Virus genome (UHGV): UHGV-1550212
Reading direction: 5' to 3' (one strand)
Length of the DNA stretch: 64,000 nucleotides
Source of the DNA: a virus
Position numbers and translations under genes: made by a program. A model generated the notes under the pieces. That model made no database searches. It worked only from the letters and a program-made list of their open reading frames with translations, and had not been told where the DNA came from. Shown here one piece after another: positions 1 through 64,000 of the stretch (its first letter is position 1; each line of letters begins with the position of its first letter).

Positions 1-646
1 CAATTACATCGTGGCCAATACCTGACATGGGCTCTGGCTCAGGTTCCGGTTCAGGTTCCGGTTCAGGTTCCGGTTCAGGCTCCGGTTCAGGTTCCGGTTC
101 AGGTTCCGGTTCAGGTTCCGGTTCCGGTTCCGGTTCAGGTTCCGGTTCAGGTTCCGGCTTGGGCTTTGATGAATAGTTAAACATCTTGTGAATCCATTTG
201 CACCACCATTTGTGACATGCATGTGCGCCATCATGATAATACGCTTGCAGCTCCATTGGAATTGCATGATATGCTTTGTCATGTGACATACCTTTGAATA
301 TTCGCAAGTACACATAGCACAAGCAATATGCAATGTAGTACATAAGCGGTGATGCAAGCAGCCACCACCAGCTAAGCACATTGCATGCTGCAAGCACAAT
401 AAGTACAAGCAACGTCGCAAGTGTTACAAAGATGAATTGCTTTGCATGCACAGCTTCATGCTTCAAGGTCTCAGAGTATCTGCTAAGTGTGTCATCATAT
501 GACTTATCACTTCTTATGAAGCACATTGCACACAACGACATTGCATAATAATGTGAAAATGGAATGCATGGCTGGTCGATGACAAGCATTGGTCCAGCAA
601 ACCACAGTCGCCACTGAGATTTATTTGGCAGTGTTGCAGTTTTCAT
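1..646 (-). CDS. HExxH metallopeptidase-like membrane protein with C-terminal (Glu-Pro)n linker; partial, 3' end beyond window
   Basis: ATG at 646..644 (minus), frame open to position 1, so absent from ORF track. Translation [19 protein letters not shown]...[24 protein letters not shown] (HEAVH = HExxH, then hydrophobic segments), ending in ~20 EP dipeptides. Confidence 0.55.
31..158 (-). repeat. Tandem GGTTCC/GGTTCA hexamer array (~21 units) encoding alternating Glu-Pro
   Basis: Direct reading; period 6/12 nt. The track ORF 4..420 (NLNRNL...) is the wrong frame of this array. Confidence 0.9.
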
Positions 647-672
647 AAATGATGTTTATTGTTTGATGATGA

Positions 673-700
673 AGACTGAAGAGCCGAAGCTCTTCAGTCT
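673..700 (-). terminator. 12-bp perfect stem hairpin, UUCG tetraloop on sense strand, after sheath gene stop
   Basis: AGACTGAAGAGC-CGAA-GCTCTTCAGTCT on plus strand; no clear U-tract, so may be an RNA stability element rather than a terminator. Confidence 0.35.
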
Positions 701-709
701 GTCAATTTG

Positions 710-3547
710 CTACTCAGCAGATGCACCTTGCAGTGACAATGTTGTACGATGTACGCCAATTCGAATGCCTTGAGCATTGATGATTTCAGTGTCAAGTACA
801 ATGAATCCGCGAGCAATCGTTTCATCATCATTGTTGCTGCTATCGCAGACATTCGTGTACGAAACTGCGCCACCGGCTGCAACGATGCCATCCATGAAGT
901 TGTCTGCTTTTGTTTTGACCTGCAAACGAACATTTGCAGTGTTTCGTTTGTACTGAGCAGACTTCAGATATGGCTCAATGTTGTCAGCGACATAGATGAG
1001 CAACTCAAGATTTTCAATGTAGCTGAATGCGCTGGTGTAAGCTACTTGTGCAGAACGAGATGTCAGCATTGTGATGACGCCTTGGTCTGAACGAGCGAGC
1101 ATGTTCCAACCTGCAGGTTCAAGGTCATCCATATCAGACCCTTCACCTTGCGAGACAATCATGTCAATGTCGGTTACACCAACACCAGACAGTGGCCACT
1201 CATCACCAGCAACGACGTCAAAGACATGCTTGCCTGCTTCTGTATGCTTTCTCATGAAGACATTCGACAAGATACCTGTTGCAGGAATCGTCATATCATC
1301 AATGCCATCATTGTAGCGAACATTGGCTACATATGTGATGAACGGTGCGCCATCAGTTTGACCTGCGAAGCTGAACAACTTGCTGTATGGTTTATCGGTG
1401 TTACCACCTGCAGCACAGTACTTAGACTCAATTGGGTCACCTGCATTGTCCTTAAAGTACGGGTCAGTTGAGCGGAACAAGTCATACTTGGTTGGCAGAG
1501 CAGAGAATGCGATTGCACGTTTTGAATCATTGCAAATCTTTGCAAACTCGTACTTTTGATTTGCTGCAATGTATGTCTTGAATGGGTCAACTACATAACG
1601 CCATTGACATTGATTGTGGTCCATCAAGCTACGATAAACGCCGCCTGAAATGAGAGCTTGCAGTACTTCTGTCTGACGTGCAGATGTGCCATCAACAAAT
1701 TGAGTTGCACGAAGAGCTACACCATGTAGATATGCGCCCTTGAAGAACTTAACTTGGTCAACAAGCTTCGTCAATGACCAAACAGACGCCTGCGAGGCGT
1801 ACTTCATCATTGAGCCATCTGCAAGTTCAAATTCGCCTTCAGCACCTGCAGCTTTGTATGCCAATGCACCAGTGAATTGATATTCAATCAGCACTTTGTT
1901 TTCTGCAAATGCGTCGTAGACATTCTTCTTCTCAAGCGGCGACAAATCAGCTTCAGTGATTGTGATTGGCATACCGCCATACTTGAGTGGCTTGTCTAAT
2001 GGCAGGCCATTTGAATCATATTCAACAAGGTCACCGCCATATGAAATTGTCTCACCTGCAGCTCTTGCTTTACGAGCTTTCGTTGATGAAGTTTCTGCAT
2101 CTGCAGACTCTTCGCCGCCAATTATGACTGTTGAGCCTTGTGGATAGATGAAGTTGCCCTTTGCATCCTGAGGGAATGCTACCTTTGCACCTGATTCGTT
2201 AGTGTACATTGGAATGCCGCCTTCCTTGCCAATGACAGGAACTGCGCGATATTCAGCTACAACTGCGCGACTTGTACAACGTACTGGCGAGCCATCTGCA
2301 CCAATAAAGATGTCGCCAAGCGAAATTGGCAACACTGGTGCAACAAATGAAGTCTTTGAAGCTTCACCTGGCTGCACAAATGGAACCATCACATTAACAA
2401 ACTCAGATGACACGAAGTCCTTGAGCTGTTCTTTTGTGATTGCGACATCTGTTGCTGTTGGCGTGCAGTCAATCTTTTCAGGATTGATGTCAGTTGACGG
2501 ACGAGCCATGCCAAGATATTGATGCGTAGCATCATCAGCAAACAGTGGACCTGCAGCGTCATCTACAGAAATGTAGTTCGAACCAAAGATGTCCACTGCA
2601 CGTTGGAAACGAGCATCTTCGATATCATTCGAATTGTAGAACTCGTCAACCTTGTCAGGGTCAATCTTACACATGATACCCGTCGTGTCTGACACTGCAT
2701 TCACAGCAGTTTCCAATGACAACTTGTTACCATTGATATCAAGCAAGTCAGGAATCAATGAGCCAGATACACGACCCATGTAGCCAGATGCAGCAAGCTT
2801 TGACAATGCCTCAGGACCATACATGCCATCAACTTGTGCACGGATACCATCCTTTGTGAAGTACTTGCCATATACAGTCGAACCTGCAAGTGACTCATAG
2901 TTCGTCAGCTTTTCAGAGAAGAACCAAACGTCAACCATATAGTCTGACACAAGGTCATTGCAATTCACGCCAGGCACATACATTGATGGGAAGCGGTCTT
3001 GAACTGACTTGATATCATAATCATAGCCAGTCAATGTCGTCGGCGTAATGAAGATTGTTGCAGACTTGTTTGTAAGTGTTGAGAAGTTGAGCAGTTGTAC
3101 AGGGTCAGTGCCAACTGCATTGAGCAGATTCAATGGCTCAGCTTTCCAGAAGTTTGATGTATCATAGACATCCTTAAATGGAACGTCTACAGGCGAGCCA
3201 TCTTCTCCTGAGCTGTTTGCAGCAAAAGTCACTCGTGACAACACATCGCTATCATTGAATGAGCGCAAGTTCAACACAAGAATTGGGCTTGTTGCAAGCA
3301 TTTGCTCTGCAATGAGACCAGCGAAACAGCCGGCACGCTCCAAACGCTTGTCACGTTGACCGAAAATTTCATGCAGCTGGTCTGCATCTTCAACAAGCGC
3401 GGCGCGATTGACCGGACCGTTCTTCCACTGGCCAGGCAGCAATCGAAGTGTTTGAGCGGGCAGTGAGTCAAGGCGACTTGCGTCAATGAACAGACGATAT
3501 GTCCCGACTGACTTGAACCGTTCAAATAAAGAAGTGTTATTTGCCAT
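710..3547 (-). CDS. Tail sheath-like structural protein (T4 gp18-like), 945 aa
   Basis: ORF 710..3631 trimmed to ATG at 3547 (MANNTSLFERF; ATG at 3628 also possible). C-terminus ...YTNVCDSSNNDDETIARGFIVLDTEI resembles the conserved sheath C-terminus as recalled; large size, structural neighbourhood. Confidence 0.5.
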   Translation of the reverse strand: MANNTSLFERFKSVGTYRLFIDASRLDSLPAQTLRLLPGQWKNGPVNRAALVEDADQLHEIFGQRDKRLERAGCFAGLIAEQMLATSPILVLNLRSFNDSDVLSRVTFAANSSGEDGSPVDVPFKDVYDTSNFWKAEPLNLLNAVGTDPVQLLNFSTLTNKSATIFITPTTLTGYDYDIKSVQDRFPSMYVPGVNCNDLVSDYMVDVWFFSEKLTNYESLAGSTVYGKYFTKDGIRAQVDGMYGPEALSKLAASGYMGRVSGSLIPDLLDINGNKLSLETAVNAVSDTTGIMCKIDPDKVDEFYNSNDIEDARFQRAVDIFGSNYISVDDAAGPLFADDATHQYLGMARPSTDINPEKIDCTPTATDVAITKEQLKDFVSSEFVNVMVPFVQPGEASKTSFVAPVLPISLGDIFIGADGSPVRCTSRAVVAEYRAVPVIGKEGGIPMYTNESGAKVAFPQDAKGNFIYPQGSTVIIGGEESADAETSSTKARKARAAGETISYGGDLVEYDSNGLPLDKPLKYGGMPITITEADLSPLEKKNVYDAFAENKVLIEYQFTGALAYKAAGAEGEFELADGSMMKYASQASVWSLTKLVDQVKFFKGAYLHGVALRATQFVDGTSARQTEVLQALISGGVYRSLMDHNQCQWRYVVDPFKTYIAANQKYEFAKICNDSKRAIAFSALPTKYDLFRSTDPYFKDNAGDPIESKYCAAGGNTDKPYSKLFSFAGQTDGAPFITYVANVRYNDGIDDMTIPATGILSNVFMRKHTEAGKHVFDVVAGDEWPLSGVGVTDIDMIVSQGEGSDMDDLEPAGWNMLARSDQGVITMLTSRSAQVAYTSAFSYIENLELLIYVADNIEPYLKSAQYKRNTANVRLQVKTKADNFMDGIVAAGGAVSYTNVCDSSNNDDETIARGFIVLDTEIINAQGIRIGVHRTTLSLQGASAE

Positions 3548-3653
3548 GTTCGTTATCGTATTTGTTGTAAATTGTGAAATGTTGCTTTGTTTGATTATAA
3601 CTTGATATATGTATGTATATGATGACATCAAACATGTTGTTGACCAAAATCAA

Positions 3654-3681
3654 AAAGACCAGCTCAATTGAGCTGGTCTTT
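3654..3681 (-). terminator. Intrinsic terminator, 28-nt perfect palindrome
   Basis: AAAGACCAGCTCAATTGAGCTGGTCTTT; T-rich on sense strand downstream; lies between stop of 3705..7820 and start of sheath gene. Confidence 0.6.
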
Positions 3682-3704
3682 CAAATGCTGTTTAACTGTC
3701 ATCA

Positions 3705-6700
3705 TTAGCCACGAATCAAGTCAACCAAGCGTTGCTGTTCAGGAGTCAATGAAGACTTTCCGCTGCCATCAATGTTTTCGTTAACGAAACCGACTGGCTG
3801 CTTAGTCGAATATGACTTGATTGCAGCCCAGTTACGTGAACGATAGAATGCTGCGACATCTGACTCATTTACGAAAGTGCGAACTGCTGCCTGAGTAGCA
3901 ATCAATGACTTCTGTTCAGGAGTCAAGCTTTCATAAATGTACTTGTATGCTGTTGGCATATGCTTCAGATACAATGGTGTATGGTCAATTGGCTGCAGGT
4001 TCTCATCCAAGACTGCTACACCAGCAGCATCATAGCGAGTTGCAAGCTGCTTTGTTTGACGACGCAATGCAGCAATTTCATGCTTGATGCTTGTCAAGCA
4101 TTCATCAGTTGCTTGTGCGCCAAGATATGTGCGAAGCATATCAGACAGCATCTTCTGATTTGCATCGGTCAAATCACCTGCAACTTCAATGCCAGTCAGC
4201 TGGCCATCTTTGCTGATGACTACAGAAATTGTAGAACCGTCGCGTTCAACTGTGCGGAAGTCAAAGTCATCGTATGACTTATCCTTAAGGACAGCTTCAC
4301 GAATATTGTCATCTACGCCTTCATTGACCATGCTCATGCATTCCTCAACATCTACGTCAAGTCCAAGCTCTTCTGCAGTTTCAGCAATCTTTTCTGCAAG
4401 CTGAGCTTTATTCTCAACTTTGTCAAGGTCTGCTGCATCTGATACAGCATCGACAAGTTCATCTGCCTGTGCACGAGTAATCGTTGAAGCATCAACAAGG
4501 CCATCAATGATTTGCTCTACATCTGCAGGTGTCGGCTTGTTGTCTTCTGCTGCTTCATTGATAAACTTGGCAGTCTTTGGCTTGTAGCTAAGCTTGCCCT
4601 CATTGACCATCTCATCCTGCAATTGTGCAGCGATGTATGCAATTAGCAATGACTTGTTGGCTTCAAGTTCATCGACTGCTTCAGCAGACTTTTGAGCTTT
4701 GATGAGTTCATCGTAAGCTGCTGCAACTTTGTCATCCATCGTAGACTTGTCAGGGTCAATGTTTTTGATGCATGTCTTGACAATATCATCCTGATAGAAC
4801 TTGTCAATGATTGATTTGTCTGTGTCAGAGTATGTTGCATATAACTTGTCTGCGACAATTGATTCATTGACAATCTTGCCTGGCTCAGATGCAGGAACAA
4901 GAGTCCACTTACCATCAACTTCTGCAACAATGCCTGAAGTCGATTCGCCATAAGTGACTGTTAGACGAGTGCCTGCTTCATTGTTGTCAATTGTGTTGAC
5001 GACTGCTTCGAATTCATTACCATCAGCGTCATAGATTTTGATGCTGTCACCGACAGCAGCTTCATCTACTGGTGCTTCGAAGAACTCTTTGACAAAGTTC
5101 TGAACATCAACGGGCAGACTGTCATATGGCTGTGATGCATAGTACTCTGAGTCAGCATCAAGGTAATTCTTTGAAAGCAGCCAAGCTTTTCGAGTAGCAA
5201 CATCTGCAGCATTCCAAGCATCGACTGACTCATCGCAGTCATCGACAAGTGCAAGATACTCATGGTCTTTCTTGTCATCAAAACGAAGAGTAATCTTTTG
5301 TTCGGGCTTGCCAGCAGGCCAAACTTCGACTTCAATTTCTGTAGTGCCTGCAACATTTTTGACTGTGCCTACAACAATCTTGTCGCCTTTGTTGATGCCA
5401 TTAGACATGTCGTATGGTGCTTCAATAGATTCATCTGTCGACTGAGCTCGAATTGCTGCAGCAATAGCATTACGAGATTCATTGTCGAACATCTCCCATG
5501 TAGCATTCGCAGCATCTTCTACACCAATCTTGTCTTTGCCAACCTGCTCAATCAACTGATTGCGGTCAGCTACTGAAGCATTGTACCACCAGTCTGCAGC
5601 AGTGTCAGATGCTTCATTGACAAATGCATTGAGCAATGCAGTCTGAACGTTATCAGGCAACTTGTCAAAGTCAACAAGCTCTACGTCATCTGCAATATTT
5701 GCTTGCTTTGCTGTTGCTTTACGGCCATCTGCATCAGACTTATTCCAGTCATCAATGAATGCCTGTTCAGCAGCAGATTCATCAAGCGCTTTGACAGTTT
5801 CATATCGACCGTCATACAGCATGTACTTATCGCCTTCTTTGATGGCTACAGACTCCTTGCCATTGTACTTGAATGACACTTTGTCACCATTGAAGCCGGT
5901 CAATTCAGCTGTGATTTTATCGCCATTCTTGTCATACACTTCAACTGTCTGCTCTTCATCAATGTTCAAGTGCTTCTTGAGTGCATCTACAAGTTCTTTG
6001 CCAAGAGCGTCTTCATTGTCATGGGCTTGCTGGAAGCAATCTTCATCTGACTTGTCAGGCTGAACAGCTTTCAATGCTGTTGCCCGATTAAGCATTGACA
6101 TCGTGCCCCAGATTGACATGAAGCTTTTGCCCTCATTGTCTTGTGCTTCGGCTTCGTCAATTGCATCAATGTCTTTCTCAAGCATTGCATGATGAGCAAT
6201 GTCGATGCCAGACCATTTCGTCTTTGCATTATATGGCAAACCAATATGCTTCGACAAAATTGACTGACGTTGGTCATCTGTGAATGAATCCCAAGCTTCG
6301 CCAAGTGTTGCATGCTTTGCTTCATCAGCAGCAAATTCTGTTTCAATCTTAAGTTTGTGGTCCTTGTCAATCAGTTGCCACTTGGCATTTGGACGATAGA
6401 ACTCAGACAATGACAGCTTGTCAAGAATGACTTTGCGTTCGTCATCTGACAATTCGTCCCACTTGTTGTCAGCAGATTCATCGATGTTGACGAGTTCTTT
6501 CTCAATGAGATTCTTGTCAAGCATTGCATCAATGATTGGCTGCTGGGCTTCTGCTGGAATGTCTTTGAACGACTTAATTGCAATGACAGCGTCTTTGTCA
6601 TCAACTTTAGCAGCTTCAACAATTTCTGTCTTCACTTCATCAGTCAAAGCGCCCCAAGCAGCATCGAGATAATCAAAGTTGAGAGCTTCATCACATTCAA

Positions 6701-7820
6701 CAATGCCATACTGCTTTGCAATGTCATTGTGCTTGTCAAGATTGCTGTTGAGTTCAGCTTCAATTGCTGCTTTGATGTCATCAATTGACTTATCTTCAAC
6801 TTCAAGCTCAAGAGCTTTTGCAAGTTCAGTCAATGCTGCATCATCAAGCTTGCTAATGTCATAAGGCTTAGCATCTTCATTTGTGAAGTCAATGCCAAGC
6901 AAAGACATTGCTTGCTTCTTGTTTTCTTCTGAGAGTGCATCGAATGCAGTTGCAAGACCGACATCGGTGTAGTCGCACCCAACTTCGTCAAGTAATGCTT
7001 CGACTTTCTGGATGTTTTCTACGCCAACTTCGTTAGCATCAGCATTGTTGTATGCCTCAACAAAACGTGATTGGTTTGTCATGGTAGTGAAATCTTCTAT
7101 TGATTCGTTTATGAGTTGCTGTTTGAGTGCATCCAATGATGCTGAGCCAATCAATGCATCAGGGAATAGCTTCTGCAACATACCTGTACGTGCAAGCTCA
7201 ATCAATTGGAGCATCAATGAGTTTGGCGAGTCTTCGTCATCTACAGATTCACAAATGAGAGTGTCTTTTGATTCATTAACTGAACCGACAAGATTGAACT
7301 CTGCATTCGAAAAGCCTGGCTGTGCAACCAAATCAAATGTCACGATTTTGAGAAGCTGAACTCTGCCAGTAGTTGGATTGACTACGCCAAGGGCGCGACT
7401 TGAAATGAACAATGGCGAACCTGCTGTAACAATTGCCCATGCAATGCGACCTGCAGGCGTATCAAGAATTGTAATGTAGCCTTCAAAACGTCGTTTTTCA
7501 GGATTCCATTCAATACTGTCCAATCTGTGGCTTACGTTTCCATAACGTACAGTACGTCGCTTAACATGTTCAAGTTCGCCAAGAAGTCGCTTTGCTTTAA
7601 TTGCAGGTTGCAATGCCTGTACTTGAGCAAAGTAATTCTCAAAGTCATACGTGCGCCCATTTTCGTTTTTCTGGTCCATGTATGCATACACGCCAAAAAG
7701 ACGACCAAGTGCGCCGCTTGGCACATGAGAATCTTCTGCTTCAACTACAAACTGACAATCTGCGCGGCTTTCAAGCATAAGTGAGGCTTCCCTGCCTTTG
7801 TACTTATATGACTTTGCCAT
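3705..7820 (-). CDS. Prohead core protease-like N-terminal domain (T4 gp21-like, ~210 aa) fused to ~1160-aa highly acidic low-complexity region (scaffold/internal-protein-like)
   Basis: First ATG at 7820 (MAKSYKYK). N-terminus ...NGRTYDFENYF...LLGELEHV...GYITILDTPAGRIA...FISSRALG matches prohead protease motifs as recalled; remainder is Asp/Glu-rich throughout. Confidence 0.6.
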   Translation of the reverse strand: MAKSYKYKGREASLMLESRADCQFVVEAEDSHVPSGALGRLFGVYAYMDQKNENGRTYDFENYFAQVQALQPAIKAKRLLGELEHVKRRTVRYGNVSHRLDSIEWNPEKRRFEGYITILDTPAGRIAWAIVTAGSPLFISSRALGVVNPTTGRVQLLKIVTFDLVAQPGFSNAEFNLVGSVNESKDTLICESVDDEDSPNSLMLQLIELARTGMLQKLFPDALIGSASLDALKQQLINESIEDFTTMTNQSRFVEAYNNADANEVGVENIQKVEALLDEVGCDYTDVGLATAFDALSEENKKQAMSLLGIDFTNEDAKPYDISKLDDAALTELAKALELEVEDKSIDDIKAAIEAELNSNLDKHNDIAKQYGIVECDEALNFDYLDAAWGALTDEVKTEIVEAAKVDDKDAVIAIKSFKDIPAEAQQPIIDAMLDKNLIEKELVNIDESADNKWDELSDDERKVILDKLSLSEFYRPNAKWQLIDKDHKLKIETEFAADEAKHATLGEAWDSFTDDQRQSILSKHIGLPYNAKTKWSGIDIAHHAMLEKDIDAIDEAEAQDNEGKSFMSIWGTMSMLNRATALKAVQPDKSDEDCFQQAHDNEDALGKELVDALKKHLNIDEEQTVEVYDKNGDKITAELTGFNGDKVSFKYNGKESVAIKEGDKYMLYDGRYETVKALDESAAEQAFIDDWNKSDADGRKATAKQANIADDVELVDFDKLPDNVQTALLNAFVNEASDTAADWWYNASVADRNQLIEQVGKDKIGVEDAANATWEMFDNESRNAIAAAIRAQSTDESIEAPYDMSNGINKGDKIVVGTVKNVAGTTEIEVEVWPAGKPEQKITLRFDDKKDHEYLALVDDCDESVDAWNAADVATRKAWLLSKNYLDADSEYYASQPYDSLPVDVQNFVKEFFEAPVDEAAVGDSIKIYDADGNEFEAVVNTIDNNEAGTRLTVTYGESTSGIVAEVDGKWTLVPASEPGKIVNESIVADKLYATYSDTDKSIIDKFYQDDIVKTCIKNIDPDKSTMDDKVAAAYDELIKAQKSAEAVDELEANKSLLIAYIAAQLQDEMVNEGKLSYKPKTAKFINEAAEDNKPTPADVEQIIDGLVDASTITRAQADELVDAVSDAADLDKVENKAQLAEKIAETAEELGLDVDVEECMSMVNEGVDDNIREAVLKDKSYDDFDFRTVERDGSTISVVISKDGQLTGIEVAGDLTDANQKMLSDMLRTYLGAQATDECLTSIKHEIAALRRQTKQLATRYDAAGVAVLDENLQPIDHTPLYLKHMPTAYKYIYESLTPEQKSLIATQAAVRTFVNESDVAAFYRSRNWAAIKSYSTKQPVGFVNENIDGSGKSSLTPEQQRLVDLIRG

Positions 7821-7898
7821 ATTTGAATTGTGTTTGAAAGTTTGCAAATTTTTGTTGTTATTGATTATATATGCAAGGCAGACTTGTGTGTTGAAAAA

Positions 7899-7927
7899 TT
7901 GCAAAATTTCAGTTATGTGTACATAAC
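7899..7927. promoter_or_regulatory. Divergent intergenic region with TTGCAA box and inverted repeat GTTATGT-GT-ACATAAC
   Basis: Between minus gene start 7820 and plus RuvC-like start 7954; 7-bp arms around a TGTACA core at 7912-7927. Confidence 0.3.
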
Positions 7928-7953
7928 AAAACCATCCAAATCAATTCAATTAT

Positions 7954-8622
7954 ATGTCAACAAACAATCATGGCAAGCTCAGATTGCTTGAGCTCAAAGA
8001 AGCACAGCCATATGACACGCTCAAAATTGGCATTGACGTATCAGTAGATGCTACTGGCATGTGCATGATATTTGGCAAAACTGTTGCGCTGTTCAAATTT
8101 ACGCCGCACTTGCCACCAGAAGATGACAGTTCAGATGATGTGAATTTTGTGCAGTTCAACAAAATCTATCTGCAAACATCATCTTCTGCAAGAGAACGCT
8201 CAAAAATGCATACTCGACACACACTTGCAAACAAGATTGTTGACGCGATTGATATGTTCATGCAGGAAATTTGGCCGAATAGCCCAGCAAACATTCAAAT
8301 TGTTACAGAAGGGTCTGCATATGGCTATGCCGCACACAACTCTAACAGCTTGGTAGAACTTGCTGAATTTAGAAGCGTGATTTTAGAAAGAGTCTATCAT
8401 CGTTGGCCACTCGGCACGCATCTAAGTCTTGACGTTATTGCGCCAAAATCATTGAAGAAACATGCAACCGGTGACGGCAAAGCAGACAAACTAAAGATGA
8501 TTGAAGCTGCAATTGCTAAGTTGACACACATTCATTGGGCAGGCAAAATTGACGATGAATGCGATGCATTGCATCTTTGTCTGTATGAGCCATTAAGCAA
8601 TCCTGAACCACGACTTTGGTGA
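7954..8622 (+). CDS. RuvC-like Holliday junction resolvase
   Basis: LKIGIDVSVDATG (Asp motif I), IVTEGSAYGYA (catalytic Glu), DDECDALHLCLY (C-terminal Asp/His motif); 222 aa. Confidence 0.65.
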   Translation: MSTNNHGKLRLLELKEAQPYDTLKIGIDVSVDATGMCMIFGKTVALFKFTPHLPPEDDSSDDVNFVQFNKIYLQTSSSARERSKMHTRHTLANKIVDAIDMFMQEIWPNSPANIQIVTEGSAYGYAAHNSNSLVELAEFRSVILERVYHRWPLGTHLSLDVIAPKSLKKHATGDGKADKLKMIEAAIAKLTHIHWAGKIDDECDALHLCLYEPLSNPEPRLW

Positions 8623-8788
8623 CATTACATCGTACAACATAAGTTTCATTTCAAAAACTCAATTCATATGCAAATCCCTCGTAACTGGGGGTGGGGCACA
8701 ACAAGCCCTCCAAGTCAAAGACGGCGCATTTGACATCACTGTGCGCTTTACATGTGAAAGCTCTACAGCTGCACAATATAAGTACATC

Positions 8789-9049
8789 ATGGTGCACATT
8801 GATGGCTTACATGCAGCAGGTCAATATGCATATCTTGGCGTATCATTGTCACAGACAGGCGTCATATACCATGCAAAGTGGACATCTGGTTCTGGTACAG
8901 GACCTCAAGGCCCATTTAAGCCAGGCACAATTATCAGATTTGGCTTGCACAATTCAGTGTCATCAACTACAACGCCTCGTGCAATGCAAGCAATAGAAGT
9001 TGACGCAAAGCAATTTGGGCAAAATTATGCTATATTGTTTCAGCTGTAG
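8789..9049 (+). CDS. Hypothetical protein (86 aa)
   Basis: First in-frame ATG of track ORF 8741..9049 (GTG start); downstream of RuvC-like gene on same strand, followed by hairpin at 9094. Confidence 0.3.
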   Translation: MVHIDGLHAAGQYAYLGVSLSQTGVIYHAKWTSGSGTGPQGPFKPGTIIRFGLHNSVSSTTTPRAMQAIEVDAKQFGQNYAILFQL

Positions 9050-9093
9050 TATTGATTGCAATGGTATGCACTCGTTAACATAAGCATCAAAAA

Positions 9094-9120
9094 ACTCCGA
9101 CAGAATTGTTCTGTCGGAGT
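9094..9120. terminator. Bidirectional intrinsic terminator between convergent genes
   Basis: ACTCCGACAGAA-TTG-TTCTGTCGGAGT, 12-bp perfect stem, A-run upstream and T-rich downstream. Confidence 0.65.
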
Positions 9121-9167
9121 TTGCTGTTGTAAACAGCTGTCTTAATGTTTTGCAATCTATAGCAAAT

Positions 9168-10961
9168 TCAATTTTGTGTTGCAACGTCATCAGTCTTGTT
9201 ATCAACTGGCTCATCGTCGACATGTGTATCAACATCAATGCCAGAAGCTGCAGCAAGTGAAACATCATTAGCGACGCCTTGTTGTTCAAGTTGTTGTTGA
9301 GCTTGCTTTGTTTGAATTGCGACAAGTCTTGCAGCTTCCATTGCAAGCTTAAGATTCTCTTGAAGTTCGATATCAAGCTGTTCAGCATTAGCTTGCATGT
9401 CTTCTTTGCTTAAGCCAAGATACTTGTTGATAAGCCAATTGCTTGAGAAGAATGGGCGTTCAGTATCAGACATGTTAAGTGAACGAACAAGTGAACTGCG
9501 AATGTCTTCGATTGTATGAATACGCTTCTGAAGCAATGTGAGCTCCATTTGCGTCTGGAAATGATTGTATCTATTGAATTTGAGTTTTAGCGCATTCAAA
9601 ACTTCATTGTCGCCAATGTAGTTATTGTTTTTGATGCACATCAAAACATACACAGGCTTCAATATGATTGCAATGCCAAATCTACGCATCAAAGCTGAAA
9701 TAAAGATTGCAAAACGACGCTCATCACGCTGAATTGACTCTTCAGAAACATTCCACATGCCACCGCCATCATCGAATCTGCTTAGAGGCAGCTTTGACAG
9801 ACGTTGTAAGTTATTGCGGAAATATGTGACTGCTGAAGTATCAGATAAGTCAGGCATGCCTGTGCCAATTGTTTGAATGTTGGGTTTGCCTGCATTAGTG
9901 TCAGCCATCCAAAATTCGCTATTGAAAGGCACAGATGCTTCGCCATTAACTTGGAGTTCGCCGGTTTGATTGTCGAATTCAATTTTTTCGTGGTACTTAT
10001 TCATTGCTTTACGCAATGTTTCCTGTGCAGCAGCTTTCAGTTTACCGCCAGTAGGAATTGTGATAAGTGAACGAAAACGAGAAGCTGTCGTAGCATATGC
10101 AATGCGACTTCGCTCCAAAATCCTGAGCAAGTTGAATGCACGAACAAGACGCTCAAAATATGACATAGACCCAACCATGTCATCGTTCCACTGCAAATAT
10201 GCTACTTGCGAATCAAGCAAGTTGATTTTTTCTGAGTTGTTAGACACAAATGCTGGTGCTTTGACATCAAACATTGTATGTGTCTTGAACATATCTTGTT
10301 GAGACTTATCATACTGCCAGAAGAACATTTCACCCTTCTTCATAGGCGTCAATGCAAATGCATTCAACTTTTTGATGCCAACAATATCAGTCGGCTCATC
10401 TGCATTATCAAACACAATCTCATAGCCAAGTCTGCCTCGTACAAGATATTCACGCAACAATGCTCTAACATCTTGTTTGCGAGGTTCAGAGTTCAACCCA
10501 TTGAATGCATACATCAAATAGACTTGCTTGAATGCATCCATAAAGTCATCTTTGATTGTCTGCTTTGCTGTGTCGTCTATCTCAAGTTTATCGATGTCAC
10601 AAAAATCAGGCTCGCAAAAGAAATTACTATCGGAATTGAACACGATGCACTCATCAATCATGCGGTCAAGAATGTCGTCGAGTTCCGGTTCTGCACTTAA
10701 GATGTCATATTTTTTGGCTCGAAGATAACTTGTCAATCCAAAAAGATTCTTTTTAGGTGACTCTTTCTGATTGAACACGTCATCAGTAGACAACACAACA
10801 ACTTCTTGGTCATTGATGTTATGCTCACCTGTATATGCTGCTTTCTCCAAATCTGCATCAGACCCAGACTTGTGCACATTCAATTGCTGCAATGGACTGT
10901 CTTTCGGAATTGAGCGTAATGCATCAGTTCCCAGATATGTTCGTTTGGTCTTTTTAGCCAT
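9168..10961 (-). CDS. Portal-like protein (T4 gp20-like), 597 aa
   Basis: ATG at 10961; ...SEFWMADTNAGKP...YFRNNLQRLSKLPLSRFDD resembles portal core motif (VPLSRI region) as recalled. Confidence 0.55.
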   Translation of the reverse strand: MAKKTKRTYLGTDALRSIPKDSPLQQLNVHKSGSDADLEKAAYTGEHNINDQEVVVLSTDDVFNQKESPKKNLFGLTSYLRAKKYDILSAEPELDDILDRMIDECIVFNSDSNFFCEPDFCDIDKLEIDDTAKQTIKDDFMDAFKQVYLMYAFNGLNSEPRKQDVRALLREYLVRGRLGYEIVFDNADEPTDIVGIKKLNAFALTPMKKGEMFFWQYDKSQQDMFKTHTMFDVKAPAFVSNNSEKINLLDSQVAYLQWNDDMVGSMSYFERLVRAFNLLRILERSRIAYATTASRFRSLITIPTGGKLKAAAQETLRKAMNKYHEKIEFDNQTGELQVNGEASVPFNSEFWMADTNAGKPNIQTIGTGMPDLSDTSAVTYFRNNLQRLSKLPLSRFDDGGGMWNVSEESIQRDERRFAIFISALMRRFGIAIILKPVYVLMCIKNNNYIGDNEVLNALKLKFNRYNHFQTQMELTLLQKRIHTIEDIRSSLVRSLNMSDTERPFFSSNWLINKYLGLSKEDMQANAEQLDIELQENLKLAMEAARLVAIQTKQAQQQLEQQGVANDVSLAAASGIDVDTHVDDEPVDNKTDDVATQN

Positions 10962-10981
10962 TTTTGTATTGCTTTGAATAT

Positions 10982-12220
10982 CTATACACGTCTTGTCAAT
11001 TTGACATGACCGCAGTCATCTGCAAGCAGTTTAACATGACCGCAGTCATCTGCAAGCAGTTTAACATGACCGCAGTCATAAACTTTGACGAAGCCTGCAT
11101 CAATCATAGTTTGCTCATCATGATTGCAGTCAAGCACATGTGTATGAGTTTTCATATTGTACCAATGCAAGCCGATGTAAAAGTCAGTCTTGTGATATGC
11201 GTCAGTATATAATCGTGGGTCATCTATAGACAAATCAAGTTCGACGCAGTCAGCAGTCTGCAGTTGTTCTGTGTCAGTTAGCAATGATTTGACAAGCTTG
11301 ACTACAGCATCAAATGACATCCAATCAAATACAGTGATGCATCTATAGCCATGTTGCATAGCTGTGCAACATTTGTCAAAATGCGTAGTTGATGCAATTG
11401 GCTTGTTGACTGTAGAACGACCAGTAGCAAAATCAAATGCAAATGTGCTGTTATGCGTAAATGACGGATTGACATCAATTAGCAAATTGTCATATCGCAA
11501 ATCAAATGCGTAGCAATCTACGTCATGTTCATATTCAAAATCAACACCAGTATGCTCAAGTAGCATATCATGTAACAAGACGTTTGGCTTTGTAATGATT
11601 TTGCCATTTGCAAGTCTGCACTTCTGAGTTAAACAATGCCAAGGCACGCCATATCGTTCAAGTGTAGTGTTGCTAATCTTCTGCAAATTGCCAAAACCGC
11701 TGCCATAGCGTAATTGCTTTGTGACTGTTTGCTGTGCAACATTACCATTAGCATGACCAAACTTGTTGATGTTTGTTTGCTTGCGCTTAGCATTTGCAGT
11801 TGCAATATCAACAGATTCAAGTGACTCAAGAAATTTTGACATGTCGCCAAGCCCATTGCCATATAGTTGACGTTTAGTGTCAACAACTTTTGTCATGTTC
11901 CAGTGCTTGTAGCCATATCGAGCTTCTTTTGTCGCAAATGCTTTGTCATAGTTGCCAAAGCCTGCATGACCATATCGTTCAACTTTTGTTGCAGCAATTT
12001 TGTCTGAGACTTCTTTAAGCTGATGTTTGTATTCAACGCCAAACTTGCGCAAATTTGATATGCGAATGTTGAACACTCGTTTGACTTTTGTATGCGTAGA
12101 GCCTTTGTCAAGCTTTGCATATGGAATTTGTGCAAGTGCAGCGTCTCTTTCATCTTCAAGCTCTCTTATTCGAGCTTCAAGTGCATCACCAGCCAAAACT
12201 TCTATGCGTATAGTCTGCAT
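10982..12220 (-). CDS. Repeat/nuclease-like protein: coiled-coil N-terminus, 6-7 degenerate TK-x-(E/A)RYG repeats, C-terminal LLIDVNP..THNS domain; candidate free-standing homing endonuclease
   Basis: 412 aa; GDALEARIRELEDERD, repeated ...TKVERYG...TKEARYG...RQLYG...TLERYG; paralog of 16405..17604; C-terminal 30 aa is a triplicated decapeptide. Confidence 0.6.
   Translation of the reverse strand: MQTIRIEVLAGDALEARIRELEDERDAALAQIPYAKLDKGSTHTKVKRVFNIRISNLRKFGVEYKHQLKEVSDKIAATKVERYGHAGFGNYDKAFATKEARYGYKHWNMTKVVDTKRQLYGNGLGDMSKFLESLESVDIATANAKRKQTNINKFGHANGNVAQQTVTKQLRYGSGFGNLQKISNTTLERYGVPWHCLTQKCRLANGKIITKPNVLLHDMLLEHTGVDFEYEHDVDCYAFDLRYDNLLIDVNPSFTHNSTFAFDFATGRSTVNKPIASTTHFDKCCTAMQHGYRCITVFDWMSFDAVVKLVKSLLTDTEQLQTADCVELDLSIDDPRLYTDAYHKTDFYIGLHWYNMKTHTHVLDCNHDEQTMIDAGFVKVYDCGHVKLLADDCGHVKLLADDCGHVKLTRRV
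11004..11079 (-). repeat. Perfect 30-bp tandem repeat x2.5 at the 3' end of CDS 10982..12220
   Basis: Unit ACATGACCGCAGTCATCTGCAAGCAGTTTA; encodes DDCGHVKLLA x3; each unit carries inverted repeat ATGAC-CGCA-GTCAT. Confidence 0.9.
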
Positions 12221-12279
12221 TGCAATTTGTTGTCAAATCGCGAACTTCATATGTTGTCATTGACTCATTCATAGTCGCA

Positions 12280-13026
12280 TCAAATCATTCTGTTATCACT
12301 AACTGCAAAGTTGATATTGTTGTCTTTCAGATATTGCATGTATCGCTGAAAAATCTGGTCAGCTGTCAGTTTTTCATAATGATTCGATGGAATGAAGATT
12401 GCTTTAGACCAATCTTCATATTTGAACTCAATCAAGCCTGTCATTCGTGGTGGCAAATATGAACGAAATGCGAATGCTGCGCCATACTTTGTGACAAGTG
12501 AGCCAACTTGCTGCCATGTCATATGCACTGCAGTTTGTTCAGAACGATACATCTCGCCTTTGTATTTAGACGCAAATGCTTTGAAGACAGTCTCAATGAC
12601 AAGAAAACGAACTTCAAGAGGCAAGTGGTGCAAGTTTACACCCATGCTGACTACTGAGCCGTCCTTTGCAATATAATACGACAATGACAAAATTAACGGC
12701 GCGCAGTCGTACCAATCAAGTACATCTGCATGCTTTGGATTGTCATACACAAACATGTACAATTTCCCAGGTTCCATGTACTTTCTGCGAATCTGCACAT
12801 CAGGATTCGTAGCATATGATTTGAACCATGCAGCAGCTTCTCTACCACCGTTTGGCATTTTGTACCATGGATTGCTTCGAATTTCTTTGCCAAGGTCATA
12901 TTGACCGGACTTTACCAAACGATTGAATAATCGTTGTGCTGCAGTCAATATTGAACGTCCTACTGACTTCGCTTTGTCAATAAAAGACGTTTTTGCTTGT
13001 GTATCTAATGAATTAAACTTGGGCAT
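12280..13026 (-). CDS. Hypothetical protein (248 aa)
   Basis: Track ORF 12280..13041 trimmed to ATG (MPKFNSL). Confidence 0.6.
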   Translation of the reverse strand: MPKFNSLDTQAKTSFIDKAKSVGRSILTAAQRLFNRLVKSGQYDLGKEIRSNPWYKMPNGGREAAAWFKSYATNPDVQIRRKYMEPGKLYMFVYDNPKHADVLDWYDCAPLILSLSYYIAKDGSVVSMGVNLHHLPLEVRFLVIETVFKAFASKYKGEMYRSEQTAVHMTWQQVGSLVTKYGAAFAFRSYLPPRMTGLIEFKYEDWSKAIFIPSNHYEKLTADQIFQRYMQYLKDNNINFAVSDNRMI

Positions 13027-13044
13027 ATCTTTATGCAGCAATTA

Positions 13045-13191
13045 TTATCGTTTCGGCTTTGTGACTACATGCCAAGCATTGCATTCTTGACACCACACAG
13101 CTCTCTTTGCTTGTTTAGCGTTTAGCACTGCTTGCTTAGCTACTTCTGCATTTGCAGCAATCTTGTCATAGCATTTCTTTGAGCAACTCAT
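13045..13191 (-). CDS. Small Cys-rich protein (48 aa)
   Basis: Internal ATG of ORF 13045..13323 overlapping upstream stop as ATGA; MSCSKKCYDK...CQECNAWH. Confidence 0.4.
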   Translation of the reverse strand: MSCSKKCYDKIAANAEVAKQAVLNAKQAKRAVWCQECNAWHVVTKPKR

Positions 13192-13628
13192 TTGAAGAAT
13201 CGTTCTGTAATGATTTTGAACTTGATATTTTGTTGTTTGCAGTATGCAATGGTGGCATTCCACTTCGCAACATTTTTGCGATATGTTTCTTTCGCATAAT
13301 TTGATGCTGACCGACTTGGACATTGTGTTTCATGCCACGGTTTCACTTCAACGATATATGTAGAATCTGCAGTTTTGAACAAAAAGTCAGGCCAATATGT
13401 ATGAGTTACGCCATCAAGCTCATATACAATTGGCAGAGTCTCAGATGACCAAGCAAGCACTTTTGAACTCATGTCACAAAGCTTGCAAAATCTGAATTCA
13501 AGTGAACTGCGGTATATGATTGTCTTGTCTGTCGCATCTTTGCCTTTGTACTTATCTGGGTTCATACATCTGTAGTAGCCTTGCTTATACGGTCCAGATT
13601 TGTTTGGCTTAAGTTGCTTAATGTTCAT
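13188..13628 (-). CDS. PD-(D/E)xK-type nuclease-like protein
   Basis: ...YWPDFLFKTADSTYIVEVKPWHE (D...E-V-K motif); 146 aa. Confidence 0.5.
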   Translation of the reverse strand: MNIKQLKPNKSGPYKQGYYRCMNPDKYKGKDATDKTIIYRSSLEFRFCKLCDMSSKVLAWSSETLPIVYELDGVTHTYWPDFLFKTADSTYIVEVKPWHETQCPSRSASNYAKETYRKNVAKWNATIAYCKQQNIKFKIITERFFK

Positions 13629-13633
13629 TGCAG

Positions 13634-13879
13634 TCACTCATTGTCAGGTTTGACGTCTTTGCAGCCAAACTTATGAACAGCATATTCAAGACCAAGTCGT
13701 TGCAATTCTGCAAATGTCTTGTCTTGTATGTATTCCTTTGGAAATCTGCCATGCCATTTGCCTATTGTAGGCGCACATTCTGAACACATTCGAGGCTTAT
13801 TTTGTAAACGTGCAGACCAATAATAGCCAAGCGCAGTATTTTCAATTGCGCCACACTTTTCACATACAAATAAAGGCAT
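13634..13879 (-). CDS. Zinc-ribbon protein (81 aa)
   Basis: CEKC...CSEC paired Cys motifs. Confidence 0.5.
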   Translation of the reverse strand: MPLFVCEKCGAIENTALGYYWSARLQNKPRMCSECAPTIGKWHGRFPKEYIQDKTFAELQRLGLEYAVHKFGCKDVKPDNE

Positions 13880-13883
13880 GATG

Positions 13884-15263
13884 TCAACTGTTTACTTCCC
13901 ACATGTTATCAATATCAAGTACAGGCCACATTCTACGTTGAAGCTCAACTGTTTGTGACAGTTTGCCTGACTTTGTGTAGTTCCATTTCAATGCAGTGCT
14001 TATGTATTTGCCGCTCAATCGCAAGTTCTTTGCATTCTGAGATACGCTTGGCTGTCGCTTTGGCGAATCTGTTGCTTTCTCATCAGGTTTTGTTGGCTCT
14101 TCAAGCTTGTTCTTGATTGACCATATCTCAACGTTGAGTGTTTTGAATGCATATAGCTGGTTCAGTGTTCGTTGTAATGTGCACGACAAAATTACTCTAT
14201 CAAGCATGCCTTGAGACCAATCATACATTGCAGCAGCTTCATAAAAGTGCTCATGCACATTTGAGTGGTCTGGGTCTCGTTTAGCAAGTTGAATTGCAGT
14301 CTGCTCTGTGTAATCTGCAAAAGTGTCCCAAATCTTATCTGTAGATTCTTGTTTGATGACAGGCTGTGATGTTTGCGCGTATATGCTTTGTTCACCTAAA
14401 TTGTGCTGCATTGACACAACATTAACCGCTGATGGTCTGCGCATAGATGTTGAATTGTATGTCATGCCATATTTTGTGAATCTTGACATCCAATTTTCAC
14501 CATTGACATTGTTATTCAAGATGAGCTTTTGCGGCTTTGGTAATTCTTTGCCGTCAATGTTATCAATTGTTATTGTGTCATCAAGCGGAGTCTCTTCCAT
14601 TTCTGCAAACACATCAACAATCGTCAAACGATACCAAGGGTCAATGAATGCTTTGACAACTTTGTTTTTACCAAGCCACATATGTCGTAATACATGACGT
14701 TTAATGAAGCTTAGATATGTTTCATTGCATTGCAGCCATGTCATTTTGTCATCTGTGCCATCAATGTTTGTGACAAGTCCAAGACCTGTATCTTCGCAAA
14801 TCTTCTTTATGACATCAATGCTTGTCATGTCATCAAATGATTGAACCATTGTTTGCTTCAATGCATCATCGACAAACAAATGTGCAGAAATTCGAATGTT
14901 GCCATTGTCTTGTTCTGCATTATCAATCAAAAAGTCGGCTTTGATGACCTTAAATTCTGTGTCAGCAGTGTTGCCAATGTAAAGCGTTGCGATGTCATGC
15001 ACAAGCGGAAAGTCATTGAACATAAAGTTCGCATTGTCATTAAATGACAACTCAAACTGCGGCAAAAAATCTTTGCCATATGACAGCTCAAAGTACTGAA
15101 TTGACCCAAAGGGCACATTCGTGTTGCACACATACACAAGTGGCACAAGTTTACCTGCAGACTTCAGCACAGATTTTGTCGAGTCTTCATTGACAGGGTC
15201 ATAGTTGACCATTATGTCTCGCACTTCATCAATCAAAGTGCCCTTCAAAACTTCTTTGAGCAT
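13884..15263 (-). CDS. Hypothetical protein, probable virion/morphogenesis component (459 aa)
   Basis: Long ORF, ATG start, in structural gene run; no motif recognised. Confidence 0.6.
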   Translation of the reverse strand: MLKEVLKGTLIDEVRDIMVNYDPVNEDSTKSVLKSAGKLVPLVYVCNTNVPFGSIQYFELSYGKDFLPQFELSFNDNANFMFNDFPLVHDIATLYIGNTADTEFKVIKADFLIDNAEQDNGNIRISAHLFVDDALKQTMVQSFDDMTSIDVIKKICEDTGLGLVTNIDGTDDKMTWLQCNETYLSFIKRHVLRHMWLGKNKVVKAFIDPWYRLTIVDVFAEMEETPLDDTITIDNIDGKELPKPQKLILNNNVNGENWMSRFTKYGMTYNSTSMRRPSAVNVVSMQHNLGEQSIYAQTSQPVIKQESTDKIWDTFADYTEQTAIQLAKRDPDHSNVHEHFYEAAAMYDWSQGMLDRVILSCTLQRTLNQLYAFKTLNVEIWSIKNKLEEPTKPDEKATDSPKRQPSVSQNAKNLRLSGKYISTALKWNYTKSGKLSQTVELQRRMWPVLDIDNMWEVNS

Positions 15264-15264
15264 G

Positions 15265-15729
15265 TCAGAAGATGATTTTGCCTGCTTGCTGATTGATAAT
15301 TACATGTGATGTGCTTCGCCTGTTTGCGACAATTGATGCATTAGATGCTTGTGCTTCAACTTTGTCTGTTGTAGTTTTATTGACTGTCTGTGGAACTGTT
15401 TTTGCATCTGCATTCTGCTTGTATGTCAGCACTGTTATGGCATCATATACAGAAGTCTCAGGCACAAGCAAGATGTCATTAGGCTCAAAATCAAATGGGG
15501 ACTTGCGATTGTTGAATGTCATCAATTGCTCAATGCCGCGTTTATGCGCGTATACGTACTCAGATAAGCCAATAGGATTTGCTGCATACACAGGATGCAC
15601 AAGAGCAACACCGCCGACACCGACAGTGTCAAATTGTCTTGATTGCGTAGCTGTTATGGGTTCATCTGAGTGCAATGTAACATTGTCAAGCAATGGCATT
15701 GCAACATCATCATAATTATCTGTGACCAT
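15265..15729 (-). CDS. Hypothetical protein (154 aa)
   Basis: ATG start; start overlaps downstream gene stop. Confidence 0.6.
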   Translation of the reverse strand: MVTDNYDDVAMPLLDNVTLHSDEPITATQSRQFDTVGVGGVALVHPVYAANPIGLSEYVYAHKRGIEQLMTFNNRKSPFDFEPNDILLVPETSVYDAITVLTYKQNADAKTVPQTVNKTTTDKVEAQASNASIVANRRSTSHVIINQQAGKIIF

Positions 15730-15781
15730 GGTAGATGTGGTTTATGCTTATGAGATTGAGACATGAAATTGAACATCAATG

Positions 15782-16405
15782 TTATGCATTGGCAATTTCA
15801 GATGGCATTCTGAACTTGATGTCATTATACACAAATGTCAATGTGAATGTCATCACGTTCTGGTCTACACGAGTTTTGTCATATGTGAGTTCTGAAATTG
15901 CAGAAAACACGACATCAATGAAGTCGATGCCAAACAATGGTTTCTTTGCACCGCCATATGTCGCTACAAATCTGCAGGGCTGAAAGTAGATAGTTTCGCG
16001 TTTATCGTTAGCGTATCTGAACAAACTCTCTAAGCAACAAAAATAGCTTAAACCACCATTCGTCAATCTGCATGTCACCTGGATTCGCTTATCAAGTGCT
16101 TGATGAATTGTCTTGCTGCCCTTATGAAACTGTGTAATTGACTTCTTCATGCCACTGTCATCAAGAACTTTATTGACATTCTGAGTAACAATTGGCATCG
16201 ATATGCCCATCAATGACACAGACTGAATTGAATCATGCAACAAGTCATTGATGTCATAAATGATTTGTGTTGGTTGTTGCACAAACACTTTATTGTAAGT
16301 ATCAGCAATATCTTGCGGAATCAAATCAATTGGCAAGTCAAAGCGAAACTGGTCTGACCGTGTATCGAGAATGAGCATATTTTTGATAATTTGTTTATGT
16401 ACCAT
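15782..16405 (-). CDS. Hypothetical protein (207 aa)
   Basis: ATG at 16405 overlaps stop of upstream gene (TAATG). Confidence 0.6.
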   Translation of the reverse strand: MVHKQIIKNMLILDTRSDQFRFDLPIDLIPQDIADTYNKVFVQQPTQIIYDINDLLHDSIQSVSLMGISMPIVTQNVNKVLDDSGMKKSITQFHKGSKTIHQALDKRIQVTCRLTNGGLSYFCCLESLFRYANDKRETIYFQPCRFVATYGGAKKPLFGIDFIDVVFSAISELTYDKTRVDQNVMTFTLTFVYNDIKFRMPSEIANA

Positions 16406-17604
16406 TAACTGTCATACGACCAGTGACCACAGTCATACACTGGCACAAATCCAGTGTCAAGCATTTCTTGCTCAATAAAGCCATCATCAAGCAAATGTTC
16501 ACCTGACTTCGTATTGACCCAATGCTTCTTAATTGTGCATTCATCAACCACAAAGGGATTAAGTGCATTGTCAGTGCAATCAATGAACACATTATTCAAA
16601 TGCGCGTCAATGACATGCAGCACAATTTCTGGGTTGTGCCAATCAAATATCATAAGTGGCGTGTAGCCACATACAATTGCAAGTTGTTGCTTCCACCAAT
16701 GATAGTTTGGCTGTTTTGCTTCTGCGGCATTTCGTTTAAAGCCATACACGCTATTATGAGTATGCGTCGGGTTAACGTCAATTAGCAGATTGCCATAATA
16801 CAGGTCATATGATGTTATGCCAACATCATGTTCAAACTCAAAATGCACACCAAGATGTTCTTCAATGTATGATTGCCACCATCTGTTTGGCGCAGATATG
16901 ATTTGCCCATTTGCTTGCATACATTTATTTGTCATGCAAAACCATGGCACACCGTAACGTTCCATACAGGTTTTTGAAATTGCAGCAAGCCATTCATCTT
17001 TGTCTCTATGCGGCCATGCATAACCATAACGCAGACGACATGTTTGTTGAGCTTTAGCAACGATTGGCGCTAAACGTTCACCGTATATTTCACGTTTAGT
17101 TGCGATGGCTTTGCGTGGATTAGTCCATCCAGCATCACCCCATCGCTCAAGCTTCGTTTGCTGAGATTTTTCAACAATCAGTTCAAGATTCTCACCATAT
17201 TTTTGACGACGAGTTTGCATTGCTGCAACATAATCTGTAATGCATCTATGGCCATACAAACGTTCTTTTGTCGCACTATGTGCTTTATCGCCATATGAAC
17301 TGCCGTAGCGTGCAACTTTAGTGGCAATTGTTTGCTTGATGTTGCCTGCTTTAGAACCATAACGAGCTTCTTTAGTTGCTACGCATTTTTGTTTGACTTC
17401 TGCTCTGTTCCAATTATGCTCAACGCCATGTTTACGAAGATGGCCAATTTTCATGTTGTACACGTTTTTGATATGACCATGAGATGTCTTACGTGGTGCA
17501 TATCGTACAAATGGTGTTTCTGCAAGCAACTTATCTCGTTCAGCTTCAAGCTCTTTAATTCGAGCTTCAAGAGCTTCACCAGTCAAATGCTCTACATGTT
17601 TCAT
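16405..17604 (-). CDS. Repeat/nuclease-like protein, paralog of 10982..12220 (399 aa)
   Basis: GEALEARIKELEAERD; repeats ...TKEARYG...TKVARYG...KERLYG...REIYG...RLRYG...MERYG; C-terminus ...NLLIDVNPTHTHNS. Confidence 0.6.
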   Translation of the reverse strand: MKHVEHLTGEALEARIKELEAERDKLLAETPFVRYAPRKTSHGHIKNVYNMKIGHLRKHGVEHNWNRAEVKQKCVATKEARYGSKAGNIKQTIATKVARYGSSYGDKAHSATKERLYGHRCITDYVAAMQTRRQKYGENLELIVEKSQQTKLERWGDAGWTNPRKAIATKREIYGERLAPIVAKAQQTCRLRYGYAWPHRDKDEWLAAISKTCMERYGVPWFCMTNKCMQANGQIISAPNRWWQSYIEEHLGVHFEFEHDVGITSYDLYYGNLLIDVNPTHTHNSVYGFKRNAAEAKQPNYHWWKQQLAIVCGYTPLMIFDWHNPEIVLHVIDAHLNNVFIDCTDNALNPFVVDECTIKKHWVNTKSGEHLLDDGFIEQEMLDTGFVPVYDCGHWSYDS

Positions 17605-18101
17605 TCGTGTTTGCCAGTTTGAAATAACGAATCAATTGGGATGTGAATACCAGGTTTGGATTGAATGTTCCATCCGCGCGCCAAACCATTAAGTACGCAG
17701 CTCGTAAGGTAAGAAAACGCGTTTTGAGTTACTGTTGGGTCAAACATTTGCCACTTTGACGCCAAAATTAACATGGCTTCTGCTGCGACATCTGCTTGTA
17801 AGTCTTTGTCCCTGTAGTATAAACGTCTCTGCACATGTTTGATAAGCAACTCAAACATGTGTATAAGTTTATTTGACAGCTGTCCAGATACTTTGCATGC
17901 GCATATTTCTGCACAAAGTTCTTTGCTGTTGATGTAATAGTTTGATGGCTGACCTCGCTTCTTTGTGTTTGCAGCTTCTTCACGAAGTTGGTCTTCAAGT
18001 TGTGTCAACATGTCATCATCTGACACGTATTGAATATGCTTGTCTTCTGGTAGTTTAGATTCTATTGGTTGTAAGTTTTGCAGTGGCATAGCAGTGAGCA
18101 T
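17601..18101 (-). CDS. Late-transcription sigma factor-like protein (T4 gp55-like)
   Basis: ...SNYYINSKELCAEICACK...NAFSYLTSCVLNGLARGW resembles the gp55 pattern as recalled; start chosen at ATG 18101, downstream of promoter motif (alternatives 18140, 18089). Confidence 0.4.
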   Translation of the reverse strand: MLTAMPLQNLQPIESKLPEDKHIQYVSDDDMLTQLEDQLREEAANTKKRGQPSNYYINSKELCAEICACKVSGQLSNKLIHMFELLIKHVQRRLYYRDKDLQADVAAEAMLILASKWQMFDPTVTQNAFSYLTSCVLNGLARGWNIQSKPGIHIPIDSLFQTGKHE

Positions 18102-18117
18102 TAAAATTCCTATATAA

Positions 18118-18146
18118 ATTGTACAACGCTTTGTGCACATTTGCAA
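18118..18146 (-). promoter_or_regulatory. Sigma70-like promoter (sense: TTGCAA-N17-TACAAT)
   Basis: Direct reading; upstream of sigma-like gene. Confidence 0.45.
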
Positions 18147-18155
18147 TCATAAAAA

Positions 18156-18179
18156 AGCTCAGCCAATTACGGCTGAGCT
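18156..18179 (-). terminator. Intrinsic terminator after 18206..19495
   Basis: AGCTCAGCC-AATTAC-GGCTGAGCT; A5 on plus = U-tract on sense. Confidence 0.55.
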
Positions 18180-18205
18180 TTCATTGAGATGCGTCTTGTC
18201 TGCCA

Positions 18206-19495
18206 CTATTCTTTTGGCAGAAGTTCAGCAATGCGTGACTGCAATTGCTCTTTCTGCTTCAAGTAGCTATCAAGAATTTGCTGATGAGCTGCATAGCCCT
18301 CTGATGTCGGGTCCATGCTCTGCATTGTTACTTGAACTGCAGCAATGTCTGATTCAACATTATTGAGCACTGTTTGATATGCATCAACTTGTGCAGATGC
18401 ACGAATTGCAGCTTTCATTGCAGTATCATAATGTTCACGCCACATTGACTTGATGCATTCGATTTCTGGTGTGCTTACAGAAATTGACTGCAATGCTGCA
18501 ATGAGTGCAACAATGCCGCCATACACTGTAATGATGCCAGACTGAGTATCAAGCATATTGAAGTGATTGCCATCAACTGCATATACAATGATAGGCGCAG
18601 ATTGCAGCTTAACTGAATTGTCGAGAACTGCAAGCTTTGTGAACTGCTGTGCTACTGCAATGACTGCATTGCAAATTGCCTCTGCAGTCTCAAATTCGCC
18701 AGCAACTTGCATGCTAACTTGATTGAGTTGCATATAAGTCTTGACTTTCTCAGCGAATTCAAGTGCAGTCATAACTTGTGAATCAAGCTCAACTGCATCT
18801 TGGCCAACAATGCGAACATGGCCGACAATTGTGTCAGCAAAGAATGCTTCAGTCTTTGGACAATACTGAACAAGTGATATTGCATTCATCAATGCGATAG
18901 ATTCTGCTGATGGCTCAGATGTTGTAGCATACAGCAAATTGCCATCAGACACAGTGAACCACTTGCCAACTACAGGCAGACCCATGATGTCACCTGCAAT
19001 AATTGCAAGCACATGCTGGCAATCACCTGTAGCAATGATGTGTTCGGGATTTGCTGCGTAGTAGATGTCTTTTGCCTGCTTAATGAGCGACTTCACCTCA
19101 GGGTACATGTCATAATTGTCAAGCACGCCATCAACTGCAATTGCTCGAATGATTGGCTCATCAGTTGATGCAACATCTACTGCATCTTCGATTGCTGACG
19201 CAGCCCTTTGCATATTTGCAGAGCCATCACTCATCAAATCCTCCATGACAAGTGATGCTTTGAAGCCAAAGCCATCTGCACCAATTGCTGTTTTCTGTGA
19301 TTTTGCAAATGCGCGTACAGCAGCATCTTTGCTATTTGCGGCGCTTTCCAAAATCAATGCAGCTTTTCGAAGAGTCAGACCAGACTTTTTGATTTGTGCA
19401 AGTGACTCATTGACAAAGTTTGCACCGCCAAAAGTCAATGCTTTGATGCCTTTGATACCTTGAACAAATGCATCAACGTTTACAGTATGTTTCAT
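18206..19495 (-). CDS. Hypothetical structural protein (429 aa)
   Basis: ATG start; Ala/Val-rich; next to Ig-repeat protein gene. Confidence 0.6.
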   Translation of the reverse strand: MKHTVNVDAFVQGIKGIKALTFGGANFVNESLAQIKKSGLTLRKAALILESAANSKDAAVRAFAKSQKTAIGADGFGFKASLVMEDLMSDGSANMQRAASAIEDAVDVASTDEPIIRAIAVDGVLDNYDMYPEVKSLIKQAKDIYYAANPEHIIATGDCQHVLAIIAGDIMGLPVVGKWFTVSDGNLLYATTSEPSAESIALMNAISLVQYCPKTEAFFADTIVGHVRIVGQDAVELDSQVMTALEFAEKVKTYMQLNQVSMQVAGEFETAEAICNAVIAVAQQFTKLAVLDNSVKLQSAPIIVYAVDGNHFNMLDTQSGIITVYGGIVALIAALQSISVSTPEIECIKSMWREHYDTAMKAAIRASAQVDAYQTVLNNVESDIAAVQVTMQSMDPTSEGYAAHQQILDSYLKQKEQLQSRIAELLPKE

Positions 19496-19502
19496 AGTCT
19501 AC

Positions 19503-20993
19503 TTATGCCTTTTTAGATTTGCGCTTTGCGGCAACTACGACTTCTGCTACGATAGCTTCTACAGTAGCTTCAGTTACAACAGACTTGTCTGCAACTTTTA
19601 CAAGAGCTGCATGCAACTTGTAGTTGCCGACTTTGCTGAAAGTGCACTTGAATTCTGTTGTTGCGTTGTATTCTGCAGGTACTGCAAAACCACTGTCAGG
19701 ACCCCATACACCAGTGTCTTCAAATGTCCAAGACTGTCCTTGTGAATCTGTTGCAGCGAATGTCACATGACCATCTTCAGGTGCTTCTACAATTTCATAT
19801 TGCAGCTGAACGCCATCAACACCTGCTTTACCAACGACTTCAGTTGCAAGTGTTGCATTGATTGCAACTTCTGTTGTAGGCTGAATACTTGCAGGGACAT
19901 CTACAGAAATCTTGTATTCTGACACTTCAGGCTGAACTGGCTCAGCAACAACTACTGTAGACTCTGCTTCAACAACTACACTGTCATCAGCAACCTTGGC
20001 AAGAACTGCATGCAACTTGTATGCGCCTGCCTTGCTAAAGATTACAGTGAACTTTGTAGTTGCATTGTATTCTGCTGGAATGTCAAAGCCTACTGCAGGA
20101 CCCCAAGTTCCATTATCGACGAATGTGTATTCATTGCCAGTTGTGTCAGTAGCCTTGAATGTCACATGACCATCTTCAGGTGCTACGTCCACGCCATAAC
20201 GGAACTGAACTTTGTCAACGCCGACGTCGCCAACAGTCTTCGTTTTGAATGTTGCATCAAGCTCAACTTCAGTGTTTTCGATTATTGTTTCAGGTGCAGA
20301 CATTTCGAACTCGTACTCAGACACTGTTTGTGCAGCTTGTTCAAGTTTGATGTTCTTTGTCTTGTTTGAACTCATAGTCTCACGACCAGCATGGCTAATG
20401 TAGCCCTCTTTAGACACTTCCCATACAATTTCTTCGCCTGACAAAACAGTCAACGAATTGCGAACTTCGCCATTCATCTTGATAACTGCATCTGCAGGTT
20501 CTACATTAATTGTCAGTGTAGCTTTGCTAAGCTTAACAAGCTCCACTACTTGAATGACATCATGATTTGTGAGCGTGATTGTGCCCTCCTGAGATTCATA
20601 GCCCTCTTTCGACACTTCCCACTTAATTGGAATGCCTGCGGGCACATTCTCAAGCATCTTTGTAGCCTCACCATTGATTTCTACATGAGCATCTTCAGGC
20701 ACTGGCTGAATTGTGATGCTGAACTTGTCTTTACCAGGTTCAGGGTCTGGTCCGGGTCCTGGGTCATCACCAGTAATTGCAGGGATGATAGTGTTTTCGA
20801 TGACTTTCTGAGCTTCTGCAGTTGTGCCATAGAATTTGAGAGTTTTCTTGGCTTCTTCTACAGACATCTTCTCAAGATTATCTGCAAGATATGTCAGACC
20901 AGTGACTGCAGCAATTTTCTGCCGCATTTCTGGGCTAATGACTACACCAGTAGATTTGACTACTGGAGCAGCTTGTTTTTGTTTCTTTGCCAT
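19503..20993 (-). CDS. Ig-like/beta-sandwich repeat protein (Hoc-like decoration protein candidate)
   Basis: Trimmed to ATG 20993 (MAKKQKQ). Two pairs of internal repeats: ...KWEVSKEGY.. x2 and ..VSEY.....APEDGHVTF.ATD......VPAEYNATT.. x2. Confidence 0.55.
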   Translation of the reverse strand: MAKKQKQAAPVVKSTGVVISPEMRQKIAAVTGLTYLADNLEKMSVEEAKKTLKFYGTTAEAQKVIENTIIPAITGDDPGPGPDPEPGKDKFSITIQPVPEDAHVEINGEATKMLENVPAGIPIKWEVSKEGYESQEGTITLTNHDVIQVVELVKLSKATLTINVEPADAVIKMNGEVRNSLTVLSGEEIVWEVSKEGYISHAGRETMSSNKTKNIKLEQAAQTVSEYEFEMSAPETIIENTEVELDATFKTKTVGDVGVDKVQFRYGVDVAPEDGHVTFKATDTTGNEYTFVDNGTWGPAVGFDIPAEYNATTKFTVIFSKAGAYKLHAVLAKVADDSVVVEAESTVVVAEPVQPEVSEYKISVDVPASIQPTTEVAINATLATEVVGKAGVDGVQLQYEIVEAPEDGHVTFAATDSQGQSWTFEDTGVWGPDSGFAVPAEYNATTEFKCTFSKVGNYKLHAALVKVADKSVVTEATVEAIVAEVVVAAKRKSKKA

Positions 20994-21084
20994 AAGATAT
21001 TGTGAATTTGGTTGTTTATTCTTAACAAAATATGTACATACAGATGCAACAGATGATATGTCAGATACACAAAGCTGCATAAAA

Positions 21085-21122
21085 TGACCAGACTTGCAAA
21101 TAAATTTAAGCAAGTCTGGTCA
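21085..21122 (-). terminator. Intrinsic terminator after DNA polymerase C-terminal gene
   Basis: TGACCAGACTTGC / GCAAGTCTGGTCA, 13-bp stem, AT-rich loop, A4 on plus. Confidence 0.5.
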
Positions 21123-21137
21123 TCAGTTTTGATTGCA

Positions 21138-22430
21138 CTACAACAATGACGGCACTCGTTGAGTTTCAAGTGGGTCGCTGACATTGATGCCTGTGTATGC
21201 AACAAGTCGTTGTATTGGGCCAAGTACGAGTTTTTCGAACATGAGTCGTTTGTTCATTGGCGGCACATCTGGCATATACTTCGGTGTCGGCATTTCGCCT
21301 GGTGCAAAGCCAAATGCATCGCAATATTGACGAGAGCCAATTGGTATATTTGACAAATCTGACTTTGCTCTGTCAACAAAGTAGTAGAACACTCGACCGC
21401 CTTCAATCAATGGGTATCGTGTTTCCAATCCATGTGCTTTGACAAGACAGTTATGCCAACAACATGCTCTATATTGAGGCAGTACACCTTTTGCTAACTG
21501 CCATTCACCATCATAGCTTAGCACATAGTCATGATACTTGTTTGCATTGACATATGCACAAAGTTTCTCCAAGTCTTGCTCGGCTTCAAAGCGTTTCCAT
21601 AATTTCTGTATGAGCTTTGGATATGTCGCAGAAGTTAATTCGCCTCTGAACATTTTCTTGAATGCATAATCAAGCATTTGTCTAACAAGCATTGACGAGC
21701 CTGTTTGAATAAGTTCGATGCCTTTGCCTTGAATGTGCTCAGTAGGGTCTTCGAATACTCGACCATCTACATATATTTGAGCCTTTAAGTACTTTTTCTT
21801 TTGGGCAAATAATGCAGTGTCAGAAATCGTTTCGAGGTCAAATAGCAAAATTGAATTGCCGTGGCGTTTTGCGAGGTCTGCTGCATATGCACCATTGAAT
21901 AACTCTTCCATACGATATTTGAATATCGCAAGAATCAAGTCATACCAATTTTTGCCTATGTAGCCAATTGATTTGACAGTTGGCTCAAAGTGAATGTACA
22001 AAGAGTCTGTATCAATGTACAACACTTTGTCTTCATAAGGCTCTTGCTTTGGCGACACAGACAAATCAAAATTGCCCTTCAATTGTGGGTCATTACGCAG
22101 CTTTTCATGCAATTCATAATCACACCACCACTTATTGTTGAGATAGTCATTTGCTACTCGTTCACCAAAGTGAATGAAGTTGCGGCCTTCAGCAGTAATT
22201 GATTCTGCAACTGCCATATTAAAGAAGTGATAGAAACGATTGCTTGTAGCGCCATATATTGAGTTTCGACAACATTTTGCTGAGACTTGCAGTCCTGCAT
22301 GCTTTAGTGATTCTTGCATTGCAAAATCTCTCAATTCAAATAGACGTTCAGTAGACAACTGGCTTAAATCACCAGTCAAATCTACTCCATCTATTTCAAT
22401 TTTTGACATATCTATCTGAGCTTCTGCCAT
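21138..22430 (-). CDS. DNA polymerase family B, C-terminal fragment (motifs B and C)
   Basis: ...CCRNSIYGATS (KxxxNSxYG) and ...VLYIDTDSLYIHF (YxDTDS); 430 aa; own promoter upstream. Confidence 0.85.
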   Translation of the reverse strand: MAEAQIDMSKIEIDGVDLTGDLSQLSTERLFELRDFAMQESLKHAGLQVSAKCCRNSIYGATSNRFYHFFNMAVAESITAEGRNFIHFGERVANDYLNNKWWCDYELHEKLRNDPQLKGNFDLSVSPKQEPYEDKVLYIDTDSLYIHFEPTVKSIGYIGKNWYDLILAIFKYRMEELFNGAYAADLAKRHGNSILLFDLETISDTALFAQKKKYLKAQIYVDGRVFEDPTEHIQGKGIELIQTGSSMLVRQMLDYAFKKMFRGELTSATYPKLIQKLWKRFEAEQDLEKLCAYVNANKYHDYVLSYDGEWQLAKGVLPQYRACCWHNCLVKAHGLETRYPLIEGGRVFYYFVDRAKSDLSNIPIGSRQYCDAFGFAPGEMPTPKYMPDVPPMNKRLMFEKLVLGPIQRLVAYTGINVSDPLETQRVPSLL

Positions 22431-22451
22431 AAGTTGTTTATTTTTGATTAA

Positions 22452-22481
22452 ATTGTACTACACATGTTGCAATTTTTGCAA
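22452..22481 (-). promoter_or_regulatory. Sigma70-like promoter (TTGCAA-N18-TACAAT)
   Basis: Direct reading; upstream of polymerase C-terminal gene. Confidence 0.45.
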
Positions 22482-22499
22482 TACACATGTTAAACCAAA

Positions 22500-22528
22500 A
22501 TGCAGCAGCAGATGTTCTGCTGCTGCAT
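22500..22528 (-). terminator. Intrinsic terminator after 22572..23399
   Basis: ATGCAGCAGCAGA-TGT-TCTGCTGCTGCAT, 13-bp perfect stem, T-rich sense downstream. Confidence 0.6.
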
Positions 22529-22571
22529 CGGCAGGTATCTTCACAATTGTTTGAGTTGATTGCAATGCGAT

Positions 22572-23399
22572 TTAGAATGGCAGGTCGCCATCATCACCTA
22601 CAGCATCAAAATCAGCAGCAATGTCATATACCAACGTCATTGCGATTCGCAAATCACGTTTCTTAGATTTCAGACGCATGATGTCATGACCTGAATTGTT
22701 TGTGATGACTGAGCATTCAAACTCTTCATTGCCGTCGATGAATGACAGCATTGATTTGTGAATTGTGATTGGCGACAAATCTGACGGATATGACGAATCA
22801 ATCACATATTCAAAGTTGTTGTTCTTGGCAATTAGGCCTCGTTCAGTTGTGCGAATCTCAATGCCGGGCAGTTCCTTGTCACCTGTATTCAATGAGCCAT
22901 ACGATGACATGATGCCAAAGTGATTTGACGTCAAATCGAGCTTTCTCAGATTTGTTGTGCTATCAAACAGCATTGACATATCATTGTCAGACAGCTCAAA
23001 GTAGCCAAGTGATGGCATTGAACAAACCTGATTGATTTTGAGCTGATTGTTTGAGATTACAATGAGCTCTGCAATTGTATCTGTACCAATTTGTTTGACA
23101 TAGATTTCAATCATTGCATATGAGCCAAATGCAGCAAGTACTCGATTGTTGAATTGCGTGCCATTGTAAATAAGCGCCTTGACTGTGACATCTTTGAGTG
23201 TAGACTCATAATGTTCGCAAATGTCAAGCACATTAAGTGTCTGCGACTTTACAAAGCTACTATTGCCAGCATCAGTTCTGATTCGCTGGTCATTGAGTGA
23301 AAAGCTAAGCTTGCCATCGCATTTTAATGATGATGCAAACAATGCTCGCAGCATATCAATGTTTGCATTGCGTAACGTAATTTTGTTCAGATTTTCCAT
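22572..23399 (-). CDS. Hypothetical protein (275 aa); possible sliding clamp
   Basis: ATG start; acidic C-terminus; size and location between polymerase halves; clamp assignment weak. Confidence 0.5.
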   Translation of the reverse strand: MENLNKITLRNANIDMLRALFASSLKCDGKLSFSLNDQRIRTDAGNSSFVKSQTLNVLDICEHYESTLKDVTVKALIYNGTQFNNRVLAAFGSYAMIEIYVKQIGTDTIAELIVISNNQLKINQVCSMPSLGYFELSDNDMSMLFDSTTNLRKLDLTSNHFGIMSSYGSLNTGDKELPGIEIRTTERGLIAKNNNFEYVIDSSYPSDLSPITIHKSMLSFIDGNEEFECSVITNNSGHDIMRLKSKKRDLRIAMTLVYDIAADFDAVGDDGDLPF

Positions 23400-23433
23400 C
23401 TTGTATCTATGTTGTTGATTTTCAATTTAATAT

Positions 23434-23462
23434 ATTGAACAACATTTGTTGACATTTTGCAA
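23434..23462 (-). promoter_or_regulatory. Sigma70-like promoter (TTGCAA-N17-TTCAAT)
   Basis: Direct reading; upstream of 22572..23399. Confidence 0.4.
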
Positions 23463-23467
23463 CATTG

Positions 23468-23842
23468 TCATCGATTGTCGCCTGACCCATGCAATACACC
23501 TCGCAATTTTCGAGACTGCAGTTTCTGAATGTTAAGCTGACAAATGTCAGTTAAGCTGTAGCCCAAATCATGTGCAAGAGTTGCAGCATACCACATGACA
23601 TCGCTGAGCTCTTTTGCGATTTCCTTGCGAATGTCTTCATTATCAAAATCACCATTCTTGTCTCGAATGACTTTTTTGACTTTGTCTGCAACTTCGCCTG
23701 CTTCACCCGTTAAGCCAAGTGTTGGATAGATAATTGCAGCTGATTTAGGATATACTGCGCTATCAAGCGCAGCAGTCTGATATTCATCAATAGTTGAAAT
23801 CCAAGTGTGGTCGATTACGCCGTGTTCATCTCGTTTAAGCAT
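23468..23842 (-). CDS. MazG-like nucleoside triphosphate pyrophosphohydrolase
   Basis: ...LTGEAGEVADKVKK...ELSDVMWYAATLA (MazG EExxE/D-type motifs). Confidence 0.6.
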   Translation of the reverse strand: MLKRDEHGVIDHTWISTIDEYQTAALDSAVYPKSAAIIYPTLGLTGEAGEVADKVKKVIRDKNGDFDNEDIRKEIAKELSDVMWYAATLAHDLGYSLTDICQLNIQKLQSRKLRGVLHGSGDNR

Positions 23843-23843
23843 A

Positions 23844-24335
23844 TCATTTACGTTTTTGTTTGACTCTTAATCGTTTTTGCATAAATGCTCTTGTAGCTTC
23901 ACCAAAAGCCATCTCGTCTCGTTCGCCACCACAAAGCTTTGCAAGCTTATTGAATGTGTCTTGGTCAATCATTGTGTACGTTGAGTTGTTGACCACATGC
24001 AATGCAAACTGAATCAGCGGTGCGCCTGGCTGCAAGCAGAATGGCTCTTTACCTGCATTGTACACTGCAAGATGAATCTCGCCATGATAGTCTGAATCTA
24101 CAAACTCACTTGTTTTGATGATAAGATGATTTCGTGAAATGCCCGACTTATTGTAGGCAATCAATGCATGACCGGCAGGCACAAGTGCTTTGATGCCAGA
24201 TGGAATTGCAATGCCCTCACCAGGTTGCAGCATTGTTTGCACAAAATCATTGGGTATGCAAAAGTCCCATGCGCCAGATTCTGCTGTTGACTTAAAAGGA
24301 CTTTCTACATTTCTGCATTTTGCAAAGAATAACAT
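23844..24335 (-). CDS. dUTPase-family protein (dUTPase or dCTPase)
   Basis: ...FVDSDYHGEIHLAVYN (dUTPase motif III-like). Confidence 0.6.
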   Translation of the reverse strand: MLFFAKCRNVESPFKSTAESGAWDFCIPNDFVQTMLQPGEGIAIPSGIKALVPAGHALIAYNKSGISRNHLIIKTSEFVDSDYHGEIHLAVYNAGKEPFCLQPGAPLIQFALHVVNNSTYTMIDQDTFNKLAKLCGGERDEMAFGEATRAFMQKRLRVKQKRK

Positions 24336-24358
24336 ATTAAGTATGTGTTTGTATGTTG

Positions 24359-24703
24359 TTAGTACATTTCTCGTTTAACAAGAGCTTTGCGTTTTGAGCG
24401 TAGCCCTGCCCTATTACGTAATTCTACTGACCAATCACGAATCATTTGCCATGCAATCCCACCACGTTGAATACCACCGTGCTTGAACATTTCATTGCAA
24501 ATACCTTGAATAAACACCGCATCAGACTTTGTCAATGCGTCAACAATTTGACCATGGTTGTCTTCTGTCTTGACATCATTGCAAAGCTTAAGCTCATCTA
24601 CTGAAAGTTCGCCAAGCAGCTCATAGTAGTATATGAGAGCTTTGCGTGCGGCAATTGCTTTTCTTGAATTGCCAGAATAAGACAAAGTCACATGTTTGCT
24701 CAT
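24359..24703 (-). CDS. Hypothetical protein (114 aa)
   Basis: Trimmed to ATG 24703. Confidence 0.5.
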   Translation of the reverse strand: MSKHVTLSYSGNSRKAIAARKALIYYYELLGELSVDELKLCNDVKTEDNHGQIVDALTKSDAVFIQGICNEMFKHGGIQRGGIAWQMIRDWSVELRNRAGLRSKRKALVKREMY

Positions 24704-24723
24704 ATTCAATTATTGTTATGGTG

Positions 24724-26229
24724 TTACAATTTGATTGCGCCTCTACGAGCAAGCTCTTCTTCAATCAATCGAACATGATTGTTAGCATACCAAAATTGCA
24801 ATTTTTTGTGATAATTGCGAACGTTGCCAAGCTGTTCTTGAGTTTCTTTATACATTGAAGGCTCTCTGTTGTCATACAGACAATTGTTGACTGACACAAA
24901 GTAATTTGGGTCTGCTTTGTAATGCTCAATTTCATCAGGATTTGTTAAACGTCTAATAAAGTTGTCTGGTGAAATATTCGCCGAGCGCATACTTGACGGA
25001 TACAATGAGTTTGCGTCAACACAGACAACCATACGAGCCCAATGGTTAAATGGTTGCTTAACAAAGCCGCCCTCAAATGAATGTACTACATTCTCTGGGC
25101 CACCTTGAGCACATACAACTTTGCCGCCATATTTGTTGTATAAGTATGTCATCATGACGCCCTCAGATTGCTTAACTGGTCCTTGGCAGTGATTCATGTC
25201 AATATTTGTCATATTTGACAATGACATCACATTTGATATCAAGTCAGTTTTTGCAGCAATCATTGCATTGACCATAGTATCGACAGCATTGTATGCAATG
25301 AATGTGCATGGATGATACAAATACAGCTCTTTAAGTGTGCAATCATAGGGCAACTTACCTACGCCGAACATACGATGTGCAATGTAGTCAAGTCGCAATG
25401 ATTCCTTTTGCCACACTGAATAGTCGTATGTGTCCATGAGCTGCATGTAGTCATCAATGTACTTGTGATATGGCATACCATTGCCCCAGACAGTTCTGCC
25501 AACTGGAGATGCCAATGCTAAATCAATATTGTGCATTGCGCATCGATTTTTGACATAGATGTTATCGAAGTCATTGATGTTCCAGCCTGTCAATGCAGGA
25601 ATGTTTTTGAAGAGCTTAGTCACCCAAAAATGCAACAATTCATGCTCATTTGCATGTTGAAAAATTTTGACAGTTGGATGTTCTTTCAAATACGCAGCAA
25701 AGCAATGTTGACCCATATACTCTTGAATGATGCCATTGACAAACTCAAATGCATCATCCAATGTTGGGTTTTGTTTGCCGCAGCTTTTGCGCAAATCATC
25801 ATCATTCAACAAGTCAACAGTAGTCTGAATGACACAATTGCATTGTTCATCGCATGTACTTATTGCATTAATGGGCATTTCAGCTTTGTCAGGCTTTGGA
25901 AAGCCATTGCCAATTTCAGTCTCAATATCGTAAAAGTACAACTTTGGTCTACGATAAGCAAACAATTCAGCTTTGTCAGCTTCAGGCAATTCAAATAAGA
26001 ATTGCAGCAAGTCAAATTGATTGAATCGTTTTGCTGTGACTCGAGTCACTGGCAATTTACGCCAATCTTGAATATCTGCATATTGAGGCTCTACGTGGTC
26101 TGATATTTGCCACACTGGAAATTGATATGGCTGTTCACAGACTGGGTATGTTTTGATGTCAATGCCACCTTGCTCATTAACATATGAGACTTCAATGCCA
26201 TGTGACAAATATGCTACGTCAACAATCAT
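24724..26229 (-). CDS. DNA polymerase family B, N-terminal fragment (3'-5' exonuclease + motif A)
   Basis: FYDIETE (Exo I), NINDFD (Exo II), YNAVD (Exo III), VDANSLYPS (motif A); 501 aa. Confidence 0.85.
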   Translation of the reverse strand: MIVDVAYLSHGIEVSYVNEQGGIDIKTYPVCEQPYQFPVWQISDHVEPQYADIQDWRKLPVTRVTAKRFNQFDLLQFLFELPEADKAELFAYRRPKLYFYDIETEIGNGFPKPDKAEMPINAISTCDEQCNCVIQTTVDLLNDDDLRKSCGKQNPTLDDAFEFVNGIIQEYMGQHCFAAYLKEHPTVKIFQHANEHELLHFWVTKLFKNIPALTGWNINDFDNIYVKNRCAMHNIDLALASPVGRTVWGNGMPYHKYIDDYMQLMDTYDYSVWQKESLRLDYIAHRMFGVGKLPYDCTLKELYLYHPCTFIAYNAVDTMVNAMIAAKTDLISNVMSLSNMTNIDMNHCQGPVKQSEGVMMTYLYNKYGGKVVCAQGGPENVVHSFEGGFVKQPFNHWARMVVCVDANSLYPSSMRSANISPDNFIRRLTNPDEIEHYKADPNYFVSVNNCLYDNREPSMYKETQEQLGNVRNYHKKLQFWYANNHVRLIEEELARRGAIKL

Positions 26230-26244
26230 ATATCATTATCTTTT

Positions 26245-26655
26245 TTAGAATAGAGATATTGTACAACAATTTGATTCAGGTTGCCATTCTACAATATGCG
26301 CATCAAAGTGTTTGTTAAGCCAATGTGCAAGTATGTGTCTATGACAAAATGCAGATAGTCTGCACCAACATAACAATACAATGTCTCGTTCGCCTGCAAG
26401 AATCTTTATGCGATGCAGCATCAAACTTATCTGTGACAATGCAGCGTCAAGTTTTGCTGCATATTGCTCTGCATATTGTGCATTGTCAAGCAAGCCTGCT
26501 TTATGCAAACGAACAAGTGACATGTAATCAGGCATGACGTCAGTCCATGTAAAATCTGCTATGAAGCCCTTAGGCTTTGTTGCAGACACTTGAACAAGAA
26601 ATGCGTTATCAGGCAGATGCCTGCATGCATAATATGAAGTTAAGATTCTTGTCAT
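26245..26655 (-). CDS. DUF488-like protein
   Basis: ...DIVLLCWCRLSAFCHRHILAHWL resembles DUF488 signature as recalled. Confidence 0.4.
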   Translation of the reverse strand: MTRILTSYYACRHLPDNAFLVQVSATKPKGFIADFTWTDVMPDYMSLVRLHKAGLLDNAQYAEQYAAKLDAALSQISLMLHRIKILAGERDIVLLCWCRLSAFCHRHILAHWLNKHFDAHIVEWQPESNCCTISLF

Positions 26656-27575
26656 TCTACAATAATTGTTGCAAGTTTGTTAATTGGCTGTATGAACACA
26701 TCAAAACCCTTAACAGTGCCGAACGCGTTTCGTTTGACTGCATATAACATTGCAGTGTTCACATCATGCTTTGCATAACGAGTTTCAATGACTTGACTGA
26801 TGTAGCCTTTTGAGTCTCGAATGTATTCTATGCTTGTAGCAATTTTGTTTGCTTTGATAGAATTTACTGTTATCAATGCATCATTCTGACCATACGCATA
26901 TTGCATTGTTGCTGTAGATGGCTTTGCAGCATTTACACTTAACTGCTGAATGACTTGCATTTTGCGACCATGCGAATCATAGTAATATGTGAATGTGCAT
27001 GGAAACTTGCCAACCAAACTGTTCAAATGATGCAACTGCTCATAATGATAGCTGAACTGCACTACACTGCTATTAGATTCGCAAATGCTGCTTGGTCTAT
27101 AGTAGCCATTGAAGTACCCATACTGAATTGAGTATGTTTCAAAACGACCTCTACGATACAAACTCAACAAACTAAGCATATTCGTCGCTTCATCAATATG
27201 CAAGAACTTGATGTCTGCGCATGCATTGCTCTTGGCATAATCAGCTGCATTCCACTTATCAACGACTTTCCAAGAGTAGCATTTGATGCTTTGATTGCGC
27301 TCATTGACAAAGTGTATACCATTTGACTGCACCTTTACAATGTCATAGCAATTCAAATGCCCATTACTGTCAATGAATTTTTGCAGCCAATTTAAAGCCA
27401 TGATGTTTGTTGCAAATGTCTGTGCAAATGCAATTTGGCCATCTGCAAATGCTGCAGTGTATGTCTTGTTCTTATCGTAGATTGGCAATGTCGCATCTGC
27501 ATATGATGCTGCTACAAATGCATAGCCAATCACATTATTCTCAGAACTCAAATTAGAGTGTCTTAACTGTTCCAT
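26652..27575 (-). CDS. Hypothetical protein (307 aa)
   Basis: ATG start, ATGA overlap. Confidence 0.6.
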   Translation of the reverse strand: MEQLRHSNLSSENNVIGYAFVAASYADATLPIYDKNKTYTAAFADGQIAFAQTFATNIMALNWLQKFIDSNGHLNCYDIVKVQSNGIHFVNERNQSIKCYSWKVVDKWNAADYAKSNACADIKFLHIDEATNMLSLLSLYRRGRFETYSIQYGYFNGYYRPSSICESNSSVVQFSYHYEQLHHLNSLVGKFPCTFTYYYDSHGRKMQVIQQLSVNAAKPSTATMQYAYGQNDALITVNSIKANKIATSIEYIRDSKGYISQVIETRYAKHDVNTAMLYAVKRNAFGTVKGFDVFIQPINKLATIIVE

Positions 27576-27772
27576 GTGCCATTACGCTTACGACGTTCAA
27601 TTTCTGCTTCAACGTCATCAATGTCGTGATTTATTTGAGCAAGACGAATGTCATTGTCGTACTCTTTAAGCAATTGTTCAAACAAATCTTCTTTGAACTG
27701 CTTCAAACGTTCATTTGAAAATGCTCTTACATTCATATCAAAGTCTACAGTCTTTTTCAAGTTTCTTGTCAT
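27563..27772 (-). CDS. Hypothetical small charged protein (69 aa)
   Basis: ATG start. Confidence 0.4.
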   Translation of the reverse strand: MTRNLKKTVDFDMNVRAFSNERLKQFKEDLFEQLLKEYDNDIRLAQINHDIDDVEAEIERRKRNGTWNS

Positions 27773-28307
27773 TTATGACTGCATTCAACAAATAATTGAC
27801 ATGCTTACATGAATGACGATACATAAAGCCTGGGCAATCACAATATGCTTGCATTGATTCAGGATATAACACAAGTACATGTGAATTGCCTCGTGAGCCA
27901 AAGACCTTGTACTTGACTGGCGCTGTTGGCATGCCAATCAAATTGTTAATGTCTTGTGAATGCCTGATATTATGCAGTTGTTTAAGTGAAACCCAGTGTT
28001 CTGCGGCTTCAGTAGCAGACATCAAATCAATGCCAAATGCTTGTTTGTATTGTTGTTTGCAAAACAATTGCCATTTGTGTGCATATACAGAGTTCTTTTG
28101 CAGCATCTCTTTATGCAACAAATACTCTTCAATGTATCTTGGCTGCCAACGAGTTGACCATGACACAAATTCAGGCACAAACTGAATGTCTTCAAGAGTT
28201 GTGCCTGCTGGTACAGAATGCCAAGCATCACCTGTGCATGCATAAGTACCGGTCGTTGTTACAATTATTGCCGGATTACATTTGCCAATGATTTGAATCT
28301 TGTCCAT
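27738..28307 (-). CDS. SWIM zinc-finger protein
   Basis: ...YCDCPGFMYRHSCKHV (CxCxnCxH). Confidence 0.5.
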   Translation of the reverse strand: MDKIQIIGKCNPAIIVTTTGTYACTGDAWHSVPAGTTLEDIQFVPEFVSWSTRWQPRYIEEYLLHKEMLQKNSVYAHKWQLFCKQQYKQAFGIDLMSATEAAEHWVSLKQLHNIRHSQDINNLIGMPTAPVKYKVFGSRGNSHVLVLYPESMQAYCDCPGFMYRHSCKHVNYLLNAVINDKKLEKDCRL

Positions 28308-28350
28308 CTTATTTATGATTTGATGTCTTGTTATATTATTATATGTTGAT

Positions 28351-28379
28351 ATTGTACAACGCTAAGTGTCATTTTGCAC
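28351..28379 (-). promoter_or_regulatory. Sigma70-like promoter (GTGCAA-N17-TACAAT)
   Basis: Direct reading; upstream of 27738..28307. Confidence 0.45.
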
Positions 28380-28548
28380 TATCGCCGCCAATTTTTATTG
28401 ATGGCGTTGCAAACAATGCAAGCAAACACCAGCCACTTTTAGTAACTGCACAAGCAACTGCTATTGCAGCAAAGAAGCTTGCATAAATGATTGCTGCAGC
28501 AAGCCAACTTGTTTTATCGCTACATTTGTTGTTCGATGAGTTCTCCAT
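28369..28548 (-). CDS. Small hydrophobic protein (59 aa), not in ORF track
   Basis: ATG 28548; MENSSNNKCSDKTSWLAAAIIYASFFAAIAVACAV...; stop falls inside the -35 box of the promoter. Confidence 0.3.
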   Translation of the reverse strand: MENSSNNKCSDKTSWLAAAIIYASFFAAIAVACAVTKSGWCLLALFATPSIKIGGDSAK

Positions 28549-28771
28549 TGATAATGTCTTTTCTGATGTAAACGCCCTTTAATGTTGGATGCTGCTGTAC
28601 AAATGTCATGTGACCAATAACATGCACTTTGTGATTTTTGGGCAGTACAATGCCATACTCGAATATGGCATGAGTATCTGTAAATCGTAACAGTTTTACT
28701 GGAGATGTAACACAATTGACGAAGTATAGCTTGCCAACTTGCGCATCTGCTGCTTTGATTTTGTCTTTCAT
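28520..28771 (-). CDS. Hypothetical protein (83 aa)
   Basis: Internal ATG of ORF 28520..28810. Confidence 0.4.
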   Translation of the reverse strand: MKDKIKAADAQVGKLYFVNCVTSPVKLLRFTDTHAIFEYGIVLPKNHKVHVIGHMTFVQQHPTLKGVYIRKDIINGELIEQQM

Positions 28772-28773
28772 TG

Positions 28774-29052
28774 TTATGCAATTTGAGTGCTGGCGTATTT
28801 TACTAGCCAAGCGTACACGTCATAATGAAAAATCTTCACATAATGTGGCATGCTAAAGCATTCACCGCAGCTACAATGAGCGTCAATATTACCTGTAATG
28901 ACATTGTACGTCAGCCGAACAATTTCATATGACTCAGAACCCATTTGACAATGCTGCTTAATGTCAATTGTTCTGCCAAATCGCTTACGAAACCATATTA
29001 CAAGCTGAGCATACAACTCATCAACGTTTGATGTCATTGAGCAATCTTTCAT
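28774..29052 (-). CDS. Hypothetical Cys-containing protein (92 aa)
   Basis: ATG start; ...HCSCGEC... Confidence 0.45.
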   Translation of the reverse strand: MKDCSMTSNVDELYAQLVIWFRKRFGRTIDIKQHCQMGSESYEIVRLTYNVITGNIDAHCSCGECFSMPHYVKIFHYDVYAWLVKYASTQIA

Positions 29053-29524
29053 ATGCGCAAGGATATTCAGGATTTGTCAGTATATGTTTGATGAACTGTT
29101 TAAGCTGCATTTTGCTGTCGAATGCTTGAACTGCAGGCTTGCCAACAAATTTGAGATATTTAATTGCTTCTTTAGCAAATTTGCCTGCAGAATTGCTGTC
29201 AAGCATTATGTATGATGTCAGAGTATCAATCATAAAAATGCTTCGCCAACTTGGTGCGCCGCAAATGACTTCTACTGCATTTCTGTTAGGAATGCGTCGT
29301 ACACGCACATTAAGAATAGTCATCAAGTCATTCCAAGATGCATCTCTGCATGTACATGGCTGCAAGTTCCGCTGACGTGTCATATGACACCAATACAAAA
29401 TTGTGTTTGCAGGCAATTCTGCTCGTTCAGCTTTGCTAAGCTTATGGCCATCTGCTGCATAGACTGCTTGTCTGCTAATTTGAACAGAGCTAAGCTTGCC
29501 TCGTTTGTGCGTAACTGCTACCAT
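29021..29524 (-). CDS. Hypothetical protein (167 aa)
   Basis: ATG start. Confidence 0.5.
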   Translation of the reverse strand: MVAVTHKRGKLSSVQISRQAVYAADGHKLSKAERAELPANTILYWCHMTRQRNLQPCTCRDASWNDLMTILNVRVRRIPNRNAVEVICGAPSWRSIFMIDTLTSYIMLDSNSAGKFAKEAIKYLKFVGKPAVQAFDSKMQLKQFIKHILTNPEYPCAYERLLNDIKR

Positions 29525-29916
29525 GTCTTTGCGTAGTTAATGAGCTGCTTAATATCACAGAATACAGGATTGTCGTACGCAGACTTGTTGTAATCGAAGA
29601 TGACACAAATGTTGTTGCCAAGCAATCTGCAGTTGCCATAGATTTTTGCAATCTTTGTGTTACGTTTATTGTCAACGCAAATATTGATTGCTCGTACTTT
29701 CATGACATCAAGCCACTGACCAGTACATTCATTCTGAACTGCAGATGGTTCACAAGTTGGCAATGCAAGCACATATGTCTTACCACTGTCAAGTCGTTCA
29801 ATGACTTCACCATGATATTGAGGTTCAAGAATGTTGATGCCATTGACATCAGGATTTGCTGTTCGTAATGCAACTTTCAATTCTTCTGTAGTTGCGTTGT
29901 AATTTATTCTGTACAT
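29518..29916 (-). CDS. Hypothetical protein (132 aa)
   Basis: ATG start. Confidence 0.5.
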   Translation of the reverse strand: MYRINYNATTEELKVALRTANPDVNGINILEPQYHGEVIERLDSGKTYVLALPTCEPSAVQNECTGQWLDVMKVRAINICVDNKRNTKIAKIYGNCRLLGNNICVIFDYNKSAYDNPVFCDIKQLINYAKTW

Positions 29917-29931
29917 ATCTATTGATATTTG

Positions 29932-30168
29932 TTATTCGAAATCCGTGTCATCTGCATTTTCATTAGGGTCATAGATAAGCCATACAAATGCTGCACAGCC
30001 AAGTATGAATAAGCCTCCGCCAATGATTGTCGTAAAAACCGAACCAATCCAATGCTTCATAATATCACCGAGCGGATTCAATGTTTCATAGCCAATCATA
30101 AATGCGACAAATACAACTATTATTGCTGCTATTGCTTTGTTTGTGGTATTTCGTTTTATTGTTGCCAT
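29932..30168 (-). CDS. Small membrane protein (78 aa)
   Basis: Trimmed to ATG 30168 (MATIKRNTT...); two hydrophobic segments. Confidence 0.5.
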   Translation of the reverse strand: MATIKRNTTNKAIAAIIVVFVAFMIGYETLNPLGDIMKHWIGSVFTTIIGGGLFILGCAAFVWLIYDPNENADDTDFE

Positions 30169-30199
30169 TGTAGTAGAGGTTTGTTGTGTTCTGTATATT

Positions 30200-30221
30200 A
30201 TGTTCGAATATATGAGGACAT
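30200..30221 (-). promoter_or_regulatory. Leader palindrome ATGTTCGAATATATGAGGACAT (copy 1 of 3)
   Basis: Between promoter 30237..30265 and start codon 30168; near-identical copies at 47427 and 54380. Confidence 0.5.
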
Positions 30222-30236
30222 ATATTATATATAGAT

Positions 30237-30265
30237 ATATTACAACACGCAAATCATTTTTGCAC
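30237..30265 (-). promoter_or_regulatory. Sigma70-like promoter (GTGCAA-N17-TAATAT)
   Basis: Direct reading. Confidence 0.4.
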
Positions 30266-30291
30266 ACTTTTATAAACCAAATTTCACAAAA

Positions 30292-30597
30292 ATGCAAACA
30301 CAAGAAGTTTTAGATGCAATTGACATGTCGCAGTCAGCTCGCAATTATGCGCTTGGCACTGTATGCGATGCAGAAGAGCATGAAGATGCTGTTGAAGCAG
30401 TTATCGAAGATTACATGCAAGGCGCAAGAGAAATGTACGTCAAGCTGACTACATTTGTCAATGTTAATGATGCAGTGCCTGCAAACAACTACCCAGTCAT
30501 TGCAAAGCTTGCAAATGACTCATATGCAGTTGCAACGTTTGAAAATGACATGTGGTCTGTCGACAACGTAGTTGCATGGCGCAAGTTGCACATTTAA
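30292..30597 (+). CDS. Hypothetical acidic protein (101 aa)
   Basis: ATG start; one of only three plus-strand genes; convergent with 30660..33965. Confidence 0.5.
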   Translation: MQTQEVLDAIDMSQSARNYALGTVCDAEEHEDAVEAVIEDYMQGAREMYVKLTTFVNVNDAVPANNYPVIAKLANDSYAVATFENDMWSVDNVVAWRKLHI

Positions 30598-30615
30598 GCC
30601 CTACAGCACAAAAAA

Positions 30616-30636
30616 AGTCCGAGCATTGCTCGGACT
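30616..30636. terminator. Bidirectional intrinsic terminator
   Basis: A6-AGTCCGAGC-ATT-GCTCGGACT-T7. Confidence 0.75.
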
Positions 30637-30659
30637 TTTTTTGTTGTGCATTGATTGGC

Positions 30660-33600
30660 CTATCGAACAATCGATGTAATTGATGCTACTGGTATCGTAC
30701 CAATGATTGATGTAGTTGAGCGGAAGTCTGCATAGACTTTAATGTCAAATGTGAACTCCTTGCCACCAATGTAGCATATGAAATTCATTGTTTTTGTGTA
30801 TGACAGCTTATTTTGCTGAGCATTGCTATCAATATCAGATGAACCAACTGCATCAGTCATACGAGCTTGGAACAGCAATGGTATCAACAATGCATTATTT
30901 TCGCCAGGCTTAACTACATAAGCTGCAGAATCAGTGCTATTCGAAACTTGCATTTGATTGACTGCAGTTGGATTCAACAACAAGAATGCACCACGACTAT
31001 TTGCACCAACTGCATAGACATCATTGTCTGTGAATGCACATTTAGGTGCGTTTTCTGCAGTAAGTTCAAGTGGCAGAATCTGCTGATACTTTGATTTGAT
31101 GACAGAATTGAACTTAGCAAGCTCTGCAAATGCTGCAGTCAATGTTGCTTTTGTTTGTTCATTCTTATTTGCTGAGTATGCAATCCATGCTGGATGCTGA
31201 ACAGACATCAGATTGTATGCATCTGGTGATACTGTCGACTTCAATGCGATTGCTTCATAATCATCGCCATTCTTATGAACGAACTTGCGATTTGCTGCTT
31301 GTGCAGAAGTATCAATGTTTTGTGTTTCTACAGTAGACGATGATGGTGTTTCTGCAGCAACGTACAGCTTTTCTGTGCCTGCTACGTTTTTCAAGCCAGC
31401 ATACAATGTTTGACCCATGTATTGACGAGTGCCATACGGTGCTAAGATGTCATTGCTGTCATATGCATCGCTGTTAAGTACAACAGGTACGTCATAGACA
31501 TCTGCGAAATCTTGCAGCTTGTCTGTAATATGCTGTGACAAGTCGCCATGATATCGTGGGTACAATGAGATGTTTTCTGCACCAATGTTGTAGAACTTCA
31601 ACCAATATTGTCGAGTAAGCACTTTGCCATAGTTGTCTGCTGAAGTGATGTCAAACTTATCTGCATAAGTGCCTGCAAACAAAACATTGCTTGACCCATT
31701 CAGAATTTCTGTTTGATTGCCCTCATCATCTACAATTGCGACTCGAAGCATTGAGCCTTGATTCAAAATGATGTCTTTGAGCTGCGCAACTTCATTGCTA
31801 AGCGACAGTAGTTTTTCATATGTAGTCACTTTTGCAAGCTCTGATGTGAAGAAGCCTGATGCAATGTTTTGAGCATTGTGGGCGTAGTAGATGTTGTTTT
31901 CTGAGAATGCATCTGCAATATGCTTGATAAGTCCTTTGTTCTCAAGCATATTTTCAAGAGCCACATTTTGCTTATCAATTGCAAGTTCATCTTTAAGCGT
32001 GACGAACATTGCAGAAGCTGCAAGACTTTCTGGGAACTGAATGCTGACAATGTTTGACCACTCAGACTCATTGAGCACGTTTGGATAGCCTGCTTCACCA
32101 ATCGCCTTAACGCGGAACTGAACAATCTCATTAGCAGAAATTGGAATTTCAAGCTGATTGCATGAGATTGCGTCAATTGATTCTGAATTGATTGGCTCCC
32201 ATTGAATGCTACCATCGACAATGATTTTGCGACGAAGTGGCGTAAATACTTCATTCCATGTGCTAAATGCTGCTGTCGTAATTGTGCCTGCTGCATTTTC
32301 GATGTCAAATGTGTCTGCCTTTGCTACTGTGCCATTCAATGATGCATATCTGTACTGCACCTTGAATTGCACAATGTTTTGTGCTGCAGTAAACCTACTG
32401 ATTGCAGGGTCTTGTACCGGTAAGAAGCCTCGAACTCTGAACTTTGGATTGTACAATGCGTCATATGCAGCACCATTGATATTCAGCATCTCATCAATGA
32501 TATTTGTGAGTGTTTGCAGTCGTTCTGCTCTTTGCTGAGTCAATGTAACATATTGTGTAGATGCTTTTTGACGTTCAACGTCATTCTTGAAATTATTTGT
32601 ATTGAGCTTTGACATCACAGATGCGATATCAGAGTCAAGTACCGACATTTCTTGCTGAACTGCTCGTTTTTGATTGTACAATGACAAAATTCGAGATTTG
32701 TCAGTGTTGTCAATCAAATGCGTGTTAAGTTGAATGACTTTGAATGCTTCTGCTGACAATTGTAGACGATTTGGCTTAATTGCATATTGCGATGGCGCAA
32801 GCATATCAGTAGTCAATGCTGCAATATAAGCGCCAATTGATGCGTCGCCATGTGACAACATATACGAGTTTGCATTGACAAGCTCATTTGTTGCAGTACG
32901 AATTGTAAGTGTTGCAGTGTCAATCAAAACTGCTGGGCTGTACTGAGCTACTGTGTTGTATGCATCATGCACAGGCGACAAGAACAGCACGAATTTTTCA
33001 GAATGTCGAAGTGGCACTTCAACGACTTTTCTAACAACAGGCTCTACAAAGACGAGGTCAGTGACTTCTACATTCAATGCATTCAAGCCTGCAGTACGCT
33101 GCAGTATGCATGTTTGTGACAGTTTGTCAATTGAGACAATTTGCAGTAATACTGAACCAGTCGGGTCTGATAACGTGTCACCGACTTTCAATGTCAGTGA
33201 ACCGGCAGCCTTTGCGTCAATTGCATCATATACAATGCTGTCAAGTTTGACAGCGATTGTGCCATTGTTCGCATTTTGCTTCTTGAGAATTTTGAAGCTG
33301 CCACTTGATGCTGCTCGTCGTGGTCGCAAATTAACTGTGAAGTCTTCAAGAGTATAGTCATCATCAGTATGCCAGCCATGCGCATCAATTTCAGCAAGCA
33401 ATGCAGCATGGCTCATTTCAATGCCTGTTTGTGCCACAATTTGCTGCAATGCAGCAAACATGGCGTCTGAGCATATGTACTTTGTAACTTGACATTGTTT
33501 AAGATACGATGATGCTTGACCAGTCACATCAATTTGCACGTGCATACCAAGCGCTGTTGTGCGTTCAAGCATATCATTGCCAAGTGCGACAACATTGTTA

Positions 33601-33965
33601 TCTTCTGCTATCGTGCCTTGCAAAGTTTTCAAAGTCTCAGGCTGATTCAACAAGCTCATATGCACCATTGTACGCATATTGTTGTTTGCATCTACAAGTT
33701 GTGCATACAACTGCTCGCCATTATTTAAGCCTGTCAAGACTTTCATGTTTTGCTCAATGACAGCCATGCGACGTTGAATTGACGCAAAGCTTGGTACAGT
33801 AATGCTTGTTGTGCTGCCATCGTCATTTGTCAATGTTATTGTGACTGTATCTTCTGATGATGACACTGCAGCTTGCAGCACATCAAGGTATTGCAGACTA
33901 TTGTCATACAGTTGCTTAATGTCTGACAGCAATTGTTGCATTGCATTTGTTGAAACTTCTGACAT
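30660..33965 (-). CDS. Large virion protein (1101 aa), tail/baseplate candidate
   Basis: Trimmed to ATG 33965 (MSEVSTNAMQQ); size and neighbourhood only. Confidence 0.6.
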   Translation of the reverse strand: MSEVSTNAMQQLLSDIKQLYDNSLQYLDVLQAAVSSSEDTVTITLTNDDGSTTSITVPSFASIQRRMAVIEQNMKVLTGLNNGEQLYAQLVDANNNMRTMVHMSLLNQPETLKTLQGTIAEDNNVVALGNDMLERTTALGMHVQIDVTGQASSYLKQCQVTKYICSDAMFAALQQIVAQTGIEMSHAALLAEIDAHGWHTDDDYTLEDFTVNLRPRRAASSGSFKILKKQNANNGTIAVKLDSIVYDAIDAKAAGSLTLKVGDTLSDPTGSVLLQIVSIDKLSQTCILQRTAGLNALNVEVTDLVFVEPVVRKVVEVPLRHSEKFVLFLSPVHDAYNTVAQYSPAVLIDTATLTIRTATNELVNANSYMLSHGDASIGAYIAALTTDMLAPSQYAIKPNRLQLSAEAFKVIQLNTHLIDNTDKSRILSLYNQKRAVQQEMSVLDSDIASVMSKLNTNNFKNDVERQKASTQYVTLTQQRAERLQTLTNIIDEMLNINGAAYDALYNPKFRVRGFLPVQDPAISRFTAAQNIVQFKVQYRYASLNGTVAKADTFDIENAAGTITTAAFSTWNEVFTPLRRKIIVDGSIQWEPINSESIDAISCNQLEIPISANEIVQFRVKAIGEAGYPNVLNESEWSNIVSIQFPESLAASAMFVTLKDELAIDKQNVALENMLENKGLIKHIADAFSENNIYYAHNAQNIASGFFTSELAKVTTYEKLLSLSNEVAQLKDIILNQGSMLRVAIVDDEGNQTEILNGSSNVLFAGTYADKFDITSADNYGKVLTRQYWLKFYNIGAENISLYPRYHGDLSQHITDKLQDFADVYDVPVVLNSDAYDSNDILAPYGTRQYMGQTLYAGLKNVAGTEKLYVAAETPSSSTVETQNIDTSAQAANRKFVHKNGDDYEAIALKSTVSPDAYNLMSVQHPAWIAYSANKNEQTKATLTAAFAELAKFNSVIKSKYQQILPLELTAENAPKCAFTDNDVYAVGANSRGAFLLLNPTAVNQMQVSNSTDSAAYVVKPGENNALLIPLLFQARMTDAVGSSDIDSNAQQNKLSYTKTMNFICYIGGKEFTFDIKVYADFRSTTSIIGTIPVASITSIVR

Positions 33966-34001
33966 ATGCTTAAAATGTGGTGTTTGAATATGTACAAACA
34001 A

Positions 34002-34033
34002 AAAGACTGCTGCAAATTATTGCAGCAGTCTTT
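34002..34033 (-). terminator. Intrinsic terminator, 14-bp perfect stem
   Basis: AAAGACTGCTGCAA-ATTA-TTGCAGCAGTCTTT. Confidence 0.65.
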
Positions 34034-34051
34034 GATAATTGCTTGTTTATG

Positions 34052-34945
34052 CTATGTCAATGCAATAAAGACATCACCAGATTGCTCAGCCTCAAGCTCT
34101 TTTTCAACTGTCTGTTGCATTGTTTGACCTTTTGACGCAAGTCTATCAAAGTTAATGCGAACATTGCCGGGCAACTTGAAGTCATATGTGCCAATGATAT
34201 CTGCAAGTTCTTGCATGCATTGACCAGTGCAGTATCTCAAGAAACGTCTGTCTTCATACAATGACTGCAGTGGCACTCTTACCCAACACATCAACACCAA
34301 ATCAGACCCTTCATTGTCACCAAGAATGTTCAGCTTATGACTAAATCTGTTGAAGTTATACGTGATTGTTCGTTGCAAAATGCTTTCATACGTGCCAATT
34401 TCATACATTGTCACCCACAAGTCATCTGCAATTGATGCATTTTGAGAACCTGCAGGCCCAGCGTAGTTAAATGACACACCGTTTGCTTCACTGTAAAAGT
34501 TAATTGAGTTGCTAAGCAGTCGTTCAAGATAAAAGTTTGCACGACGCATTGACAGCTTATGCTGTGATTCAAGCAACTGCACATCTGATACAGCCCAGAT
34601 TTGTGGCGGCAATTTGACAATTTTGTTTGCACCATCAGTCATGTCAATATCGCGAACAACAAACCAGCGCTCTTCAAGAGCAGACTCAGAATGTTCAAAA
34701 AACCATTCTGCGCATGTTTCAATGATTTGCGGCATACGAGTCTTCGGAATTGCAAAGGGCAATGCACAGCCTCGTGTGACTTCTTGAACAAGTCGCTCAA
34801 TGAATCGCAAGTCTACACTGTAGTCGTATTTAGAATTGATATTTTCGACTTCAGGCTTATTGCACTCATTTGTTGTTGCGCCTTCGACTTTCCAAGAAGT
34901 TGCGCCGTCATTGATTGGTGGCGCTGGTTTACGTTGAACTTTCAT
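34052..34945 (-). CDS. Hypothetical protein (297 aa)
   Basis: ATG start. Confidence 0.6.
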   Translation of the reverse strand: MKVQRKPAPPINDGATSWKVEGATTNECNKPEVENINSKYDYSVDLRFIERLVQEVTRGCALPFAIPKTRMPQIIETCAEWFFEHSESALEERWFVVRDIDMTDGANKIVKLPPQIWAVSDVQLLESQHKLSMRRANFYLERLLSNSINFYSEANGVSFNYAGPAGSQNASIADDLWVTMYEIGTYESILQRTITYNFNRFSHKLNILGDNEGSDLVLMCWVRVPLQSLYEDRRFLRYCTGQCMQELADIIGTYDFKLPGNVRINFDRLASKGQTMQQTVEKELEAEQSGDVFIALT

Positions 34946-35003
34946 GCTTGATAACGTTGAACTTTCATGTGTCTTGTCTATGGTCTACGGTGTGTGAAAC
35001 ACT

Positions 35004-35561
35004 CTACGGTATGATGTTGAAATTGACTGCAAGCAACAATGATGTGACATCTTCGCCCAATGGAAATGAACCTGTAGTAAAACCAACTGTTTTTGTTTGT
35101 GTATATTGGCTGCTCAAATCGAAGTAGTATTGTGATGGCGACAATTCTGGTGTAGCATGCGGCTCAGTTTGACCATTTCGAACAACCATCAATCGTACTG
35201 GACCATTGAATGTTGCTTTATGATTCGGCAATGCAGAACCGTTGTAGTTAAGCGACATGTATTGCATCGTAATTCGAATCTGCTCAGCATATGATTTGCT
35301 AAGGTCAAGTTGCTGAGTGCCTTGAACACGTAGAATACTTGATTGTCCAGATGACTGCCAATTTGCATACACAGATTGCTCGTTGGTCGTTATGATGGCA
35401 TTGCCATCAATATCGAGTAGTTCAACAGTCATCTGACCTGTCAAGCTGATTCGATTGCCAAGATTGTTGCCTACTACTGCAATGCTAACTGAAACGGGCT
35501 TCAAAGACCCCCCCTGCGCCACATTTTGTGAACGATAGTGGTCTTGTGTAACTGTTGACAT
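35004..35561 (-). CDS. Hypothetical protein, tandem paralog A (185 aa)
   Basis: Trimmed to ATG 35561; MSTVTQDHYRSQNVAQGGSLKP; G7 tract at 35508-35514. Confidence 0.5.
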   Translation of the reverse strand: MSTVTQDHYRSQNVAQGGSLKPVSVSIAVVGNNLGNRISLTGQMTVELLDIDGNAIITTNEQSVYANWQSSGQSSILRVQGTQQLDLSKSYAEQIRITMQYMSLNYNGSALPNHKATFNGPVRLMVVRNGQTEPHATPELSPSQYYFDLSSQYTQTKTVGFTTGSFPLGEDVTSLLLAVNFNIIP

Positions 35562-35608
35562 ATCATAAAGTGTTTTGCGATGATGCAATCCACTTTATGA
35601 ATGCATCA

Positions 35609-35980
35609 TCAGTTAAATAATGTTTGAATTTTTATTGTAACGTCATTGCAGCCTTTTAGCAAGTCGACTTGAATCATATCGACAAATGCTGAACGATAAC
35701 TTAAACCATTGCTGTACTGAACGTAAAAGTACTTGATATGCTCCCAATCATTTACGCAAGCTTTCGTAAAGTTATCTGACAACTGAATGCTTGTTGCTGA
35801 TAGAGTCGTACATGCAACGTACGAATCAACAAATATATGCAAGTCATTTACATTGATGTAACCAACGACATCAAGTTGATTTGTAAACGTGCTCAGCGGC
35901 AATGTCAGTATGATGTGGCCTAACTTAACAGAGCCCCCCGCGTTTTGTGAACGATAGTGGTCTTGAGTAACGTGTGACAT
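35609..35980 (-). CDS. Hypothetical protein, tandem paralog B (123 aa)
   Basis: Trimmed to ATG 35980; MSHVTQDHYRSQNAGGSVKL; G6 tract at 35934-35939. Confidence 0.5.
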   Translation of the reverse strand: MSHVTQDHYRSQNAGGSVKLGHIILTLPLSTFTNQLDVVGYINVNDLHIFVDSYVACTTLSATSIQLSDNFTKACVNDWEHIKYFYVQYSNGLSYRSAFVDMIQVDLLKGCNDVTIKIQTLFN

Positions 35981-36011
35981 ACTGTAATGAAATTGTTTGT
36001 TTGAATATGTA

Positions 36012-36623
36012 TTATGGTGTAATAATCGGTCCACCGCCAGGCAAACTTGAACATGTTTGCATATATGTGTACAACAAGTTACCTGCATTTTGCATAATGT
36101 TTGCAAACATCAATGTGATGCCTCGCAAATCTGCTTCGCCTTCAAATGTGTTGATGAACGCTTGCTGTGCACATGCAAACATTACTGGCACAGTCGATGC
36201 ACTTGTCATTGCAATCACAGGACCGCCAGGCGACAAGGGCAACACTGGTGGCGATGCAGGCACAGTTAAGTTTGTTGGAATCCATGCTGCAACTGCTGCA
36301 GCATAAGGCTTAAAGCCATTGCCAAACTTTATTGCAATGTTCTTTGGGTCTGCTTCACCTTGAAACGTTTCTATAAGTGCTTGTCTGCCTGCTTCAAATA
36401 AAGATTGCTCAAGTGCAGCAGTTGGACCTGCAGTTATTGGACCGCCAACAGGCAATCCTGTGCAAGTTGCAATGTAGCTTGCTACGCCTGTTGCAAACAA
36501 TTGACTGAACTTGTTGGCAAACTTTGTCGCAATTTGTGGTCTATCATGCTCACCTTGAAAAGTTGCAGTATATGCTTGATATGCAATAGGCTGCACAGCA
36601 GCTTGCAATGTGGCACCTGGCAT
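36012..36623 (-). CDS. Protein with three ~65-aa tandem repeats
   Basis: Trimmed to ATG 36623; each repeat has F(Q/E)GE(H/A)D...KF(A/G)N.F...GGP. Confidence 0.5.
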   Translation of the reverse strand: MPGATLQAAVQPIAYQAYTATFQGEHDRPQIATKFANKFSQLFATGVASYIATCTGLPVGGPITAGPTAALEQSLFEAGRQALIETFQGEADPKNIAIKFGNGFKPYAAAVAAWIPTNLTVPASPPVLPLSPGGPVIAMTSASTVPVMFACAQQAFINTFEGEADLRGITLMFANIMQNAGNLLYTYMQTCSSLPGGGPIITP

Positions 36624-36624
36624 A

Positions 36625-36909
36625 TCAATCCAACAATTGAGCAGCAGCAATTGCGCCAAGTGCTGCAGATATAAATGATTGCACAATGTATGATAAACTC
36701 CAGCAACGTTCTATTGCATAGAGTTTTGACAAGCCACATGCAATGATATCAAGTGCGACTGCACACAATGTAACTGCAAGCAAATGTGTTCGCAATGGCA
36801 CTTCAATTGTGTCGTATGTCATTAGTGTTGTTGCAAATGCAATGAATGCGATTATTACGCAGTGCAGCAGTGCAAACATCAAGCGTTCAATGAAATGTTG
36901 ACTGTTCAT
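36625..36909 (-). CDS. Small multi-pass membrane protein (94 aa)
   Basis: ATG start; three hydrophobic segments. Confidence 0.5.
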   Translation of the reverse strand: MNSQHFIERLMFALLHCVIIAFIAFATTLMTYDTIEVPLRTHLLAVTLCAVALDIIACGLSKLYAIERCWSLSYIVQSFISAALGAIAAAQLLD

Positions 36910-36911
36910 AT

Positions 36912-37790
36912 TTAGTCTTGGCCTTTATCAATTGTTGCGATTTTTGATAGTGTCTCAGGCAAAAAGTCTGAGTCTTTTTTGTGTGTGTTGTTTGATGGTT
37001 GCTGCACTTTTGCAGGATATGTGCCAAATACAGGTGCAAGTGGGCTTGTGTATGGGTTGCTTTGCGCAGTTGTTTGCAATTGCTTCATGACTTTTGCAAG
37101 ATTGTCAACAACTTCTTTCACGTAATCAAGAACATTTTGATGCGCAGTTTTGTTGTCATCTCCAACTACACAAGGCTGTTCTGATTTATCTGTGCTGCCA
37201 AAGCTTAAGTGACCATCAGCAGTCATATGAATGACACCATTTTTGTCAGCGTCAGTAGTCATATGAATTGATTTATCCTTACGCAAATTGATGTCTGTGC
37301 CATTGTAGTAAATGTGCCAGCCTTGTTCAGGTGTCCACCATATGCCAAACTTACCCTCTGCACCATATCGTTCAGCGTCATCGTAGACAACAATCTTTGC
37401 TTTGGCGTTTTCATCACCAATGACATCTTTTACTATATCTGAGCGAGAATCAAGATGCATCCAAGTCATATTATAGACGCCTCGACTCAAATCAAGCATA
37501 ACCCAGTCACCCACAATTGGCGCATCATACATGTTCATCATGCTGCTATCTGCATAGCACCATGGCAGCTTGTCTGCAGCAATTTCATTGTCAGCAAATC
37601 GAGTAAAGCCGTCAATTTGACAGCGGATGCGACATTGCAACATGTCATCATCAACATCAACAACTTCACCAATAAGCTTAACTGGCATGCCCTCTGTCAA
37701 AGACCCAATTGATGATGCAGTTATTGATGCATTGTATGCTGATATCTTTTCAAACAGCTCTTCTTGAGTAACAAGCAACATATCAGACAT
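36912..37790 (-). CDS. Hypothetical virion protein (292 aa)
   Basis: ATG start; overlaps next gene stop. Confidence 0.6.
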   Translation of the reverse strand: MSDMLLVTQEELFEKISAYNASITASSIGSLTEGMPVKLIGEVVDVDDDMLQCRIRCQIDGFTRFADNEIAADKLPWCYADSSMMNMYDAPIVGDWVMLDLSRGVYNMTWMHLDSRSDIVKDVIGDENAKAKIVVYDDAERYGAEGKFGIWWTPEQGWHIYYNGTDINLRKDKSIHMTTDADKNGVIHMTADGHLSFGSTDKSEQPCVVGDDNKTAHQNVLDYVKEVVDNLAKVMKQLQTTAQSNPYTSPLAPVFGTYPAKVQQPSNNTHKKDSDFLPETLSKIATIDKGQD

Positions 37791-39220
37791 TACATTGAAT
37801 CTTCATACACATTGATACGACCAAGCTTTGGCGACTTTTCTTGGTCAGGCTCATACACAGGATTTGCAAGTGCTTTCTGTGATAAGCTGTCATCATATTT
37901 TGCTACTGCAGACCCTTTGAGCAATTGCTTTGCTCTTGAATATGCAAACTGTGGATTTGTCAATGCTGCAATTTCAACAGCATTCAAGCCATAGACATTG
38001 CCAACAGTCTTGCCAACAAGTATTCGACTTGCTTGCATATTAATTTCAGCCAACGCATTTGCTGCAGTTGACAATGCAAACTCTTTTGCATACTCAAGCG
38101 CTTCTTTAGCGGCTTTGTTGACTGCGTCTTTGAGTAGCTGTTTGACTGACTGGCCTTTCATTGTCGACACAACTTGCTGTGTAATCTTGCCATACTTGCT
38201 ATCTTTTGCAAGCTTGACAAATTGCTGGCCATATGTCTCTTTCTTTTTCTCAACTGTTTCTGATGTGTCAGTGTCACTAAGAATTTTTTGAGACTGCACT
38301 ACAAGACCCTTATGACTGTCTTTCATTGCTGCAAATGCAGACGAAATTGACAATGTGCCATATGACACTTTGATGTTGTTTGTCGCCATTGTAGGCTCAG
38401 CAGTGTTATCTATGTCTTGCACAAAGTTTGCACCAGAATCGGGCATAAATGCGCATTGACCAAAATTGAAGAGCACATACTGACCAGCGTTAATTACGAC
38501 TGCGATGTCATCTGGTCTTGCCATTTGAGTTGATGATGACACGCCTTCTATACGTGCTTGCTGAATTGCTTTGATGTCTTCACCGTAGTTTGCAACTTCT
38601 GTTCTCGTATCACCAAAACTGTGCTCTGACATACCAAGCATTTGCTCAACTTCATTGTCAAGTTTTAATGACTTGTCATCTGCAAGCTCTTCTTGGAATA
38701 TGCGAACTTCTGTTACATACACAAACATGTTGAAGCGTTGCAAGTTCAGTGGTAGCACATAGACCATGCGGTCGTAGTCATATAACACTTGCTTGAGCAG
38801 CGTGTTAATTGTCGCAAATCGCCAGTCAACGCTTTCTGTCACAGTAAGCCCAATGGTTTTGTCATTCAAAATGACTTCTTTCATTGTTCGCTTATACGCA
38901 TCAGCAAGCCCTTGAATGCCTGTAAAGCAATGAAACGCAGAGTCCTGAATTGCTTGCAGCATCTTTATGACAATTTCAAGCTGTGCATATCGCGTGTCAT
39001 CACCAATTCGCTTCAAATATGCCAATGCGCTGTTCTTAAACTTAGCATCTGCAAGTAAACCCATTTCAGAGTCAAAGTTAAAGAACACTCTAAATGTCAA
39101 ATACGTTGGGTCTTGATATGCATTGCACAACACACCATTTATGACCTCTGGGTCAAGTGACATGAATTGGTATACACCATTGAACATGTCTATGCGTGAA
39201 GTTGCGTGATTTGATGGCAT
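37790..39220 (-). CDS. Hypothetical protein (476 aa)
   Basis: ATG start. Confidence 0.6.
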   Translation of the reverse strand: MPSNHATSRIDMFNGVYQFMSLDPEVINGVLCNAYQDPTYLTFRVFFNFDSEMGLLADAKFKNSALAYLKRIGDDTRYAQLEIVIKMLQAIQDSAFHCFTGIQGLADAYKRTMKEVILNDKTIGLTVTESVDWRFATINTLLKQVLYDYDRMVYVLPLNLQRFNMFVYVTEVRIFQEELADDKSLKLDNEVEQMLGMSEHSFGDTRTEVANYGEDIKAIQQARIEGVSSSTQMARPDDIAVVINAGQYVLFNFGQCAFMPDSGANFVQDIDNTAEPTMATNNIKVSYGTLSISSAFAAMKDSHKGLVVQSQKILSDTDTSETVEKKKETYGQQFVKLAKDSKYGKITQQVVSTMKGQSVKQLLKDAVNKAAKEALEYAKEFALSTAANALAEINMQASRILVGKTVGNVYGLNAVEIAALTNPQFAYSRAKQLLKGSAVAKYDDSLSQKALANPVYEPDQEKSPKLGRINVYEDSM

Positions 39221-39282
39221 ATTGTGTGTAGTTTGCTTTCTTAATTTTTGGATATATACACATACTCAAACAGCACAAAAAA

Positions 39283-39310
39283 ACTTCGCATCAATAACTT
39301 GATGCGAAGT
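39283..39310 (-). terminator. Intrinsic terminator after 39328..40989
   Basis: ACTTCGCATCAA-TAAC-TTGATGCGAAGT, 12-bp stem; A6 on plus = U-tract on sense. Confidence 0.65.
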
Positions 39311-39327
39311 GTACTCAATACAATATG

Positions 39328-40989
39328 CTAACGACCGTAGCTGTATGCATTCGCCTTATCAGCATTTGCTTTGCGTGCATTGTTTCGTTGAGTTTGACTA
39401 CGAATTGCTTTCTTATTGCCAGACGCTTCAAGTGCAGTATTGTACTGCTTAACTGCTGCATTGAGCTCATTCACAAATTGCTGTGTATTGCATTGTTCAA
39501 GCAGCAGCATGTTAGATGTCAATTGAGCAGACTCAGTATTGTCATTGAGCTGCTCCAAATCACGACAATTGTAATATGTGGTGACGTCATCATCTGTAAT
39601 GCTGACACAAGTTGATGCAAATGCCACTGTAGGCTTAGCAATGTTGCATTCATATTCATAGTATTTGACGTCTTGATAGTCATATCCACCACTCAAGCGC
39701 TTAACTTTGACATTATTGCGAACTTTTTCTACTTTCTGAATGTTTGCTATCTGTGCAAGCTGTGCATACTTAGACGCATCAATGGTTGCAACTCCAAGCG
39801 ATTCAGATGCTTTAATGTCTTCAAGCAATTCATAAATTGCTGCAGCAATGTTTGACTTGATGCCTACATAATTTGCTGTTAGCTGCTGAGGCGTACGAGC
39901 TTGTTCAACAATCTTTACATTTTGACGAAGCTTAGCAAAGTTGTCAGTGCTTGTTAGCAATGCATTGTAGAGCAAAGTGTCATTTGCAGGCTCACCACCG
40001 TATTTGGCGCATAATGCATCATTAGGCTTGCCAAAAATGTCTTCAATGCGCTTTGCATAGATACCAGTTGGAATTCGTGCAACACTTCTGTTTGTCACAT
40101 AGATTTCATTACCAGCTTCATCACAAATTGCTAAATACTGGTTGTCTTCTGTGTACACTCTGTAAGTTTTGCCTTTGATGTTTTTGAGCTTGTATTTGCG
40201 ATTGCTATTGTCAAACCACACACTATCGCTTTTGATGACATTGCCATCGGTGTCATAGTTTGCAAACCACTGAAAAGTTTTAGAATTGAAACTCTTAGAC
40301 TGCACTGCATCGTTAGGTTCCCAAGTTGCATTTGGCAGCTGACGAGCATGCGTAGTCAATTCATATCGTCCATCGTCAGCATTCCATGTTTTTGTAATGA
40401 TATGCGCCTTTGTTTTGTCTGTCCATACAGTGCAAGTGCCATCAGATGTTCGCTCAGAATACATTTCACCAATAGGACTGATTTCCCAAAAGATGTCACC
40501 AGTTTTGCCAGCAGTCTGTACAAACTTGCGATTGTCTTCACCAGTGATTCTATCGATGCGACCAACAAGTTCATATTTGCTTACAGTGTATTCATAGCCA
40601 TTGTCGTCATATGCAATAGTGTGTTTGAGTCTGCACTGATATTTGCCATTGTCGGTATACAACTCCTGATAAACTTCACGGCCTTTGCTGTCATATGACC
40701 ACTTGCCTAACAGTTGACCAAGTGAATTGTATTCAAGCCAAGTGCCTGACTGCTTGCCATCATTGTCCCAAGTTCGAATCATAGCAAGTTGAGCGTTATC
40801 GAACCACTGTTCGTCTTTAATGACAACGCCTGCAGCATTCGTAGTAGTTCTACTACGCAAGCATTTGTCTACAAGACTTCCGTCTTTAAGTGTTTGCCAA
40901 TGCGTCGTCGTGACTTTTTGTGCGTCTGCGTTTACATGCATAAGCACACTTGCCGCTAATACAAGCAGCAACATTTTTAGTGTTTTCAT
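39328..40989 (-). CDS. Secreted protein with cleavable signal peptide and MORN/YwqK-like repeats (553 aa)
   Basis: MKTLKMLLLVLAASVLMHVNA-DAQ; ...GTWLEYNSLGQLLGKWSYDSKGREVYQELYTDNGKY. Confidence 0.65.
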   Translation of the reverse strand: MKTLKMLLLVLAASVLMHVNADAQKVTTTHWQTLKDGSLVDKCLRSRTTTNAAGVVIKDEQWFDNAQLAMIRTWDNDGKQSGTWLEYNSLGQLLGKWSYDSKGREVYQELYTDNGKYQCRLKHTIAYDDNGYEYTVSKYELVGRIDRITGEDNRKFVQTAGKTGDIFWEISPIGEMYSERTSDGTCTVWTDKTKAHIITKTWNADDGRYELTTHARQLPNATWEPNDAVQSKSFNSKTFQWFANYDTDGNVIKSDSVWFDNSNRKYKLKNIKGKTYRVYTEDNQYLAICDEAGNEIYVTNRSVARIPTGIYAKRIEDIFGKPNDALCAKYGGEPANDTLLYNALLTSTDNFAKLRQNVKIVEQARTPQQLTANYVGIKSNIAAAIYELLEDIKASESLGVATIDASKYAQLAQIANIQKVEKVRNNVKVKRLSGGYDYQDVKYYEYECNIAKPTVAFASTCVSITDDDVTTYYNCRDLEQLNDNTESAQLTSNMLLLEQCNTQQFVNELNAAVKQYNTALEASGNKKAIRSQTQRNNARKANADKANAYSYGR

Positions 40990-41296
40990 TGTTTGTTGTT
41001 ATTTGAGATGGTTTTGGACAATTAGCAAAGAATGGATTGCATTTGTAGTTGTTCAGTCGCAAATCATCATACTGTGACTTGTCAATGTATTGCACTGTGA
41101 CTTTGTTAAACGCTAGTTTAACGCCAAATCGAGCAGCACATTGACCATACAACATATAACGATAATTGACGTTCTTACGAGATATGCTGCTGTCCTTATT
41201 AAAGGCTATTTTTCGTGTGCTTATGTATGCAAATGTAACATCGCCATCAAGACATGTAAACTTGCGTGCATACACATATACTCGAACAGTTTTCAT
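40886..41296 (-). CDS. Hypothetical protein (136 aa), overlaps 5' end of 39328..40989
   Basis: Internal ATG of ORF 40886..41398; overlap of ~100 nt makes this uncertain. Confidence 0.3.
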   Translation of the reverse strand: MKTVRVYVYARKFTCLDGDVTFAYISTRKIAFNKDSSISRKNVNYRYMLYGQCAARFGVKLAFNKVTVQYIDKSQYDDLRLNNYKCNPFFANCPKPSQITTNNENTKNVAACISGKCAYACKRRRTKSHDDALANT

Positions 41297-41300
41297 AGCA

Positions 41301-42566
41301 TTACCGATATTTGATGTGCCATGGCCGCATAAATGCACATACATTGATGCGGTTTGCATACACATATCGAAGCATTGCAACTGCATTGCTGACATCACTT
41401 ACTGCAGCAGGTTCATAATTTGCATGCCCGCCAATCTTGGCATTCAAAGCATCACGAGTAACTGGCGTAAGACTGCCATTTCTGAGTTCAGGCCATAATT
41501 GTGCTGCAAGTGATGCATTGTTTACAATGGCTTGCTTATGAAAGATTGCGTTTTCTCGTGCGTTCTTTTTGCAATTTGACTGCCACATGCCATATACGAA
41601 GTATGGCTGATGCATAACCACACAATTGCCAGATAACTGCAAAATTGCATGTACAAAGTCGATTGCAGTATCTGCGTCAAGACCCTTTGTTTTGCAGTCA
41701 TTGTAGTCAATATTGTACAGCTTCAGCCACTCTGCATCGAACAACTCATACGGGTCATTGATGTAAATGTGCTTGAACCACAGCAGCTCTGCATCAGAAG
41801 ACATCACTGCAATATCTACTTGTGCAATACGCTGCCAGTCATTGTCAAATATGCTGCTTGGGATGTTGTCATGCTTTGCGCCACTGTAGCATGTCATTGC
41901 TGCTGTACAATGCAGCATTGGCCAAACTTGAAGTCGCTTGCAACATTCAGCAAAGACATCTGCACATGCATTGACATCAGCAAGAGCATCATGAGCGGAT
42001 TCAAAGTCATGACCAAACAAGCCTCGATATGCATCTACAAGTTTTGCAGACCCATTGCTCAAATGCTTTGCAAAGCCTTTGTACAGAAACTTCGTGTCAA
42101 TGACGGGGTATTGAGTCATAAAGTTTGCAGTTTTGCAACGCTGACATTCATAATCAAGAATCGTCAAGTCATACGGCGCATTGTGTGCAATGAGATGTGT
42201 TACGCCAAAACGTTCCAAGTCAAGTCTGAACTGGTCAAGCACTTTTTGCATGGGCTCTCCATGTTCATACAACTGCTCCATAGTATGACCATGCACAGCA
42301 AGAGCTTCTGCTGGCATATCATCAAAACTGCTGTTGAATCTGCCAAGTGGCATTACAAGCATGTTGTTTCGATGCAGTTCTATAATGTTGCCCGCATAGT
42401 CAAGTCTGAAGATTTTGTATGCAAGCTGAACTACAAATGACATCTCTCGCAAGTCAATGACATCTTGCTTGTGATAATAGTCAACTGCTAAGCCTGTTGA
42501 CTCAGTATCTATGCATGCGCATATCAGCTCTGTGATATGCTCTTTACTTTTATTGATATGTTCCAT
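41301..42566 (-). CDS. DnaQ-like 3'-5' exonuclease (DEDDh) with C-terminal extension
   Basis: ACIDTESTGL (Exo I), IAHNAPYDL (Exo II), HDALADV (Exo III). Confidence 0.7.
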   Translation of the reverse strand: MEHINKSKEHITELICACIDTESTGLAVDYYHKQDVIDLREMSFVVQLAYKIFRLDYAGNIIELHRNNMLVMPLGRFNSSFDDMPAEALAVHGHTMEQLYEHGEPMQKVLDQFRLDLERFGVTHLIAHNAPYDLTILDYECQRCKTANFMTQYPVIDTKFLYKGFAKHLSNGSAKLVDAYRGLFGHDFESAHDALADVNACADVFAECCKRLQVWPMLHCTAAMTCYSGAKHDNIPSSIFDNDWQRIAQVDIAVMSSDAELLWFKHIYINDPYELFDAEWLKLYNIDYNDCKTKGLDADTAIDFVHAILQLSGNCVVMHQPYFVYGMWQSNCKKNARENAIFHKQAIVNNASLAAQLWPELRNGSLTPVTRDALNAKIGGHANYEPAAVSDVSNAVAMLRYVYANRINVCAFMRPWHIKYR

Positions 42567-42568
42567 GC

Positions 42569-43198
42569 TTATGAGATTTTTTCTGCAATCAAGCCAGATG
42601 TAAAATCAGGATGGAACTGCAGAGGCCCATTATCAATGACATTGATTTCAATATGGTTGCCATCGATGTCTATGACAGATGCTTTGTCAAAGCCTACAGG
42701 GCTATTGTAGATGTATGCAGTGCCTGATTTGTCAATGACAATGTCACCATGAACAAAGTACTCACGTTCAGTTACTGCAAAGCCTCCGCAAGTTGCAGCA
42801 TTGTTTGAATCTTGTTCGACATCGTAGTCAGCTTTCAATGCTTGTGCAAGTATAATGACATTTTTGTTGTACTTTCTGCGGCCAATAGGTGTGTCAATCA
42901 TATTGATGAGCGACACAATCTTATCTTGCGGCGACATGTTCATAGCAGCATATTGCAATGCAGACACATAATACAACAATGTTTCAGTGCCATCATTGTC
43001 AATGCGAATTTGACAAATATCGCCAATTGCGATGTCATCAATATTGATGCAGACAACATGTTTAACATTGAATGTTTCATTACGATGCATTGACTTGACT
43101 ACAATTTTCGTAATTACATTGTCATAATCTCTTTCGATATGTGCTACTGTACAAATGTACATATCGTCATGCTCTGTAAAGCGATATTGTTTACTCAT
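42569..43198 (-). CDS. Hypothetical protein (209 aa)
   Basis: Trimmed to ATG 43198. Confidence 0.5.
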   Translation of the reverse strand: MSKQYRFTEHDDMYICTVAHIERDYDNVITKIVVKSMHRNETFNVKHVVCINIDDIAIGDICQIRIDNDGTETLLYYVSALQYAAMNMSPQDKIVSLINMIDTPIGRRKYNKNVIILAQALKADYDVEQDSNNAATCGGFAVTEREYFVHGDIVIDKSGTAYIYNSPVGFDKASVIDIDGNHIEINVIDNGPLQFHPDFTSGLIAEKIS

Positions 43199-43412
43199 AT
43201 GTGTAAGTGTGAAGTTGTTCAAAAACGTCTTCAATCAAGTTTGTTTCAAATGCAAACTCATTTTTTGATATGCAAGTGACCATATAAATGCCATCAATGT
43301 TTACGATGCTGCAATCATGACCATCTGGACTAAATTTTCTGTCTTTGTACAGAATTTCAGCCATGATGAGTCGTTGATTAAGCATAAGTGGATTGCTATA
43401 GAATCGTTTCAT
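43191..43412 (-). CDS. Hypothetical protein (73 aa)
   Basis: ATG start. Confidence 0.4.
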   Translation of the reverse strand: MKRFYSNPLMLNQRLIMAEILYKDRKFSPDGHDCSIVNIDGIYMVTCISKNEFAFETNLIEDVFEQLHTYTYE

Positions 43413-43416
43413 ATCA

Positions 43417-43638
43417 TTAAGCTTCTTTGAAATTCAAGCAATTATTGAACCAGAGTTCTTCTGAAATCGTAAGCTCCAATTCAAAGCAGTTATTCTTGAT
43501 GAAGTCGGTCGGGTCATAATTGAAATACACATATTCACCTGAATAGTGAAAAGGCTGTTCCATAGCAATCAATGCGAACATTAAACGGTCAATGTCCTTT
43601 TTATTGCCGTATGCTACGTAAACTTTAATCTGTTTCAT
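43417..43638 (-). CDS. Hypothetical protein (73 aa)
   Basis: ATG start; AAACCTCTACAAC leader. Confidence 0.45.
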   Translation of the reverse strand: MKQIKVYVAYGNKKDIDRLMFALIAMEQPFHYSGEYVYFNYDPTDFIKNNCFELELTISEELWFNNCLNFKEA

Positions 43639-43668
43639 TGTTGTAGAGGTTTTATATTATATATTAAT

Positions 43669-43697
43669 ATATTACAACATTTGTTGTCAATTTGCAC
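43669..43697 (-). promoter_or_regulatory. Sigma70-like promoter (GTGCAA-N17-TAATAT)
   Basis: Direct reading. Confidence 0.4.
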
Positions 43698-43738
43698 AAT
43701 TGTTGTTAACAAAATGCATTACATTGACAAAAAAATAA

Positions 43739-43763
43739 AGGCTCAGTTTGTATAACTGAGCCT
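43739..43763 (-). terminator. Intrinsic terminator after thymidylate synthase gene
   Basis: AGGCTCAGTT-TGTAT-AACTGAGCCT; A-rich on plus. Confidence 0.6.
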
Positions 43764-43783
43764 CTTGAAATGACACGAACTTA

Positions 43784-44842
43784 TTACTGCTTCAAGCCTG
43801 TGAACAGTTCATACTTGAATGCAGGCCCTGCTGTGTAAGCCTCAAAGTAGAAGTCACCAATATTGATGCTTGCAATAGCGTCATCGACAGCTTTCTTGTA
43901 GCCTACACGTTCAATTGTCTGCTTATCGCATTTACGCCAATATGTGCTGTGCATCATAAGCGTGGGTGATGCAGCATAGTCTACTGCAAGCTGTTGTTTT
44001 GCAGTGTCAATGTGATGTTCATAGATGTGCACATCATTGCCAGTCCAAATGAACTCTCTTGCCACACAGTTAGTCAATGTTGCAACAATATGTGTAAGCA
44101 ATGCATATGATGCGATATTGATGGGCACACCAAGACACATGTCACAGCTACGCTGAGTAAGCGCACAGTCAAGCCACATGCTTGGTACTTGAGCAGAATC
44201 AAGGCATTCTGCAGAACCATCATGCACAAGCATGCTATCATTAGCAATCTGAATTCGTTCTTCAAGAGTCATTGGCTGACAATTGAACTGAAACAGCATA
44301 TGACATGGCGGCAATGCCATCTGAGACATTTGCGCAGGATTCCATGCAGACACGACTTTGTAGCGGCCAGTTGGATTGATGACAATGTCTTTAATGCAAG
44401 TTGCAAGTTGGTCAAATCCACTGTCATTGAAGTTGCGCCACTGATACCCATAGATAGGTCCGCAATCACCATACTCAGGTTTGCTGAATTTTGTGTTGTG
44501 CAGTTCTGTGCACCAAGTGTCAAAGTCGACATCTTCACCTGGATGCAGCTTTTGCCAATGACGATATGCATCCTGATGCCAGAACTTTGTAATGCCAAGC
44601 GTGTCAAGCGTTTTGACATTAGTGTCACCTGACATAAACCACAGAAGTTCTCCAATGACGCCTTTGACAAACATTCTCTTGGATGTCAACAGTGGAAAGC
44701 CTTTACGCAAATCAAATCGCATTGATTCTACAAACAATGACTTTGTGCGAGGCATGTTTTCACGAGCAGGTTCCTTAAATCTGCCATGCTCAATAACATT
44801 ATTAAGTACTCTCAAGTACTCAGTGTCGTGTTTGATATTCAT
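43784..44842 (-). CDS. thyA: Thymidylate synthase (ThyA family) with an internal insertion
   Basis: FPLLTSKRMFVKGVIGELLWFMSG, GPIYGYQWRNF, ALPPCHMLFQF, QRSCDMCLGVPINIASYALL; Asn at the pyrimidine-specificity position. Confidence 0.8.
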   Translation of the reverse strand: MNIKHDTEYLRVLNNVIEHGRFKEPARENMPRTKSLFVESMRFDLRKGFPLLTSKRMFVKGVIGELLWFMSGDTNVKTLDTLGITKFWHQDAYRHWQKLHPGEDVDFDTWCTELHNTKFSKPEYGDCGPIYGYQWRNFNDSGFDQLATCIKDIVINPTGRYKVVSAWNPAQMSQMALPPCHMLFQFNCQPMTLEERIQIANDSMLVHDGSAECLDSAQVPSMWLDCALTQRSCDMCLGVPINIASYALLTHIVATLTNCVAREFIWTGNDVHIYEHHIDTAKQQLAVDYAASPTLMMHSTYWRKCDKQTIERVGYKKAVDDAIASINIGDFYFEAYTAGPAFKYELFTGLKQ

Positions 44843-45464
44843 GAATGGGATGTTTATGAGTGTCTAATGATATGTCTGAGAATTCATATGCATACTTTGA
44901 TATTGCAACACCATTTGCGTCTTCAAATGCTTCTGTAAAGTTGCTGTCAATCCATCGTTTGACAGACTTAACTCCGCCTAAATGACATGCTGCAAGCAAT
45001 GATGCTTCGGTTATTATAAATGCGCTATCATTGTATGTCGCTTTACGCCCAATTGCGTCATAGCAATTGTAGTGCTGCAGCAATTCTTGTTGACGTTCAA
45101 GTAGCATATGCTGTGCCGCAATCTGCTTTGTAGAATCTTTGGCAATTTCTTGCAGTGACCAAGTCAATCCTTTGTATCGTACCAAGTCATCATGAGCAAT
45201 CTTTGTTAGCTGCCATCGCCCTGTTGCGCCAAATCGATTTGTGATATGCCAACGATTACGAGATTCAAGATAGCCCAGCTTGTCTAAGTATTCTGCAAAG
45301 CTGCAAGTTTCTGGTTCAGTGACGTCTAACAAGACGTGTACATTTGACAAATTTGCGACTGGCGCATATGTGACATGTTTTGTTGCAGTGCAATCACATA
45401 ATGTCGGCCATGCAATGATAAAAGCAACACCAATTTTGATGAGCGATTCACATAATCTTATCAT
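44820..45464 (-). CDS. SLT-domain lytic transglycosylase-like protein
   Basis: Trimmed to ATG 45464; ...YLESRNRWHITNRFGATGRWQL (E-S...GAxGxxQ pattern); hydrophobic N-terminus. Confidence 0.4.
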   Translation of the reverse strand: MIRLCESLIKIGVAFIIAWPTLCDCTATKHVTYAPVANLSNVHVLLDVTEPETCSFAEYLDKLGYLESRNRWHITNRFGATGRWQLTKIAHDDLVRYKGLTWSLQEIAKDSTKQIAAQHMLLERQQELLQHYNCYDAIGRKATYNDSAFIITEASLLAACHLGGVKSVKRWIDSNFTEAFEDANGVAISKYAYEFSDISLDTHKHPIHEYQTRH

Positions 45465-45529
45465 TTGTTTGAAATTAGTGAAGAGCACTTGCAGGCAGCT
45501 CAATCTCCTGACAGTACACTGTCATGCAA

Positions 45530-47407
45530 TCAAAAGCCTGCAAAGAAATCAGCATCAGCAGCATCTTGCTGAGGTGTCGACTCTTGTTCAATCACAAATC
45601 GACTGTGCAACTTTTGATTATGTTTTATGTATGGCATAATGCGCCGGATTGATTCGTCAATGACAAATGTTTCACACCAGTCATTTGCATGTCGAATGCC
45701 TCGACCAACTGACTGTACGAAGCTTTGATAGCACTTGTTGCGATACCAGCTTTCGTGATTTGCAGCCTTTGTTTTTACTACGATATCACCAAGTGACTGC
45801 CAAGGTAATTTTGCAACAATTTGACATCTACAACGATTGTCTGGTAAGTCAACGCCTTCAGTAATGCTAAAGCCTACAAGTACGTAGTTAGTGCCATCAG
45901 CAAGCATTGCAAGTTTATTTTGTTTGTCTTCAGCATTGACATATGTCAGCATTCTGCGTTTGTGCTTGCTGTTGTTGATGATATAGTTTGCAATGTCTCG
46001 TGTTGATGTGTGTATGATACAGTTGCAGTCATGTGTATCAAGAATGCTGTCAATCTTCTCAACAAGTCGAGGCATATTTGCTGCTTTATTCTTGTAGCTC
46101 AATGACAACGCAGGTTTGCACAGTACAATGGGCGATTTGCTAAAATCCCAATCAGGCTCCATGTAGAATGCTACATAGTTTTTGATGCCATTGAGCGTAG
46201 CAAATGTATCAATGTCACCAATTGTCGCTGACATCCACAATTGTGCATGCGTAGCATCACTATGATGCACCAGTGTATTTGCAAGAAGCTCATCATTGAC
46301 ACATTTGAATTGCAAGCTGTTTGTTGCAGCATCAAGTACTACAAGCATGTCACCAGGTGATTGTTCAGTTGCATCAAGCATTGTAATGATTGAATATGAC
46401 AACGTATCACAGCTGGCAACAAAGCGAATGAACGCTTTCTCAAATTGACCAAGCATTTTGCCTGAATCCTGAAGTTCACGTAGCTTTTCATATGCAGTAT
46501 GCAAAAAGTCTACAAGTTCTGACAACTGCTGTGCAAGCACTCTTGCTTCTGCTCGCATTGTTGCAATGTCATATTGTGTTGTTGCAAGCTTAATGACTGC
46601 TTTGACTTGTGCAAACACATTGTTGCGAAGTTCTACATATTTGTTCTGATTTTCAAGAGTCATGATACCTGCAATCAGTGACTCGGCCTTTGTGCAATTC
46701 TGAATGAATCGAGGACCAATTGACGTGTCAAGAAAGCCTGACAAAATGTCATCAATCTTATGGCACTCATCGAATATCGTCAATTCACGAGGCCCAAACA
46801 AGTTTTTGACGCAATTAACTTGTATCAACCAGTACGCATAGTTAAGCACTGTGCAATTTGCTGCGGCAGCCTTTTGACGAGTCTGCAAATATGCGCATTT
46901 AGGTCCACATGGCAATGCAAGAGCTTTCTTTGATGACAACCCGTCTTGTTGGCATTTGCCCATACTGAATGGCAGACCATTGACATGACAAATGTAATTG
47001 TCTCGACCTTTGAGCATTACACAACTTCTGAATGCTGAAGTAGTTGTGTCTGCTTTAGCATTGTTGTCGTACAAATATTGTTGAATGAACTTGTCATACT
47101 GGTCTTGCAGCAGTTTATCAGAAGTCAGCACATACGACTTGAAGAATGTTGCGCAAAACATCGCAACCACAGATTTTCCCGTTCCAGTCGCTCCCTGCAA
47201 TATGACATGTTGCCCATTTGCAATTGCTCGAATAATGTCGATGATTAGATGACGCTGAGTTGCATCAAAACGCGCTTGGTCCCACTTGCATGTCTTTGAT
47301 TGCGCAAGATATGCTGAGAATTTATCAATATGTGCTACAATAAGCTCATCAAGTTCTTGCTGAGATTGCTCTTCTGTCTTATGTTCTGCTGGTGTTAGTC
47401 TACCCAT
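45530..47407 (-). CDS. Superfamily-2 DEAH helicase with Fe-S cluster cysteines (DinG/XPD-like)
   Basis: ILQGATGTGKS (Walker A), IFDECHKIDD (DExH), Cys cluster ...SCVMLK..YICHV..KCQ...PCGPKC. Confidence 0.7.
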   Translation of the reverse strand: MGRLTPAEHKTEEQSQQELDELIVAHIDKFSAYLAQSKTCKWDQARFDATQRHLIIDIIRAIANGQHVILQGATGTGKSVVAMFCATFFKSYVLTSDKLLQDQYDKFIQQYLYDNNAKADTTTSAFRSCVMLKGRDNYICHVNGLPFSMGKCQQDGLSSKKALALPCGPKCAYLQTRQKAAAANCTVLNYAYWLIQVNCVKNLFGPRELTIFDECHKIDDILSGFLDTSIGPRFIQNCTKAESLIAGIMTLENQNKYVELRNNVFAQVKAVIKLATTQYDIATMRAEARVLAQQLSELVDFLHTAYEKLRELQDSGKMLGQFEKAFIRFVASCDTLSYSIITMLDATEQSPGDMLVVLDAATNSLQFKCVNDELLANTLVHHSDATHAQLWMSATIGDIDTFATLNGIKNYVAFYMEPDWDFSKSPIVLCKPALSLSYKNKAANMPRLVEKIDSILDTHDCNCIIHTSTRDIANYIINNSKHKRRMLTYVNAEDKQNKLAMLADGTNYVLVGFSITEGVDLPDNRCRCQIVAKLPWQSLGDIVVKTKAANHESWYRNKCYQSFVQSVGRGIRHANDWCETFVIDESIRRIMPYIKHNQKLHSRFVIEQESTPQQDAADADFFAGF

Positions 47408-47448
47408 TCTAAATGAGATTTAGATTATGTTCGAATATATGAGAACAT
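47408..47448 (-). promoter_or_regulatory. Leader element: inverted repeat TCTAAAT-GAG-ATTTAGA plus palindrome ATGTTCGAATATATGAGAACAT (copy 2)
   Basis: Immediately upstream of helicase ATG; near-identical to 54361..54402. Confidence 0.5.
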
Positions 47449-47465
47449 ATATTATTTGTAAAAAT

Positions 47466-47494
47466 ATAATACTACAATCAGCATACATTTGCAC
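47466..47494 (-). promoter_or_regulatory. Sigma70-like promoter (GTGCAA-N17-TATTAT)
   Basis: Direct reading. Confidence 0.4.
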
Positions 47495-47499
47495 TTTGA

Positions 47500-47529
47500 C
47501 ATAACTGATTGATACTCAATCAGTTATGA
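47500..47529. promoter_or_regulatory. 13-bp perfect inverted repeat CATAACTGATTGA-TACT-TCAATCAGTTATG upstream of helicase promoter
   Basis: Direct reading; two CTGTCAGCTGTC direct repeats follow at 47586 and 47625. Confidence 0.4.
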
Positions 47530-47649
47530 GTTTATAAAAGTTTTCAAAAGTAGGGTGTTGTTGTTTGAGTAGAGTGTTGCTGATTCTGTCAGCTGTCTTG
47601 TTTGCGTTATCGATTGCTTGCAAACTGTCAGCTGTCATAGAACATCACA

Positions 47650-47685
47650 AAAGCAAGCAGACTACAATTGCAGTCTGCTTGCTTT
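47650..47685 (-). terminator. Intrinsic terminator after 47706..48062
   Basis: AGCAAGCAGACT-loop-AGTCTGCTTGCT, 14-bp stem. Confidence 0.55.
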
Positions 47686-47705
47686 GACATAGTTGTAATG
47701 TGAGT

Positions 47706-48062
47706 CTACTTGCGCATAAACAATGCAGCAAGCCAATTCACTGGCTTGTCAATAAGCTGCTTCCACATAGTCCAATTGTACATGCCATGCGCAAACATTG
47801 TAAGAGCAAACAACAGCATGCACATTGATACAAGCCAATCAGCAAATGGCATATTGCCCCATCGAATGTACTCGAAAATGCCAACTTTAACAAGCTGAGC
47901 AAACAAAATGAGCATTACAGCCATTGCAAGTCGCATCCAGACTACATATTGCTGAGTCTTATCTACAAACTTTGCAATCAATGCTGGCACAAAGTACATA
48001 ATGTACGCAAACAGCAACAAGCAAAAGCCTGCATACAGCAGATTAGAAATAAAAGCTCCCAT
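47706..48062 (-). CDS. Multi-pass membrane protein (118 aa)
   Basis: ATG start; hydrophobic throughout. Confidence 0.55.
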   Translation of the reverse strand: MGAFISNLLYAGFCLLLFAYIMYFVPALIAKFVDKTQQYVVWMRLAMAVMLILFAQLVKVGIFEYIRWGNMPFADWLVSMCMLLFALTMFAHGMYNWTMWKQLIDKPVNWLAALFMRK

Positions 48063-48065
48063 ATT

Positions 48066-48947
48066 TTATCGTTTGAATTTGATGAAGTGTTCAGCATCAA
48101 GGCCCTCAAATATGTACGGGTCAAGAGTTTCCCAGAAGTTTGAGTATGTCGTTGTCTTTGCAATACTTGTCTGCTTTGACAAGTTCATGTTTGGATAGCC
48201 AAGCATTGCATAGTGTCGCTCATATATGTGCATTGACGTTGCATTATGCATATAAGCGCCAAGCTTAAGACCAAGTTCATTTGCGACAAGTTCTTGCAAC
48301 AAAGTGAATGCAAACTGGTCGTTACAGAAGCCCCAAATGACATCATTGCTTCGCATATATGTTGTCAAGTACAGCTTATCACCACGAACATTGAAAACAA
48401 GATTCAATGTGCACGGCATATCTTTGCCAGTGTAGTTTGCATATTGCGGCTCATAAATGCTAATAACTGCTCGTCTTGTGCATTCATGATTTCGCAAACG
48501 TTCAATGACATCTGCAATCTGCTTGTGCCAAATTGCGCCATACTGTGAATTGACATTGACGCCATCATCACTGAACTGCTTCCAACGAGGCAAATAACGT
48601 TCAATGCATTCAACTGCAGGATTGGCTGTCATATACCATGCAAATTCTGCAGCAGCATTGAGCTTTTTCCATGGTCGTACATCAATCTTGATTTGTCGCT
48701 GTGAAGGGTCCTGAATAACTACAGACACATTCAGCAATTCTTTTGTTCGAGTCACTGTTTGTGCATTGTTGCCCTTTGATTCTACAAACTCACCTCTACA
48801 ATGAAGTTCATACAAAATTGAGCGAAATGCTTCTGTTGCAGTGTTTTCAACGATTGTCGTCTGTTGATAGCATAAATTTGACGACAATGCTTCAGCATCA
48901 TTGTACTTTATGCTGTCATTGTCATAAGGTGAATTTTTTGTGTGCAT
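48066..48947 (-). CDS. dCMP hydroxymethylase-like ThyA-fold enzyme (T4 gp42-like)
   Basis: ...DMPCTLNLVF, YMRSNDVIWGFCNDQFAF, SMHIYERHY; Asp at the position where thymidylate synthases have Asn. Start at 48947 chosen; ATG at 49088 also possible (would overlap HAD gene). Confidence 0.65.
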   Translation of the reverse strand: MHTKNSPYDNDSIKYNDAEALSSNLCYQQTTIVENTATEAFRSILYELHCRGEFVESKGNNAQTVTRTKELLNVSVVIQDPSQRQIKIDVRPWKKLNAAAEFAWYMTANPAVECIERYLPRWKQFSDDGVNVNSQYGAIWHKQIADVIERLRNHECTRRAVISIYEPQYANYTGKDMPCTLNLVFNVRGDKLYLTTYMRSNDVIWGFCNDQFAFTLLQELVANELGLKLGAYMHNATSMHIYERHYAMLGYPNMNLSKQTSIAKTTTYSNFWETLDPYIFEGLDAEHFIKFKR

Positions 48948-48972
48948 ATTTTGGGATGTTTGTTTTTTATTA

Positions 48973-50067
48973 TCATACAACGATAGTATCTCGTTTGCAA
49001 TCTGTTTTGTCAAATATTGAACAACAATACGATGCAGATTGTTCTTTGATTTCAAGAGCTTCATCATTATCAAGTGATGAAATGCCATCTATGTATGCTT
49101 TTGCATTGCCAGCAATGTCATCATTTGTTAACAACGCTGCACGACGTTCAGTGCCAAAGAAGCCAAAGCACAATTGATGTTGCAGTGCTTCACGAGAAGT
49201 CTTGTCATCAAACTCTGATTTCATGTGTTGCATAAATTCGACAATATCATCAATGTCGCATTGAGTAAAGTCAATGCACAATTTATGCATGTACTTGAAT
49301 CGTTTGTAGTCTGTTGCAAGAATTTCTGGGTGCACAATGAACAACGTCTTTTTGCTGTCTATTGGATTTGCAATGACTGATGCTTGAACATAATCGACAA
49401 GCATACCAGATTCACGAAGTTGCTCAATTGTTTTGCCAAACACATGCCCAAGCGTGTCATCAAACCACTTCAAGTATGCTTCACTGTCTTCATCTTTTGA
49501 CGCGCCAACAATGTAAATCTCATTGACTCCAAGTGCTTTGAGACGAGTATCAGACAACATAGTATTCAATTGATGCTGCACGTACAGCATTGGGCTGCTA
49601 TGCAAAACCGTTTTAACAATCTCACAAGCAATGTCCATATATGCATAGTCAAGCTTTGCAGATTTTGACACATACACTGCACGTTGCTGCAATGGCTCAA
49701 TTGCCGAGCATGTAGTTACAAAGTTGCCAACACATTCTGCTACTGCAATGTCATGCAAGTCATCTGCAATGTACACAATACTTGACAAGTCATCAAATGT
49801 TTGAACAAGTTGCTGAAGCTTTGTTTTGTAATTGCAGAGCATCAATGACTTGATGTTGCAATTACTTAGCATTGTCTTGATGAGTCGTTGACCTGCTTCA
49901 GTGCTGTCACCAGAAATGACATGCACATCGCAGTCAAACCAGTTCAGCATGTCAATTGCATGCCGAACACCATATTGCATTTGTTTTGCAAACTTACCAG
50001 ATTCATTGAACAGCATTTCACCTGACATAATGCCGTCAAAGTCACATACGATTTGAAGTCTGTCCAT
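48973..50067 (-). CDS. HAD-superfamily phosphatase domain protein with C-terminal domain
   Basis: VCDFDGIM (motif I DxDG), VHVISGDS, IADDLHD. Confidence 0.55.
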   Translation of the reverse strand: MDRLQIVCDFDGIMSGEMLFNESGKFAKQMQYGVRHAIDMLNWFDCDVHVISGDSTEAGQRLIKTMLSNCNIKSLMLCNYKTKLQQLVQTFDDLSSIVYIADDLHDIAVAECVGNFVTTCSAIEPLQQRAVYVSKSAKLDYAYMDIACEIVKTVLHSSPMLYVQHQLNTMLSDTRLKALGVNEIYIVGASKDEDSEAYLKWFDDTLGHVFGKTIEQLRESGMLVDYVQASVIANPIDSKKTLFIVHPEILATDYKRFKYMHKLCIDFTQCDIDDIVEFMQHMKSEFDDKTSREALQHQLCFGFFGTERRAALLTNDDIAGNAKAYIDGISSLDNDEALEIKEQSASYCCSIFDKTDCKRDTIVV

Positions 50068-50071
50068 GCTG

Positions 50072-50404
50072 CTACAATTTTGAAGTTAAGTCAATTCGAA
50101 TTTTGTCTGCATTGCTTTGGTCTACAAATCTGTCATCAAAGAAACATTCAACTACGACAAGCTTCTTTGAATTCACAAATTCAATTAGCGATTTTTGCAT
50201 TGCATCAAGCTGTTTCATGCATTTGCAAAAACTGCTGTATGACATGATTTGCTTTGGTGACATATCAAATGCATCCGCAATTCGCTGATGAGCAATCTTT
50301 TTTGATGTTGCAATAATGACATCTGCTTTGTTATCATTTGCATGATTGCCAAATATCGCAATATGATAAACTTTCATTGTATGAGTGATTTTACTGTTAT
50401 ACAT
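50072..50404 (-). CDS. Hypothetical protein (110 aa)
   Basis: ATG start. Confidence 0.5.
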   Translation of the reverse strand: MYNSKITHTMKVYHIAIFGNHANDNKADVIIATSKKIAHQRIADAFDMSPKQIMSYSSFCKCMKQLDAMQKSLIEFVNSKKLVVVECFFDDRFVDQSNADKIRIDLTSKL

Positions 50405-50431
50405 TTATGTTATATATGCACATTGTGCCAG

Positions 50432-53400
50432 TTAACAAATTGATGATGTGCCATCAGTGTTTGCTACAACTGTCAATGCGCTATCAAACTCATCTTGCTG
50501 TAACACATGGTCAACTATGAGTGTTTTGCGAATTGCAGAAAGCTTAGTAAGCAACTGCATCAACACTTGCTGATAATTGATGGTGTTGACGTCATGCTCA
50601 GCGCCAACAATCTGCCCGTTGCTAAGCTTGCCGCTAATTTCATCAATGAGCAAGATGTTGCCAACTTTGTTTAAGCGTTGAGTCAAAATGAGATGCACGA
50701 TTGCAAGACCTGCGAAAGTCCCTTCCATACCAGACATTTGACTTACACTTCGAATTGACTTCGAGCCCATCAAGTCAATCATCTTTAGCACATTGTTGTC
50801 ATTGATGTCAAAGAACACTCGGTAGTTCAATGAATCAAGCAAATCATTGAGCTGTGCATTCAGTGATGTTGCAATTGCTGCAAAGACATATGAAACTAAG
50901 CCTCGTTTGCTTGTGCACTGCTTATATGCATTGTACACCAAGTTTGCAATGTTCCACTTTTTCGAAGCTTGCAAATCTTTCTTGAGAGCTTCAATTCGCA
51001 CATTGTTTGCTGACAAGTCTGCTTGCATTGTTGCAATTTCTGCATTGATGCTTAGCAGTTTTGAGTTTGCTTCAGTTTCATGCTGCTTAGCATCATCAAT
51101 GTCGACTTGCAATGCAGCGTTTGCCACAATATGCTGCTGAGTTTGCTGTGCATGTTCAAGTGCAAATGCTGCAGCAGTCTTGTCAATCTCAAGTTGTTTA
51201 AGAGTAGACTCATATGATGCTTTCTTATCATATTCTGCTTGAGCAATTTCAAGTTCAGCATTTATTGCAGCCAGTTCTGATTCTACTGCAGATTTTGATT
51301 GCAATACATCTTGCTTTGCTTGTTCAGCTTTACGTTTGATGTCTGCAAGTTGATTTGTGATATCTGCAATTTGCGTTTTGACTGCTTCAACTTCAAGCAA
51401 TGTTGCTGCAGTAGCCATTGGCTGTGCAATGAATGCATCCAAGTCTCTTTGCGCATTGACTACAGTTCTTTGCAAGTCATTAAGCTTTTCTGCATGCATA
51501 TCATATGCAGCTTTATGTGCTGTATTCAGTGCAGCAATTATTGCATTTGAATCTGTGACATCAATGATTGCTGCTTGCAATTGCTCAATCTCATACTTCA
51601 AATTGCCAATTTTGACAACATTCTCATTGAATTGCTCTGTCTTTTGCGCGTATTCTTGACGCAACTTAGCAAGCTCAGTTGACAACCACAGCTTGTATGC
51701 TTGCCCTGTGCCAGATGTCAAATCATTTGTGCACACAGGACATTTATCATTTTCAAGTTGCTTTTGCTTGTCTATAACATTGTCGATGTTTGTTTTTGCA
51801 GCAGATACTTCTGTTCTAAGTGCATTTTGAACAGTGTTGATGTCTTCAATTTGCTTTTGCAAAGCATCTATTTTTGCCCGAGTGTCTGCATTATATGACT
51901 TGCCAAGATTTACCAGCACAGAATCAATGCGCTGCTTTGCTGCATCATATGCAAGCTTTGATTCATCAAGCTTTGTTCTGTACAATGATTCTGCATGCGC
52001 AACTTCTTTCTGCACTTTTGCAGATAGCTCATTCTGTTTTGTAAGCAGCTCAGCATATGTATTGTGCAGCTGTGAGCCAGATGCTATGACATTTGTGTAT
52101 GCTGCATTAGCTTCATTGTCAATATTAGTGAGTTGTTGCTCAATCTGCGCTTTTACTGTTTGCAATTTAGACATGTCTTGCAATGCAAGTGCAGCAATGT
52201 CAAGCTCAACTTTGCGAATCTTTGCAACGATGCTATCGACATTTGCTGTTGCATCTTCTACAGTTAAAATATCTGCAGGAATTTGATGCAGTCTTTTTGA
52301 GAGCTCTTCTACTTTTGCACGTGCTTTTGTAAGTTTTGCAGACCATTCCCTTTGATTATCTTGTCGTAACTGCAAAGAGTCATTGAGTTCATTGCAAGTT
52401 GTATTGAGAGACTCAAGTTCTGCTTTTATTGCGACATCAGTCAATGCGGGCTTACTAAGGCCATCAAACAATGCGGCCTTTGCAGCATCATTAGAATTGC
52501 CCAGTTGCACGAATGTGTTGATGCCAAGAGTATCAAGCAACCAGTCATTCAATGAATTTGAATCCATTGCAATGATTTGGTCAAGTAATGTCTGATTGAT
52601 GCAGACATATCGCGACAATTCCCAGATAGAACCAAAGATTGCGTATAGCGTGTCTTTGATTTCATGCTGTGGCACTACGTAGTCATCTGACAATCTTACA
52701 AGCTGCACAGTCTCATTGACTGCTGACACGTTATCTCGCCATGAGCCATCTGCATTTATTCGAGAGCCCCGTTTGAATCTACGTTCAAGTGTTCGAGTTA
52801 ATTTGTAGTGAACATTTTGACCAGCTACTACATGTACAAATACACAAGATGCTTCAAGCTTATCATATGACTCATTGTCAATCAATTTGTCATTGAAGTA
52901 TGTCAAAGCGTTCTGCTTTGTTGCTGCAGAAGACTGTCCAGCGTCAATAAAGCCAGTCAGCAGCCATTTAATGAGTCTGAAGATTGTTGTTTTGCCATTG
53001 CCGTTGTTGCCTCTAACTTGTGTAAGCTGTGCAAGATTGTCAAAGCTGACATCGACATCTTTCAATGCCATGAACTGATTTGCTTTGACATTTTGAATGA
53101 CGTATTTTGCAACTTCAGTGTCAAAAGACAATTTATCAATTTGCTCATCAATCAATGACTTGAACATGTCAACAAACTGCTGAGCGTCTTCAGTAGCAAC
53201 TATAGCATTGCGTTCAATGTACGCATTGACCCAGTCAAGTGCAGCATCTTTAAGCCATTCAGCAGTTTGAACTTTTTGCAGCAAATTGTCGCCATTTGCA
53301 TCTACAGCATTGATTGAATCAATGACAGCAGAATCATACAGAATGTCAATTGCGGCAACAACGTATGAACTTACAAGATTCTGTGCAATGCGCTCAACAA

Positions 53401-54358
53401 TGCCAGACAGTTCGGGCTTTGTGACCTTTGACTTGATTTTGATTTTGTTGATGCGACCAGGATTGATGAGTGCAATCTTATCTGTTTTGATGTCATTGTC
53501 AATTGTGATTGTATGATAATGCACAAGCTGCTCAAGCGAATGCCACTCTACTACAATTCGCTTGTTGTCAATATCGATGTCAAGCAAGTTGTAGCCATGT
53601 TCTGCAGTGCCCTGTTGCGTTGCAGTGTCATTCAACAAATAGTCGCCTTCACCAAAATCTCTGACAATTGGCGAGCCGCAGTATGTCAATGTCTTGGTGC
53701 CAGAAGTCCATATTGCATGTTTGTGAATATCACCCATTGCAACAAAGTTGCTGTGAAACTGTGTTGCATCTATACGACTGTCATTGTCACCACGAACAAT
53801 GCAGTCATCAAAGTTGACGCAATTCTTTACAGGGTCATGGAACAGCTCAATAACACACATTGATGACAATGCAGCAATCTGCGATTCGTCAAGTGATGCC
53901 CAAGGCGAATATGTGCCACCAGACCACTTCTCATTTTGAGCCCATACTGCAGCAGCAAAACCAGGTGCAAGCAGTTCAACTCTTGAACTGTTGATATACT
54001 TGATTCGCTTGTCATCAATTGCAGTTACAAGCTTGTCAATGCTATCTGTCCACTGCATTTGTGAACCATCACCAGCATCAAATGTGTTATCACGTTGCTT
54101 CAAATCATGATTGCCAGCAGTAATGACAATTTGAAGCTTGTCATTGACTTCAAGCATGCCTTTGAGCAGCTTAACAAACAGCGACTCTTCAAGTGAATTG
54201 CTGTTCCACTGCTCAAACACATCGCCAACAATAAACACAAACTCAACCGACTTTGCTTTGTCAATTAGTTGTTTGTTGATGTGCTCATATTCTACGAAAC
54301 GTCGTAAATGCCCTTGTCGAACATTATATTGAATGTCTGCTATGTGAAGTGCTTTCAT
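50432..54358 (-). CDS. Mre11/SbcD nuclease fused to Rad50/SbcC ATPase in one 1308-aa polypeptide
   Basis: N-terminus HIADIQYN, FIVGDVFE, ITAGNHD, GDIHKH (calcineurin-like phosphoesterase); then VRGNNGNGKTTIF (Walker A), long coiled coil with CPVC hook, ILLIDEISG (Walker B), TLIVDHV. Confidence 0.8.
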   Translation of the reverse strand: MKALHIADIQYNVRQGHLRRFVEYEHINKQLIDKAKSVEFVFIVGDVFEQWNSNSLEESLFVKLLKGMLEVNDKLQIVITAGNHDLKQRDNTFDAGDGSQMQWTDSIDKLVTAIDDKRIKYINSSRVELLAPGFAAAVWAQNEKWSGGTYSPWASLDESQIAALSSMCVIELFHDPVKNCVNFDDCIVRGDNDSRIDATQFHSNFVAMGDIHKHAIWTSGTKTLTYCGSPIVRDFGEGDYLLNDTATQQGTAEHGYNLLDIDIDNKRIVVEWHSLEQLVHYHTITIDNDIKTDKIALINPGRINKIKIKSKVTKPELSGIVERIAQNLVSSYVVAAIDILYDSAVIDSINAVDANGDNLLQKVQTAEWLKDAALDWVNAYIERNAIVATEDAQQFVDMFKSLIDEQIDKLSFDTEVAKYVIQNVKANQFMALKDVDVSFDNLAQLTQVRGNNGNGKTTIFRLIKWLLTGFIDAGQSSAATKQNALTYFNDKLIDNESYDKLEASCVFVHVVAGQNVHYKLTRTLERRFKRGSRINADGSWRDNVSAVNETVQLVRLSDDYVVPQHEIKDTLYAIFGSIWELSRYVCINQTLLDQIIAMDSNSLNDWLLDTLGINTFVQLGNSNDAAKAALFDGLSKPALTDVAIKAELESLNTTCNELNDSLQLRQDNQREWSAKLTKARAKVEELSKRLHQIPADILTVEDATANVDSIVAKIRKVELDIAALALQDMSKLQTVKAQIEQQLTNIDNEANAAYTNVIASGSQLHNTYAELLTKQNELSAKVQKEVAHAESLYRTKLDESKLAYDAAKQRIDSVLVNLGKSYNADTRAKIDALQKQIEDINTVQNALRTEVSAAKTNIDNVIDKQKQLENDKCPVCTNDLTSGTGQAYKLWLSTELAKLRQEYAQKTEQFNENVVKIGNLKYEIEQLQAAIIDVTDSNAIIAALNTAHKAAYDMHAEKLNDLQRTVVNAQRDLDAFIAQPMATAATLLEVEAVKTQIADITNQLADIKRKAEQAKQDVLQSKSAVESELAAINAELEIAQAEYDKKASYESTLKQLEIDKTAAAFALEHAQQTQQHIVANAALQVDIDDAKQHETEANSKLLSINAEIATMQADLSANNVRIEALKKDLQASKKWNIANLVYNAYKQCTSKRGLVSYVFAAIATSLNAQLNDLLDSLNYRVFFDINDNNVLKMIDLMGSKSIRSVSQMSGMEGTFAGLAIVHLILTQRLNKVGNILLIDEISGKLSNGQIVGAEHDVNTINYQQVLMQLLTKLSAIRKTLIVDHVLQQDEFDSALTVVANTDGTSSIC

Positions 54359-54360
54359 AT

Positions 54361-54402
54361 TCTAAATGAGATTTAGATTATGTTCGAAATATATGAGAAC
54401 AT
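54361..54402 (-). promoter_or_regulatory. Leader element (copy 3): TCTAAATGAGATTTAGA + ATGTTCGAAATATATGAGAACAT
   Basis: Immediately upstream of Mre11-Rad50 ATG. Confidence 0.5.
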
Positions 54403-54417
54403 ATATTATATGTTGAT

Positions 54418-54446
54418 ATTGTACAACATATGTTATCATTTTGCAA
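54418..54446 (-). promoter_or_regulatory. Sigma70-like promoter (TTGCAA-N17-TACAAT)
   Basis: Direct reading. Confidence 0.45.
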
Positions 54447-54783
54447 GCATTTTGATGATTGCATCTATCACAGTTTCACTGAGCAAGTAGTAGACAACGC
54501 TTATCAGCAATGATATCAGTACTGCAGCTGTGATAAATTGCAACGCATTCACAATTGCACGCACAAATGTTATCTGCGTGTTGTATGCAAGCACTATGCA
54601 GCATAGCACAATAATGACACACCAGACTACAATTGCATATGCAGGCATCAATGAATTTGTCCATATGCAGTACAATACAGTAATTAGCATCAAAAATGCT
54701 ATTGCTCTGATAACTGACACAATGATGTCTATGTAAGGCTTCATTGCACGCAAATGAACTCTTGGTTTATGTTGCTTCATCAT
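54436..54783 (-). CDS. Multi-pass membrane protein (115 aa)
   Basis: ATG start; hydrophobic. Confidence 0.55.
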   Translation of the reverse strand: MMKQHKPRVHLRAMKPYIDIIVSVIRAIAFLMLITVLYCIWTNSLMPAYAIVVWCVIIVLCCIVLAYNTQITFVRAIVNALQFITAAVLISLLISVVYYLLSETVIDAIIKMLAK

Positions 54784-56012
54784 GACTTTATGTACAATTC
54801 TGCAAGTTGTCTGGTGTACAGTCGTGGATTATGATATGCTTTCCAATACGCAGTAGACTTTATTGCAGCAAGAATTTCATCATAATGTTTGACTGCTTCT
54901 GCTACAACTTCATCAAGCACGCTCAAATCTTCTACACTGACAAGCAACCATTTTTCTACAATATCAATGAACTCCTGATTGCAATTGAAGCCATACTTGT
55001 AGTTGCAAGTATCAAGTACAAGTGGAATGCAATCATTTGTCAATGCTTCAAAAAATCTACGAAGACTGAAACAATTCTCATCATATGATGGAATGCTCAA
55101 TGTAAACTTGGCAGTCTTGATGAGTTGCAAATACTCTTCGTATGGAATCAGAGGACCATTGTGCTTCCATTGATTATTGTGTCGTCTTGTCGTGTACTTG
55201 AACAAAAACTTTGAATTGTCAAGTTCACAAAGATGGTCCATGCGTAAAATGTAGTTATAGCGGTCTCTTCTGTCAGGCCAACTGTCAGTCATCGCAAACA
55301 CAAAGTCTCTTTGCTTGTCACATTTTGCTGACATACCTCTATGCTGACACATGCAATACCAATATTGCTGCGATGGGCTGAACTCAAACTTTGAATGATG
55401 CTCACTTCCATCTTTGCATTGCTGAACATAAATGTTGTCAGGCACAAAGTGAAAATAAAAGTGTCGAATTTGCAAGTCATTGATGTAGTCAAGCTTATGC
55501 TGCAATGGGTCTTCACAGAAATTGTAACACTGAATATGCTTTGCTGCTGCGTACTCAGCAACTATGAACGTGCACATCCATTGCAATGCAATATCTTCAC
55601 TCTTCAAAAAGTTTACAAGCGGCTCATTTGGATGCGCTTTGCATTCATTGAACATTTTGTACCACTTGCATTGCTCCATATCGTACTTTGATACTGTATT
55701 GCCATTAAAGAACGACACAGTGTCAATTTTGAATGCATCAAGTTGTTTATGCACAATGTCAAGTGCTTGTGCGTATGTGATTGTCTCATCAGACATTATC
55801 TGCGCAAACTTGATTGGATGCGCATGCAAATTTGCGATAGTGTCTGCCGACATTTTACGCTGTGTGTGATAATCGACATACAAAAACTGACACTTGTCTG
55901 TAAGCAATTCAAGCATTGCTACAGATTTCCATCGAATTGCTTGAAAGAAATTGAAGTGTGCAGTTTGAAAGATGAGATGCGTAGGTTTATCAGAATGAGT
56001 CAAAGTTTGCAT
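54780..56012 (-). CDS. Glycosyltransferase-like protein (GT-B type), cassette 1
   Basis: C-terminal ...IPSYDENCFSLRRFFEALTNDCIPLV (E...EA..x.P motif); paralog of 59060..60616. Confidence 0.45.
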   Translation of the reverse strand: MQTLTHSDKPTHLIFQTAHFNFFQAIRWKSVAMLELLTDKCQFLYVDYHTQRKMSADTIANLHAHPIKFAQIMSDETITYAQALDIVHKQLDAFKIDTVSFFNGNTVSKYDMEQCKWYKMFNECKAHPNEPLVNFLKSEDIALQWMCTFIVAEYAAAKHIQCYNFCEDPLQHKLDYINDLQIRHFYFHFVPDNIYVQQCKDGSEHHSKFEFSPSQQYWYCMCQHRGMSAKCDKQRDFVFAMTDSWPDRRDRYNYILRMDHLCELDNSKFLFKYTTRRHNNQWKHNGPLIPYEEYLQLIKTAKFTLSIPSYDENCFSLRRFFEALTNDCIPLVLDTCNYKYGFNCNQEFIDIVEKWLLVSVEDLSVLDEVVAEAVKHYDEILAAIKSTAYWKAYHNPRLYTRQLAELYIKS

Positions 56013-57175
56013 GGACAAATGTCGCAGTTATGTTGATGTTTGTGTTTATTTATGAAGTCATATGTCACTGCAAAAAAGTGCTTTGCAATGTCATATCGAG
56101 TTTTCAAATATGCTGCTTGGCGTTCACAAAACGCTGCATAAATGTCTGGGTGTCGTTTGAATGCAGCAATGCGTTGCTGTACTTGTTCTGCAGAATGTAC
56201 ATATGACACTTTGCTCAAATATGCATCATCTGCAAATAATCGTCTGTCTTTGTCAACTGCGCAATCAACAAAAGTTGCAATTCGTGCAACAATGGCTTCA
56301 CCAACACGATTTGGCATCAACCCATATTGCTCATATTGTTGGTCACCGATAGCAATGTGCGCTGCTGCATATGACATTGCATATGGCACACTATAAAATG
56401 GCACACTAAAATCAAATGAGCAATTTGACTGTAGTAGTTGCGTTTGTGCATCAGACAATCTACTTGTCAAGTTGCCTGTATGTTTGTGCTCACCAAGAAA
56501 ACTTGAGCGACAACCTGAATCTACATAGTATCGAATGACTTTGTTTATGCGACTGTCAGATAGCATATGCCAATCTCTTGTAGCATATATCAAGTCTACT
56601 GTTTTTGCACCAATATGACGAGGCTCTATCGCAACATTGCTGTATGTTGGCAGCATGAACAATGGCAGCCATTTGACATTGTTGAACACTGAATGTTCAT
56701 TTGACAAATTCATGCACTGGCTAAGTTCAAGTACTGGCTCATCATACACGCCATGCAGTTCAACTCTGCCTGCATGCACAAAGTTGACACGCTTAAATGG
56801 AAATCGCATATCAGTGCAAACCGTCATTCTTGCTGCAGTAGACATTCGCCACATAGCATGCAGCTTAACAACTGCTTCGGCTTGAGGTCGAGGCAGCATA
56901 TTTAGCAAATCAATCCAGCCACCCCACAAAATCCAAACATCATTTGAACAGATGTTGAATTGCAAACTCAATATGTCTTCTACTGTTGCAGCAATGATGT
57001 CATGCCCATTGATGCTTGCAAGGTGCTTTCGTTGATTTGCAATAAGAATGACTTGACTGAACGGAGACTCTGGAAATGACACAAGCGCCTTTGCAAACAA
57101 CACGGGTTCTTGTGATACCAAGTTGTTTGAGTATGGGTCGATTATGCAATCAAGCTTGTGTATGAAAAGTCTCAT
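56000..57175 (-). CDS. Possible DNA glycosyltransferase, cassette 1 partner
   Basis: ...ILWGGWID...TVCTDMRFPF; paralog of 60613..61779; resemblance to T4 beta-glucosyltransferase is from memory and weak. Confidence 0.4.
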   Translation of the reverse strand: MRLFIHKLDCIIDPYSNNLVSQEPVLFAKALVSFPESPFSQVILIANQRKHLASINGHDIIAATVEDILSLQFNICSNDVWILWGGWIDLLNMLPRPQAEAVVKLHAMWRMSTAARMTVCTDMRFPFKRVNFVHAGRVELHGVYDEPVLELSQCMNLSNEHSVFNNVKWLPLFMLPTYSNVAIEPRHIGAKTVDLIYATRDWHMLSDSRINKVIRYYVDSGCRSSFLGEHKHTGNLTSRLSDAQTQLLQSNCSFDFSVPFYSVPYAMSYAAAHIAIGDQQYEQYGLMPNRVGEAIVARIATFVDCAVDKDRRLFADDAYLSKVSYVHSAEQVQQRIAAFKRHPDIYAAFCERQAAYLKTRYDIAKHFFAVTYDFINKHKHQHNCDICPCKL

Positions 57176-57906
57176 TTTGCAGACGATTCAAAAAATTTGT
57201 AGACATCACAGTTAGCAATGTGGTCATTCCAAGCATCTTCAGAGTCTGCAACAAAGCCACAATGACAGCGTTTTGGCTGCCAAACTGGTTCAACTACTGC
57301 AGGCATTGCTTCTTCAATAGTGTTTGCAGGTTCATTATCTGCTGGCAATACTTCAACGTCTTCAACTTGTGCTGCATCTTGTTGTGCACGCTGCTCAATG
57401 ACATTGCCCTCAAAGTCAAACTGAATGCCAGCTTGTTCTGCTTTTGTACGATTGTTACGAGCTACGAACAAATACGCAAAGATGAATTCGACAAGCGCTA
57501 TGGCAAGTGACTTCAGTGCATTGACAAGAAGCATGATGCCCGTTGACAAGTGGCCGTCAAAGCTCAAAAATACGAACACGCATGTAAAGCATGACATAAA
57601 CACTGCAATCAGTGGAATGTTCTTGTATTTTGGCAACAAATCAGAGTTGACTGATGTAAGCAACACAACGAATTGATAACCTATTGCAAGCCAATAGTCG
57701 CCAAACACTGCATAGATATGCGTAGTGATGCCAATAAGAAATGTGATAGTCACAATCATAATGAGCAACACACTTGTCAGAAAGTCTGCAATAGAATTGC
57801 TGAGCTTGTCATACCAGTGTTTGTTGACAATTGATGTGTTGGCTACGCGCACTTTACTAAGTGCATCTATGCCGCTTTTGATATTTGATTGTGCTTTCAT
57901 ACACAT
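57172..57906 (-). CDS. Multi-pass membrane protein with C-terminal Cys/His cluster (244 aa)
   Basis: Hydrophobic N-terminal half; C-terminus ...RCHCGF...HIANCD. Confidence 0.6.
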   Translation of the reverse strand: MCMKAQSNIKSGIDALSKVRVANTSIVNKHWYDKLSNSIADFLTSVLLIMIVTITFLIGITTHIYAVFGDYWLAIGYQFVVLLTSVNSDLLPKYKNIPLIAVFMSCFTCVFVFLSFDGHLSTGIMLLVNALKSLAIALVEFIFAYLFVARNNRTKAEQAGIQFDFEGNVIEQRAQQDAAQVEDVEVLPADNEPANTIEEAMPAVVEPVWQPKRCHCGFVADSEDAWNDHIANCDVYKFFESSAK

Positions 57907-57912
57907 ATAATG

Positions 57913-58050
57913 TTATATCATATCTACACACAAAGCAAATGCTACTGCAAGTGCAGCCATAATTGCATATACGACTATCGATGCAATATAATCTGATTCA
58001 GGATTCCACTTATCAGGTGTGTTAAGCTTGTGATACTTGTCTCGTCTCAT
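57913..58050 (-). CDS. Small tail-anchored membrane peptide (45 aa), not in ORF track
   Basis: MRRDKYHKLNTPDKWNPESDYIASIVVYAIMAALAVAFALCVDMI; 7 nt upstream of next gene; preceded by terminator hairpin. Confidence 0.3.
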   Translation of the reverse strand: MRRDKYHKLNTPDKWNPESDYIASIVVYAIMAALAVAFALCVDMI

Positions 58051-58065
58051 CTTGAGTCAAAAAAT

Positions 58066-58109
58066 GATGGCTGCTGCTACATTTTGTGAAATCATGTGCA
58101 GCAGCCATC
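58066..58109 (-). terminator. Strong hairpin with U6 tract (terminator or attenuator)
   Basis: GATGGCTGCTGCTACAT-loop-ATGTGCAGCAGCCATC with one bulge; A6 on plus at 58059-58064. Confidence 0.55.
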
Positions 58110-58164
58110 TGGCAGGTTTCTTGCTTTGTAAAGCTTGGATAGAGGATGGATTTTATATGTTGAT

Positions 58165-58193
58165 ATTGTACAACATGCAAAATGCATTTGCAT
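58165..58193 (-). promoter_or_regulatory. Sigma70-like promoter (ATGCAA-N17-TACAAT)
   Basis: Direct reading; proximal of a tandem pair. Confidence 0.4.
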
Positions 58194-58211
58194 TTTGATA
58201 CAACATGCATT

Positions 58212-58240
58212 TTGATACAACATATATTGTCATTTTGCAC
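58212..58240 (-). promoter_or_regulatory. Sigma70-like promoter (GTGCAA-N17-TATCAA)
   Basis: Direct reading; distal of tandem pair. Confidence 0.35.
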
Positions 58241-58445
58241 AGTCTGAGGCAATCAAATCTTTGTCAAAGCATTCATCTATAATGTCTTCAATAAGATACG
58301 CTTCGACATTGTTAAGCTTCAAGATATCTACGAGTTTTGCTTTGATATCGCAAGCTAATGCAGATTCAACTGTATGCAATATGACTGATGATGCGACATG
58401 CTTGTCTGTCATCATTTGTAATTGCTGTGGTGTTACTCTACTCAT
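58230..58445 (-). CDS. Hypothetical protein (71 aa)
   Basis: ATG start, ATGA overlap with kinase gene. Confidence 0.45.
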   Translation of the reverse strand: MSRVTPQQLQMMTDKHVASSVILHTVESALACDIKAKLVDILKLNNVEAYLIEDIIDECFDKDLIASDCAK

Positions 58446-59014
58446 GCGCCAAGTTCAGCTAAGCATTTTAGCACATTGTCTTGCAGACTTACATTGTTGT
58501 CGATTTCGACAATATGCAATGGTGAGTTCTTTCGCCACTCATCATATGCAGCAATCATTTTATTGCGTTTGTTGACATCAATGTTGACATCGCCACAAAA
58601 GTTATCAACAAAATCTGGTGCAACATCACGCTTGCATAAGAACACTATATGCGGCAATGTTGCAAGCTTCTTTTCATATGCTTCAAAGAATGCTTGATGC
58701 TTATCAGTGTGCAACTCTTTGTAAAGCGTTGTGTTAAAGATTTGATGTGTGATGAACGAACGGTCACACAAAAATGTTGCTTTGCCAAAGCCTTTAGAGT
58801 CATTTCCAATGAACTCTAAGAAGAAGCGCCAATCATAAAAGAACGCTTCATTGAGGTCCCAAGGTTCGGGCATTGGGTCATCACCTGACTCATGCTGTTG
58901 CCACCAAGAACGAGATGTTCGTTTGCAATTGATAAACCATGGGCGCCACTTCATCAATTCATTGATGAGTGTTGTTTTGCCTGAAGCTTCTACACCTTCA
59001 AATATCGCTATCAT
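58442..59014 (-). CDS. P-loop nucleotide kinase (thymidylate kinase-like)
   Basis: IAIFEGVEASGKTTLI (Walker A). Confidence 0.65.
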   Translation of the reverse strand: MIAIFEGVEASGKTTLINELMKWRPWFINCKRTSRSWWQQHESGDDPMPEPWDLNEAFFYDWRFFLEFIGNDSKGFGKATFLCDRSFITHQIFNTTLYKELHTDKHQAFFEAYEKKLATLPHIVFLCKRDVAPDFVDNFCGDVNIDVNKRNKMIAAYDEWRKNSPLHIVEIDNNVSLQDNVLKCLAELGA

Positions 59015-59039
59015 TGTGTATTATGTTTGATTTTTGATT

Positions 59040-59068
59040 ACAGTACAACGTAGTTATGCTCATTGCAC
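59040..59068 (-). promoter_or_regulatory. Weak sigma70-like promoter (GTGCAA-N17-TACTGT)
   Basis: Direct reading. Confidence 0.3.
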
Positions 59069-60616
59069 TTCTACGAATGGCTCTTTCAACACAAAGCTGT
59101 CACCATTGCAACATGCGGCTGAGCCATCGTCTGCATCAAGTGCACATGACATATCAGACTTGCAGAACTTGCAATATAAACATGACCATGCATGACTCAT
59201 GAAGTTGTTTGCTTCACAAATTGCGCAACGCTCATGCATAAGTGCATTGTCGCAATTATCACAAGACTTCTTGATTGGCACAGTTTTGTTGATGTATGCA
59301 AGATGCAATGCAATATCATACACAAAGTCACCCGTATATTGCTGAATGAAATCAGTATGCCACAACTCTTTTAACAATTGTGCATGTCTATATGGCTGAA
59401 CAATGTCTTCAAGATGCTGCAAGTCATCATCGCTAACCATGAGCTTCTTAATGACAAATTGTTTGAACTGTGGCCATCTGTCAAACATATAGAGTTTGCA
59501 TGAGTTGTGCACAAGTGGAACACAGCCAAGCACAATGCTTTCACAGAATCTACGCAAACTAAAACAGTTTGCATCATATGACGGCACAATCAATGTGAAT
59601 CTGCTATGCTTGATGAGTTCAAGGTATGTGTCATATGGCAGTAGCTTATCTGACAATTGCTGTTGTTGTTTGTCTCTGCTGAAAAATCTGAACACAATAC
59701 CCTTGTCAATTGCATCTTGATTGTGCAGATGCATGAGTTTGTTGATGAGTTCTGTGCGTTCAGTTTTGTCTCGCCAAGTATTCGTCAATGCAAATGCAAA
59801 ATTCAGTCGCTTGTCATCAAACGTCGCTTCAATATCATTCCAAGTTTTGTCATGCAAATACCAGTATTGCTGTGATGGGCACCATCCATAATATGCAATA
59901 GCATCTTGTTCTGCTGTAACGTCATACACATATGCAGAATTGTATTCAAGGCCAAGCCTTTTGACGTTGTTGCAGTCATGAAAGTACCAATGCTGCACTT
60001 TGAATATCTTTGATGCACTGAATGCGCTTTCATATGGCCCTGAATAGCGATAGTCAATGTAATTGAGCTTGTGCTGCAATGGGTCTTCGACAAAGTTGTT
60101 TATGACTGTGCCTTGTTGTTTGCCCTTAGTCTTGCGAGCATTCAATGCAACATTGTATTGCATGATGACTGACAGCATCTCATACACTACATACATGAGT
60201 GCTTTGTAGACTGAGCCTGCTGCGTCAATTAGTGGCAAATCACGTTTGACTGATGTAGCGCCAAATGTCTTGCAATATGCAGAAAATGTGTCAAGTTCTG
60301 CTTGCTGAAATGAATTGCATGCACCATTGAATATGTTGAATGTTGCAATGTAGCTCATATTGCAAGATGTCATTGACATATCAAGACGCTTCATAATGTC
60401 GACAATGCGACATTGAGCAAAATCTGACACATCAACATATTTGACATGATGGCCTGATGTAGTCAAGCCATCTGCGACATCTTTCATCTGTGGCACAAAG
60501 CCTACAACAATGAATAAGTCATCTTTGTTTGCTCGTTCAAACATTGCTGCACTTTTCCAAGTCAATGAATTGAAAAAGTCTATGTAGCCAGTTTGAGTGA
60601 TTATATGCGTTCTCAT
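59060..60616 (-). CDS. Glycosyltransferase-like protein (GT-B type), cassette 2
   Basis: ...VPSYDANCFSLRRFCESIVLGCVPLV; N-terminus also parallels 54780..56012. Confidence 0.45.
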   Translation of the reverse strand: MRTHIITQTGYIDFFNSLTWKSAAMFERANKDDLFIVVGFVPQMKDVADGLTTSGHHVKYVDVSDFAQCRIVDIMKRLDMSMTSCNMSYIATFNIFNGACNSFQQAELDTFSAYCKTFGATSVKRDLPLIDAAGSVYKALMYVVYEMLSVIMQYNVALNARKTKGKQQGTVINNFVEDPLQHKLNYIDYRYSGPYESAFSASKIFKVQHWYFHDCNNVKRLGLEYNSAYVYDVTAEQDAIAYYGWCPSQQYWYLHDKTWNDIEATFDDKRLNFAFALTNTWRDKTERTELINKLMHLHNQDAIDKGIVFRFFSRDKQQQQLSDKLLPYDTYLELIKHSRFTLIVPSYDANCFSLRRFCESIVLGCVPLVHNSCKLYMFDRWPQFKQFVIKKLMVSDDDLQHLEDIVQPYRHAQLLKELWHTDFIQQYTGDFVYDIALHLAYINKTVPIKKSCDNCDNALMHERCAICEANNFMSHAWSCLYCKFCKSDMSCALDADDGSAACCNGDSFVLKEPFVEVQ

Positions 60617-61779
60617 GATTTGAATGTTTGTTCAAGAATTGTATAGCACTGTGCAATCATTGTTGCAAGAGCTTTTTGCTGAAGCTGTTTGCAATTTGAA
60701 GATATTGTGTATTGCTGACGCTCAGTTGTAGTACTGCTTAATGTCGCAAATTGCAGGTACTCATCTTCTGACATGATATCAGCAAACAATGCAGACAATT
60801 CATAATCTACAATGACATTTGAGCAGTTTGCAAGTACGCCTTCAACCCATCGATTTGGCAACAAACATGCTTGCACATACAATGAATCGCCGACTACAAG
60901 ATTGCACATTGACTGCGACATTACATACGTCATCATGTCATATGGCACTTTGTACTTAAGTGTGAAGTTTTGTGCTGCTGACTTAATTGCTTGCAGAATT
61001 GTGTCATCAAGATATGATGTTATAAGGCAAGTATTGTATGCCTGCATAATGTAACGCTCAATCACGCTTCTACGATACTCGTCAAGATATGTGAAACCTG
61101 CACAACTTGCACAACATGCATATTGCTGCTTTATGTCAGCAAAGCTACACACATGCGCTTCAATTGCATTTTGCATTGTTGCTTGTCGTTTGAGCAATCT
61201 TGGCTCTTTAATGCATTGAAGCTTCAATGCATTGACTGCTGCAATGATTTGCAATGGCACAAACACGCATTGAGACTCATCAAGCCAAGCATACTTGAGA
61301 TTTTTATGTTGACACAGATGCGTAATGTTGTCTTTTTGTGATTCTAAGTACTCTTTGTAATTATGCAATCGCTTTGTCAATGTGCACTCTTTGTCAAAAT
61401 CAAATCGCAAATCAGTTGTTAGTGTAAATTTGCGAACATTTGACAAGCACCATGCTTTGAATGCATTCCACAGAACATCTTGCTGAAATTCTGAACAATG
61501 TTCAAGAGCAGCCTTTGAGCCCTGCCAGAATATTGCGCAATCATCTGATTTTGCACACTTCAGCATATCTTGCCATGCATGTATGCTATTGATGATATGC
61601 ACTTTATTATGCACAAGCTCATTAAGTGTTGCATGCTTGTTCTCAGGGTCGCCAAACACGTATACTGTATCAAACATTGTTTGAACAAACCCTGCAAATG
61701 CAATGGGTTCTGTATGTTTAAGATGCTGTATGTCTGAACGCACACATGTGTCAAATTTCAAAATGAAGAGTTTGCTCAT
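60613..61779 (-). CDS. Possible DNA glycosyltransferase, cassette 2 partner
   Basis: ...IFWQGSKAA...TLTTDLRFDF; paralog of 56000..57175. Confidence 0.4.
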   Translation of the reverse strand: MSKLFILKFDTCVRSDIQHLKHTEPIAFAGFVQTMFDTVYVFGDPENKHATLNELVHNKVHIINSIHAWQDMLKCAKSDDCAIFWQGSKAALEHCSEFQQDVLWNAFKAWCLSNVRKFTLTTDLRFDFDKECTLTKRLHNYKEYLESQKDNITHLCQHKNLKYAWLDESQCVFVPLQIIAAVNALKLQCIKEPRLLKRQATMQNAIEAHVCSFADIKQQYACCASCAGFTYLDEYRRSVIERYIMQAYNTCLITSYLDDTILQAIKSAAQNFTLKYKVPYDMMTYVMSQSMCNLVVGDSLYVQACLLPNRWVEGVLANCSNVIVDYELSALFADIMSEDEYLQFATLSSTTTERQQYTISSNCKQLQQKALATMIAQCYTILEQTFKS

Positions 61780-62416
61780 ATGCTTTGCAATTATCTATTA
61801 CATGTTGATATTGTACTTCATCTATGATGTGATTTGCAATGACACCATATGACGTGTCATACATTGGCATCTTCTCATATGACAATGCTGCGTCAAGATT
61901 GCATATCACATAATTGCAATGCACAATGTCATCTACATTGTCACTAACTGCTACGATATTGACGCAATTTGCAAGAAATGCATCATCAAAGTCTACTTGA
62001 TTGCATGCAACCTCATAATCTGCAGCACTTCTTGGGTACCAATATAACTCAATGCCGGCACTACTAAGTAGTCGCAAGCCATCTATGTGATGATACAAGT
62101 CAACAAAATGCACTTGCTTAACGCCTGCTTGCAAAATAAGCTTTGCGCAATCAATGCATGGACTATATGTTACATATAGCACTGCGTCATTTGCAGTCGC
62201 ATTGCCATATTTGCACAGCTTCATCAATGCATTTGATTCTGCATGCAAAACTTCTTTGTTGGTTTTGATGCCTGCTGATGTTGCATGTTCACAACAATTT
62301 GACATGCCAGTTGGCATGCCATTGTAGCCATCTGAAATTATGCAGCCATCTTTTACAAGCAATGCGCCGACTTTTGCTCGCTGAGCATGTGAATTTAATG
62401 ACCAGAGCTCAGCCAT
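61751..62416 (-). CDS. dCMP deaminase
   Basis: HAESNAL (H-A-E zinc motif), SPCIDCAKLI (PCxxC); start chosen at MAELW (62416), ATG at 62476 also in frame. Confidence 0.75.
   Translation of the reverse strand: MAELWSLNSHAQRAKVGALLVKDGCIISDGYNGMPTGMSNCCEHATSAGIKTNKEVLHAESNALMKLCKYGNATANDAVLYVTYSPCIDCAKLILQAGVKQVHFVDLYHHIDGLRLLSSAGIELYWYPRSAADYEVACNQVDFDDAFLANCVNIVAVSDNVDDIVHCNYVICNLDAALSYEKMPMYDTSYGVIANHIIDEVQYQHVIDNCKAYEQTLHFEI
61810..61839 (-). promoter_or_regulatory. Sigma70-like promoter (TTGCAA-N18-TACAAT) inside 3' end of deaminase gene
   Basis: Direct reading. Confidence 0.4.
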
Positions 62417-62480
62417 TTTAAGATATATGAGATTTCGTTGAAACCACTTTGTTTCAGACCAAGTTAGCCATTTCATATGC

Positions 62481-63863
62481 TTATAGTGAATTTATGATTT
62501 TGCTGAAGTCTGTTACAATGTTTGAATGCAACTCAATGAGATAGTTGTCTTGCAATGTCATAAGCTCATCAAGTTCATCTACACTTAATGACTTGAAGAC
62601 TTCTGCACAATGCTTGGCATTTTTGATGTGTGCGACTTTATGATACTTGATAAAGTCAGGACACACACAATTATTCACGTACATACAAGGCAAGCCTGCA
62701 AGCATTGATTCAGTTGCTCTGAATGTAATTGCGTTGCATTGTTTCATATTCTCTTCACACACAATGTATGCAAAATCGAACTGTGACAAGTATGTTAACA
62801 TGTCAAAATACTTGATTGTGCCATCATAGACATGTGGCATATCAATGTCAATATTGCCGACAACATGAGTTTCGATGTCTGCGCAGCCAAGCAAATCAAT
62901 GACTTCTTGTTTGCGTTCAGCACACATGTCATTCCAAGCCACCATCGGCATTGCAGTAGTCAACTTGCCTGATTGCAATTTTGCTAAACGTTTTTCATTA
63001 TGTGATGCATACAATGGAATGCCTTCAAGTCTTGCATGCTGAATTGCGTTGACATTGATTTCTGTCAACATTGACAACGCATTATGTATGTTCTGCGCTT
63101 GTGTGACAACTGTCATCTTTTTGCAGTGCAATCTAAAGTTTGCAATGTGTGGCACGAGTCGTAAATCATACCATAGCCATACAATGTCGCCCTTCCATGA
63201 TTCAATGAGCTGCTTGTGCTGTTTGTAGATGACTGACTGACTCATCGAGTCATTCATTGCTGAGCATACAATGTACAACACACCATATTTGTCAATTGAG
63301 TGCTGCACATAGTCAGCTGAGCAGCATAGCACATCTTTGTCGAAAAGTTTTGGGTCATGCACTTCTGCATCATCTACAATAAGATGCGCCTTGTATTGAT
63401 GCCGCTTTGTTACATCAATGATGCGAGCAATTGCGAAACATTCTCTGCTTTGAATGTCTGTCTTGTCTTGTCGCAGCTGGTCTTGTGTTCGTACTGGATA
63501 CGCAGGTTTCAGTATTACAGGCACAAAATGTGTTTTTGCAGAATATGGTGCATCTACTGCAGCAAACTCCGCGTTGCATCGTTGTGAATGCAGATGTCGT
63601 GCATATGATTGCAACAATTCATGAATCATTGCAATATACTCTTCCAATTCAAACAGCTCGTGTTCAGTTGCGTTTGTTATGTCAACTACGACAGTTTGTC
63701 GCACAATTGGATACACACAAATAACGTAATCATTATATGGCAGTGGAATGCCTATAAATGTTGAGCATCTGTTTCGAAGCCATGCAATGCAATCAACATC
63801 AAACACAATTTCATATTGCTGCTGCAAAGCATTTAATTGCGCTATAATCAAATCATTGTGCAT
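62481..63863 (-). CDS. Glycosyltransferase-like protein (GT-B type), 460 aa
   Basis: ...ITFRATESMLAGLPCMYV (E...G.P motif). Confidence 0.4.
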   Translation of the reverse strand: MHNDLIIAQLNALQQQYEIVFDVDCIAWLRNRCSTFIGIPLPYNDYVICVYPIVRQTVVVDITNATEHELFELEEYIAMIHELLQSYARHLHSQRCNAEFAAVDAPYSAKTHFVPVILKPAYPVRTQDQLRQDKTDIQSRECFAIARIIDVTKRHQYKAHLIVDDAEVHDPKLFDKDVLCCSADYVQHSIDKYGVLYIVCSAMNDSMSQSVIYKQHKQLIESWKGDIVWLWYDLRLVPHIANFRLHCKKMTVVTQAQNIHNALSMLTEINVNAIQHARLEGIPLYASHNEKRLAKLQSGKLTTAMPMVAWNDMCAERKQEVIDLLGCADIETHVVGNIDIDMPHVYDGTIKYFDMLTYLSQFDFAYIVCEENMKQCNAITFRATESMLAGLPCMYVNNCVCPDFIKYHKVAHIKNAKHCAEVFKSLSVDELDELMTLQDNYLIELHSNIVTDFSKIINSL

Positions 63864-63892
63864 GTTCGTATTGTTTTATCATATATGAATAT

Positions 63893-63921
63893 ATTGTACA
63901 ACATGTATTGAGCTTTTGCAC
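63893..63921 (-). promoter_or_regulatory. Sigma70-like promoter (GTGCAA-N17-TACAAT), proximal
   Basis: Direct reading. Confidence 0.45.
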
Positions 63922-63945
63922 AACACTTGTTGTTAAAATATCGTC

Positions 63946-63974
63946 ATTGTACAACATAAAGTGCATACTTGCAC
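63946..63974 (-). promoter_or_regulatory. Sigma70-like promoter (GTGCAA-N17-TACAAT), distal
   Basis: Direct reading. Confidence 0.45.
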
Positions 63975-64000
63975 TTTGTGTTGCTAAAAATATCGTTATT

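Follow-up and report, generated by a model that had tools for sequence, protein, structure and literature searches.

In a 64-kb stretch of the virus genome UHGV-1550212 (hereafter the window), one gene encodes an Mre11 (SbcD)-like nuclease and a Rad50 (SbcC)-like ATPase as one polypeptide. In all likelihood, this gene encodes the phage's own Mre11-Rad50 DNA-end-processing machine in single-chain form, which by analogy does the job shared by gp47 and gp46 in T4 and by SbcD and SbcC in bacteria. The uninterrupted open reading frame (ORF) in the ORF list of the window is exactly 50432..54358 (-) and is complete, with 1308 aa and a stop codon. With an in-frame TAG only two codons further upstream (54364-54362), the ATG at 54358 is its sole possible start. 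The family profile matches nothing else in the window, and a family HMM search found no unfused second Mre11 or Rad50 gene there. The protein matches PHROG 35725 in two stretches (E 5.9e-114, 383 bits), with the best joining residues 2-736 to profile positions 8-752 of 1376, and by this sequence criterion PHROG 35725 is its family. The preliminary description had placed both domains in a 1308-aa protein, and Pfam and profile searches do detect both in the single ORF, along with every motif it named: GNHD at 82-85, Walker A, C873-P-V-C876, Walker B, and H1284.

The Mre11/SbcD-type calcineurin-like nuclease domain and its capping domain occupy residues 1-300 (53459..54358 (-)), as delimited by Pfam, profile, AF2, and Foldseek results. 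The nuclease motifs here are D8-x-Q10, G45-D46-x-x-E49, G82-N83-H84-D85, H174, and G209-D210-x-H212. Pfam Metallophos matches residues 1-103 above gathering (E 2.9e-5), while the family profile reaches SbcD 4lty at 1.1e-11, SbcD 7dog at 6e-10 (positions 5-244), and Pyrococcus furiosus Mre11 1ii7 at 5e-9. The family profile is needed for this relationship to emerge, as a single-sequence PDB search with phmmer returned marginal matches only (E 0.04-0.9). The NCBIfam sbcd model scores the fused protein at 35 bits, which is below its cut-off of 77.65. For structure prediction with AF2, the 1308-aa chain was modelled as monomers in two overlapping contiguous fragments. The model of residues 1-640 has an overall pLDDT of 89.5, rising above 90 across residues 1-300, and the best 50 Foldseek matches of the nuclease-half model in the PDB are all Mre11/SbcD, including 4hd0 (1.4e-12), 7yzp SbcD (1.8e-12), and 3dsd (2.1e-12), with target TM-scores of 0.55-0.68. 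The N-terminal part is predicted to fold as a calcineurin-like phosphoesterase that carries a capping domain.

The preliminary description put the nuclease motifs in the first ~280 aa with Walker A directly after them, which is inexact in one detail: ~140-170 residues intervene after H212 and the capping domain and before residue 450. In the AF2 models, this intervening stretch (~290-420) comprises the beta sheet of the capping domain along with a small alpha/beta unit and four helices. The linker region itself, drawn from the secondary structure of both models, spans residues 301-420 (53099..53458 (-)). Its alpha/beta unit is formed by a strand at 303-310, a helix at 320-331, and a strand at 334-341, followed by helices at 343-351, 356-363, 366-383, and 389-408, with a low-confidence loop at 348-355. 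The last two helices are confidently modelled directly before the Rad50 N-lobe, where they may occupy the place of the Rad50-binding helix-loop-helix (HLH) of Mre11, an equivalence drawn from position alone; no sequence-level HLH match was obtained in the linker.

The ATPase half opens with the Rad50/SbcC N-lobe at residues 421-641 (52436..53098 (-); Pfam, profile, and AF2), which contains Walker A (G450-NNGNGK-T457, residues 450-457, with G455, K456, and T457 at its end) and the Q-loop position Q589. Pfam AAA_23 matches residues 427-690 above gathering (E 2.9e-10), PDB searches place Rad50 and SMC head matches at positions 430-480, and the family profile finds Rad50 9bi4 at 3e-11. An antiparallel coiled coil follows at residues 642-1148 (50915..52435 (-)), supported by AF2, zinc-hook profile matches, and the SbcC-like PHROG 77, with an outgoing arm at ~641-870 and a returning arm at ~883-1148 in the AF2 model, ~500 residues in total. 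At its tip, AF2 and the alignment locate a hook loop at 871-882 carrying C873-P-V-C876 (CxxC at 51731-51742 (-)). Pfam Rad50_zn_hook matches weakly here (862-883), and the family profile finds the Rad50 hook structures 6zff (1e-8) and 1l8d (1.9e-7). The models therefore depict a long antiparallel coiled coil whose apex is a CxxC hook with a predicted zinc site, in place of the hinge of SMC proteins. The C-lobe, at residues 1149-1308 (50435..50914 (-); alignments, AF2, and Foldseek), contains the signature S1209-G1210-M1211-E1212, the LLIDE Walker B ending in D1239-E1240, and the H-loop D1283-H1284. A split ABC-type ATPase head of the Rad50/SbcC family is present in the fused protein.

These ATPase and hook elements are well kept among full-length representatives of the family: K456 in 153/153, the hook cysteines in 152/153, the Walker B DE in 151/153, and the H-loop His in 145/153. 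The signature is S-G-M-E/Q, a variant of SGGE/Q, with S in 148, G in 149, and M in 146 of the 153, and the Q-loop Gln is moderately conserved (86/153). The AF2 model of the Rad50 part has a pLDDT of 83.3, and its best Foldseek match in the PDB is Chaetomium thermophilum Rad50 (7zr1, 5e-18). Human Rad50 is also found, and Escherichia coli SbcC (7yzp_C) matches at 1.6e-8 with a target TM-score of 0.60.

Instead of a replication or recombination enzyme, the protein could be a conflict-system SMC/Rad50-like ATPase-nuclease, comparable to Lamassu, Wadjet, or OLD-type systems, that is directed against competing phages or plasmids or that destroys host DNA. PADLOC Lamassu LmuB matches residues 435-1295 (E 1.6e-16), with weaker matches to PbeC, DndD, and JetC, and Foldseek recovers JetC, MukB, and Lamassu LmuB. 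T4 gp46/47 also takes part in host DNA breakdown. This similarity is generic to the SMC/Rad50 superfamily, however, and the best structural match is Rad50; a CxxC hook is characteristic of Rad50/SbcC, and the nuclease has the Mre11/SbcD fold, which sets it apart from Cap4, Toprim, and OLD nucleases. The neighbouring ORFs include no LmuA/LmuC or JetABD partners. Far from being a sporadic accessory gene on an island, the fused gene belongs to the conserved core of an entire phage lineage and of giant viruses. A conflict function is thus highly improbable. The PADLOC and NCBIfam scans turned up nothing beyond generic SMC/Rad50 similarity and SbcD scores below threshold, and the defence-system reading was rejected.

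The Mre11-type and Rad50-type genes of T4 and bacteria neighbour each other in an operon (PMC3175470), so one indel could in principle join them. The apparent fusion might then be an artefact, in which a frameshift from sequencing or assembly, or the loss of a stop codon, ran adjacent sbcD-like and sbcC-like genes together and no fused protein exists. The chance of this is vanishingly small. Full-length fusions make up 153 of 160 aligned sequences (1104-1484 aa), and these 153 representatives come from 50%-identity clusters and independent assemblies. At E <= 1e-30, a family profile search retrieves 266 representatives; among the best 150, almost every one matches positions 1-637 in one stretch. 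The junction (residues 280-430) aligns unbroken in 17 homologues, down to 19% identity, and is likewise continuous in the 153 representatives. An identical 1308-aa protein occurs on three independent contigs, the linker is confidently folded in AF2 and not junk, and the gene is a single CDS in the complete genomes of the cultured phages PAU (gp288) and MA9V-1 (ORF70), and likewise in PTm1. A stop or frameshift between the domains, the break that the preliminary description advised looking for, is excluded as far as sequence comparison allows, with all 153 full-length relatives and three cultured phages continuous. The artefact appears effectively refuted already, and the fusion is evidently real and conserved.

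Closer homologues (97%, 51%, and 34-39% identity) are found only in metagenome assemblies; one cluster member of the family is mislabelled 'myosin-1' in public naming. A search for near-identical DNA in a phage collection found no similarity to any deposited phage, and the best cultured relatives share ~25% protein identity, so the source phage is a new, uncultured relative. Against plasmids, tblastn matched only the first 89 residues, to an ordinary Rhizobium sbcD. The fused family is therefore not evident on plasmids, with the plasmid fusions described in 2011 being too distant for BLAST.

The active site departs from the canonical set, as DxH...GDxxD...GNH[DE]...H...GHxH is not fully matched in the 1308-aa protein. 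Motif I is D8-I-Q10 instead of DxH, motif II is GDxxE49 vs the canonical GDxxD, and motif V is G209-D210-I-H212 instead of GHxH. The positions of Q10 and D210 are those that ligate Mn1 and Mn2 in P. furiosus Mre11. Within the family, D8, D46, N83, H84, H174, H212, and K456 are invariant in 96/96 members, while the substitutes are nearly so, with Q10 in 93/96 and D210 in 95/96. Positions 10 and 49 covary, Q10 occurring with E/Q49 and H10 with D/H49, and no subfamily loses a position outright. His206 and His208 of P. furiosus Mre11 are cited by Yoshida, Claverie and Ogata, and Mimivirus R555 likewise has Asp at the His206 position (PMC3175470). The DxQ/GDxH pattern is a conserved variant of the family and not decay, and strong purifying selection acts on the catalytic residues of both modules throughout a large family of viral proteins.

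Loss of metal-binding histidines at Q10 and D210 in motifs I and V is what might be expected of a catalytically dead scaffold, in which the Mre11-like domain would not bind a dinuclear metal centre and the protein would act as a Rad50-like tether or ATPase only, or recruit another nuclease. The near-invariance of both replacements, each of which can ligate metals via oxygen, speaks against this, as do the complete conservation of all other ligands and the catalytic His84, whereas dead domains normally drift, the orderly covariation of positions 10 and 49, and the identical Asp in R555. A dead scaffold is accordingly improbable. An active nuclease remains the preferred reading, and with two metal-ligand histidines replaced its chemistry could depart from that of textbook Mre11. 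The family-wide DxQ for DxH, GDxH for GHxH, and SGM for SGG are mildly novel. A more ambitious and rather unlikely proposal is that the exchange of two His metal ligands for oxygen ligands (DxQ covarying with GDxxE, and GDxH), together with SGM, could define a biochemically distinct Mre11-Rad50 class, in which, for example, the nuclease would use Mg2+ instead of Mn2+ or be coupled differently to the ATPase.

The fusion arrangement has been known since 2011 and is common in big phages and giant viruses. Natural Mre11/Rad50 fusions were described by Yoshida, Claverie and Ogata in Mimivirus (R555, 1351 aa), Bacillus phage 0305phi8-36 (A7KV18), Clostridium kluyveri and Deferribacter plasmids, and several eukaryotes, along with many fused genes in aquatic metagenomes predicted to be phage (PMC3175470). 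The novelty implied by the preliminary description does not hold, as these fusions were published in 2011 (PMC3175470) and the family is common and has its own PHROG. The class was defined by an Mre11-like then a Rad50-like domain in one ORF with a spacer of capping/HLH length (PMC3175470), and this is the arrangement found here, the spacer between the two parts being ~120-170 residues. Mre11-then-Rad50 order also fits the Thermotoga maritima complex, in which the termini lie ~28 A apart (PMC3175470).

Compared by its published description, R555, whose function was stated to be unknown (PMC3175470), shares with the window protein its domain order, similar size (1351 vs 1308 aa), long coiled coil, and Asp at His206, but has DxH and GDxxH where the window protein has DxQ and GDxxE. 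Distant members of the profile search carry the exact R555 pattern (DxH, GDxxH, Asp206). Foldseek against BFVD retrieves fused proteins of giant viruses (Bodo saltans virus, Klosneuvirus, Harvfovirus, Tupanvirus, Yasminevirus, and Tetraselmis virus) at 1e-30 to 3e-22 over ~650-730 columns, and at the ~15% identity of these structural alignments the window protein belongs to a distinct phage subfamily. A7KV18 is found at 1.5e-15; it has 769 aa and is without one ATPase segment (PMC3175470), while the Rad50 part of the window protein is complete. The closest cultured counterparts are the PHROG 35725 'metallo-phosphoesterase' orthologues of Sphingomonas phage PAU (gp288), Tenacibaculum phages PTm1, PTm5, and pT24, and Chryseobacterium phages MA9V-1 and MA9V-2. 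These jumbo-phage proteins match structurally in BFVD at 9e-48 to 1e-42, each encoded as a single CDS in a large myovirus. PTm1/PTm5 and MA9V-1/-2 carry full-length orthologues (98-100% query coverage, 25-26% identity), and PAU gp288 covers 81% of the query in two joined pieces, also at 25-26% identity. In public annotation and in the MA9V-1 paper, the gene's name reflects the phosphoesterase half alone. T4 gp47/gp46, E. coli SbcD/SbcC, and archaeal and eukaryotic Mre11/Rad50 have the same two folds, ATPase motifs, coiled coil, and CxxC hook, but unlike the fused protein they are two polypeptides from adjacent genes, with canonical DxH and GHxH and an SGG-type signature, and their sequence similarity to it is weak (E 0.04-0.3 in single-sequence phmmer).

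The fused gene belongs to a module for replication and nucleotide metabolism in a large myovirus (tailed phage). Myovirus structural genes share the window with genes for a DNA polymerase, a polymerase exonuclease subunit, a helicase, and thymidylate synthases, and the immediate neighbours of the fused gene are ThyA-like, glycosyltransferase-like, and unclassified proteins. Almost every jumbo phage has SbcC/SbcD homologues, which are read as core recombination apparatus (PMC7824862). By analogy with T4 gp46/gp47, the most likely role of the protein would be ATP-gated DNA-end processing that serves repair and recombination-dependent replication. A scan of 30 ORFs, either near the gene or large, recognised neither a recombinase (UvsX/RecA type) nor an SSB; most of the genome lies outside the window. 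Because none was recognised among the annotated ORFs of the window, the tie to recombination-dependent replication is made by analogy.

Mre11/SbcD enzymes are Mn2+-dependent 3'-5' exonucleases and endonucleases, stimulated or gated by Rad50 ATP hydrolysis, and the canonical complex is M2R2. By comparison with Mre11-Rad50/SbcCD and T4 gp46/47, two fused chains would form an M2R2-like assembly as a homodimer, held together by the nuclease dimer interface, ATP-driven head engagement, and zinc-mediated hook pairing. DNA ends would be clamped by the ATP-bound heads, and ATP hydrolysis would reposition the nuclease to cut near ends or hairpins through its 3'-5' exonuclease and endonuclease activities, leaving products that would serve as substrates for strand invasion, through which the phage genome would undergo recombination-dependent replication and have its double-strand breaks repaired. 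In essence, the fusion would hard-wire the Mre11 C-terminus to the Rad50 N-terminus, termini that are close in the canonical complex. Fixed 1:1 stoichiometry, put forward in the preliminary description as a benefit, is trivially true of a fusion, but the canonical complex is already 1:1. Nothing in the sequence, the context, or the literature consulted bears on the further idea in that description that a single chain might evade host inhibitors of complex assembly.

Current understanding is not overturned by the fused protein. As a natural single chain, it would be a convenient model for structures of the complete M2R2 machine, and the versions from cultivable phages (PAU, PTm1, MA9V-1) would offer a practical reagent for work on structure and mechanism. 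Testing the DxQ, GDxH, and SGM variants would cost little and might inform on the metal selectivity of Mre11 nucleases. With these genes called only 'metallo-phosphoesterase' or 'DNA repair' in public records and isolate papers, the phage Rad50 is effectively unannotated. The family confirms the 2011 prediction that the fused genes abundant in environmental data are largely phage-borne, and comprises at least ~150 distinct 50%-identity clusters of full-length fusions, linking jumbo phages of the PAU/PTm1 type to giant viruses of the Mimiviridae type.

The Mre11-Rad50 fusion gene occupies positions 50432-54358 on the minus strand, where the ORF list of the window holds a single unbroken ORF of 1308 codons, exactly matching the position and length given in the preliminary description. 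Because an in-frame TAG lies two codons 5′ of the ATG at 54358, this ATG is the sole possible start, and the N-terminus of the protein, MKALHIADIQ, lines up with those of all homologues in the alignment. Both the nuclease and the ATPase domain were found in this one ORF by Pfam (Metallophos, residues 1-103; AAA_23, residues 427-690; both above gathering thresholds), and the Rad50 zinc hook gave a weak match to residues 862-883. The alignments likewise contain every motif that had been listed from the sequence: GNHD of the nuclease (residues 82-85), Walker A (G450-NNGNGK-T457, residues 450-457), the hook C873-P-V-C876 (residues 873-876), a Walker B whose last residues are D1239-E1240, and H1284 of the H-loop. 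The initial statement that the nuclease is directly followed by Walker A was inexact, as a capping domain and helical linker intervene at ~290-420.

The two halves of the protein adopt the folds expected of Mre11 and Rad50. On the nuclease side, the family profile matches structures of SbcD (4lty, 1.1e-11; 7dog, 6e-10, positions 5-244) and of Mre11 from P. furiosus (5e-9); on the ATPase side, it matches heads of Rad50 and structures of its zinc-hook coiled coil in isolation, 6zff (1e-8) and 1l8d (1.9e-7). An AlphaFold2 model of residues 1-640 (mean pLDDT 89.5) was compared with the PDB using Foldseek, where the best 50 matches are all Mre11/SbcD chains (best E 1.4e-12; target-normalised TM-scores ≤0.68), with the nuclease and capping domains covered. 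The stretch that joins the capping domain to the ATPase contains two confidently modeled helices, 366-383 and 389-408, which sit where the Rad50-binding helix-loop-helix of Mre11 lies and by position may be its equivalent. The model of residues 285-1308 (pLDDT 83.3) shows a complete Rad50 layout, running from the N-lobe through a ~230-residue helix, a 12-residue loop with CPVC, and a returning helix to the C-lobe. Each coiled-coil arm of this model contains one low-confidence, partly non-helical stretch, at residues ~689-729 (window ~52172-52294) and ~1025-1074 (window ~51137-51286); roughly equidistant from the ATPase head, the two stretches suggest a conserved interruption or joint. The top Foldseek match of this model is Chaetomium thermophilum Rad50 (7zr1, 5e-18), followed by SMC-superfamily proteins; SbcC of E. 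coli is also among the matches (1.6e-8; TM-score on target 0.60). Since a CxxC hook takes the place of an SMC hinge, the protein is grouped with Rad50/SbcC. A role as a defence-system component, to which an LmuB match of 1.6e-16 and the presence of JetC, MukB, and LmuB among the structural matches might point, reflects only generic SMC similarity and is contradicted by the Mre11 fold of the nuclease, the CxxC hook, the absence of partner genes, and the conservation of the gene as a core gene across the viral lineage.

Whether this Mre11-Rad50 chain could be an artefact of assembly was addressed through its homologues. Among 5.8 billion clustered proteins, 18 relatives were retrieved; each is 1284-1401 aa long and most align full-length, at identities from 97% down to ~22%, with the nuclease-ATPase junction unbroken in the alignment. 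A profile built from the nuclease, linker, and ATPase N-lobe (residues 1-640) was run against 1.84 billion 50%-identity representatives and found 266 proteins with E ≤ 1e-30. Of the 150 best, nearly all are 1100-1480 aa in length and cover profile positions 1-637 in one stretch. Full-length fusions make up 153 of the 160 aligned sequences (median 1324 aa). Two cultured phages with complete genomes encode the protein in one annotated CDS, which is gp288 in Sphingomonas phage PAU and ORF70 in Chryseobacterium phage MA9V-1, and three independent contigs carry the identical protein. On this comparative evidence an artefact is excluded, and the continuous junction, the 153 full-length representatives, and the cultured-phage CDSs indicate that the fusion is real. 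The unannotated 735,411-bp 'megaphage' record LR756501/LR756503 (uncultured phage) also carries a relative, at 280181-282115, which matches residues 5-715, the nuclease and ATPase N-lobe, in one piece; the fused architecture thus reaches the largest known phage genomes.

The novelty implied for the fusion in the preliminary description was not borne out. Natural Mre11/Rad50 fusions were first described in 2011 by Yoshida, Claverie and Ogata, with examples in Mimivirus (R555, 1351 aa), Bacillus phage 0305phi8-36, C. kluyveri and Deferribacter plasmids, and several eukaryotes; those authors also noted an abundance of R555-like genes in aquatic viral fractions and considered them probably phage-borne (PMC3175470). 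PHROG 35725 (profile length 1376) is the same family (E 5.9e-114). The proposal that a single chain might evade host inhibitors was unsupported. When predicted viral structures were searched with the 1-640 model, the orthologues of the jumbo phages PAU, pT24, and PTm1 ranked first (9e-48 to 1e-42), followed at 1e-30 to 3e-22, over 650-730 aligned columns, by fused proteins from Bodo saltans virus, Klosneuvirus, Harvfovirus, Tupanvirus, Yasminevirus, and Tetraselmis virus that are labelled 'DNA repair exonuclease/SbcCD' and mostly ~1200-1400 aa long, and then by A7KV18, the fusion of phage 0305phi8-36 (1.5e-15). What is new here is the estimate of family size, the structural-level link between jumbo phages and giant viruses, and the DxQ/GDxH/SGM variant pattern. 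Public annotation of these genes is poor: they are recorded as 'DNA repair' or 'metallo-phosphoesterase', and the name 'myosin-1' is even attached to one member of a cluster.

Residues D8, D46, N83, H84, H174, H212, and K456 are invariant in 96 aligned members. Of the 153 full-length representatives, 152 retain the hook cysteines, 151 the D-E of Walker B, and 145 the histidine of the H-loop, so that both modules are under purifying selection. Three motifs depart from the textbook forms: motif I is D-x-Q in place of D-x-H (Q in 93/96 aligned members), motif V is G-D-x-H in place of G-H-x-H (D in 95/96), and the ABC signature is S-G-M-E/Q in place of S-G-G-E/Q (M in 146/153 full-length representatives). 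The nuclease variants covary, with Q10 pairing with E/Q49 and H10 with D/H49, while the ~12 sequences with His at position 210 all have Q10. A catalytically dead nuclease domain is unlikely given the invariant catalytic residues and this covariation, whose orderliness argues for an altered yet functional metal site. Like the phage family, R555 has an Asp where P. furiosus Mre11 has His206, as already reported (PMC3175470), and its exact motif pattern is also seen in distant profile matches of the family. A non-exhaustive survey of the literature on Mre11/Rad50 fusions and jumbo phages found no mention of the DxQ variant.

The nearest deposited relatives of the fusion protein, at ~25% identity, belong to the jumbo phages PAU, PTm1/PTm5, pT24, and MA9V-1/2 (~213-235 kb), and no DNA-level match to the window was found among deposited phage genomes; the window therefore represents an uncultured large myovirus distantly related to the PAU/PTm1/MA9V-1 group. 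Sizeable ORFs lie on the minus strand in 58 of 62 cases. Structural genes include a myovirus tail sheath, portal, prohead-protease-containing giant ORF, baseplate protein, and adaptor, and the replication/nucleotide module encodes a helicase, an exonuclease subunit of the polymerase, and a family-B DNA polymerase split over two ORFs, along with two members of the thymidylate synthase family. The polymerase ORFs (24724-26229 and 21138-22430, minus strand) match consecutive parts of phrog_262 (positions 111-489 and 504-842) and are separated by ~2.3 kb with four small ORFs (22572-24703). A 1371-aa ORF (3705-7820, minus strand) matches a head-maturation protease (phrog_207, 5e-32) in its first ~320 residues only, the remaining ~1050 residues having no match. 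The 1101-aa product of 30660-33965 (minus strand), large and conserved in the phage group, is without annotation and matches phrog_29329, a PHROG of unknown function, over its full length (9e-156). No second Mre11 or Rad50 gene was found within the 64-kb window.

Immediately around the fusion gene lie a divergent ThyA-like gene, several genes with weak similarity to glycosyltransferases, and unknowns. The two thymidylate-synthase-family genes lie within 5 kb of each other: a strongly matching ThyA (43784-44842, minus strand; phrog_160, 7e-85) and the divergent gene (48066-49088, minus strand; phrog_5131, 1.3e-48; Pfam Thymidylat_synt, 9e-24), whose longest ORF extends 116 nt into the next gene and whose public gene call is 293 aa. 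Pyrimidine hydroxymethylases are typically encoded by a second, divergent ThyA paralogue, and this one hints at modified DNA bases. Just upstream of the fusion gene, three minus-strand ORFs (54780-56018, 56000-57175, and 59060-60616) give weak glycosyltransferase-like matches, all below curated thresholds (Exostosin GT47 and Glyco_trans_1_2, 9e-5 to 6e-6; phrog_7922 beta-glucosyltransferase, 5e-8), and a P-loop kinase-like ORF lies at 58442-59014. These ORFs and the ThyA paralogue may form a DNA hypermodification cluster for glycosylated hydroxymethyl-pyrimidine. Two inverted sequences, the perfect 10-nt palindrome AACATATGTT and the near-palindrome AACATATAATATATGTT, lie in the AT-rich, 77-nt intergenic spacer upstream of the fusion-gene start (54359-54435) and may be a regulatory or terminator element. 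No Shine-Dalgarno sequence is recognisable in this spacer, a feature consistent with the hosts of several related phages, which are Bacteroidota.

Practically every jumbo phage encodes SbcC/SbcD homologues, which are viewed as core recombination machinery (PMC7824862). The observations made here concern how the domains are arranged and folded, which catalytic residues are conserved, and where the gene sits in the genome; oligomeric state, activities, and in vivo role are inferred. By homology to Mre11-Rad50/SbcCD and T4 gp46/gp47, the fusion protein would form a homodimer equivalent to M2R2, in which ATP-engaged heads would clamp DNA ends; following hydrolysis, the nuclease would be given the DNA for exonucleolytic and endonucleolytic processing, and the products would be substrates for recombination-dependent replication and break repair. 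The Mre11-then-Rad50 order agrees with how the T. maritima complex is laid out, where the Mre11 C-terminus lies ~28 Å from the Rad50 N-terminus (PMC3175470). The fusion itself is no surprise to the specialist; the conserved active-site variants, together with the availability of a natural single-chain Mre11-Rad50 in cultivable phages, lend themselves to a small, testable project.

What the first reader, a model, noticed from the sequence alone, without database searches (positions are those of the whole stretch)
54780..61779. Two-gene glycosyltransferase cassette present twice in tandem
54780..56012 + 56000..57175 and 59060..60616 + 60613..61779 are diverged copies of the same two-gene unit. 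Partner 1 has the ...PSYD(E/A)NCFSLRRF.E... motif; partner 2 has ...(I/L)(F/L)W.G...T(D)(L/M)RF(D/P)F. Each pair overlaps by a few codons, and a membrane protein, two small ORFs and the kinase gene lie between the copies. Duplication and divergence of a modification cassette could give sequential or alternative sugar transfers.
Basis: seen in the sequence. Interest (0 to 1): 0.65.

Follow-up and report, generated by a model that had tools for sequence, protein, structure and literature searches.

The report
Duplicated phage DNA sugar-transferase gene pairs
An uncultured gut phage, distantly related to T4, carries two old copies of a pair of sugar-transferase genes (possibly with a fifth such gene) beside the genes that make hydroxymethyl-cytosine. 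It therefore probably coats its DNA with sugars to escape bacterial nucleases, which is a new variant of a well-known strategy.

Summary
A1 (54780-56012) and A2 (59060-60616) are homologous (30% identity, E=6e-48). B1 (56000-57175) and B2 (60613-61779) are homologous (24%, E=1e-15). Both quoted motifs are present, and each B gene overlaps the A gene after it.

The context points to DNA as the target:
- a dCMP-hydroxymethylase-type thymidylate-synthase homologue;
- a true ThyA;
- a dCMP deaminase;
- a thymidylate-kinase-like kinase.

The paralogy is ancient, not a recent tandem copy. Relatives at about 45% identity keep both modules, one lineage lacks B2, and B2 groups with Sphingomonas phage PAU genes. 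A 460-aa gene upstream is possibly a third BGT-like enzyme.

Most likely, B enzymes glycosylate 5-hmC in DNA and A enzymes extend the sugar. No step has been tested biochemically. This is a new variant of a known kind and is moderately interesting.

The parts
54780..56012 (-). A1: family-A GT-B glycosyltransferase (410 aa). Its ATG overlaps the end of B1 by 13 nt.
56000..57175 (-). B1: homologue of T4 DNA beta-glucosyltransferase (391 aa) with a C-terminal HxxxHxCDxCP tail.
   Evidence: The family-B profile hits PDB 1BGT at E=9e-10. hhalign against a BGT-family alignment gives Prob 98.5%, E=1.8e-15 over the full length. PHROG 7922 'beta-glucosyltransferase' matches at 5e-8. D122, R209, Y281, R290 and E293 align with BGT D100, R195, Y261, R269 and E272.
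57172..57906 (-). Conserved membrane protein (244 aa) with several hydrophobic segments, an acidic linker and a C-terminal CxCG...H...C motif. It always lies directly upstream of B1-type genes.
   Evidence: Hydropathy analysis. Alignment and HMM hits directly upstream of B in L001, L002, L003, L015, L018, L019 and L020. No Pfam, PHROG or NCBIfam family.
58153..58172 (-). Copy of the 20-nt motif TGTACAATATCAACATATAA, promoter-like, about 250 nt upstream of the membrane-protein/B1/A1 unit.
   Evidence: Four matches in the window, all on the coding strand; 0.02 expected by chance. Repeat families D2/D3.
58230..58445 (-). Small ORF (71 aa) overlapping the kinase stop by 4 nt; function unknown.
   Evidence: No family hits.
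58442..59014 (-). P-loop kinase similar to thymidylate kinase (190 aa). Inferred to phosphorylate the modified dNMP.
   Evidence: Only the P-loop region matches detectably: PHROG 761 thymidylate kinase 1e-5 over residues 1-30; Pfam AAA_28, Thymidylate_kin and dNK sub-threshold. Orthologues lie downstream of A2-type genes in L001, L003, L018 and L024. Analogous thymidylate-kinase-like genes sit in the RB69, DLP3 and RL38J1 glycosylation clusters (PMC13326640) and next to a GT in PAU.
59060..60616 (-). A2: family-A GT-B glycosyltransferase (518 aa) with a Cys-rich C-terminal extension of about 75 aa.
   Evidence: 30% identical to A1, E=6e-48. Pfam Exostosin_GT47 at 26.3 bits, below the 33.4 cut-off. 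The A2 clade has 99% bootstrap support.
60613..61779 (-). B2: second homologue of T4 beta-glucosyltransferase (388 aa). Its stop overlaps the A2 ATG (ATGA).
   Evidence: 24% identical to B1, E=1e-15. It keeps TDLRF, Y, and NRxxE. It groups with PAU gp179/gp180 at 100% bootstrap.
61798..61817 (-). Copy of the 20-nt promoter-like motif (2 mismatches), 18 nt upstream of the B2 start and inside the 3' end of the deaminase gene.
61751..62476 (-). dCMP deaminase (241 aa), directly upstream of B2 and overlapping it by 29 nt.
   Evidence: Pfam dCMP_cyt_deam_1 at 6e-21; PHROG 174 at 1e-43. The same position is kept in L001, L003 and L024.
62481..63863 (-). 'C': 460-aa protein, possibly a third BGT-like transferase with an N-terminal extension.
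   Evidence: hhalign vs the BGT family: Prob 64%, E=6.4e-5, 247 columns. WLWYDLRLVP aligns with BGT LFTDIRLPF, and ITFRATES aligns with ITLRVWET. hhalign vs family B: E=1.3e-3. An ORF in L022 matches both the B and C profiles. A profile search against PDB was negative, so this is inconclusive.
54436..54783 (-). Small, very hydrophobic protein (115 aa) overlapping the A1 stop by 4 nt; last gene of the unit.
   Evidence: An orthologue lies downstream of A in L021.
48066..49088 (-). Thymidylate-synthase homologue with the dCMP-hydroxymethylase signature, the probable source of 5-hm-dCMP. The true start is probably the ATG at 48947.
   Evidence: Pfam Thymidylat_synt at 84 bits. Best PDB hit is CMP hydroxymethylase MilA at 1.4e-22; T4 dCMP hydroxymethylase scores 2e-11. 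In the alignment with E. coli ThyA, N177 is replaced by D, D169 is kept, and the L143 position is D. Criteria are from PMC13326640.
43784..44842 (-). Bona fide thymidylate synthase (352 aa, with insertions).
   Evidence: Pfam at 256 bits. D169 and N177 are retained.

Best explanation
The four genes are part of a DNA-hypermodification island in an uncultured, distantly T4-related phage, probably from the human gut.

Proposed pathway:
1. The thymidylate-synthase homologue at 48066-49088 makes 5-hydroxymethyl-dCMP.
2. The thymidylate-kinase-like kinase helps convert it toward the triphosphate, and it is incorporated during replication.
3. After replication, the B enzymes (B1, B2, and perhaps the 460-aa 'C' protein) transfer a first sugar from a nucleotide-sugar (UDP-sugar by analogy) to the hydroxymethyl group of 5-hmC. 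These are inverting GT-B enzymes homologous to T4 beta-glucosyltransferase.
4. The A enzyme translated from the overlapping downstream gene, a different and unclassified GT-B family, then adds a further sugar to that sugar.

Two ancient B-A modules would therefore give two different di- or oligosaccharide decorations, or one longer or branched one. The result would protect the DNA from restriction and CRISPR nucleases.

Shown here: homology of the pairs; BGT homology and conserved catalytic and UDP-binding residues in B; GT-B fold of A; the hydroxymethylase signature; conserved gene order.

Inferred: DNA as the acceptor for A, the order of action, the sugar identity, and the biological role.
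For: Family B:
- Profile vs PDB 1BGT, E=9e-10.
- hhalign vs six diverse phage BGTs: Prob 98.5%, E=1.8e-15, covering residues 1-375.
- BGT D100, R195, Y261, R269 and E272 align with conserved B residues.

Family A:
- Confident GT-B model.
- The second-best viral structural neighbour is annotated as a DNA beta-glucosyltransferase.
- Invariant Asp, Lys, Arg and Glu across 50 distant relatives.

Pathway context in the window:
- dCMP-hydroxymethylase-type TS homologue.
- ThyA.
- dCMP deaminase and thymidylate-kinase-like kinase.
These are the same components as in T4 and in the RB69, DLP3 and RL38J1 glycosylation clusters (PMC13326640).

Gene order:
- B directly upstream of A, overlapping or adjacent, in at least 10 independent loci: window x2, L001 x2, L002, L003, L016, L018, L019, L020, L022, L024.
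- Both paralogue pairs are retained across relatives at about 45% identity, which argues for non-redundant functions.

Precedents:
- In phage PAU, whose DNA is reported to be heavily modified (PMC7824862), two tandem B-like genes sit beside a TS homologue and dTDP-sugar genes.
- In CC31-like phages a second-sugar transferase gene overlaps b-gt by 4 nt.
- Successive GTs build di- and trisaccharides on modified cytosine (10.1101/2023.12.21.572611; PMC13326640).
Against: - There is no biochemical evidence of any kind; the phage is known only from metagenomes.
- The B1 structure model was poor (pLDDT 59).
- BGT R191 is not conserved in B.
- All four proteins are neutral to acidic (pI 6.1-7.6), which gives no sign of a strongly basic DNA-binding surface.
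- One lineage has A2 without B2, so A2 does not strictly need its neighbouring B.
- No nucleotide-sugar synthesis genes and no dCTPase were seen in the window.
- A strictly conserved membrane protein sits upstream of B1, which is not expected for a soluble DNA-modifying enzyme.
Confidence: 0.6

Rival explanations
1. All four enzymes (and C) act directly on the modified base as alternative first-sugar transferases. They would differ in anomeric configuration, sugar or sequence context, as T4 alpha-GT and beta-GT do. No enzyme would extend a sugar chain, and the DNA would carry a mixture of monosaccharides.
Against: The tight B-then-A order, with overlapping stop and start codons, is kept in at least 10 loci. 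That fits coupled, sequential partners better than independent alternatives. Phages with three GTs that have been analysed make oligosaccharide chains (PMC13326640). [quoted passage not shown] Five parallel base-directed GTs would be unprecedented.
Confidence: 0.2
2. The cassette does not modify DNA. Together with the conserved membrane protein, it would glycosylate a host envelope glycan or lipid (for superinfection exclusion) or virion proteins and fibres.
For: A strongly conserved polytopic membrane protein always precedes B1, and a small hydrophobic protein follows A1. The nearest Pfam families for A (GT47, Glyco_trans_1_2, RXYLT1_C) act on glycans. Foldseek PDB hits are small-molecule and glycan GT-B enzymes. 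The proteins are not basic. The phage encodes head-fibre-like proteins.
Against: B is a full-length homologue of BGT and keeps its catalytic Asp. That family is described as found exclusively in phages (PMC13216743). The genes are embedded among dCMP deaminase, a thymidylate-kinase-like kinase, SbcCD and the hydroxymethylase, and this neighbourhood is conserved. They share a promoter-like motif with the SbcCD gene.
Confidence: 0.12
3. A is a non-catalytic or regulatory partner that forms a heterodimer with its neighbouring B (giving stability, DNA targeting or donor selection). Each pair would then be a single two-subunit enzyme.
For: Translational coupling through overlapping stop and start codons, and conserved adjacency.
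Against: A keeps an invariant Asp, Lys, Arg and Glu set and a nucleotide-binding motif of the SLRRFxEA...CxPL type across 50 distant relatives. This argues that it is an active GT-B. A occurs without any B in L003 (the A2 copy), L005 and L017.
Confidence: 0.05

Closest known systems
T4 DNA beta-glucosyltransferase (CAZy GT63; PDB 1BGT/1C3J)
   Same: B1 and B2 are full-length homologues (hhalign 98.5%). They share the TD(I/M/L)R(L/F)PF catalytic-Asp motif and the Y...(L/N)R..E UDP-binding motif. In T4 the gene also lies next to the dCMP hydroxymethylase gene.
   Different: Only about 20% identity, and below Pfam detection. BGT R191 is not conserved. B1-type proteins carry a Cys/His tail. There are two, possibly three, deep paralogues per genome. 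The host phage lineage is not Straboviridae; its nearest portal proteins are from Chryseobacterium phage MA9V and Sphingomonas phage PAU at 31-33% identity.
Two-gene sugar-transferase pairs of T6/CC31-type phages: beta-glucosyl-HMC-alpha-glucosyltransferase ('TAGT', PF20691) next to alpha-GT or beta-GT
   Same: Two adjacent, overlapping transferase genes (4-nt overlap in CC31, KMB26 and AB1I1M-1). One enzyme primes 5-hmC and the other adds a second sugar, giving gentiobiosyl-hmC (PMC13216743).
   Different: TAGT has a GT-A fold (PMC13216743), whereas family A here is GT-B and unrelated in sequence. Here the gene order is BGT-like first, and the pair exists twice.
Cytosine glycosylation clusters of RB69, DLP3 and RL38J1 (PMC13326640)
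   Same: A cluster of two or three GT-B genes, a thymidylate-kinase-like kinase and a TS homologue. Sugars are added one after another on DNA, giving mono- to tri-glycosylated cytidine.
   Different: Those TS homologues carry D169N and make 5-hydroxy-dCMP. Here D169 is kept, which is the hydroxymethylase type. Those GTs resemble GT4 enzymes (BshA, PimA, sucrose-phosphate synthase), and tblastn of A1 finds no match in GenBank phages. No arabinose or UDP-sugar synthesis genes were seen here.
Sphingomonas phage PAU gp179-gp183 region (uncharacterised)
   Same: Two tandem B-like genes, gp179 and gp180 (E=3.5e-15 and 4.8e-21 against the B profile), lie beside a TS homologue (gp182). Elsewhere in the same ~17-kb region are a thymidylate kinase (gp172) and an annotated glycosyltransferase (gp171). 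B2 groups with these genes. PAU DNA is reported to be extensively modified (PMC7824862).
   Different: There is no detectable family-A gene. PAU carries dTDP-rhamnose pathway genes. The chemistry is unknown.
Methyltransferase/TET-associated phage DNA glycosyltransferase gene clusters (Pyle et al., bioRxiv 10.1101/2023.12.21.572611)
   Same: BGT-like GT-B enzymes and successive transferases build mono-, di- and trisaccharides on 5-hmC.
   Different: In those clusters 5-hmC is made on DNA by a methyltransferase plus a TET dioxygenase. Here it is made before replication by a TS homologue. Those secondary transferases are GT-A.
Exostosin/GT47 and Glyco_trans_1_2 families (nearest Pfam models to family A)
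   Same: The C-terminal nucleotide-sugar-binding half of a GT-B fold. 28 of 50 distant family-A relatives give weak GT47 hits.
   Different: Scores are below Pfam's gathering cut-off (22-27 bits vs 33.4). The N-terminal domain is not matched.

Membership tests
T4 beta-glucosyltransferase family (GT63), tested for B1/B2 | Significant full-length sequence homology to T4 BGT | tested here: met
   Profile vs PDB 1BGT, E=9e-10. hhalign vs six BGTs: Prob 98.5%, E=1.8e-15, residues 1-375 vs 1-342. PHROG 7922 at 5e-8 for B1. A single-sequence Pfam scan found nothing.
T4 beta-glucosyltransferase family (GT63), tested for B1/B2 | Catalytic base Asp100 in the TDIRLPF loop (role recalled from the BGT structural literature) | tested here: met
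   BGT T99-D100-I-R102 aligns with the invariant T121-D122-x-R124 of family B.
T4 beta-glucosyltransferase family (GT63), tested for B1/B2 | UDP-binding residues R191, R195, Y261, R269, E272 (roles recalled from the literature; positions verified by counting) | tested here: inconclusive
   The R195, Y261, R269 and E272 equivalents are conserved (R/K209, Y281, R290, E293). R191 aligns with Leu.
T4 beta-glucosyltransferase family (GT63), tested for B1/B2 | GT-B two-domain fold | tested here: inconclusive
   The AF2 model of B1 was poor (pLDDT 59; only residues 1-120 were confident). The fold is inferred from homology only.
T4 beta-glucosyltransferase family (GT63), tested for B1/B2 | Transfers glucose from UDP-Glc to 5-hmC in duplex DNA by base flipping | not testable with these tools
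   Requires an enzyme assay on 5-hmC DNA.
GT-B glycosyltransferase superfamily, tested for A1/A2 | Two Rossmann-like domains with the nucleotide-sugar site in the C-terminal domain | tested here: met
Exostosin GT47 (PF03016), tested for A1/A2 | Score at or above Pfam's gathering threshold (33.4 bits) | tested here: not met
   22.4 and 26.3 bits, C-terminal part only. Relatives also fall below the cut-off.
T4 beta-glucosyltransferase family (GT63), tested for A1/A2 | Sequence homology to BGT | tested here: not met
T2/T6 beta-glucosyl-HMC-alpha-glucosyltransferase (TAGT, PF20691), tested for A1/A2 | GT-A fold (PMC13216743) | tested here: not met
   A1 is GT-B. No Pfam hit to PF20691. A may work like TAGT (as a second-sugar transferase) but is not a member.
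dCMP hydroxymethylase type of thymidylate-synthase homologue, tested for 48066-49088 | N177D (dCMP specificity), L143D/E (hydroxymethyl product), and D169 not replaced by Asn (which would indicate a 5-hydroxy-dCMP synthase), per PMC13326640 | tested here: met
   The ...RSNDVIWGFCNDQ... segment aligned to E. coli ThyA ...RSCDVFLGLPFNI... gives D169=D and N177=D. KDMPC aligned with MilA IDVAC gives L143=D. The MAFFT gap placement near L143 is ambiguous.
BGT-like transferase, tested for the 460-aa protein 62481-63863 | Detectable homology to BGT or family B, with the catalytic Asp and R..E motifs | tested here: inconclusive
   hhalign vs BGT: Prob 64%, E=6.4e-5. hhalign vs family B: E=1.3e-3. Both motifs are invariant in three orthologues. 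An L022 ORF hits both profiles. The PDB profile search was negative.

The most novel reading that the evidence does not exclude
Family A is a previously unrecognised family of DNA-glycan transferases. Together with two or three BGT-like 'primer' enzymes, it would build an oligosaccharide of three or more sugars, or a branched one, on 5-hydroxymethylcytosine in a lineage of human-gut phages. The strictly conserved membrane zinc-finger protein upstream of B1 would be a functional partner, for example tethering DNA glycosylation to the membrane or supplying the sugar donor. That would be a new organisational principle for phage DNA hypermodification.
Probability: 0.3. Interest if true: 0.65.

Novelty: new variant of a known kind. 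Interest (0 to 1): 0.45.

Why it matters
Sugar-coated cytosine is the classic phage counter-defence against restriction enzymes and CRISPR. It also determines which type IV restriction systems and glycosylases can attack a phage.

This island predicts that an uncultured gut-phage lineage makes 5-hmC before replication, as T4 does, and then decorates it with four or five GT-B enzymes. That would be more GT genes than in the characterised clusters compared here.

One of the two enzyme families has no characterised member. Only 398 relatives were found among 1.84 billion representative proteins.

If the prediction is confirmed, it would add:
- a new DNA-acting glycosyltransferase family;
- possibly a new DNA glycan;
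- enzymes that may be useful for selective labelling of 5-hmC.

If the transferases turn out to be ordinary glucosyltransferases, this is simply a divergent member of the T4 paradigm.

Tried and rejected
- Megablast of 54400-62500 and tblastn of A1 against 50,697 GenBank phages: no match. No cultured close relative exists.
- tblastn of B1: only weak hits, to PAU gp180, RsoM2USA and an Enterococcus phage GT.
- Single-sequence PDB searches for B1, A2 and the 460-aa protein: nothing meaningful.
- Family-A profile against PDB: only a marginal hit to the Pasteurella sialyltransferase (E=1.6e-3). I do not build on it.
- A vs B profile comparison: not significant. I rejected the idea that A and B are demonstrably one family.
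- A vs BGT by hhalign: not significant.
- Foldseek against PDB did not reproduce BGT as the top hit for A.
- B1 structure prediction failed to reach usable confidence, so no fold search was run on it. No co-folding tool was available.
- The afdb50 fold library was unavailable.
- The sigma-70 promoter and terminator scan showed no enrichment over shuffles.
- NCBIfam gave nothing for A, B, C or the membrane protein.
- I considered 5-hydroxycytosine (RB69-type) and 5-hmU as the modified base. 5-hydroxycytosine is rejected because D169 is retained. 5-hmU is rejected because position 177 is Asp rather than Asn.
- IMG/VR holds only one contig of this phage (175.6 kb, about 98% identity).

Full report
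**1. The observation**

All genes in 42-64 kb lie on the minus strand. The four ORFs exist as described.
- A1 is 54780-56012 (410 aa) and B1 is 56000-57175 (391 aa).
- A2 is 59060-60616 (518 aa) and B2 is 60613-61779 (388 aa).
- A1 and A2 share 30% identity, E=6e-48.
- B1 and B2 share 24% identity, E=1e-15.
- A and B are not detectably similar to each other.

The quoted motifs are present and sit in the most conserved blocks of each family.

Stop and start codons overlap at several junctions:
- B1/A1 by 13 nt;
- B2/A2 by 4 nt;
- membrane-protein gene/B1 by 4 nt;
- deaminase/B2 by 29 nt.

At the DNA level, only a 99-nt stretch encoding the PSYDxNCFSLRRF block is still alignable, at 71% identity.

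**2. The genome**

The window belongs to a phage of the T4 superfamily. It has a T4-type portal, a prohead protease, a baseplate protein, a split family-B DNA polymerase and a fused SbcD-SbcC nuclease.

It is far from any cultured phage. The best portal matches are Chryseobacterium phage MA9V-2 and Sphingomonas phage PAU at 31-33% identity. Megablast finds nothing.

Nearly identical or related contigs come only from metagenomes, including human-gut assemblies. One is a 175.6-kb IMG/VR contig.

**3. Family B**

A nine-sequence profile hits T4 DNA beta-glucosyltransferase (1BGT) at E=9e-10.

I built a BGT-family alignment from six diverse phages: T4, AB1I1M-1, KMB26, CC31, VPE25 and a metagenomic jumbo phage. 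hhalign against it gives 98.5% probability and E=1.8e-15 over essentially the whole length.

Several BGT residues align with conserved B positions:
- D100, in TDIRLPF, aligns with the invariant D122, in TDMRFPF.
- R195, Y261, R269 and E272 also align with conserved positions.
- R191 does not.

The AF2 model of B1 was too poor to use (pLDDT 59). B1 and B2 are therefore divergent members of the BGT lineage.

**4. Family A**

With a 19-sequence alignment, AF2 gives a confident model (pLDDT 89.4) with a GT-B fold.

Structural searches give a mixed picture:
- Foldseek against viral models returns an uncharacterised myovirus protein and a protein annotated as DNA beta-glucosyltransferase as the two best hits.
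- Foldseek against PDB returns generic GT1 enzymes and UDP-GlcNAc epimerases instead.

Sequence methods place A nearest to Exostosin_GT47 and Glyco_trans_1_2, but below threshold.

An exhaustive profile search of 1.84 billion representative proteins finds only 398 relatives. Their alignment keeps an invariant Asp (the EDP motif after a beta-strand), Lys, Arg and Glu. That is the pattern expected of an active, metal-independent GT-B.

A is a real glycosyltransferase of an unclassified family. Its acceptor is not determined by these data.

**5. Why DNA, and which base**

The window encodes a bona fide ThyA (43784-44842) and a second TS homologue (48066-49088).

Aligned with E. coli ThyA, the second homologue has Asp at position 177, which indicates dCMP specificity. 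It has Asp at the L143 position and retains Asp169. By the criteria in PMC13326640, this is the 5-hydroxymethyl-dCMP synthase type, not the 5-hydroxy-dCMP synthase type.

A dCMP deaminase directly precedes B2, and a kinase weakly similar to thymidylate kinase follows A2. T4 has the same set of functions: hydroxymethylase, ThyA, dCMP deaminase and a dNMP kinase. The RB69, DLP3 and RL38J1 clusters likewise combine several GTs, a thymidylate-kinase-like kinase and a TS homologue.

In PAU, two tandem B-like genes (gp179 and gp180) sit next to a TS homologue and dTDP-sugar genes. PAU DNA is reported to be heavily modified.

**6. Evolution and architecture**

Relatives sharing about 45% identity keep both modules and the same order:
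- Module 1: membrane protein, B1, A1, (small hydrophobic ORF), SbcCD, HAD-domain protein, TS homologue.
- Module 2: (C), dCMP deaminase, B2, A2, kinase.

B lies directly upstream of A in at least 10 loci, including distant ones (L016, L022). The DNA between the two modules is variable, and the window has the most compact version.

Neighbour-joining trees give these results:
- The A2 clade has 99% bootstrap support and contains members from three lineages.
- The A1 grouping has weak bootstrap support (45-47%), but it also contains members from the same three lineages.
- B2 groups with PAU gp179/gp180 at 100% bootstrap, apart from B1.

L003 and L004 carry A2 but no B2. The paralogy is therefore ancient. 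Whether the pair duplicated as a unit is not shown.

The 460-aa protein upstream of the deaminase is conserved in relatives. It carries BGT-like DLRLxP and FRxTE motifs. hhalign against BGT gives 64% probability, E=6.4e-5. An ORF in L022 hits both the B and C profiles. It may be a third BGT-like enzyme.

**7. Mechanism**

Best-supported reading (confidence about 0.6):
1. 5-hm-dCMP is made by the TS homologue and phosphorylated.
2. It is incorporated during replication.
3. BGT-like B enzymes transfer a first sugar to 5-hmC in DNA.
4. The translationally coupled A enzymes extend it.

Two retained modules would imply two distinct glycan outcomes.

Precedents are the CC31- and T6-type pairs, where a second-sugar transferase gene overlaps the primary GT gene. 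That partner is GT-A, however. Successive on-DNA glycosylation in RB69, DLP3, RL38J1 and the TET-associated clusters is a further precedent.

Rivals:
- all enzymes act in parallel on the base (0.2);
- a non-DNA acceptor linked to the conserved membrane protein (0.12);
- A is a non-catalytic partner of B (0.05).

The donor sugar is unknown. No nucleotide-sugar genes were found in the window apart from a KdsC-like HAD domain protein next to the TS homologue.

**8. Verdict**

The system is a new variant of the well-known phage DNA-glycosylation strategy.

Its notable features are:
- an uncharacterised GT-B family;
- an unusually large number of transferases;
- a conserved membrane partner.

Nothing here contradicts established principles, and there is no biochemical proof. 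Interest is moderate.

Noticed in passing
window 28339-28358, 54406-54425, 58153-58172, 61798-61817 (all minus strand); weaker copy 63877-63900: A 20-nt motif, TGTACAATATCAACATATAA, occurs three times exactly and once with 2 mismatches, always on the coding strand (0.02 expected by chance). It lies 18-50 nt upstream of the starts of B2, SbcCD and the 27738-28307 gene, and about 250 nt upstream of the membrane-protein/B1/A1 unit. It is probably a phage promoter or regulatory site that splits the island into separate transcription units. It is conserved in the ~98%-identical IMG/VR contig but not found exactly in more distant relatives.
   Followed up: partly
window 62481-63863 (-): The 460-aa protein upstream of the dCMP deaminase carries WLWYDLRLVP and ITFRATES motifs that mirror BGT's LFTDIRLPF and ITLRVWET. 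hhalign vs BGT gives Prob 64%, E=6.4e-5. It is possibly a third BGT-like transferase with an N-terminal extension of about 110-130 aa, which is absent from the L003 orthologue.
   Followed up: partly
window 57172-57906 (-); L001 16000-16740, L002 599-1357, L003 8084-8845, L015 596-1423: The membrane protein upstream of B1 appears more conserved than the transferases themselves. It has long identical blocks such as ADFLTS, LLTSVNSDLLPKY, FVFLSFDGHLS and VEFIFAYLF.ARNNR.KAE, and it ends in a CxCG...H...C zinc-finger-like motif. It has no family assignment, and its link to the glycosyltransferases is unexplained.
   Followed up: partly
window 48973-50067 (-): This 364-aa protein has an N-terminal KdsC-type HAD phosphatase domain (NCBIfam 1e-9; PDB 2p9j 1e-4) and an unassigned C-terminal half of about 220 aa. 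It always lies directly upstream of the hydroxymethylase-type TS homologue (also in L018, L020 and L003). It could be a sugar-phosphate or nucleotide phosphatase belonging to the modification pathway.
   Followed up: partly
window 48066-49088 (-): The mechanical ORF of the TS homologue overlaps the upstream gene by 116 nt, and its first ~47 residues have no counterpart in the L003 orthologue. The real start is probably the ATG at 48947.
   Followed up: partly
window 59060-59290 (A2 C-terminus), 56000-56045 (B1 C-terminus), 57172-57260 (membrane-protein C-terminus); L003 18400-18525: Several unrelated proteins of the island end in Cys/His-rich tails: A2 has about 75 aa with about 12 Cys, B1 ends in HKHQHNCDICPCKL, the membrane protein has its own tail, and the TS homologue of L003 has one too. 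A shared zinc-binding or interaction module is possible.
   Followed up: no
window 58172-58215 (-): Two tandem copies of ATGTTGTATCAAAATGC lie immediately upstream of the promoter-like motif at 58153-58172.
   Followed up: no
window 21138-22430 and 24724-26229 (-): The family-B DNA polymerase is split into two ORFs, one with the exonuclease/N-terminal part and one with the polymerase part. They are separated by about 2.3 kb containing other ORFs.
   Followed up: no
window 50432-54358 (-): A single 1308-aa protein fuses an SbcD-like metallophosphatase domain to an SbcC/Rad50-like ATPase (the gp47 and gp46 functions of T4). The fusion is conserved in L002, L003, L018 and L020.
   Followed up: no
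L008 (Sphingomonas phage PAU 125045-141893): PAU gp179 and gp180 are tandem B-like (BGT-like) genes annotated only as hypothetical. They are followed by gp181 (410 aa), a TS homologue (gp182), gp183 and the dTDP-rhamnose pathway genes (gp185-187). This is a probable uncharacterised DNA-glycosylation cluster.
   Followed up: partly
L003/L004 2278-3561: In this related lineage the A2-type gene follows the dCMP deaminase directly, with no B2 gene. B2 is therefore dispensable or was lost there.
   Followed up: yes

Follow-up and report, generated by a model that had tools for sequence, protein, structure and literature searches.

A predicted promoter, a probable terminator hairpin and a small open reading frame at the head of a five-gene unit in an uncultured jumbo phage

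The locus and its phage

The window analysed here is a stretch of 64,000 nucleotides of the virus genome UHGV-1550212, in which all but one of the long ORFs are located on the minus strand. An intergenic region at 58229..58051 separates an ORF of 71 amino acids (aa) from an ORF of 45 aa, and the following features were located in and around this region.

58445..58230, minus strand: 71-aa ORF closing the upstream unit, also a called gene in relatives
58240..58212, minus strand: P1, with a GTGCAA -35 box, a 17-nt spacer and TATCAA instead of TACAAT (9.3 bits)
58222..58176, minus strand: promoter-spacer insert of 47 nt, strain-variable
58193..58165, minus strand: predicted promoter P2, with ATGCAA, 17 nt and TACAAT (37.2 bits)
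58158..58110, minus strand: leader of about 49 nt, unstructured, C-rich and G-poor
58109..58066, minus strand: terminator hairpin with 16 pairs, one bulged A and an 11-nt loop
58064..58059, minus strand: U6 tract, preceded by one A (58065) and followed by G
58050..57913, minus strand: 45-aa ORF, with a basic N-terminus and one C-terminal hydrophobic helix
57906..54436, minus strand: rest of the unit, encoding proteins of 244, 391, 412 and 115 aa

The 71-aa ORF gave no family match in protein-profile searches, and its single-sequence structure model, consisting of one long helix and two short ones, was uninformative (pLDDT 79). The 45-aa ORF starts in the context AAGATG, which is common to other genes. 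Further downstream, the model of the 244-aa protein, which has a pLDDT of 58 and is too poor for a fold search, comprises four membrane helices with a CxC...HxxxC tail at the C-terminus. Profile searches classified the 391-aa protein as beta-glucosyltransferase-like and the 412-aa protein as GT47-like; the 115-aa ORF comes after these. Between 58150 and 54500 no site scored more than 3 bits with the promoter matrix described below, the next promoter being located at 54448. The preliminary description had limited the control exerted at this locus to a pair of membrane-protein genes. This was too narrow, since with no promoter before 54448 the unit comprises five genes (58050..54436). Because the ATG of the 45-aa ORF lies 8 nt past the U-tract, any mRNA of this ORF that has a 5' UTR must cross the hairpin.

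Protein profiles identified a tail sheath, a portal, a prohead protease, a helicase, a family-B DNA polymerase and an SbcC-like nuclease in the window. A conserved protein of 1113 aa matches only jumbo myoviruses, with about 25-31% identity. These include the Chryseobacterium phages MA9V-1 and MA9V-2, the 'Sphingomonas' phage PAU, the Tenacibaculum phages PTm1, PTm5 and pT24, a Flavobacterium phage and the Prevotella Lak phages. A DNA-level search of a phage collection gave no match, and the nearest public sequence is IMGVR_UViG_3300045988_149023 with about 94.5% nucleotide identity. We regard the phage as a virulent-looking jumbo myovirus. None of the 39 ATG-start genes of the window has a Shine-Dalgarno motif, and the start regions are A-rich, often with AAGATG. 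The lack of Shine-Dalgarno sequences combined with A-rich starts is a pattern of the Bacteroidota (PMC7366714). The host is probably a member of the Bacteroidota, because Shine-Dalgarno motifs are missing and because the relatives of the phage infect Chryseobacterium, Tenacibaculum, Flavobacterium and Prevotella.

The region 43784..63863 forms a dense cluster of genes for nucleotide and DNA modification. It encodes a thymidylate synthase (44842..43784), a divergent ThyA-like protein that is possibly a pyrimidine hydroxymethylase (49088..48066), a dCMP deaminase (62476..61751), a dNMP-kinase-like protein (59014..58442) and four glycosyltransferase-like proteins (61779..60613, 60616..59060, 57175..56000 and 56018..54780), one of which resembles the beta-glucosyltransferase of T4. 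The composition of this cluster suggests that the phage has glycosylated hydroxymethyl-pyrimidine DNA.

The hairpin among the terminators of the phage

Read along the minus strand, the hairpin consists of a 5' arm (58109..58094), a loop (58093..58083) and a 3' arm that includes the bulged A (58082..58066), the sequence being GATGGCTGCTGCACAT, the 11-nt loop and ATGT-A-GCAGCAGCCATC. Its folding energy is about -26 to -28 kcal/mol. Compared to dinucleotide shuffles this corresponds to a z-score of -4.9 in a context of 131 nt and of -5.2 in a context of 103 nt, and no shuffle was equally stable. When both strands of the window were compared, the hairpin at 58109..58066 was the most stable of those located beside T-runs of at least 5. 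Eight of the 12 pairs of the basal stem are G-C, and the stem is followed by one A and then by U6, which is the arrangement of an intrinsic terminator; only on the coding strand does a U-tract follow the hairpin. Between the U-tract and the ATG at 58050 lie 8 nt, GACTCAAG, and the start codon region of the 45-aa ORF is unpaired in the predicted fold. The hairpin at 58066..58109 with its 16-bp stem and U6, 8 nt from the ATG, had been noted before and was confirmed by both sequence and folding. Likewise, the previously reported gap of about 60 nt between promoter and hairpin is accurate, as 55 nt separate the P2 -10 box, which ends at 58165, from the hairpin, which begins at 58109. A generic terminator scan missed this hairpin because its loop exceeds 8 nt.

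Altogether, ten sites with a clean hairpin and a T-run were found on the coding strand of the window.

About 58064, 47650, 43735, 39283, 34004, 30616, 22499, 18156, 9094 and 3656, minus strand: starts of the T-runs of the ten terminators

Nine of these sit about 15-50 nt after a stop codon, the one at 58064 being the exception. Where a promoter of the family described below is located close by, it usually follows the terminator, as is the case for the pairs 47650 and 47496, 43735 and 43699, 30616 and 30267, 22499 and 22482, and 18156 and 18148. The promoter precedes the terminator only once in the window, namely at 58195 and 58064. The CTG/CAG-repeat stem of the 58109 hairpin recurs at 22528..22500 and 34030..34005, both of which show the canonical order of stop codon, terminator, and promoter or gene, and the 5' flank ACCTGCC(A)GATG is shared with the terminator at 22528 (flank at 22536). 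As far as stem and flank can tell, the 58109 hairpin clearly belongs to the same type as the other terminators of the phage. It differs from them in loop length, which is 10-14 nt versus 3-5 nt, and in the A spacer. With a d'Aubenton-Carafa-type score, which serves as a ranking only, it obtained -12.5, the second-lowest value of the ten; three of the ten terminators, this one included, had negative scores and the other seven ranged from +13 to +40. The long loop, the A spacer and the second-lowest score fit partial rather than complete termination. No strong terminator was found between the promoters at 63976, 63923 and 61840 and the hairpin.

Some further properties of these terminators may be mentioned. 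In nine of the ten the T-run is directly followed by G (TTTTTG), which is far above the expectation from a G content of about 20%. TTTG is also the core of the Bacteroidota -33/-7 elements, and the terminator tails might double as promoter elements. The 7-mer ACCTGCC occurs three times on the minus strand of the window and not at all on the plus strand; as part of ACCTGCC(A)GATG it runs into the 5' arm of two of the CTG/CAG-stem terminators (58117..58111 and 22536..22530, minus strand). When the terminator at 22528..22500 was compared with that of an IMG/VR relative (L018:220-248), the stems were the same and the 5-nt loop was reverse-complemented (AACAT to ATGTT), which amounts to a loop inversion.

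Promoter family, strain-variable insert and conservation

P2 belongs to a phage-specific promoter motif of 45 nt, (T/G)TGCAAAATG-N10-TGTTGTACAATATCAACATATAA, the blocks of which follow each other in the order TTGCAAAATG, TGTTGTACAAT and ATCAACATATAAT over about 45 nt. There are 16 matches on the minus strand of the window and none on the plus strand, compared to about 0.1 per shuffle.

63976, 63923, 61840, 58195, 54448, 50423, 49002 and 47496, minus strand: promoter family sites
43699, 30267, 28381, 26684, 26288, 23464, 22482 and 18148, minus strand: promoter family sites, continued

Nearly all of these are located at gene 5' ends or directly after terminators, and a few lie within the upstream ORF, shortly 5' of the next start. 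The sites at 63976 and 63923, which are 53 nt apart, represent a genuine tandem pair. The spacing of the motif is sigma-70-like, yet it is unlike the Bacteroidota housekeeping consensus TAnnTTTG/TTTG (PMC7366714). In the transcribed region of the family, a -10-like TATAA(A/T) block (TATAAA/TAAAAT) is present at about +2..+9. A generic sigma-70 scan listed neither P1 nor P2, and its total count was not above that of shuffles.

The bit scores were obtained with a 45-nt matrix built without the tested site. Besides its -35 and -10 boxes, P2 has the TGTTG upstream block and the ATCAACATATAA downstream block of the family. We infer promoter activity from this match to the family, and the predicted transcription start lies near 58158. 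In P1, the terminal T is absent from TATCAA, and the region does not contain two complete -35/-10 pairs. Two tandem promoters had initially been proposed here. With 9.3 bits for P1 versus 37.2 bits for P2, and with a single promoter in the relatives, this proposal did not hold: P2 appears to be the one credible promoter, and P1 a promoter remnant rather than part of a tandem pair.

The relatives offer an explanation for this arrangement. Seven near-identical genomes were compared (the window, L014, L015, L003, which is the same as L004, L005, L022 and L023), together with one intermediate relative (L006), the contigs of the relatives being from ERZ19289353, SRR16279997, SRR15853011 and IMG 3300045988. 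In the window, the insert combines a 30-nt module with an exact tandem duplication of 17 nt (58223..58207 and 58206..58190). It carries a perfect 9-bp inverted repeat, CAAAATGCA-AA-TGCATTTTG, at 58197..58178 and is flanked by ATGTTGTA direct repeats. It is absent from L005, L022 and L023, the promoter of which is unbroken (GTGCAAAATGACAATATATGTTGTACAATATC) and scores 47.6 bits in its L005 form. Immediately 5' of ATGTTGTACAAT, L014 and L015 have an additional 30 nt; L003 and L004 have an additional 46 nt. Judged by these alignments, a single ancestral promoter was split by a strain-variable palindromic insert of 30-47 nt, P1 being the 5' half of that promoter, and the promoters appear to be in tandem because of this split. 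The insert would have provided P2 with a new -35 box (ATGCAA), leaving the old one 47 nt upstream. The TGA stop codon of the 71-aa ORF falls within the -35 box of the ancestral promoter. An alternative view of the 17-nt repeats as an origin or as iterons was rejected, since the repeats are missing in three close relatives.

A module of about 30 nt, (A)TGTTGTA-TCAAAATGCAA(A/G)T(G/A)CATTTTGC, with the 9-bp inverted repeat as its core, is found in an equivalent position, directly 5' of ATGTTGTACAAT, in two promoters (window 58222..58176; L001:7440-7545; L001:3690-3745; L003:6470-6550). The window has it in promoter A only, the IMG/VR relative and L003 in both A and B, and L005 in neither. It looks like a portable operator, a mini-insertion or the result of gene conversion between promoter copies.

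Variation among the seven close genomes is unevenly distributed over the hairpin. Only 1 of 33 stem positions is variable, versus 5 of 11 loop positions plus the loop length (Fisher p = 0.002). The single stem change is a G-to-A replacement in L022 (about 1520) that results in a C.A mismatch, and L023 (about 2880) has T9 where the others have T6. Between the P2 core and the ATG, not counting the loop, 5 of 114 positions are variable versus 61 of 548 in the flanking coding DNA (p = 0.026). For the segment from 58175 to 58110 the count is 3 of 66, and the P2 -10 block with the sequence downstream of it shows no variation. The 45-aa ORF is open in five of the six close relatives, the exception being L015 (2.7x coverage), with a change from TGG to TGA at L015:833-835. 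Its changes among relatives are mostly conservative replacements in the hydrophobic C-terminal segment.

The intermediate relative L006, the membrane protein of which is 62% identical, has a promoter site of 21 bits that overlaps the stop codon of a 72-aa gene. This site is followed by about 35 unalignable nt and then by AACCTGCCA (L006:1233-1241), the sequence that makes up the last 9 nt of the leader in the window (ACCTGCC being 58117..58111) and the sole part of the leader that is kept. The lower stem of the L006 hairpin is the same (TGGCTGCTG / CAGCAGCCA); the upper stem is different, yet it still pairs. T6 comes after the hairpin, and 18 nt further an ORF of 49 aa begins that is homologous to the 45-aa ORF, the two having MR.D...KW...SDY.ASIV.Y in common. 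This would mean that structure rather than sequence is conserved in the hairpin, with the single replacement of the upper stem as modest support for covariation. Since the same order is kept in the close genomes and in L006, the putative promoter-terminator-small-ORF unit is a conserved feature of the clade.

In the distant relatives L007-L013, with about 50% identity, the upstream context differs and a hairpin of the 58109 type is absent; a -10-like block upstream of their membrane gene was rejected, as it had no promoter-matrix support. In L008-L011 (about 2870-2935), a perfect hairpin of about 21 bp that has no T-run is located after the stop codon upstream of the membrane-protein gene, and in L008 its loop contains a tandem duplication. 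The contigs with homologues of the kinase, L020 and L021, stop short of the promoter-hairpin region. A pattern match in metagenomes, L016, was set aside as a high-G+C chance match upstream of a YafY-like regulator.

Within the leader, searches for a second structure gave little. When the leader and the 5' arm were folded without the 3' arm, no stable antiterminator fold was found (-6.3 kcal/mol, z = +1.27). The sole competing structure is a mini-hairpin of 3-4 bp (GCC/GGC) that uses the first stem bases and is also possible in L006. No Rfam family matched at the gathering or a permissive threshold, no aptamer-like structure was seen, and a tRNA scan gave no match. A leader peptide starting from the ATG at 58107, in a 28-codon frame through the hairpin, was rejected, as indels in the loop put L005 out of frame and the ATG is missing from L006. 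The lack of a competing leader fold fits a constitutive rather than a switching element.

Possible roles of the hairpin and comparison with known systems

With moderate confidence we interpret the hairpin and U6 as an intrinsic terminator that would end the upstream operon and also attenuate P2, the next five genes being expressed by read-through. We infer both termination and a read-through fraction from the features described above. The terminator (58109..58059) would then have an unusual position, in that it follows the promoter of the next unit instead of preceding it, and it could have two jobs. It would end the upstream unit, which would be driven from the promoters at 63976, 63923 and 61840 and which comprises the dCMP deaminase gene, two glycosyltransferase-like genes, the kinase-like gene and the 71-aa ORF. 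In addition, it would stop most P2 transcripts after about 100 nt: with P2 upstream and U6 8 nt before the ATG, the default RNA would have this length and the downstream genes would need read-through. The genes from 58050 to 54436 would then be made only by polymerases that read through, and the short RNA from P2 to the terminator would be a by-product. As a result, these genes may be expressed at a low and fixed level, or with a delay should a phage factor suppress termination at a later stage. The preliminary description had envisaged a small RNA of about 100 nt or a regulated attenuator for the pair of membrane-protein genes downstream. The underlying anatomy of promoter, hairpin and ORF stands, its order being kept in L006 and unique in the window, whereas neither the regulated switch nor the trans-acting small RNA found support. 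Some observations do not favour the proposed leader terminator, namely the stem mismatch in L022, the difference of the promoter motif from the Bacteroidota housekeeping consensus, and the option of a transcription start inside or after the hairpin from a promoter class beyond the 16-site family.

Regulation of the terminator would take the form of an antitermination switch, with efficient termination by default that a phage factor suppresses at a set time, so that expression of the membrane and glycosyltransferase genes would be delayed. Such a factor might target the polymerase, in the manner of Q, N or P7, or it might resemble RAT/LicT and bind the conserved ACCUGCC-GAU-GGC element, which overlaps the base of the 5' arm. 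We consider such a switch unlikely, though it is the leading alternative to the leader terminator and would assign a function to the conserved ACCTGCC element. The promoter-proximal terminator is indeed conserved, and the -10-like block at +2..+9 is found at the position of the sigma-dependent pause elements in lambdoid late promoters (PMC9388147, PMC6606751), but many members of the promoter family carry this block and lack a terminator. Similarly, AACCTGCCA is the sole leader segment kept in L006 and can form the mini-hairpin of 3-4 bp; however, the ACCTGCC flank is also present 5' of the ordinary end-of-operon terminator at 22528, and the mini-hairpin alone is no match for a stem of -26 kcal/mol. 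A boxB-type recognition site is argued against by the free variation of the loop. Among ten neighbouring proteins, Pfam, PHROG and NCBIfam revealed no antiterminator family (Q, N or other), although a non-homologous analogue could take this role. A classical regulated attenuator lacks support as well, in view of the missing alternative fold (z = +1.27), the broken leader ORF in L005 and the lack of an Rfam match. The more specific idea that the hairpin is the operator of a factor-dependent antitermination switch, with a phage protein acting at ACCUGCC-GAU-GG or at the palindrome-bearing promoter, is decidedly unlikely. If there were a switch, it would time the membrane and glycosyltransferase operon within the DNA-hypermodification cluster, and the portable palindromic module of 30 nt in two promoters would be a transferable regulatory cassette.

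The remaining explanations appear improbable, each for its own reasons. A trans-acting phage small RNA, directed against phage or host mRNAs and running from P2 to the terminator over about 100 nt, would have the typical bacterial architecture, in which a cognate promoter is followed by a 5' region free of structure and by a Rho-independent terminator. In Bacteroides, small RNAs built in this way are known, both 5'-UTR-derived and intra-operonic ones (PMC7366714), and among the close relatives the leader is conserved above the neighbouring coding DNA. In L006, however, this conservation is reduced to the 9 nt beside the hairpin, AACCTGCCA; duplexes of the 49-nt leader with 54 start regions of the phage window were no better than those of shuffled leaders (p = 0.37), and there is no Rfam match. 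It is equally doubtful that the hairpin is an RNA processing or stability element, such as an RNase III-type site or a protective hairpin, or that it modulates translation of the 45-aa ORF. The bulged stem of 16-17 bp with its large variable loop, as opposed to the compact 8-13-bp tetraloop-type terminators elsewhere, would suit a processing or stability element, but U6 is confined to the coding strand, is retained in L006 and is extended to T9 in L023, and the stem composition and 5' flank are those of canonical terminators. As for translation, the hairpin comes to within 16 nt of the ATG and the genome has no Shine-Dalgarno sites, but the start codon region is unpaired. There is likewise little probability that the hairpin is a plain operon-end terminator without attenuation, with P2 inactive or irrelevant, or its motif no promoter, and with the genes using another promoter class. 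The insertions that scramble the promoter region in several strains may reflect a relaxed constraint on its upstream half, and our promoter analysis covers one motif family only, with middle or late classes outside it. On the other hand, the P2 -10 block and the sequence downstream of it are invariant in the seven close genomes, L006 has a matching site, and all sites of the family are on the coding strand, nearly all of them at gene 5' ends or after terminators. Moreover, the U-tract and the ATG leave only 8 nt for the start of another promoter.

The leader terminator that we favour has a well-known counterpart. At pR' of phage lambda, transcription meets the short-range terminator tR', which gives rise to the 6S RNA; a small gene lies upstream, and the downstream genes start with a small membrane protein. 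The locus described here resembles pR'-tR' in having a promoter with a strong intrinsic terminator close by, a short default RNA and downstream genes that would need read-through, as well as a small gene directly upstream of the promoter and a small membrane protein as the first one downstream. It differs in that no Q homologue was found in the neighbouring proteins and in that its terminator would also close the upstream operon. Furthermore, its downstream genes are glycosyltransferase-like or membrane genes in a nucleotide-modification cluster with no recognisable lysis cassette, and the locus belongs to a jumbo myovirus that looks virulent and whose host is Bacteroidota-like. The mechanism of Q antitermination at lambdoid late promoters has been described (PMC9388147, PMC6606751). 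With respect to Q-type elements, there is a palindrome in the -35/spacer region of P2, but it is absent in three relatives.

Internal partial terminators, such as those involved in delayed-early read-through in T4 or tR1 in lambda, set expression ratios or delayed-early timing. Our locus is similar to these in that the terminator lies in a co-directional cluster and the genes downstream of it have no promoter of their own after it, and the sub-optimal shape of the hairpin suggests leakiness. It is different in having a dedicated promoter just upstream, such that locally started transcripts would be attenuated as well. Leader attenuators and riboswitches (trp, pyrBI, T-box, RAT/LicT and those in Rfam) share with it an intrinsic terminator between promoter and first codon, whereas the phage leader has no antiterminator helix, conserved leader peptide, aptamer-like structure or Rfam match. 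With the 5'-UTR and intra-operonic small RNAs of Bacteroides thetaiotaomicron (PMC7366714) it shares a predicted start of its own, a predicted length of about 100 nt, a single-stranded 5' part, a terminator hairpin and a position before a coding sequence within a gene cluster, but not a conserved seed or a predicted target in the window. By analogy, the locus would thus work like pR'-tR' of lambda, and the tests that could be run place it outside the leader attenuators and the Bacteroides small RNAs.

To our knowledge, almost nothing has been charted of how jumbo phages of Bacteroidota-like hosts control transcription. The locus and its surroundings offer a family of 16 promoter sites, ten intrinsic terminators and one conserved promoter-terminator-gene unit. 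Should read-through be regulated, this unit would offer a first entry point to the temporal control of gene expression in this group of phages; if it is unregulated, the unit would represent a tidy case of constitutive attenuation of membrane-protein genes.

Elsewhere in the window, the ORFs at 26229..24724 and 22430..21138 both match DNA polymerase families (PHROG DNA polymerase and, for residues 153-353, Pfam DNA_pol_B). With several genes between them, they may represent a split family-B polymerase. Lastly, the minus-strand gene array shows a gap of 1.26 kb at 9167..7905, with the terminator 9119..9095 at its upstream end, and this gap holds the only long plus-strand ORF (7954..8622, 222 aa).
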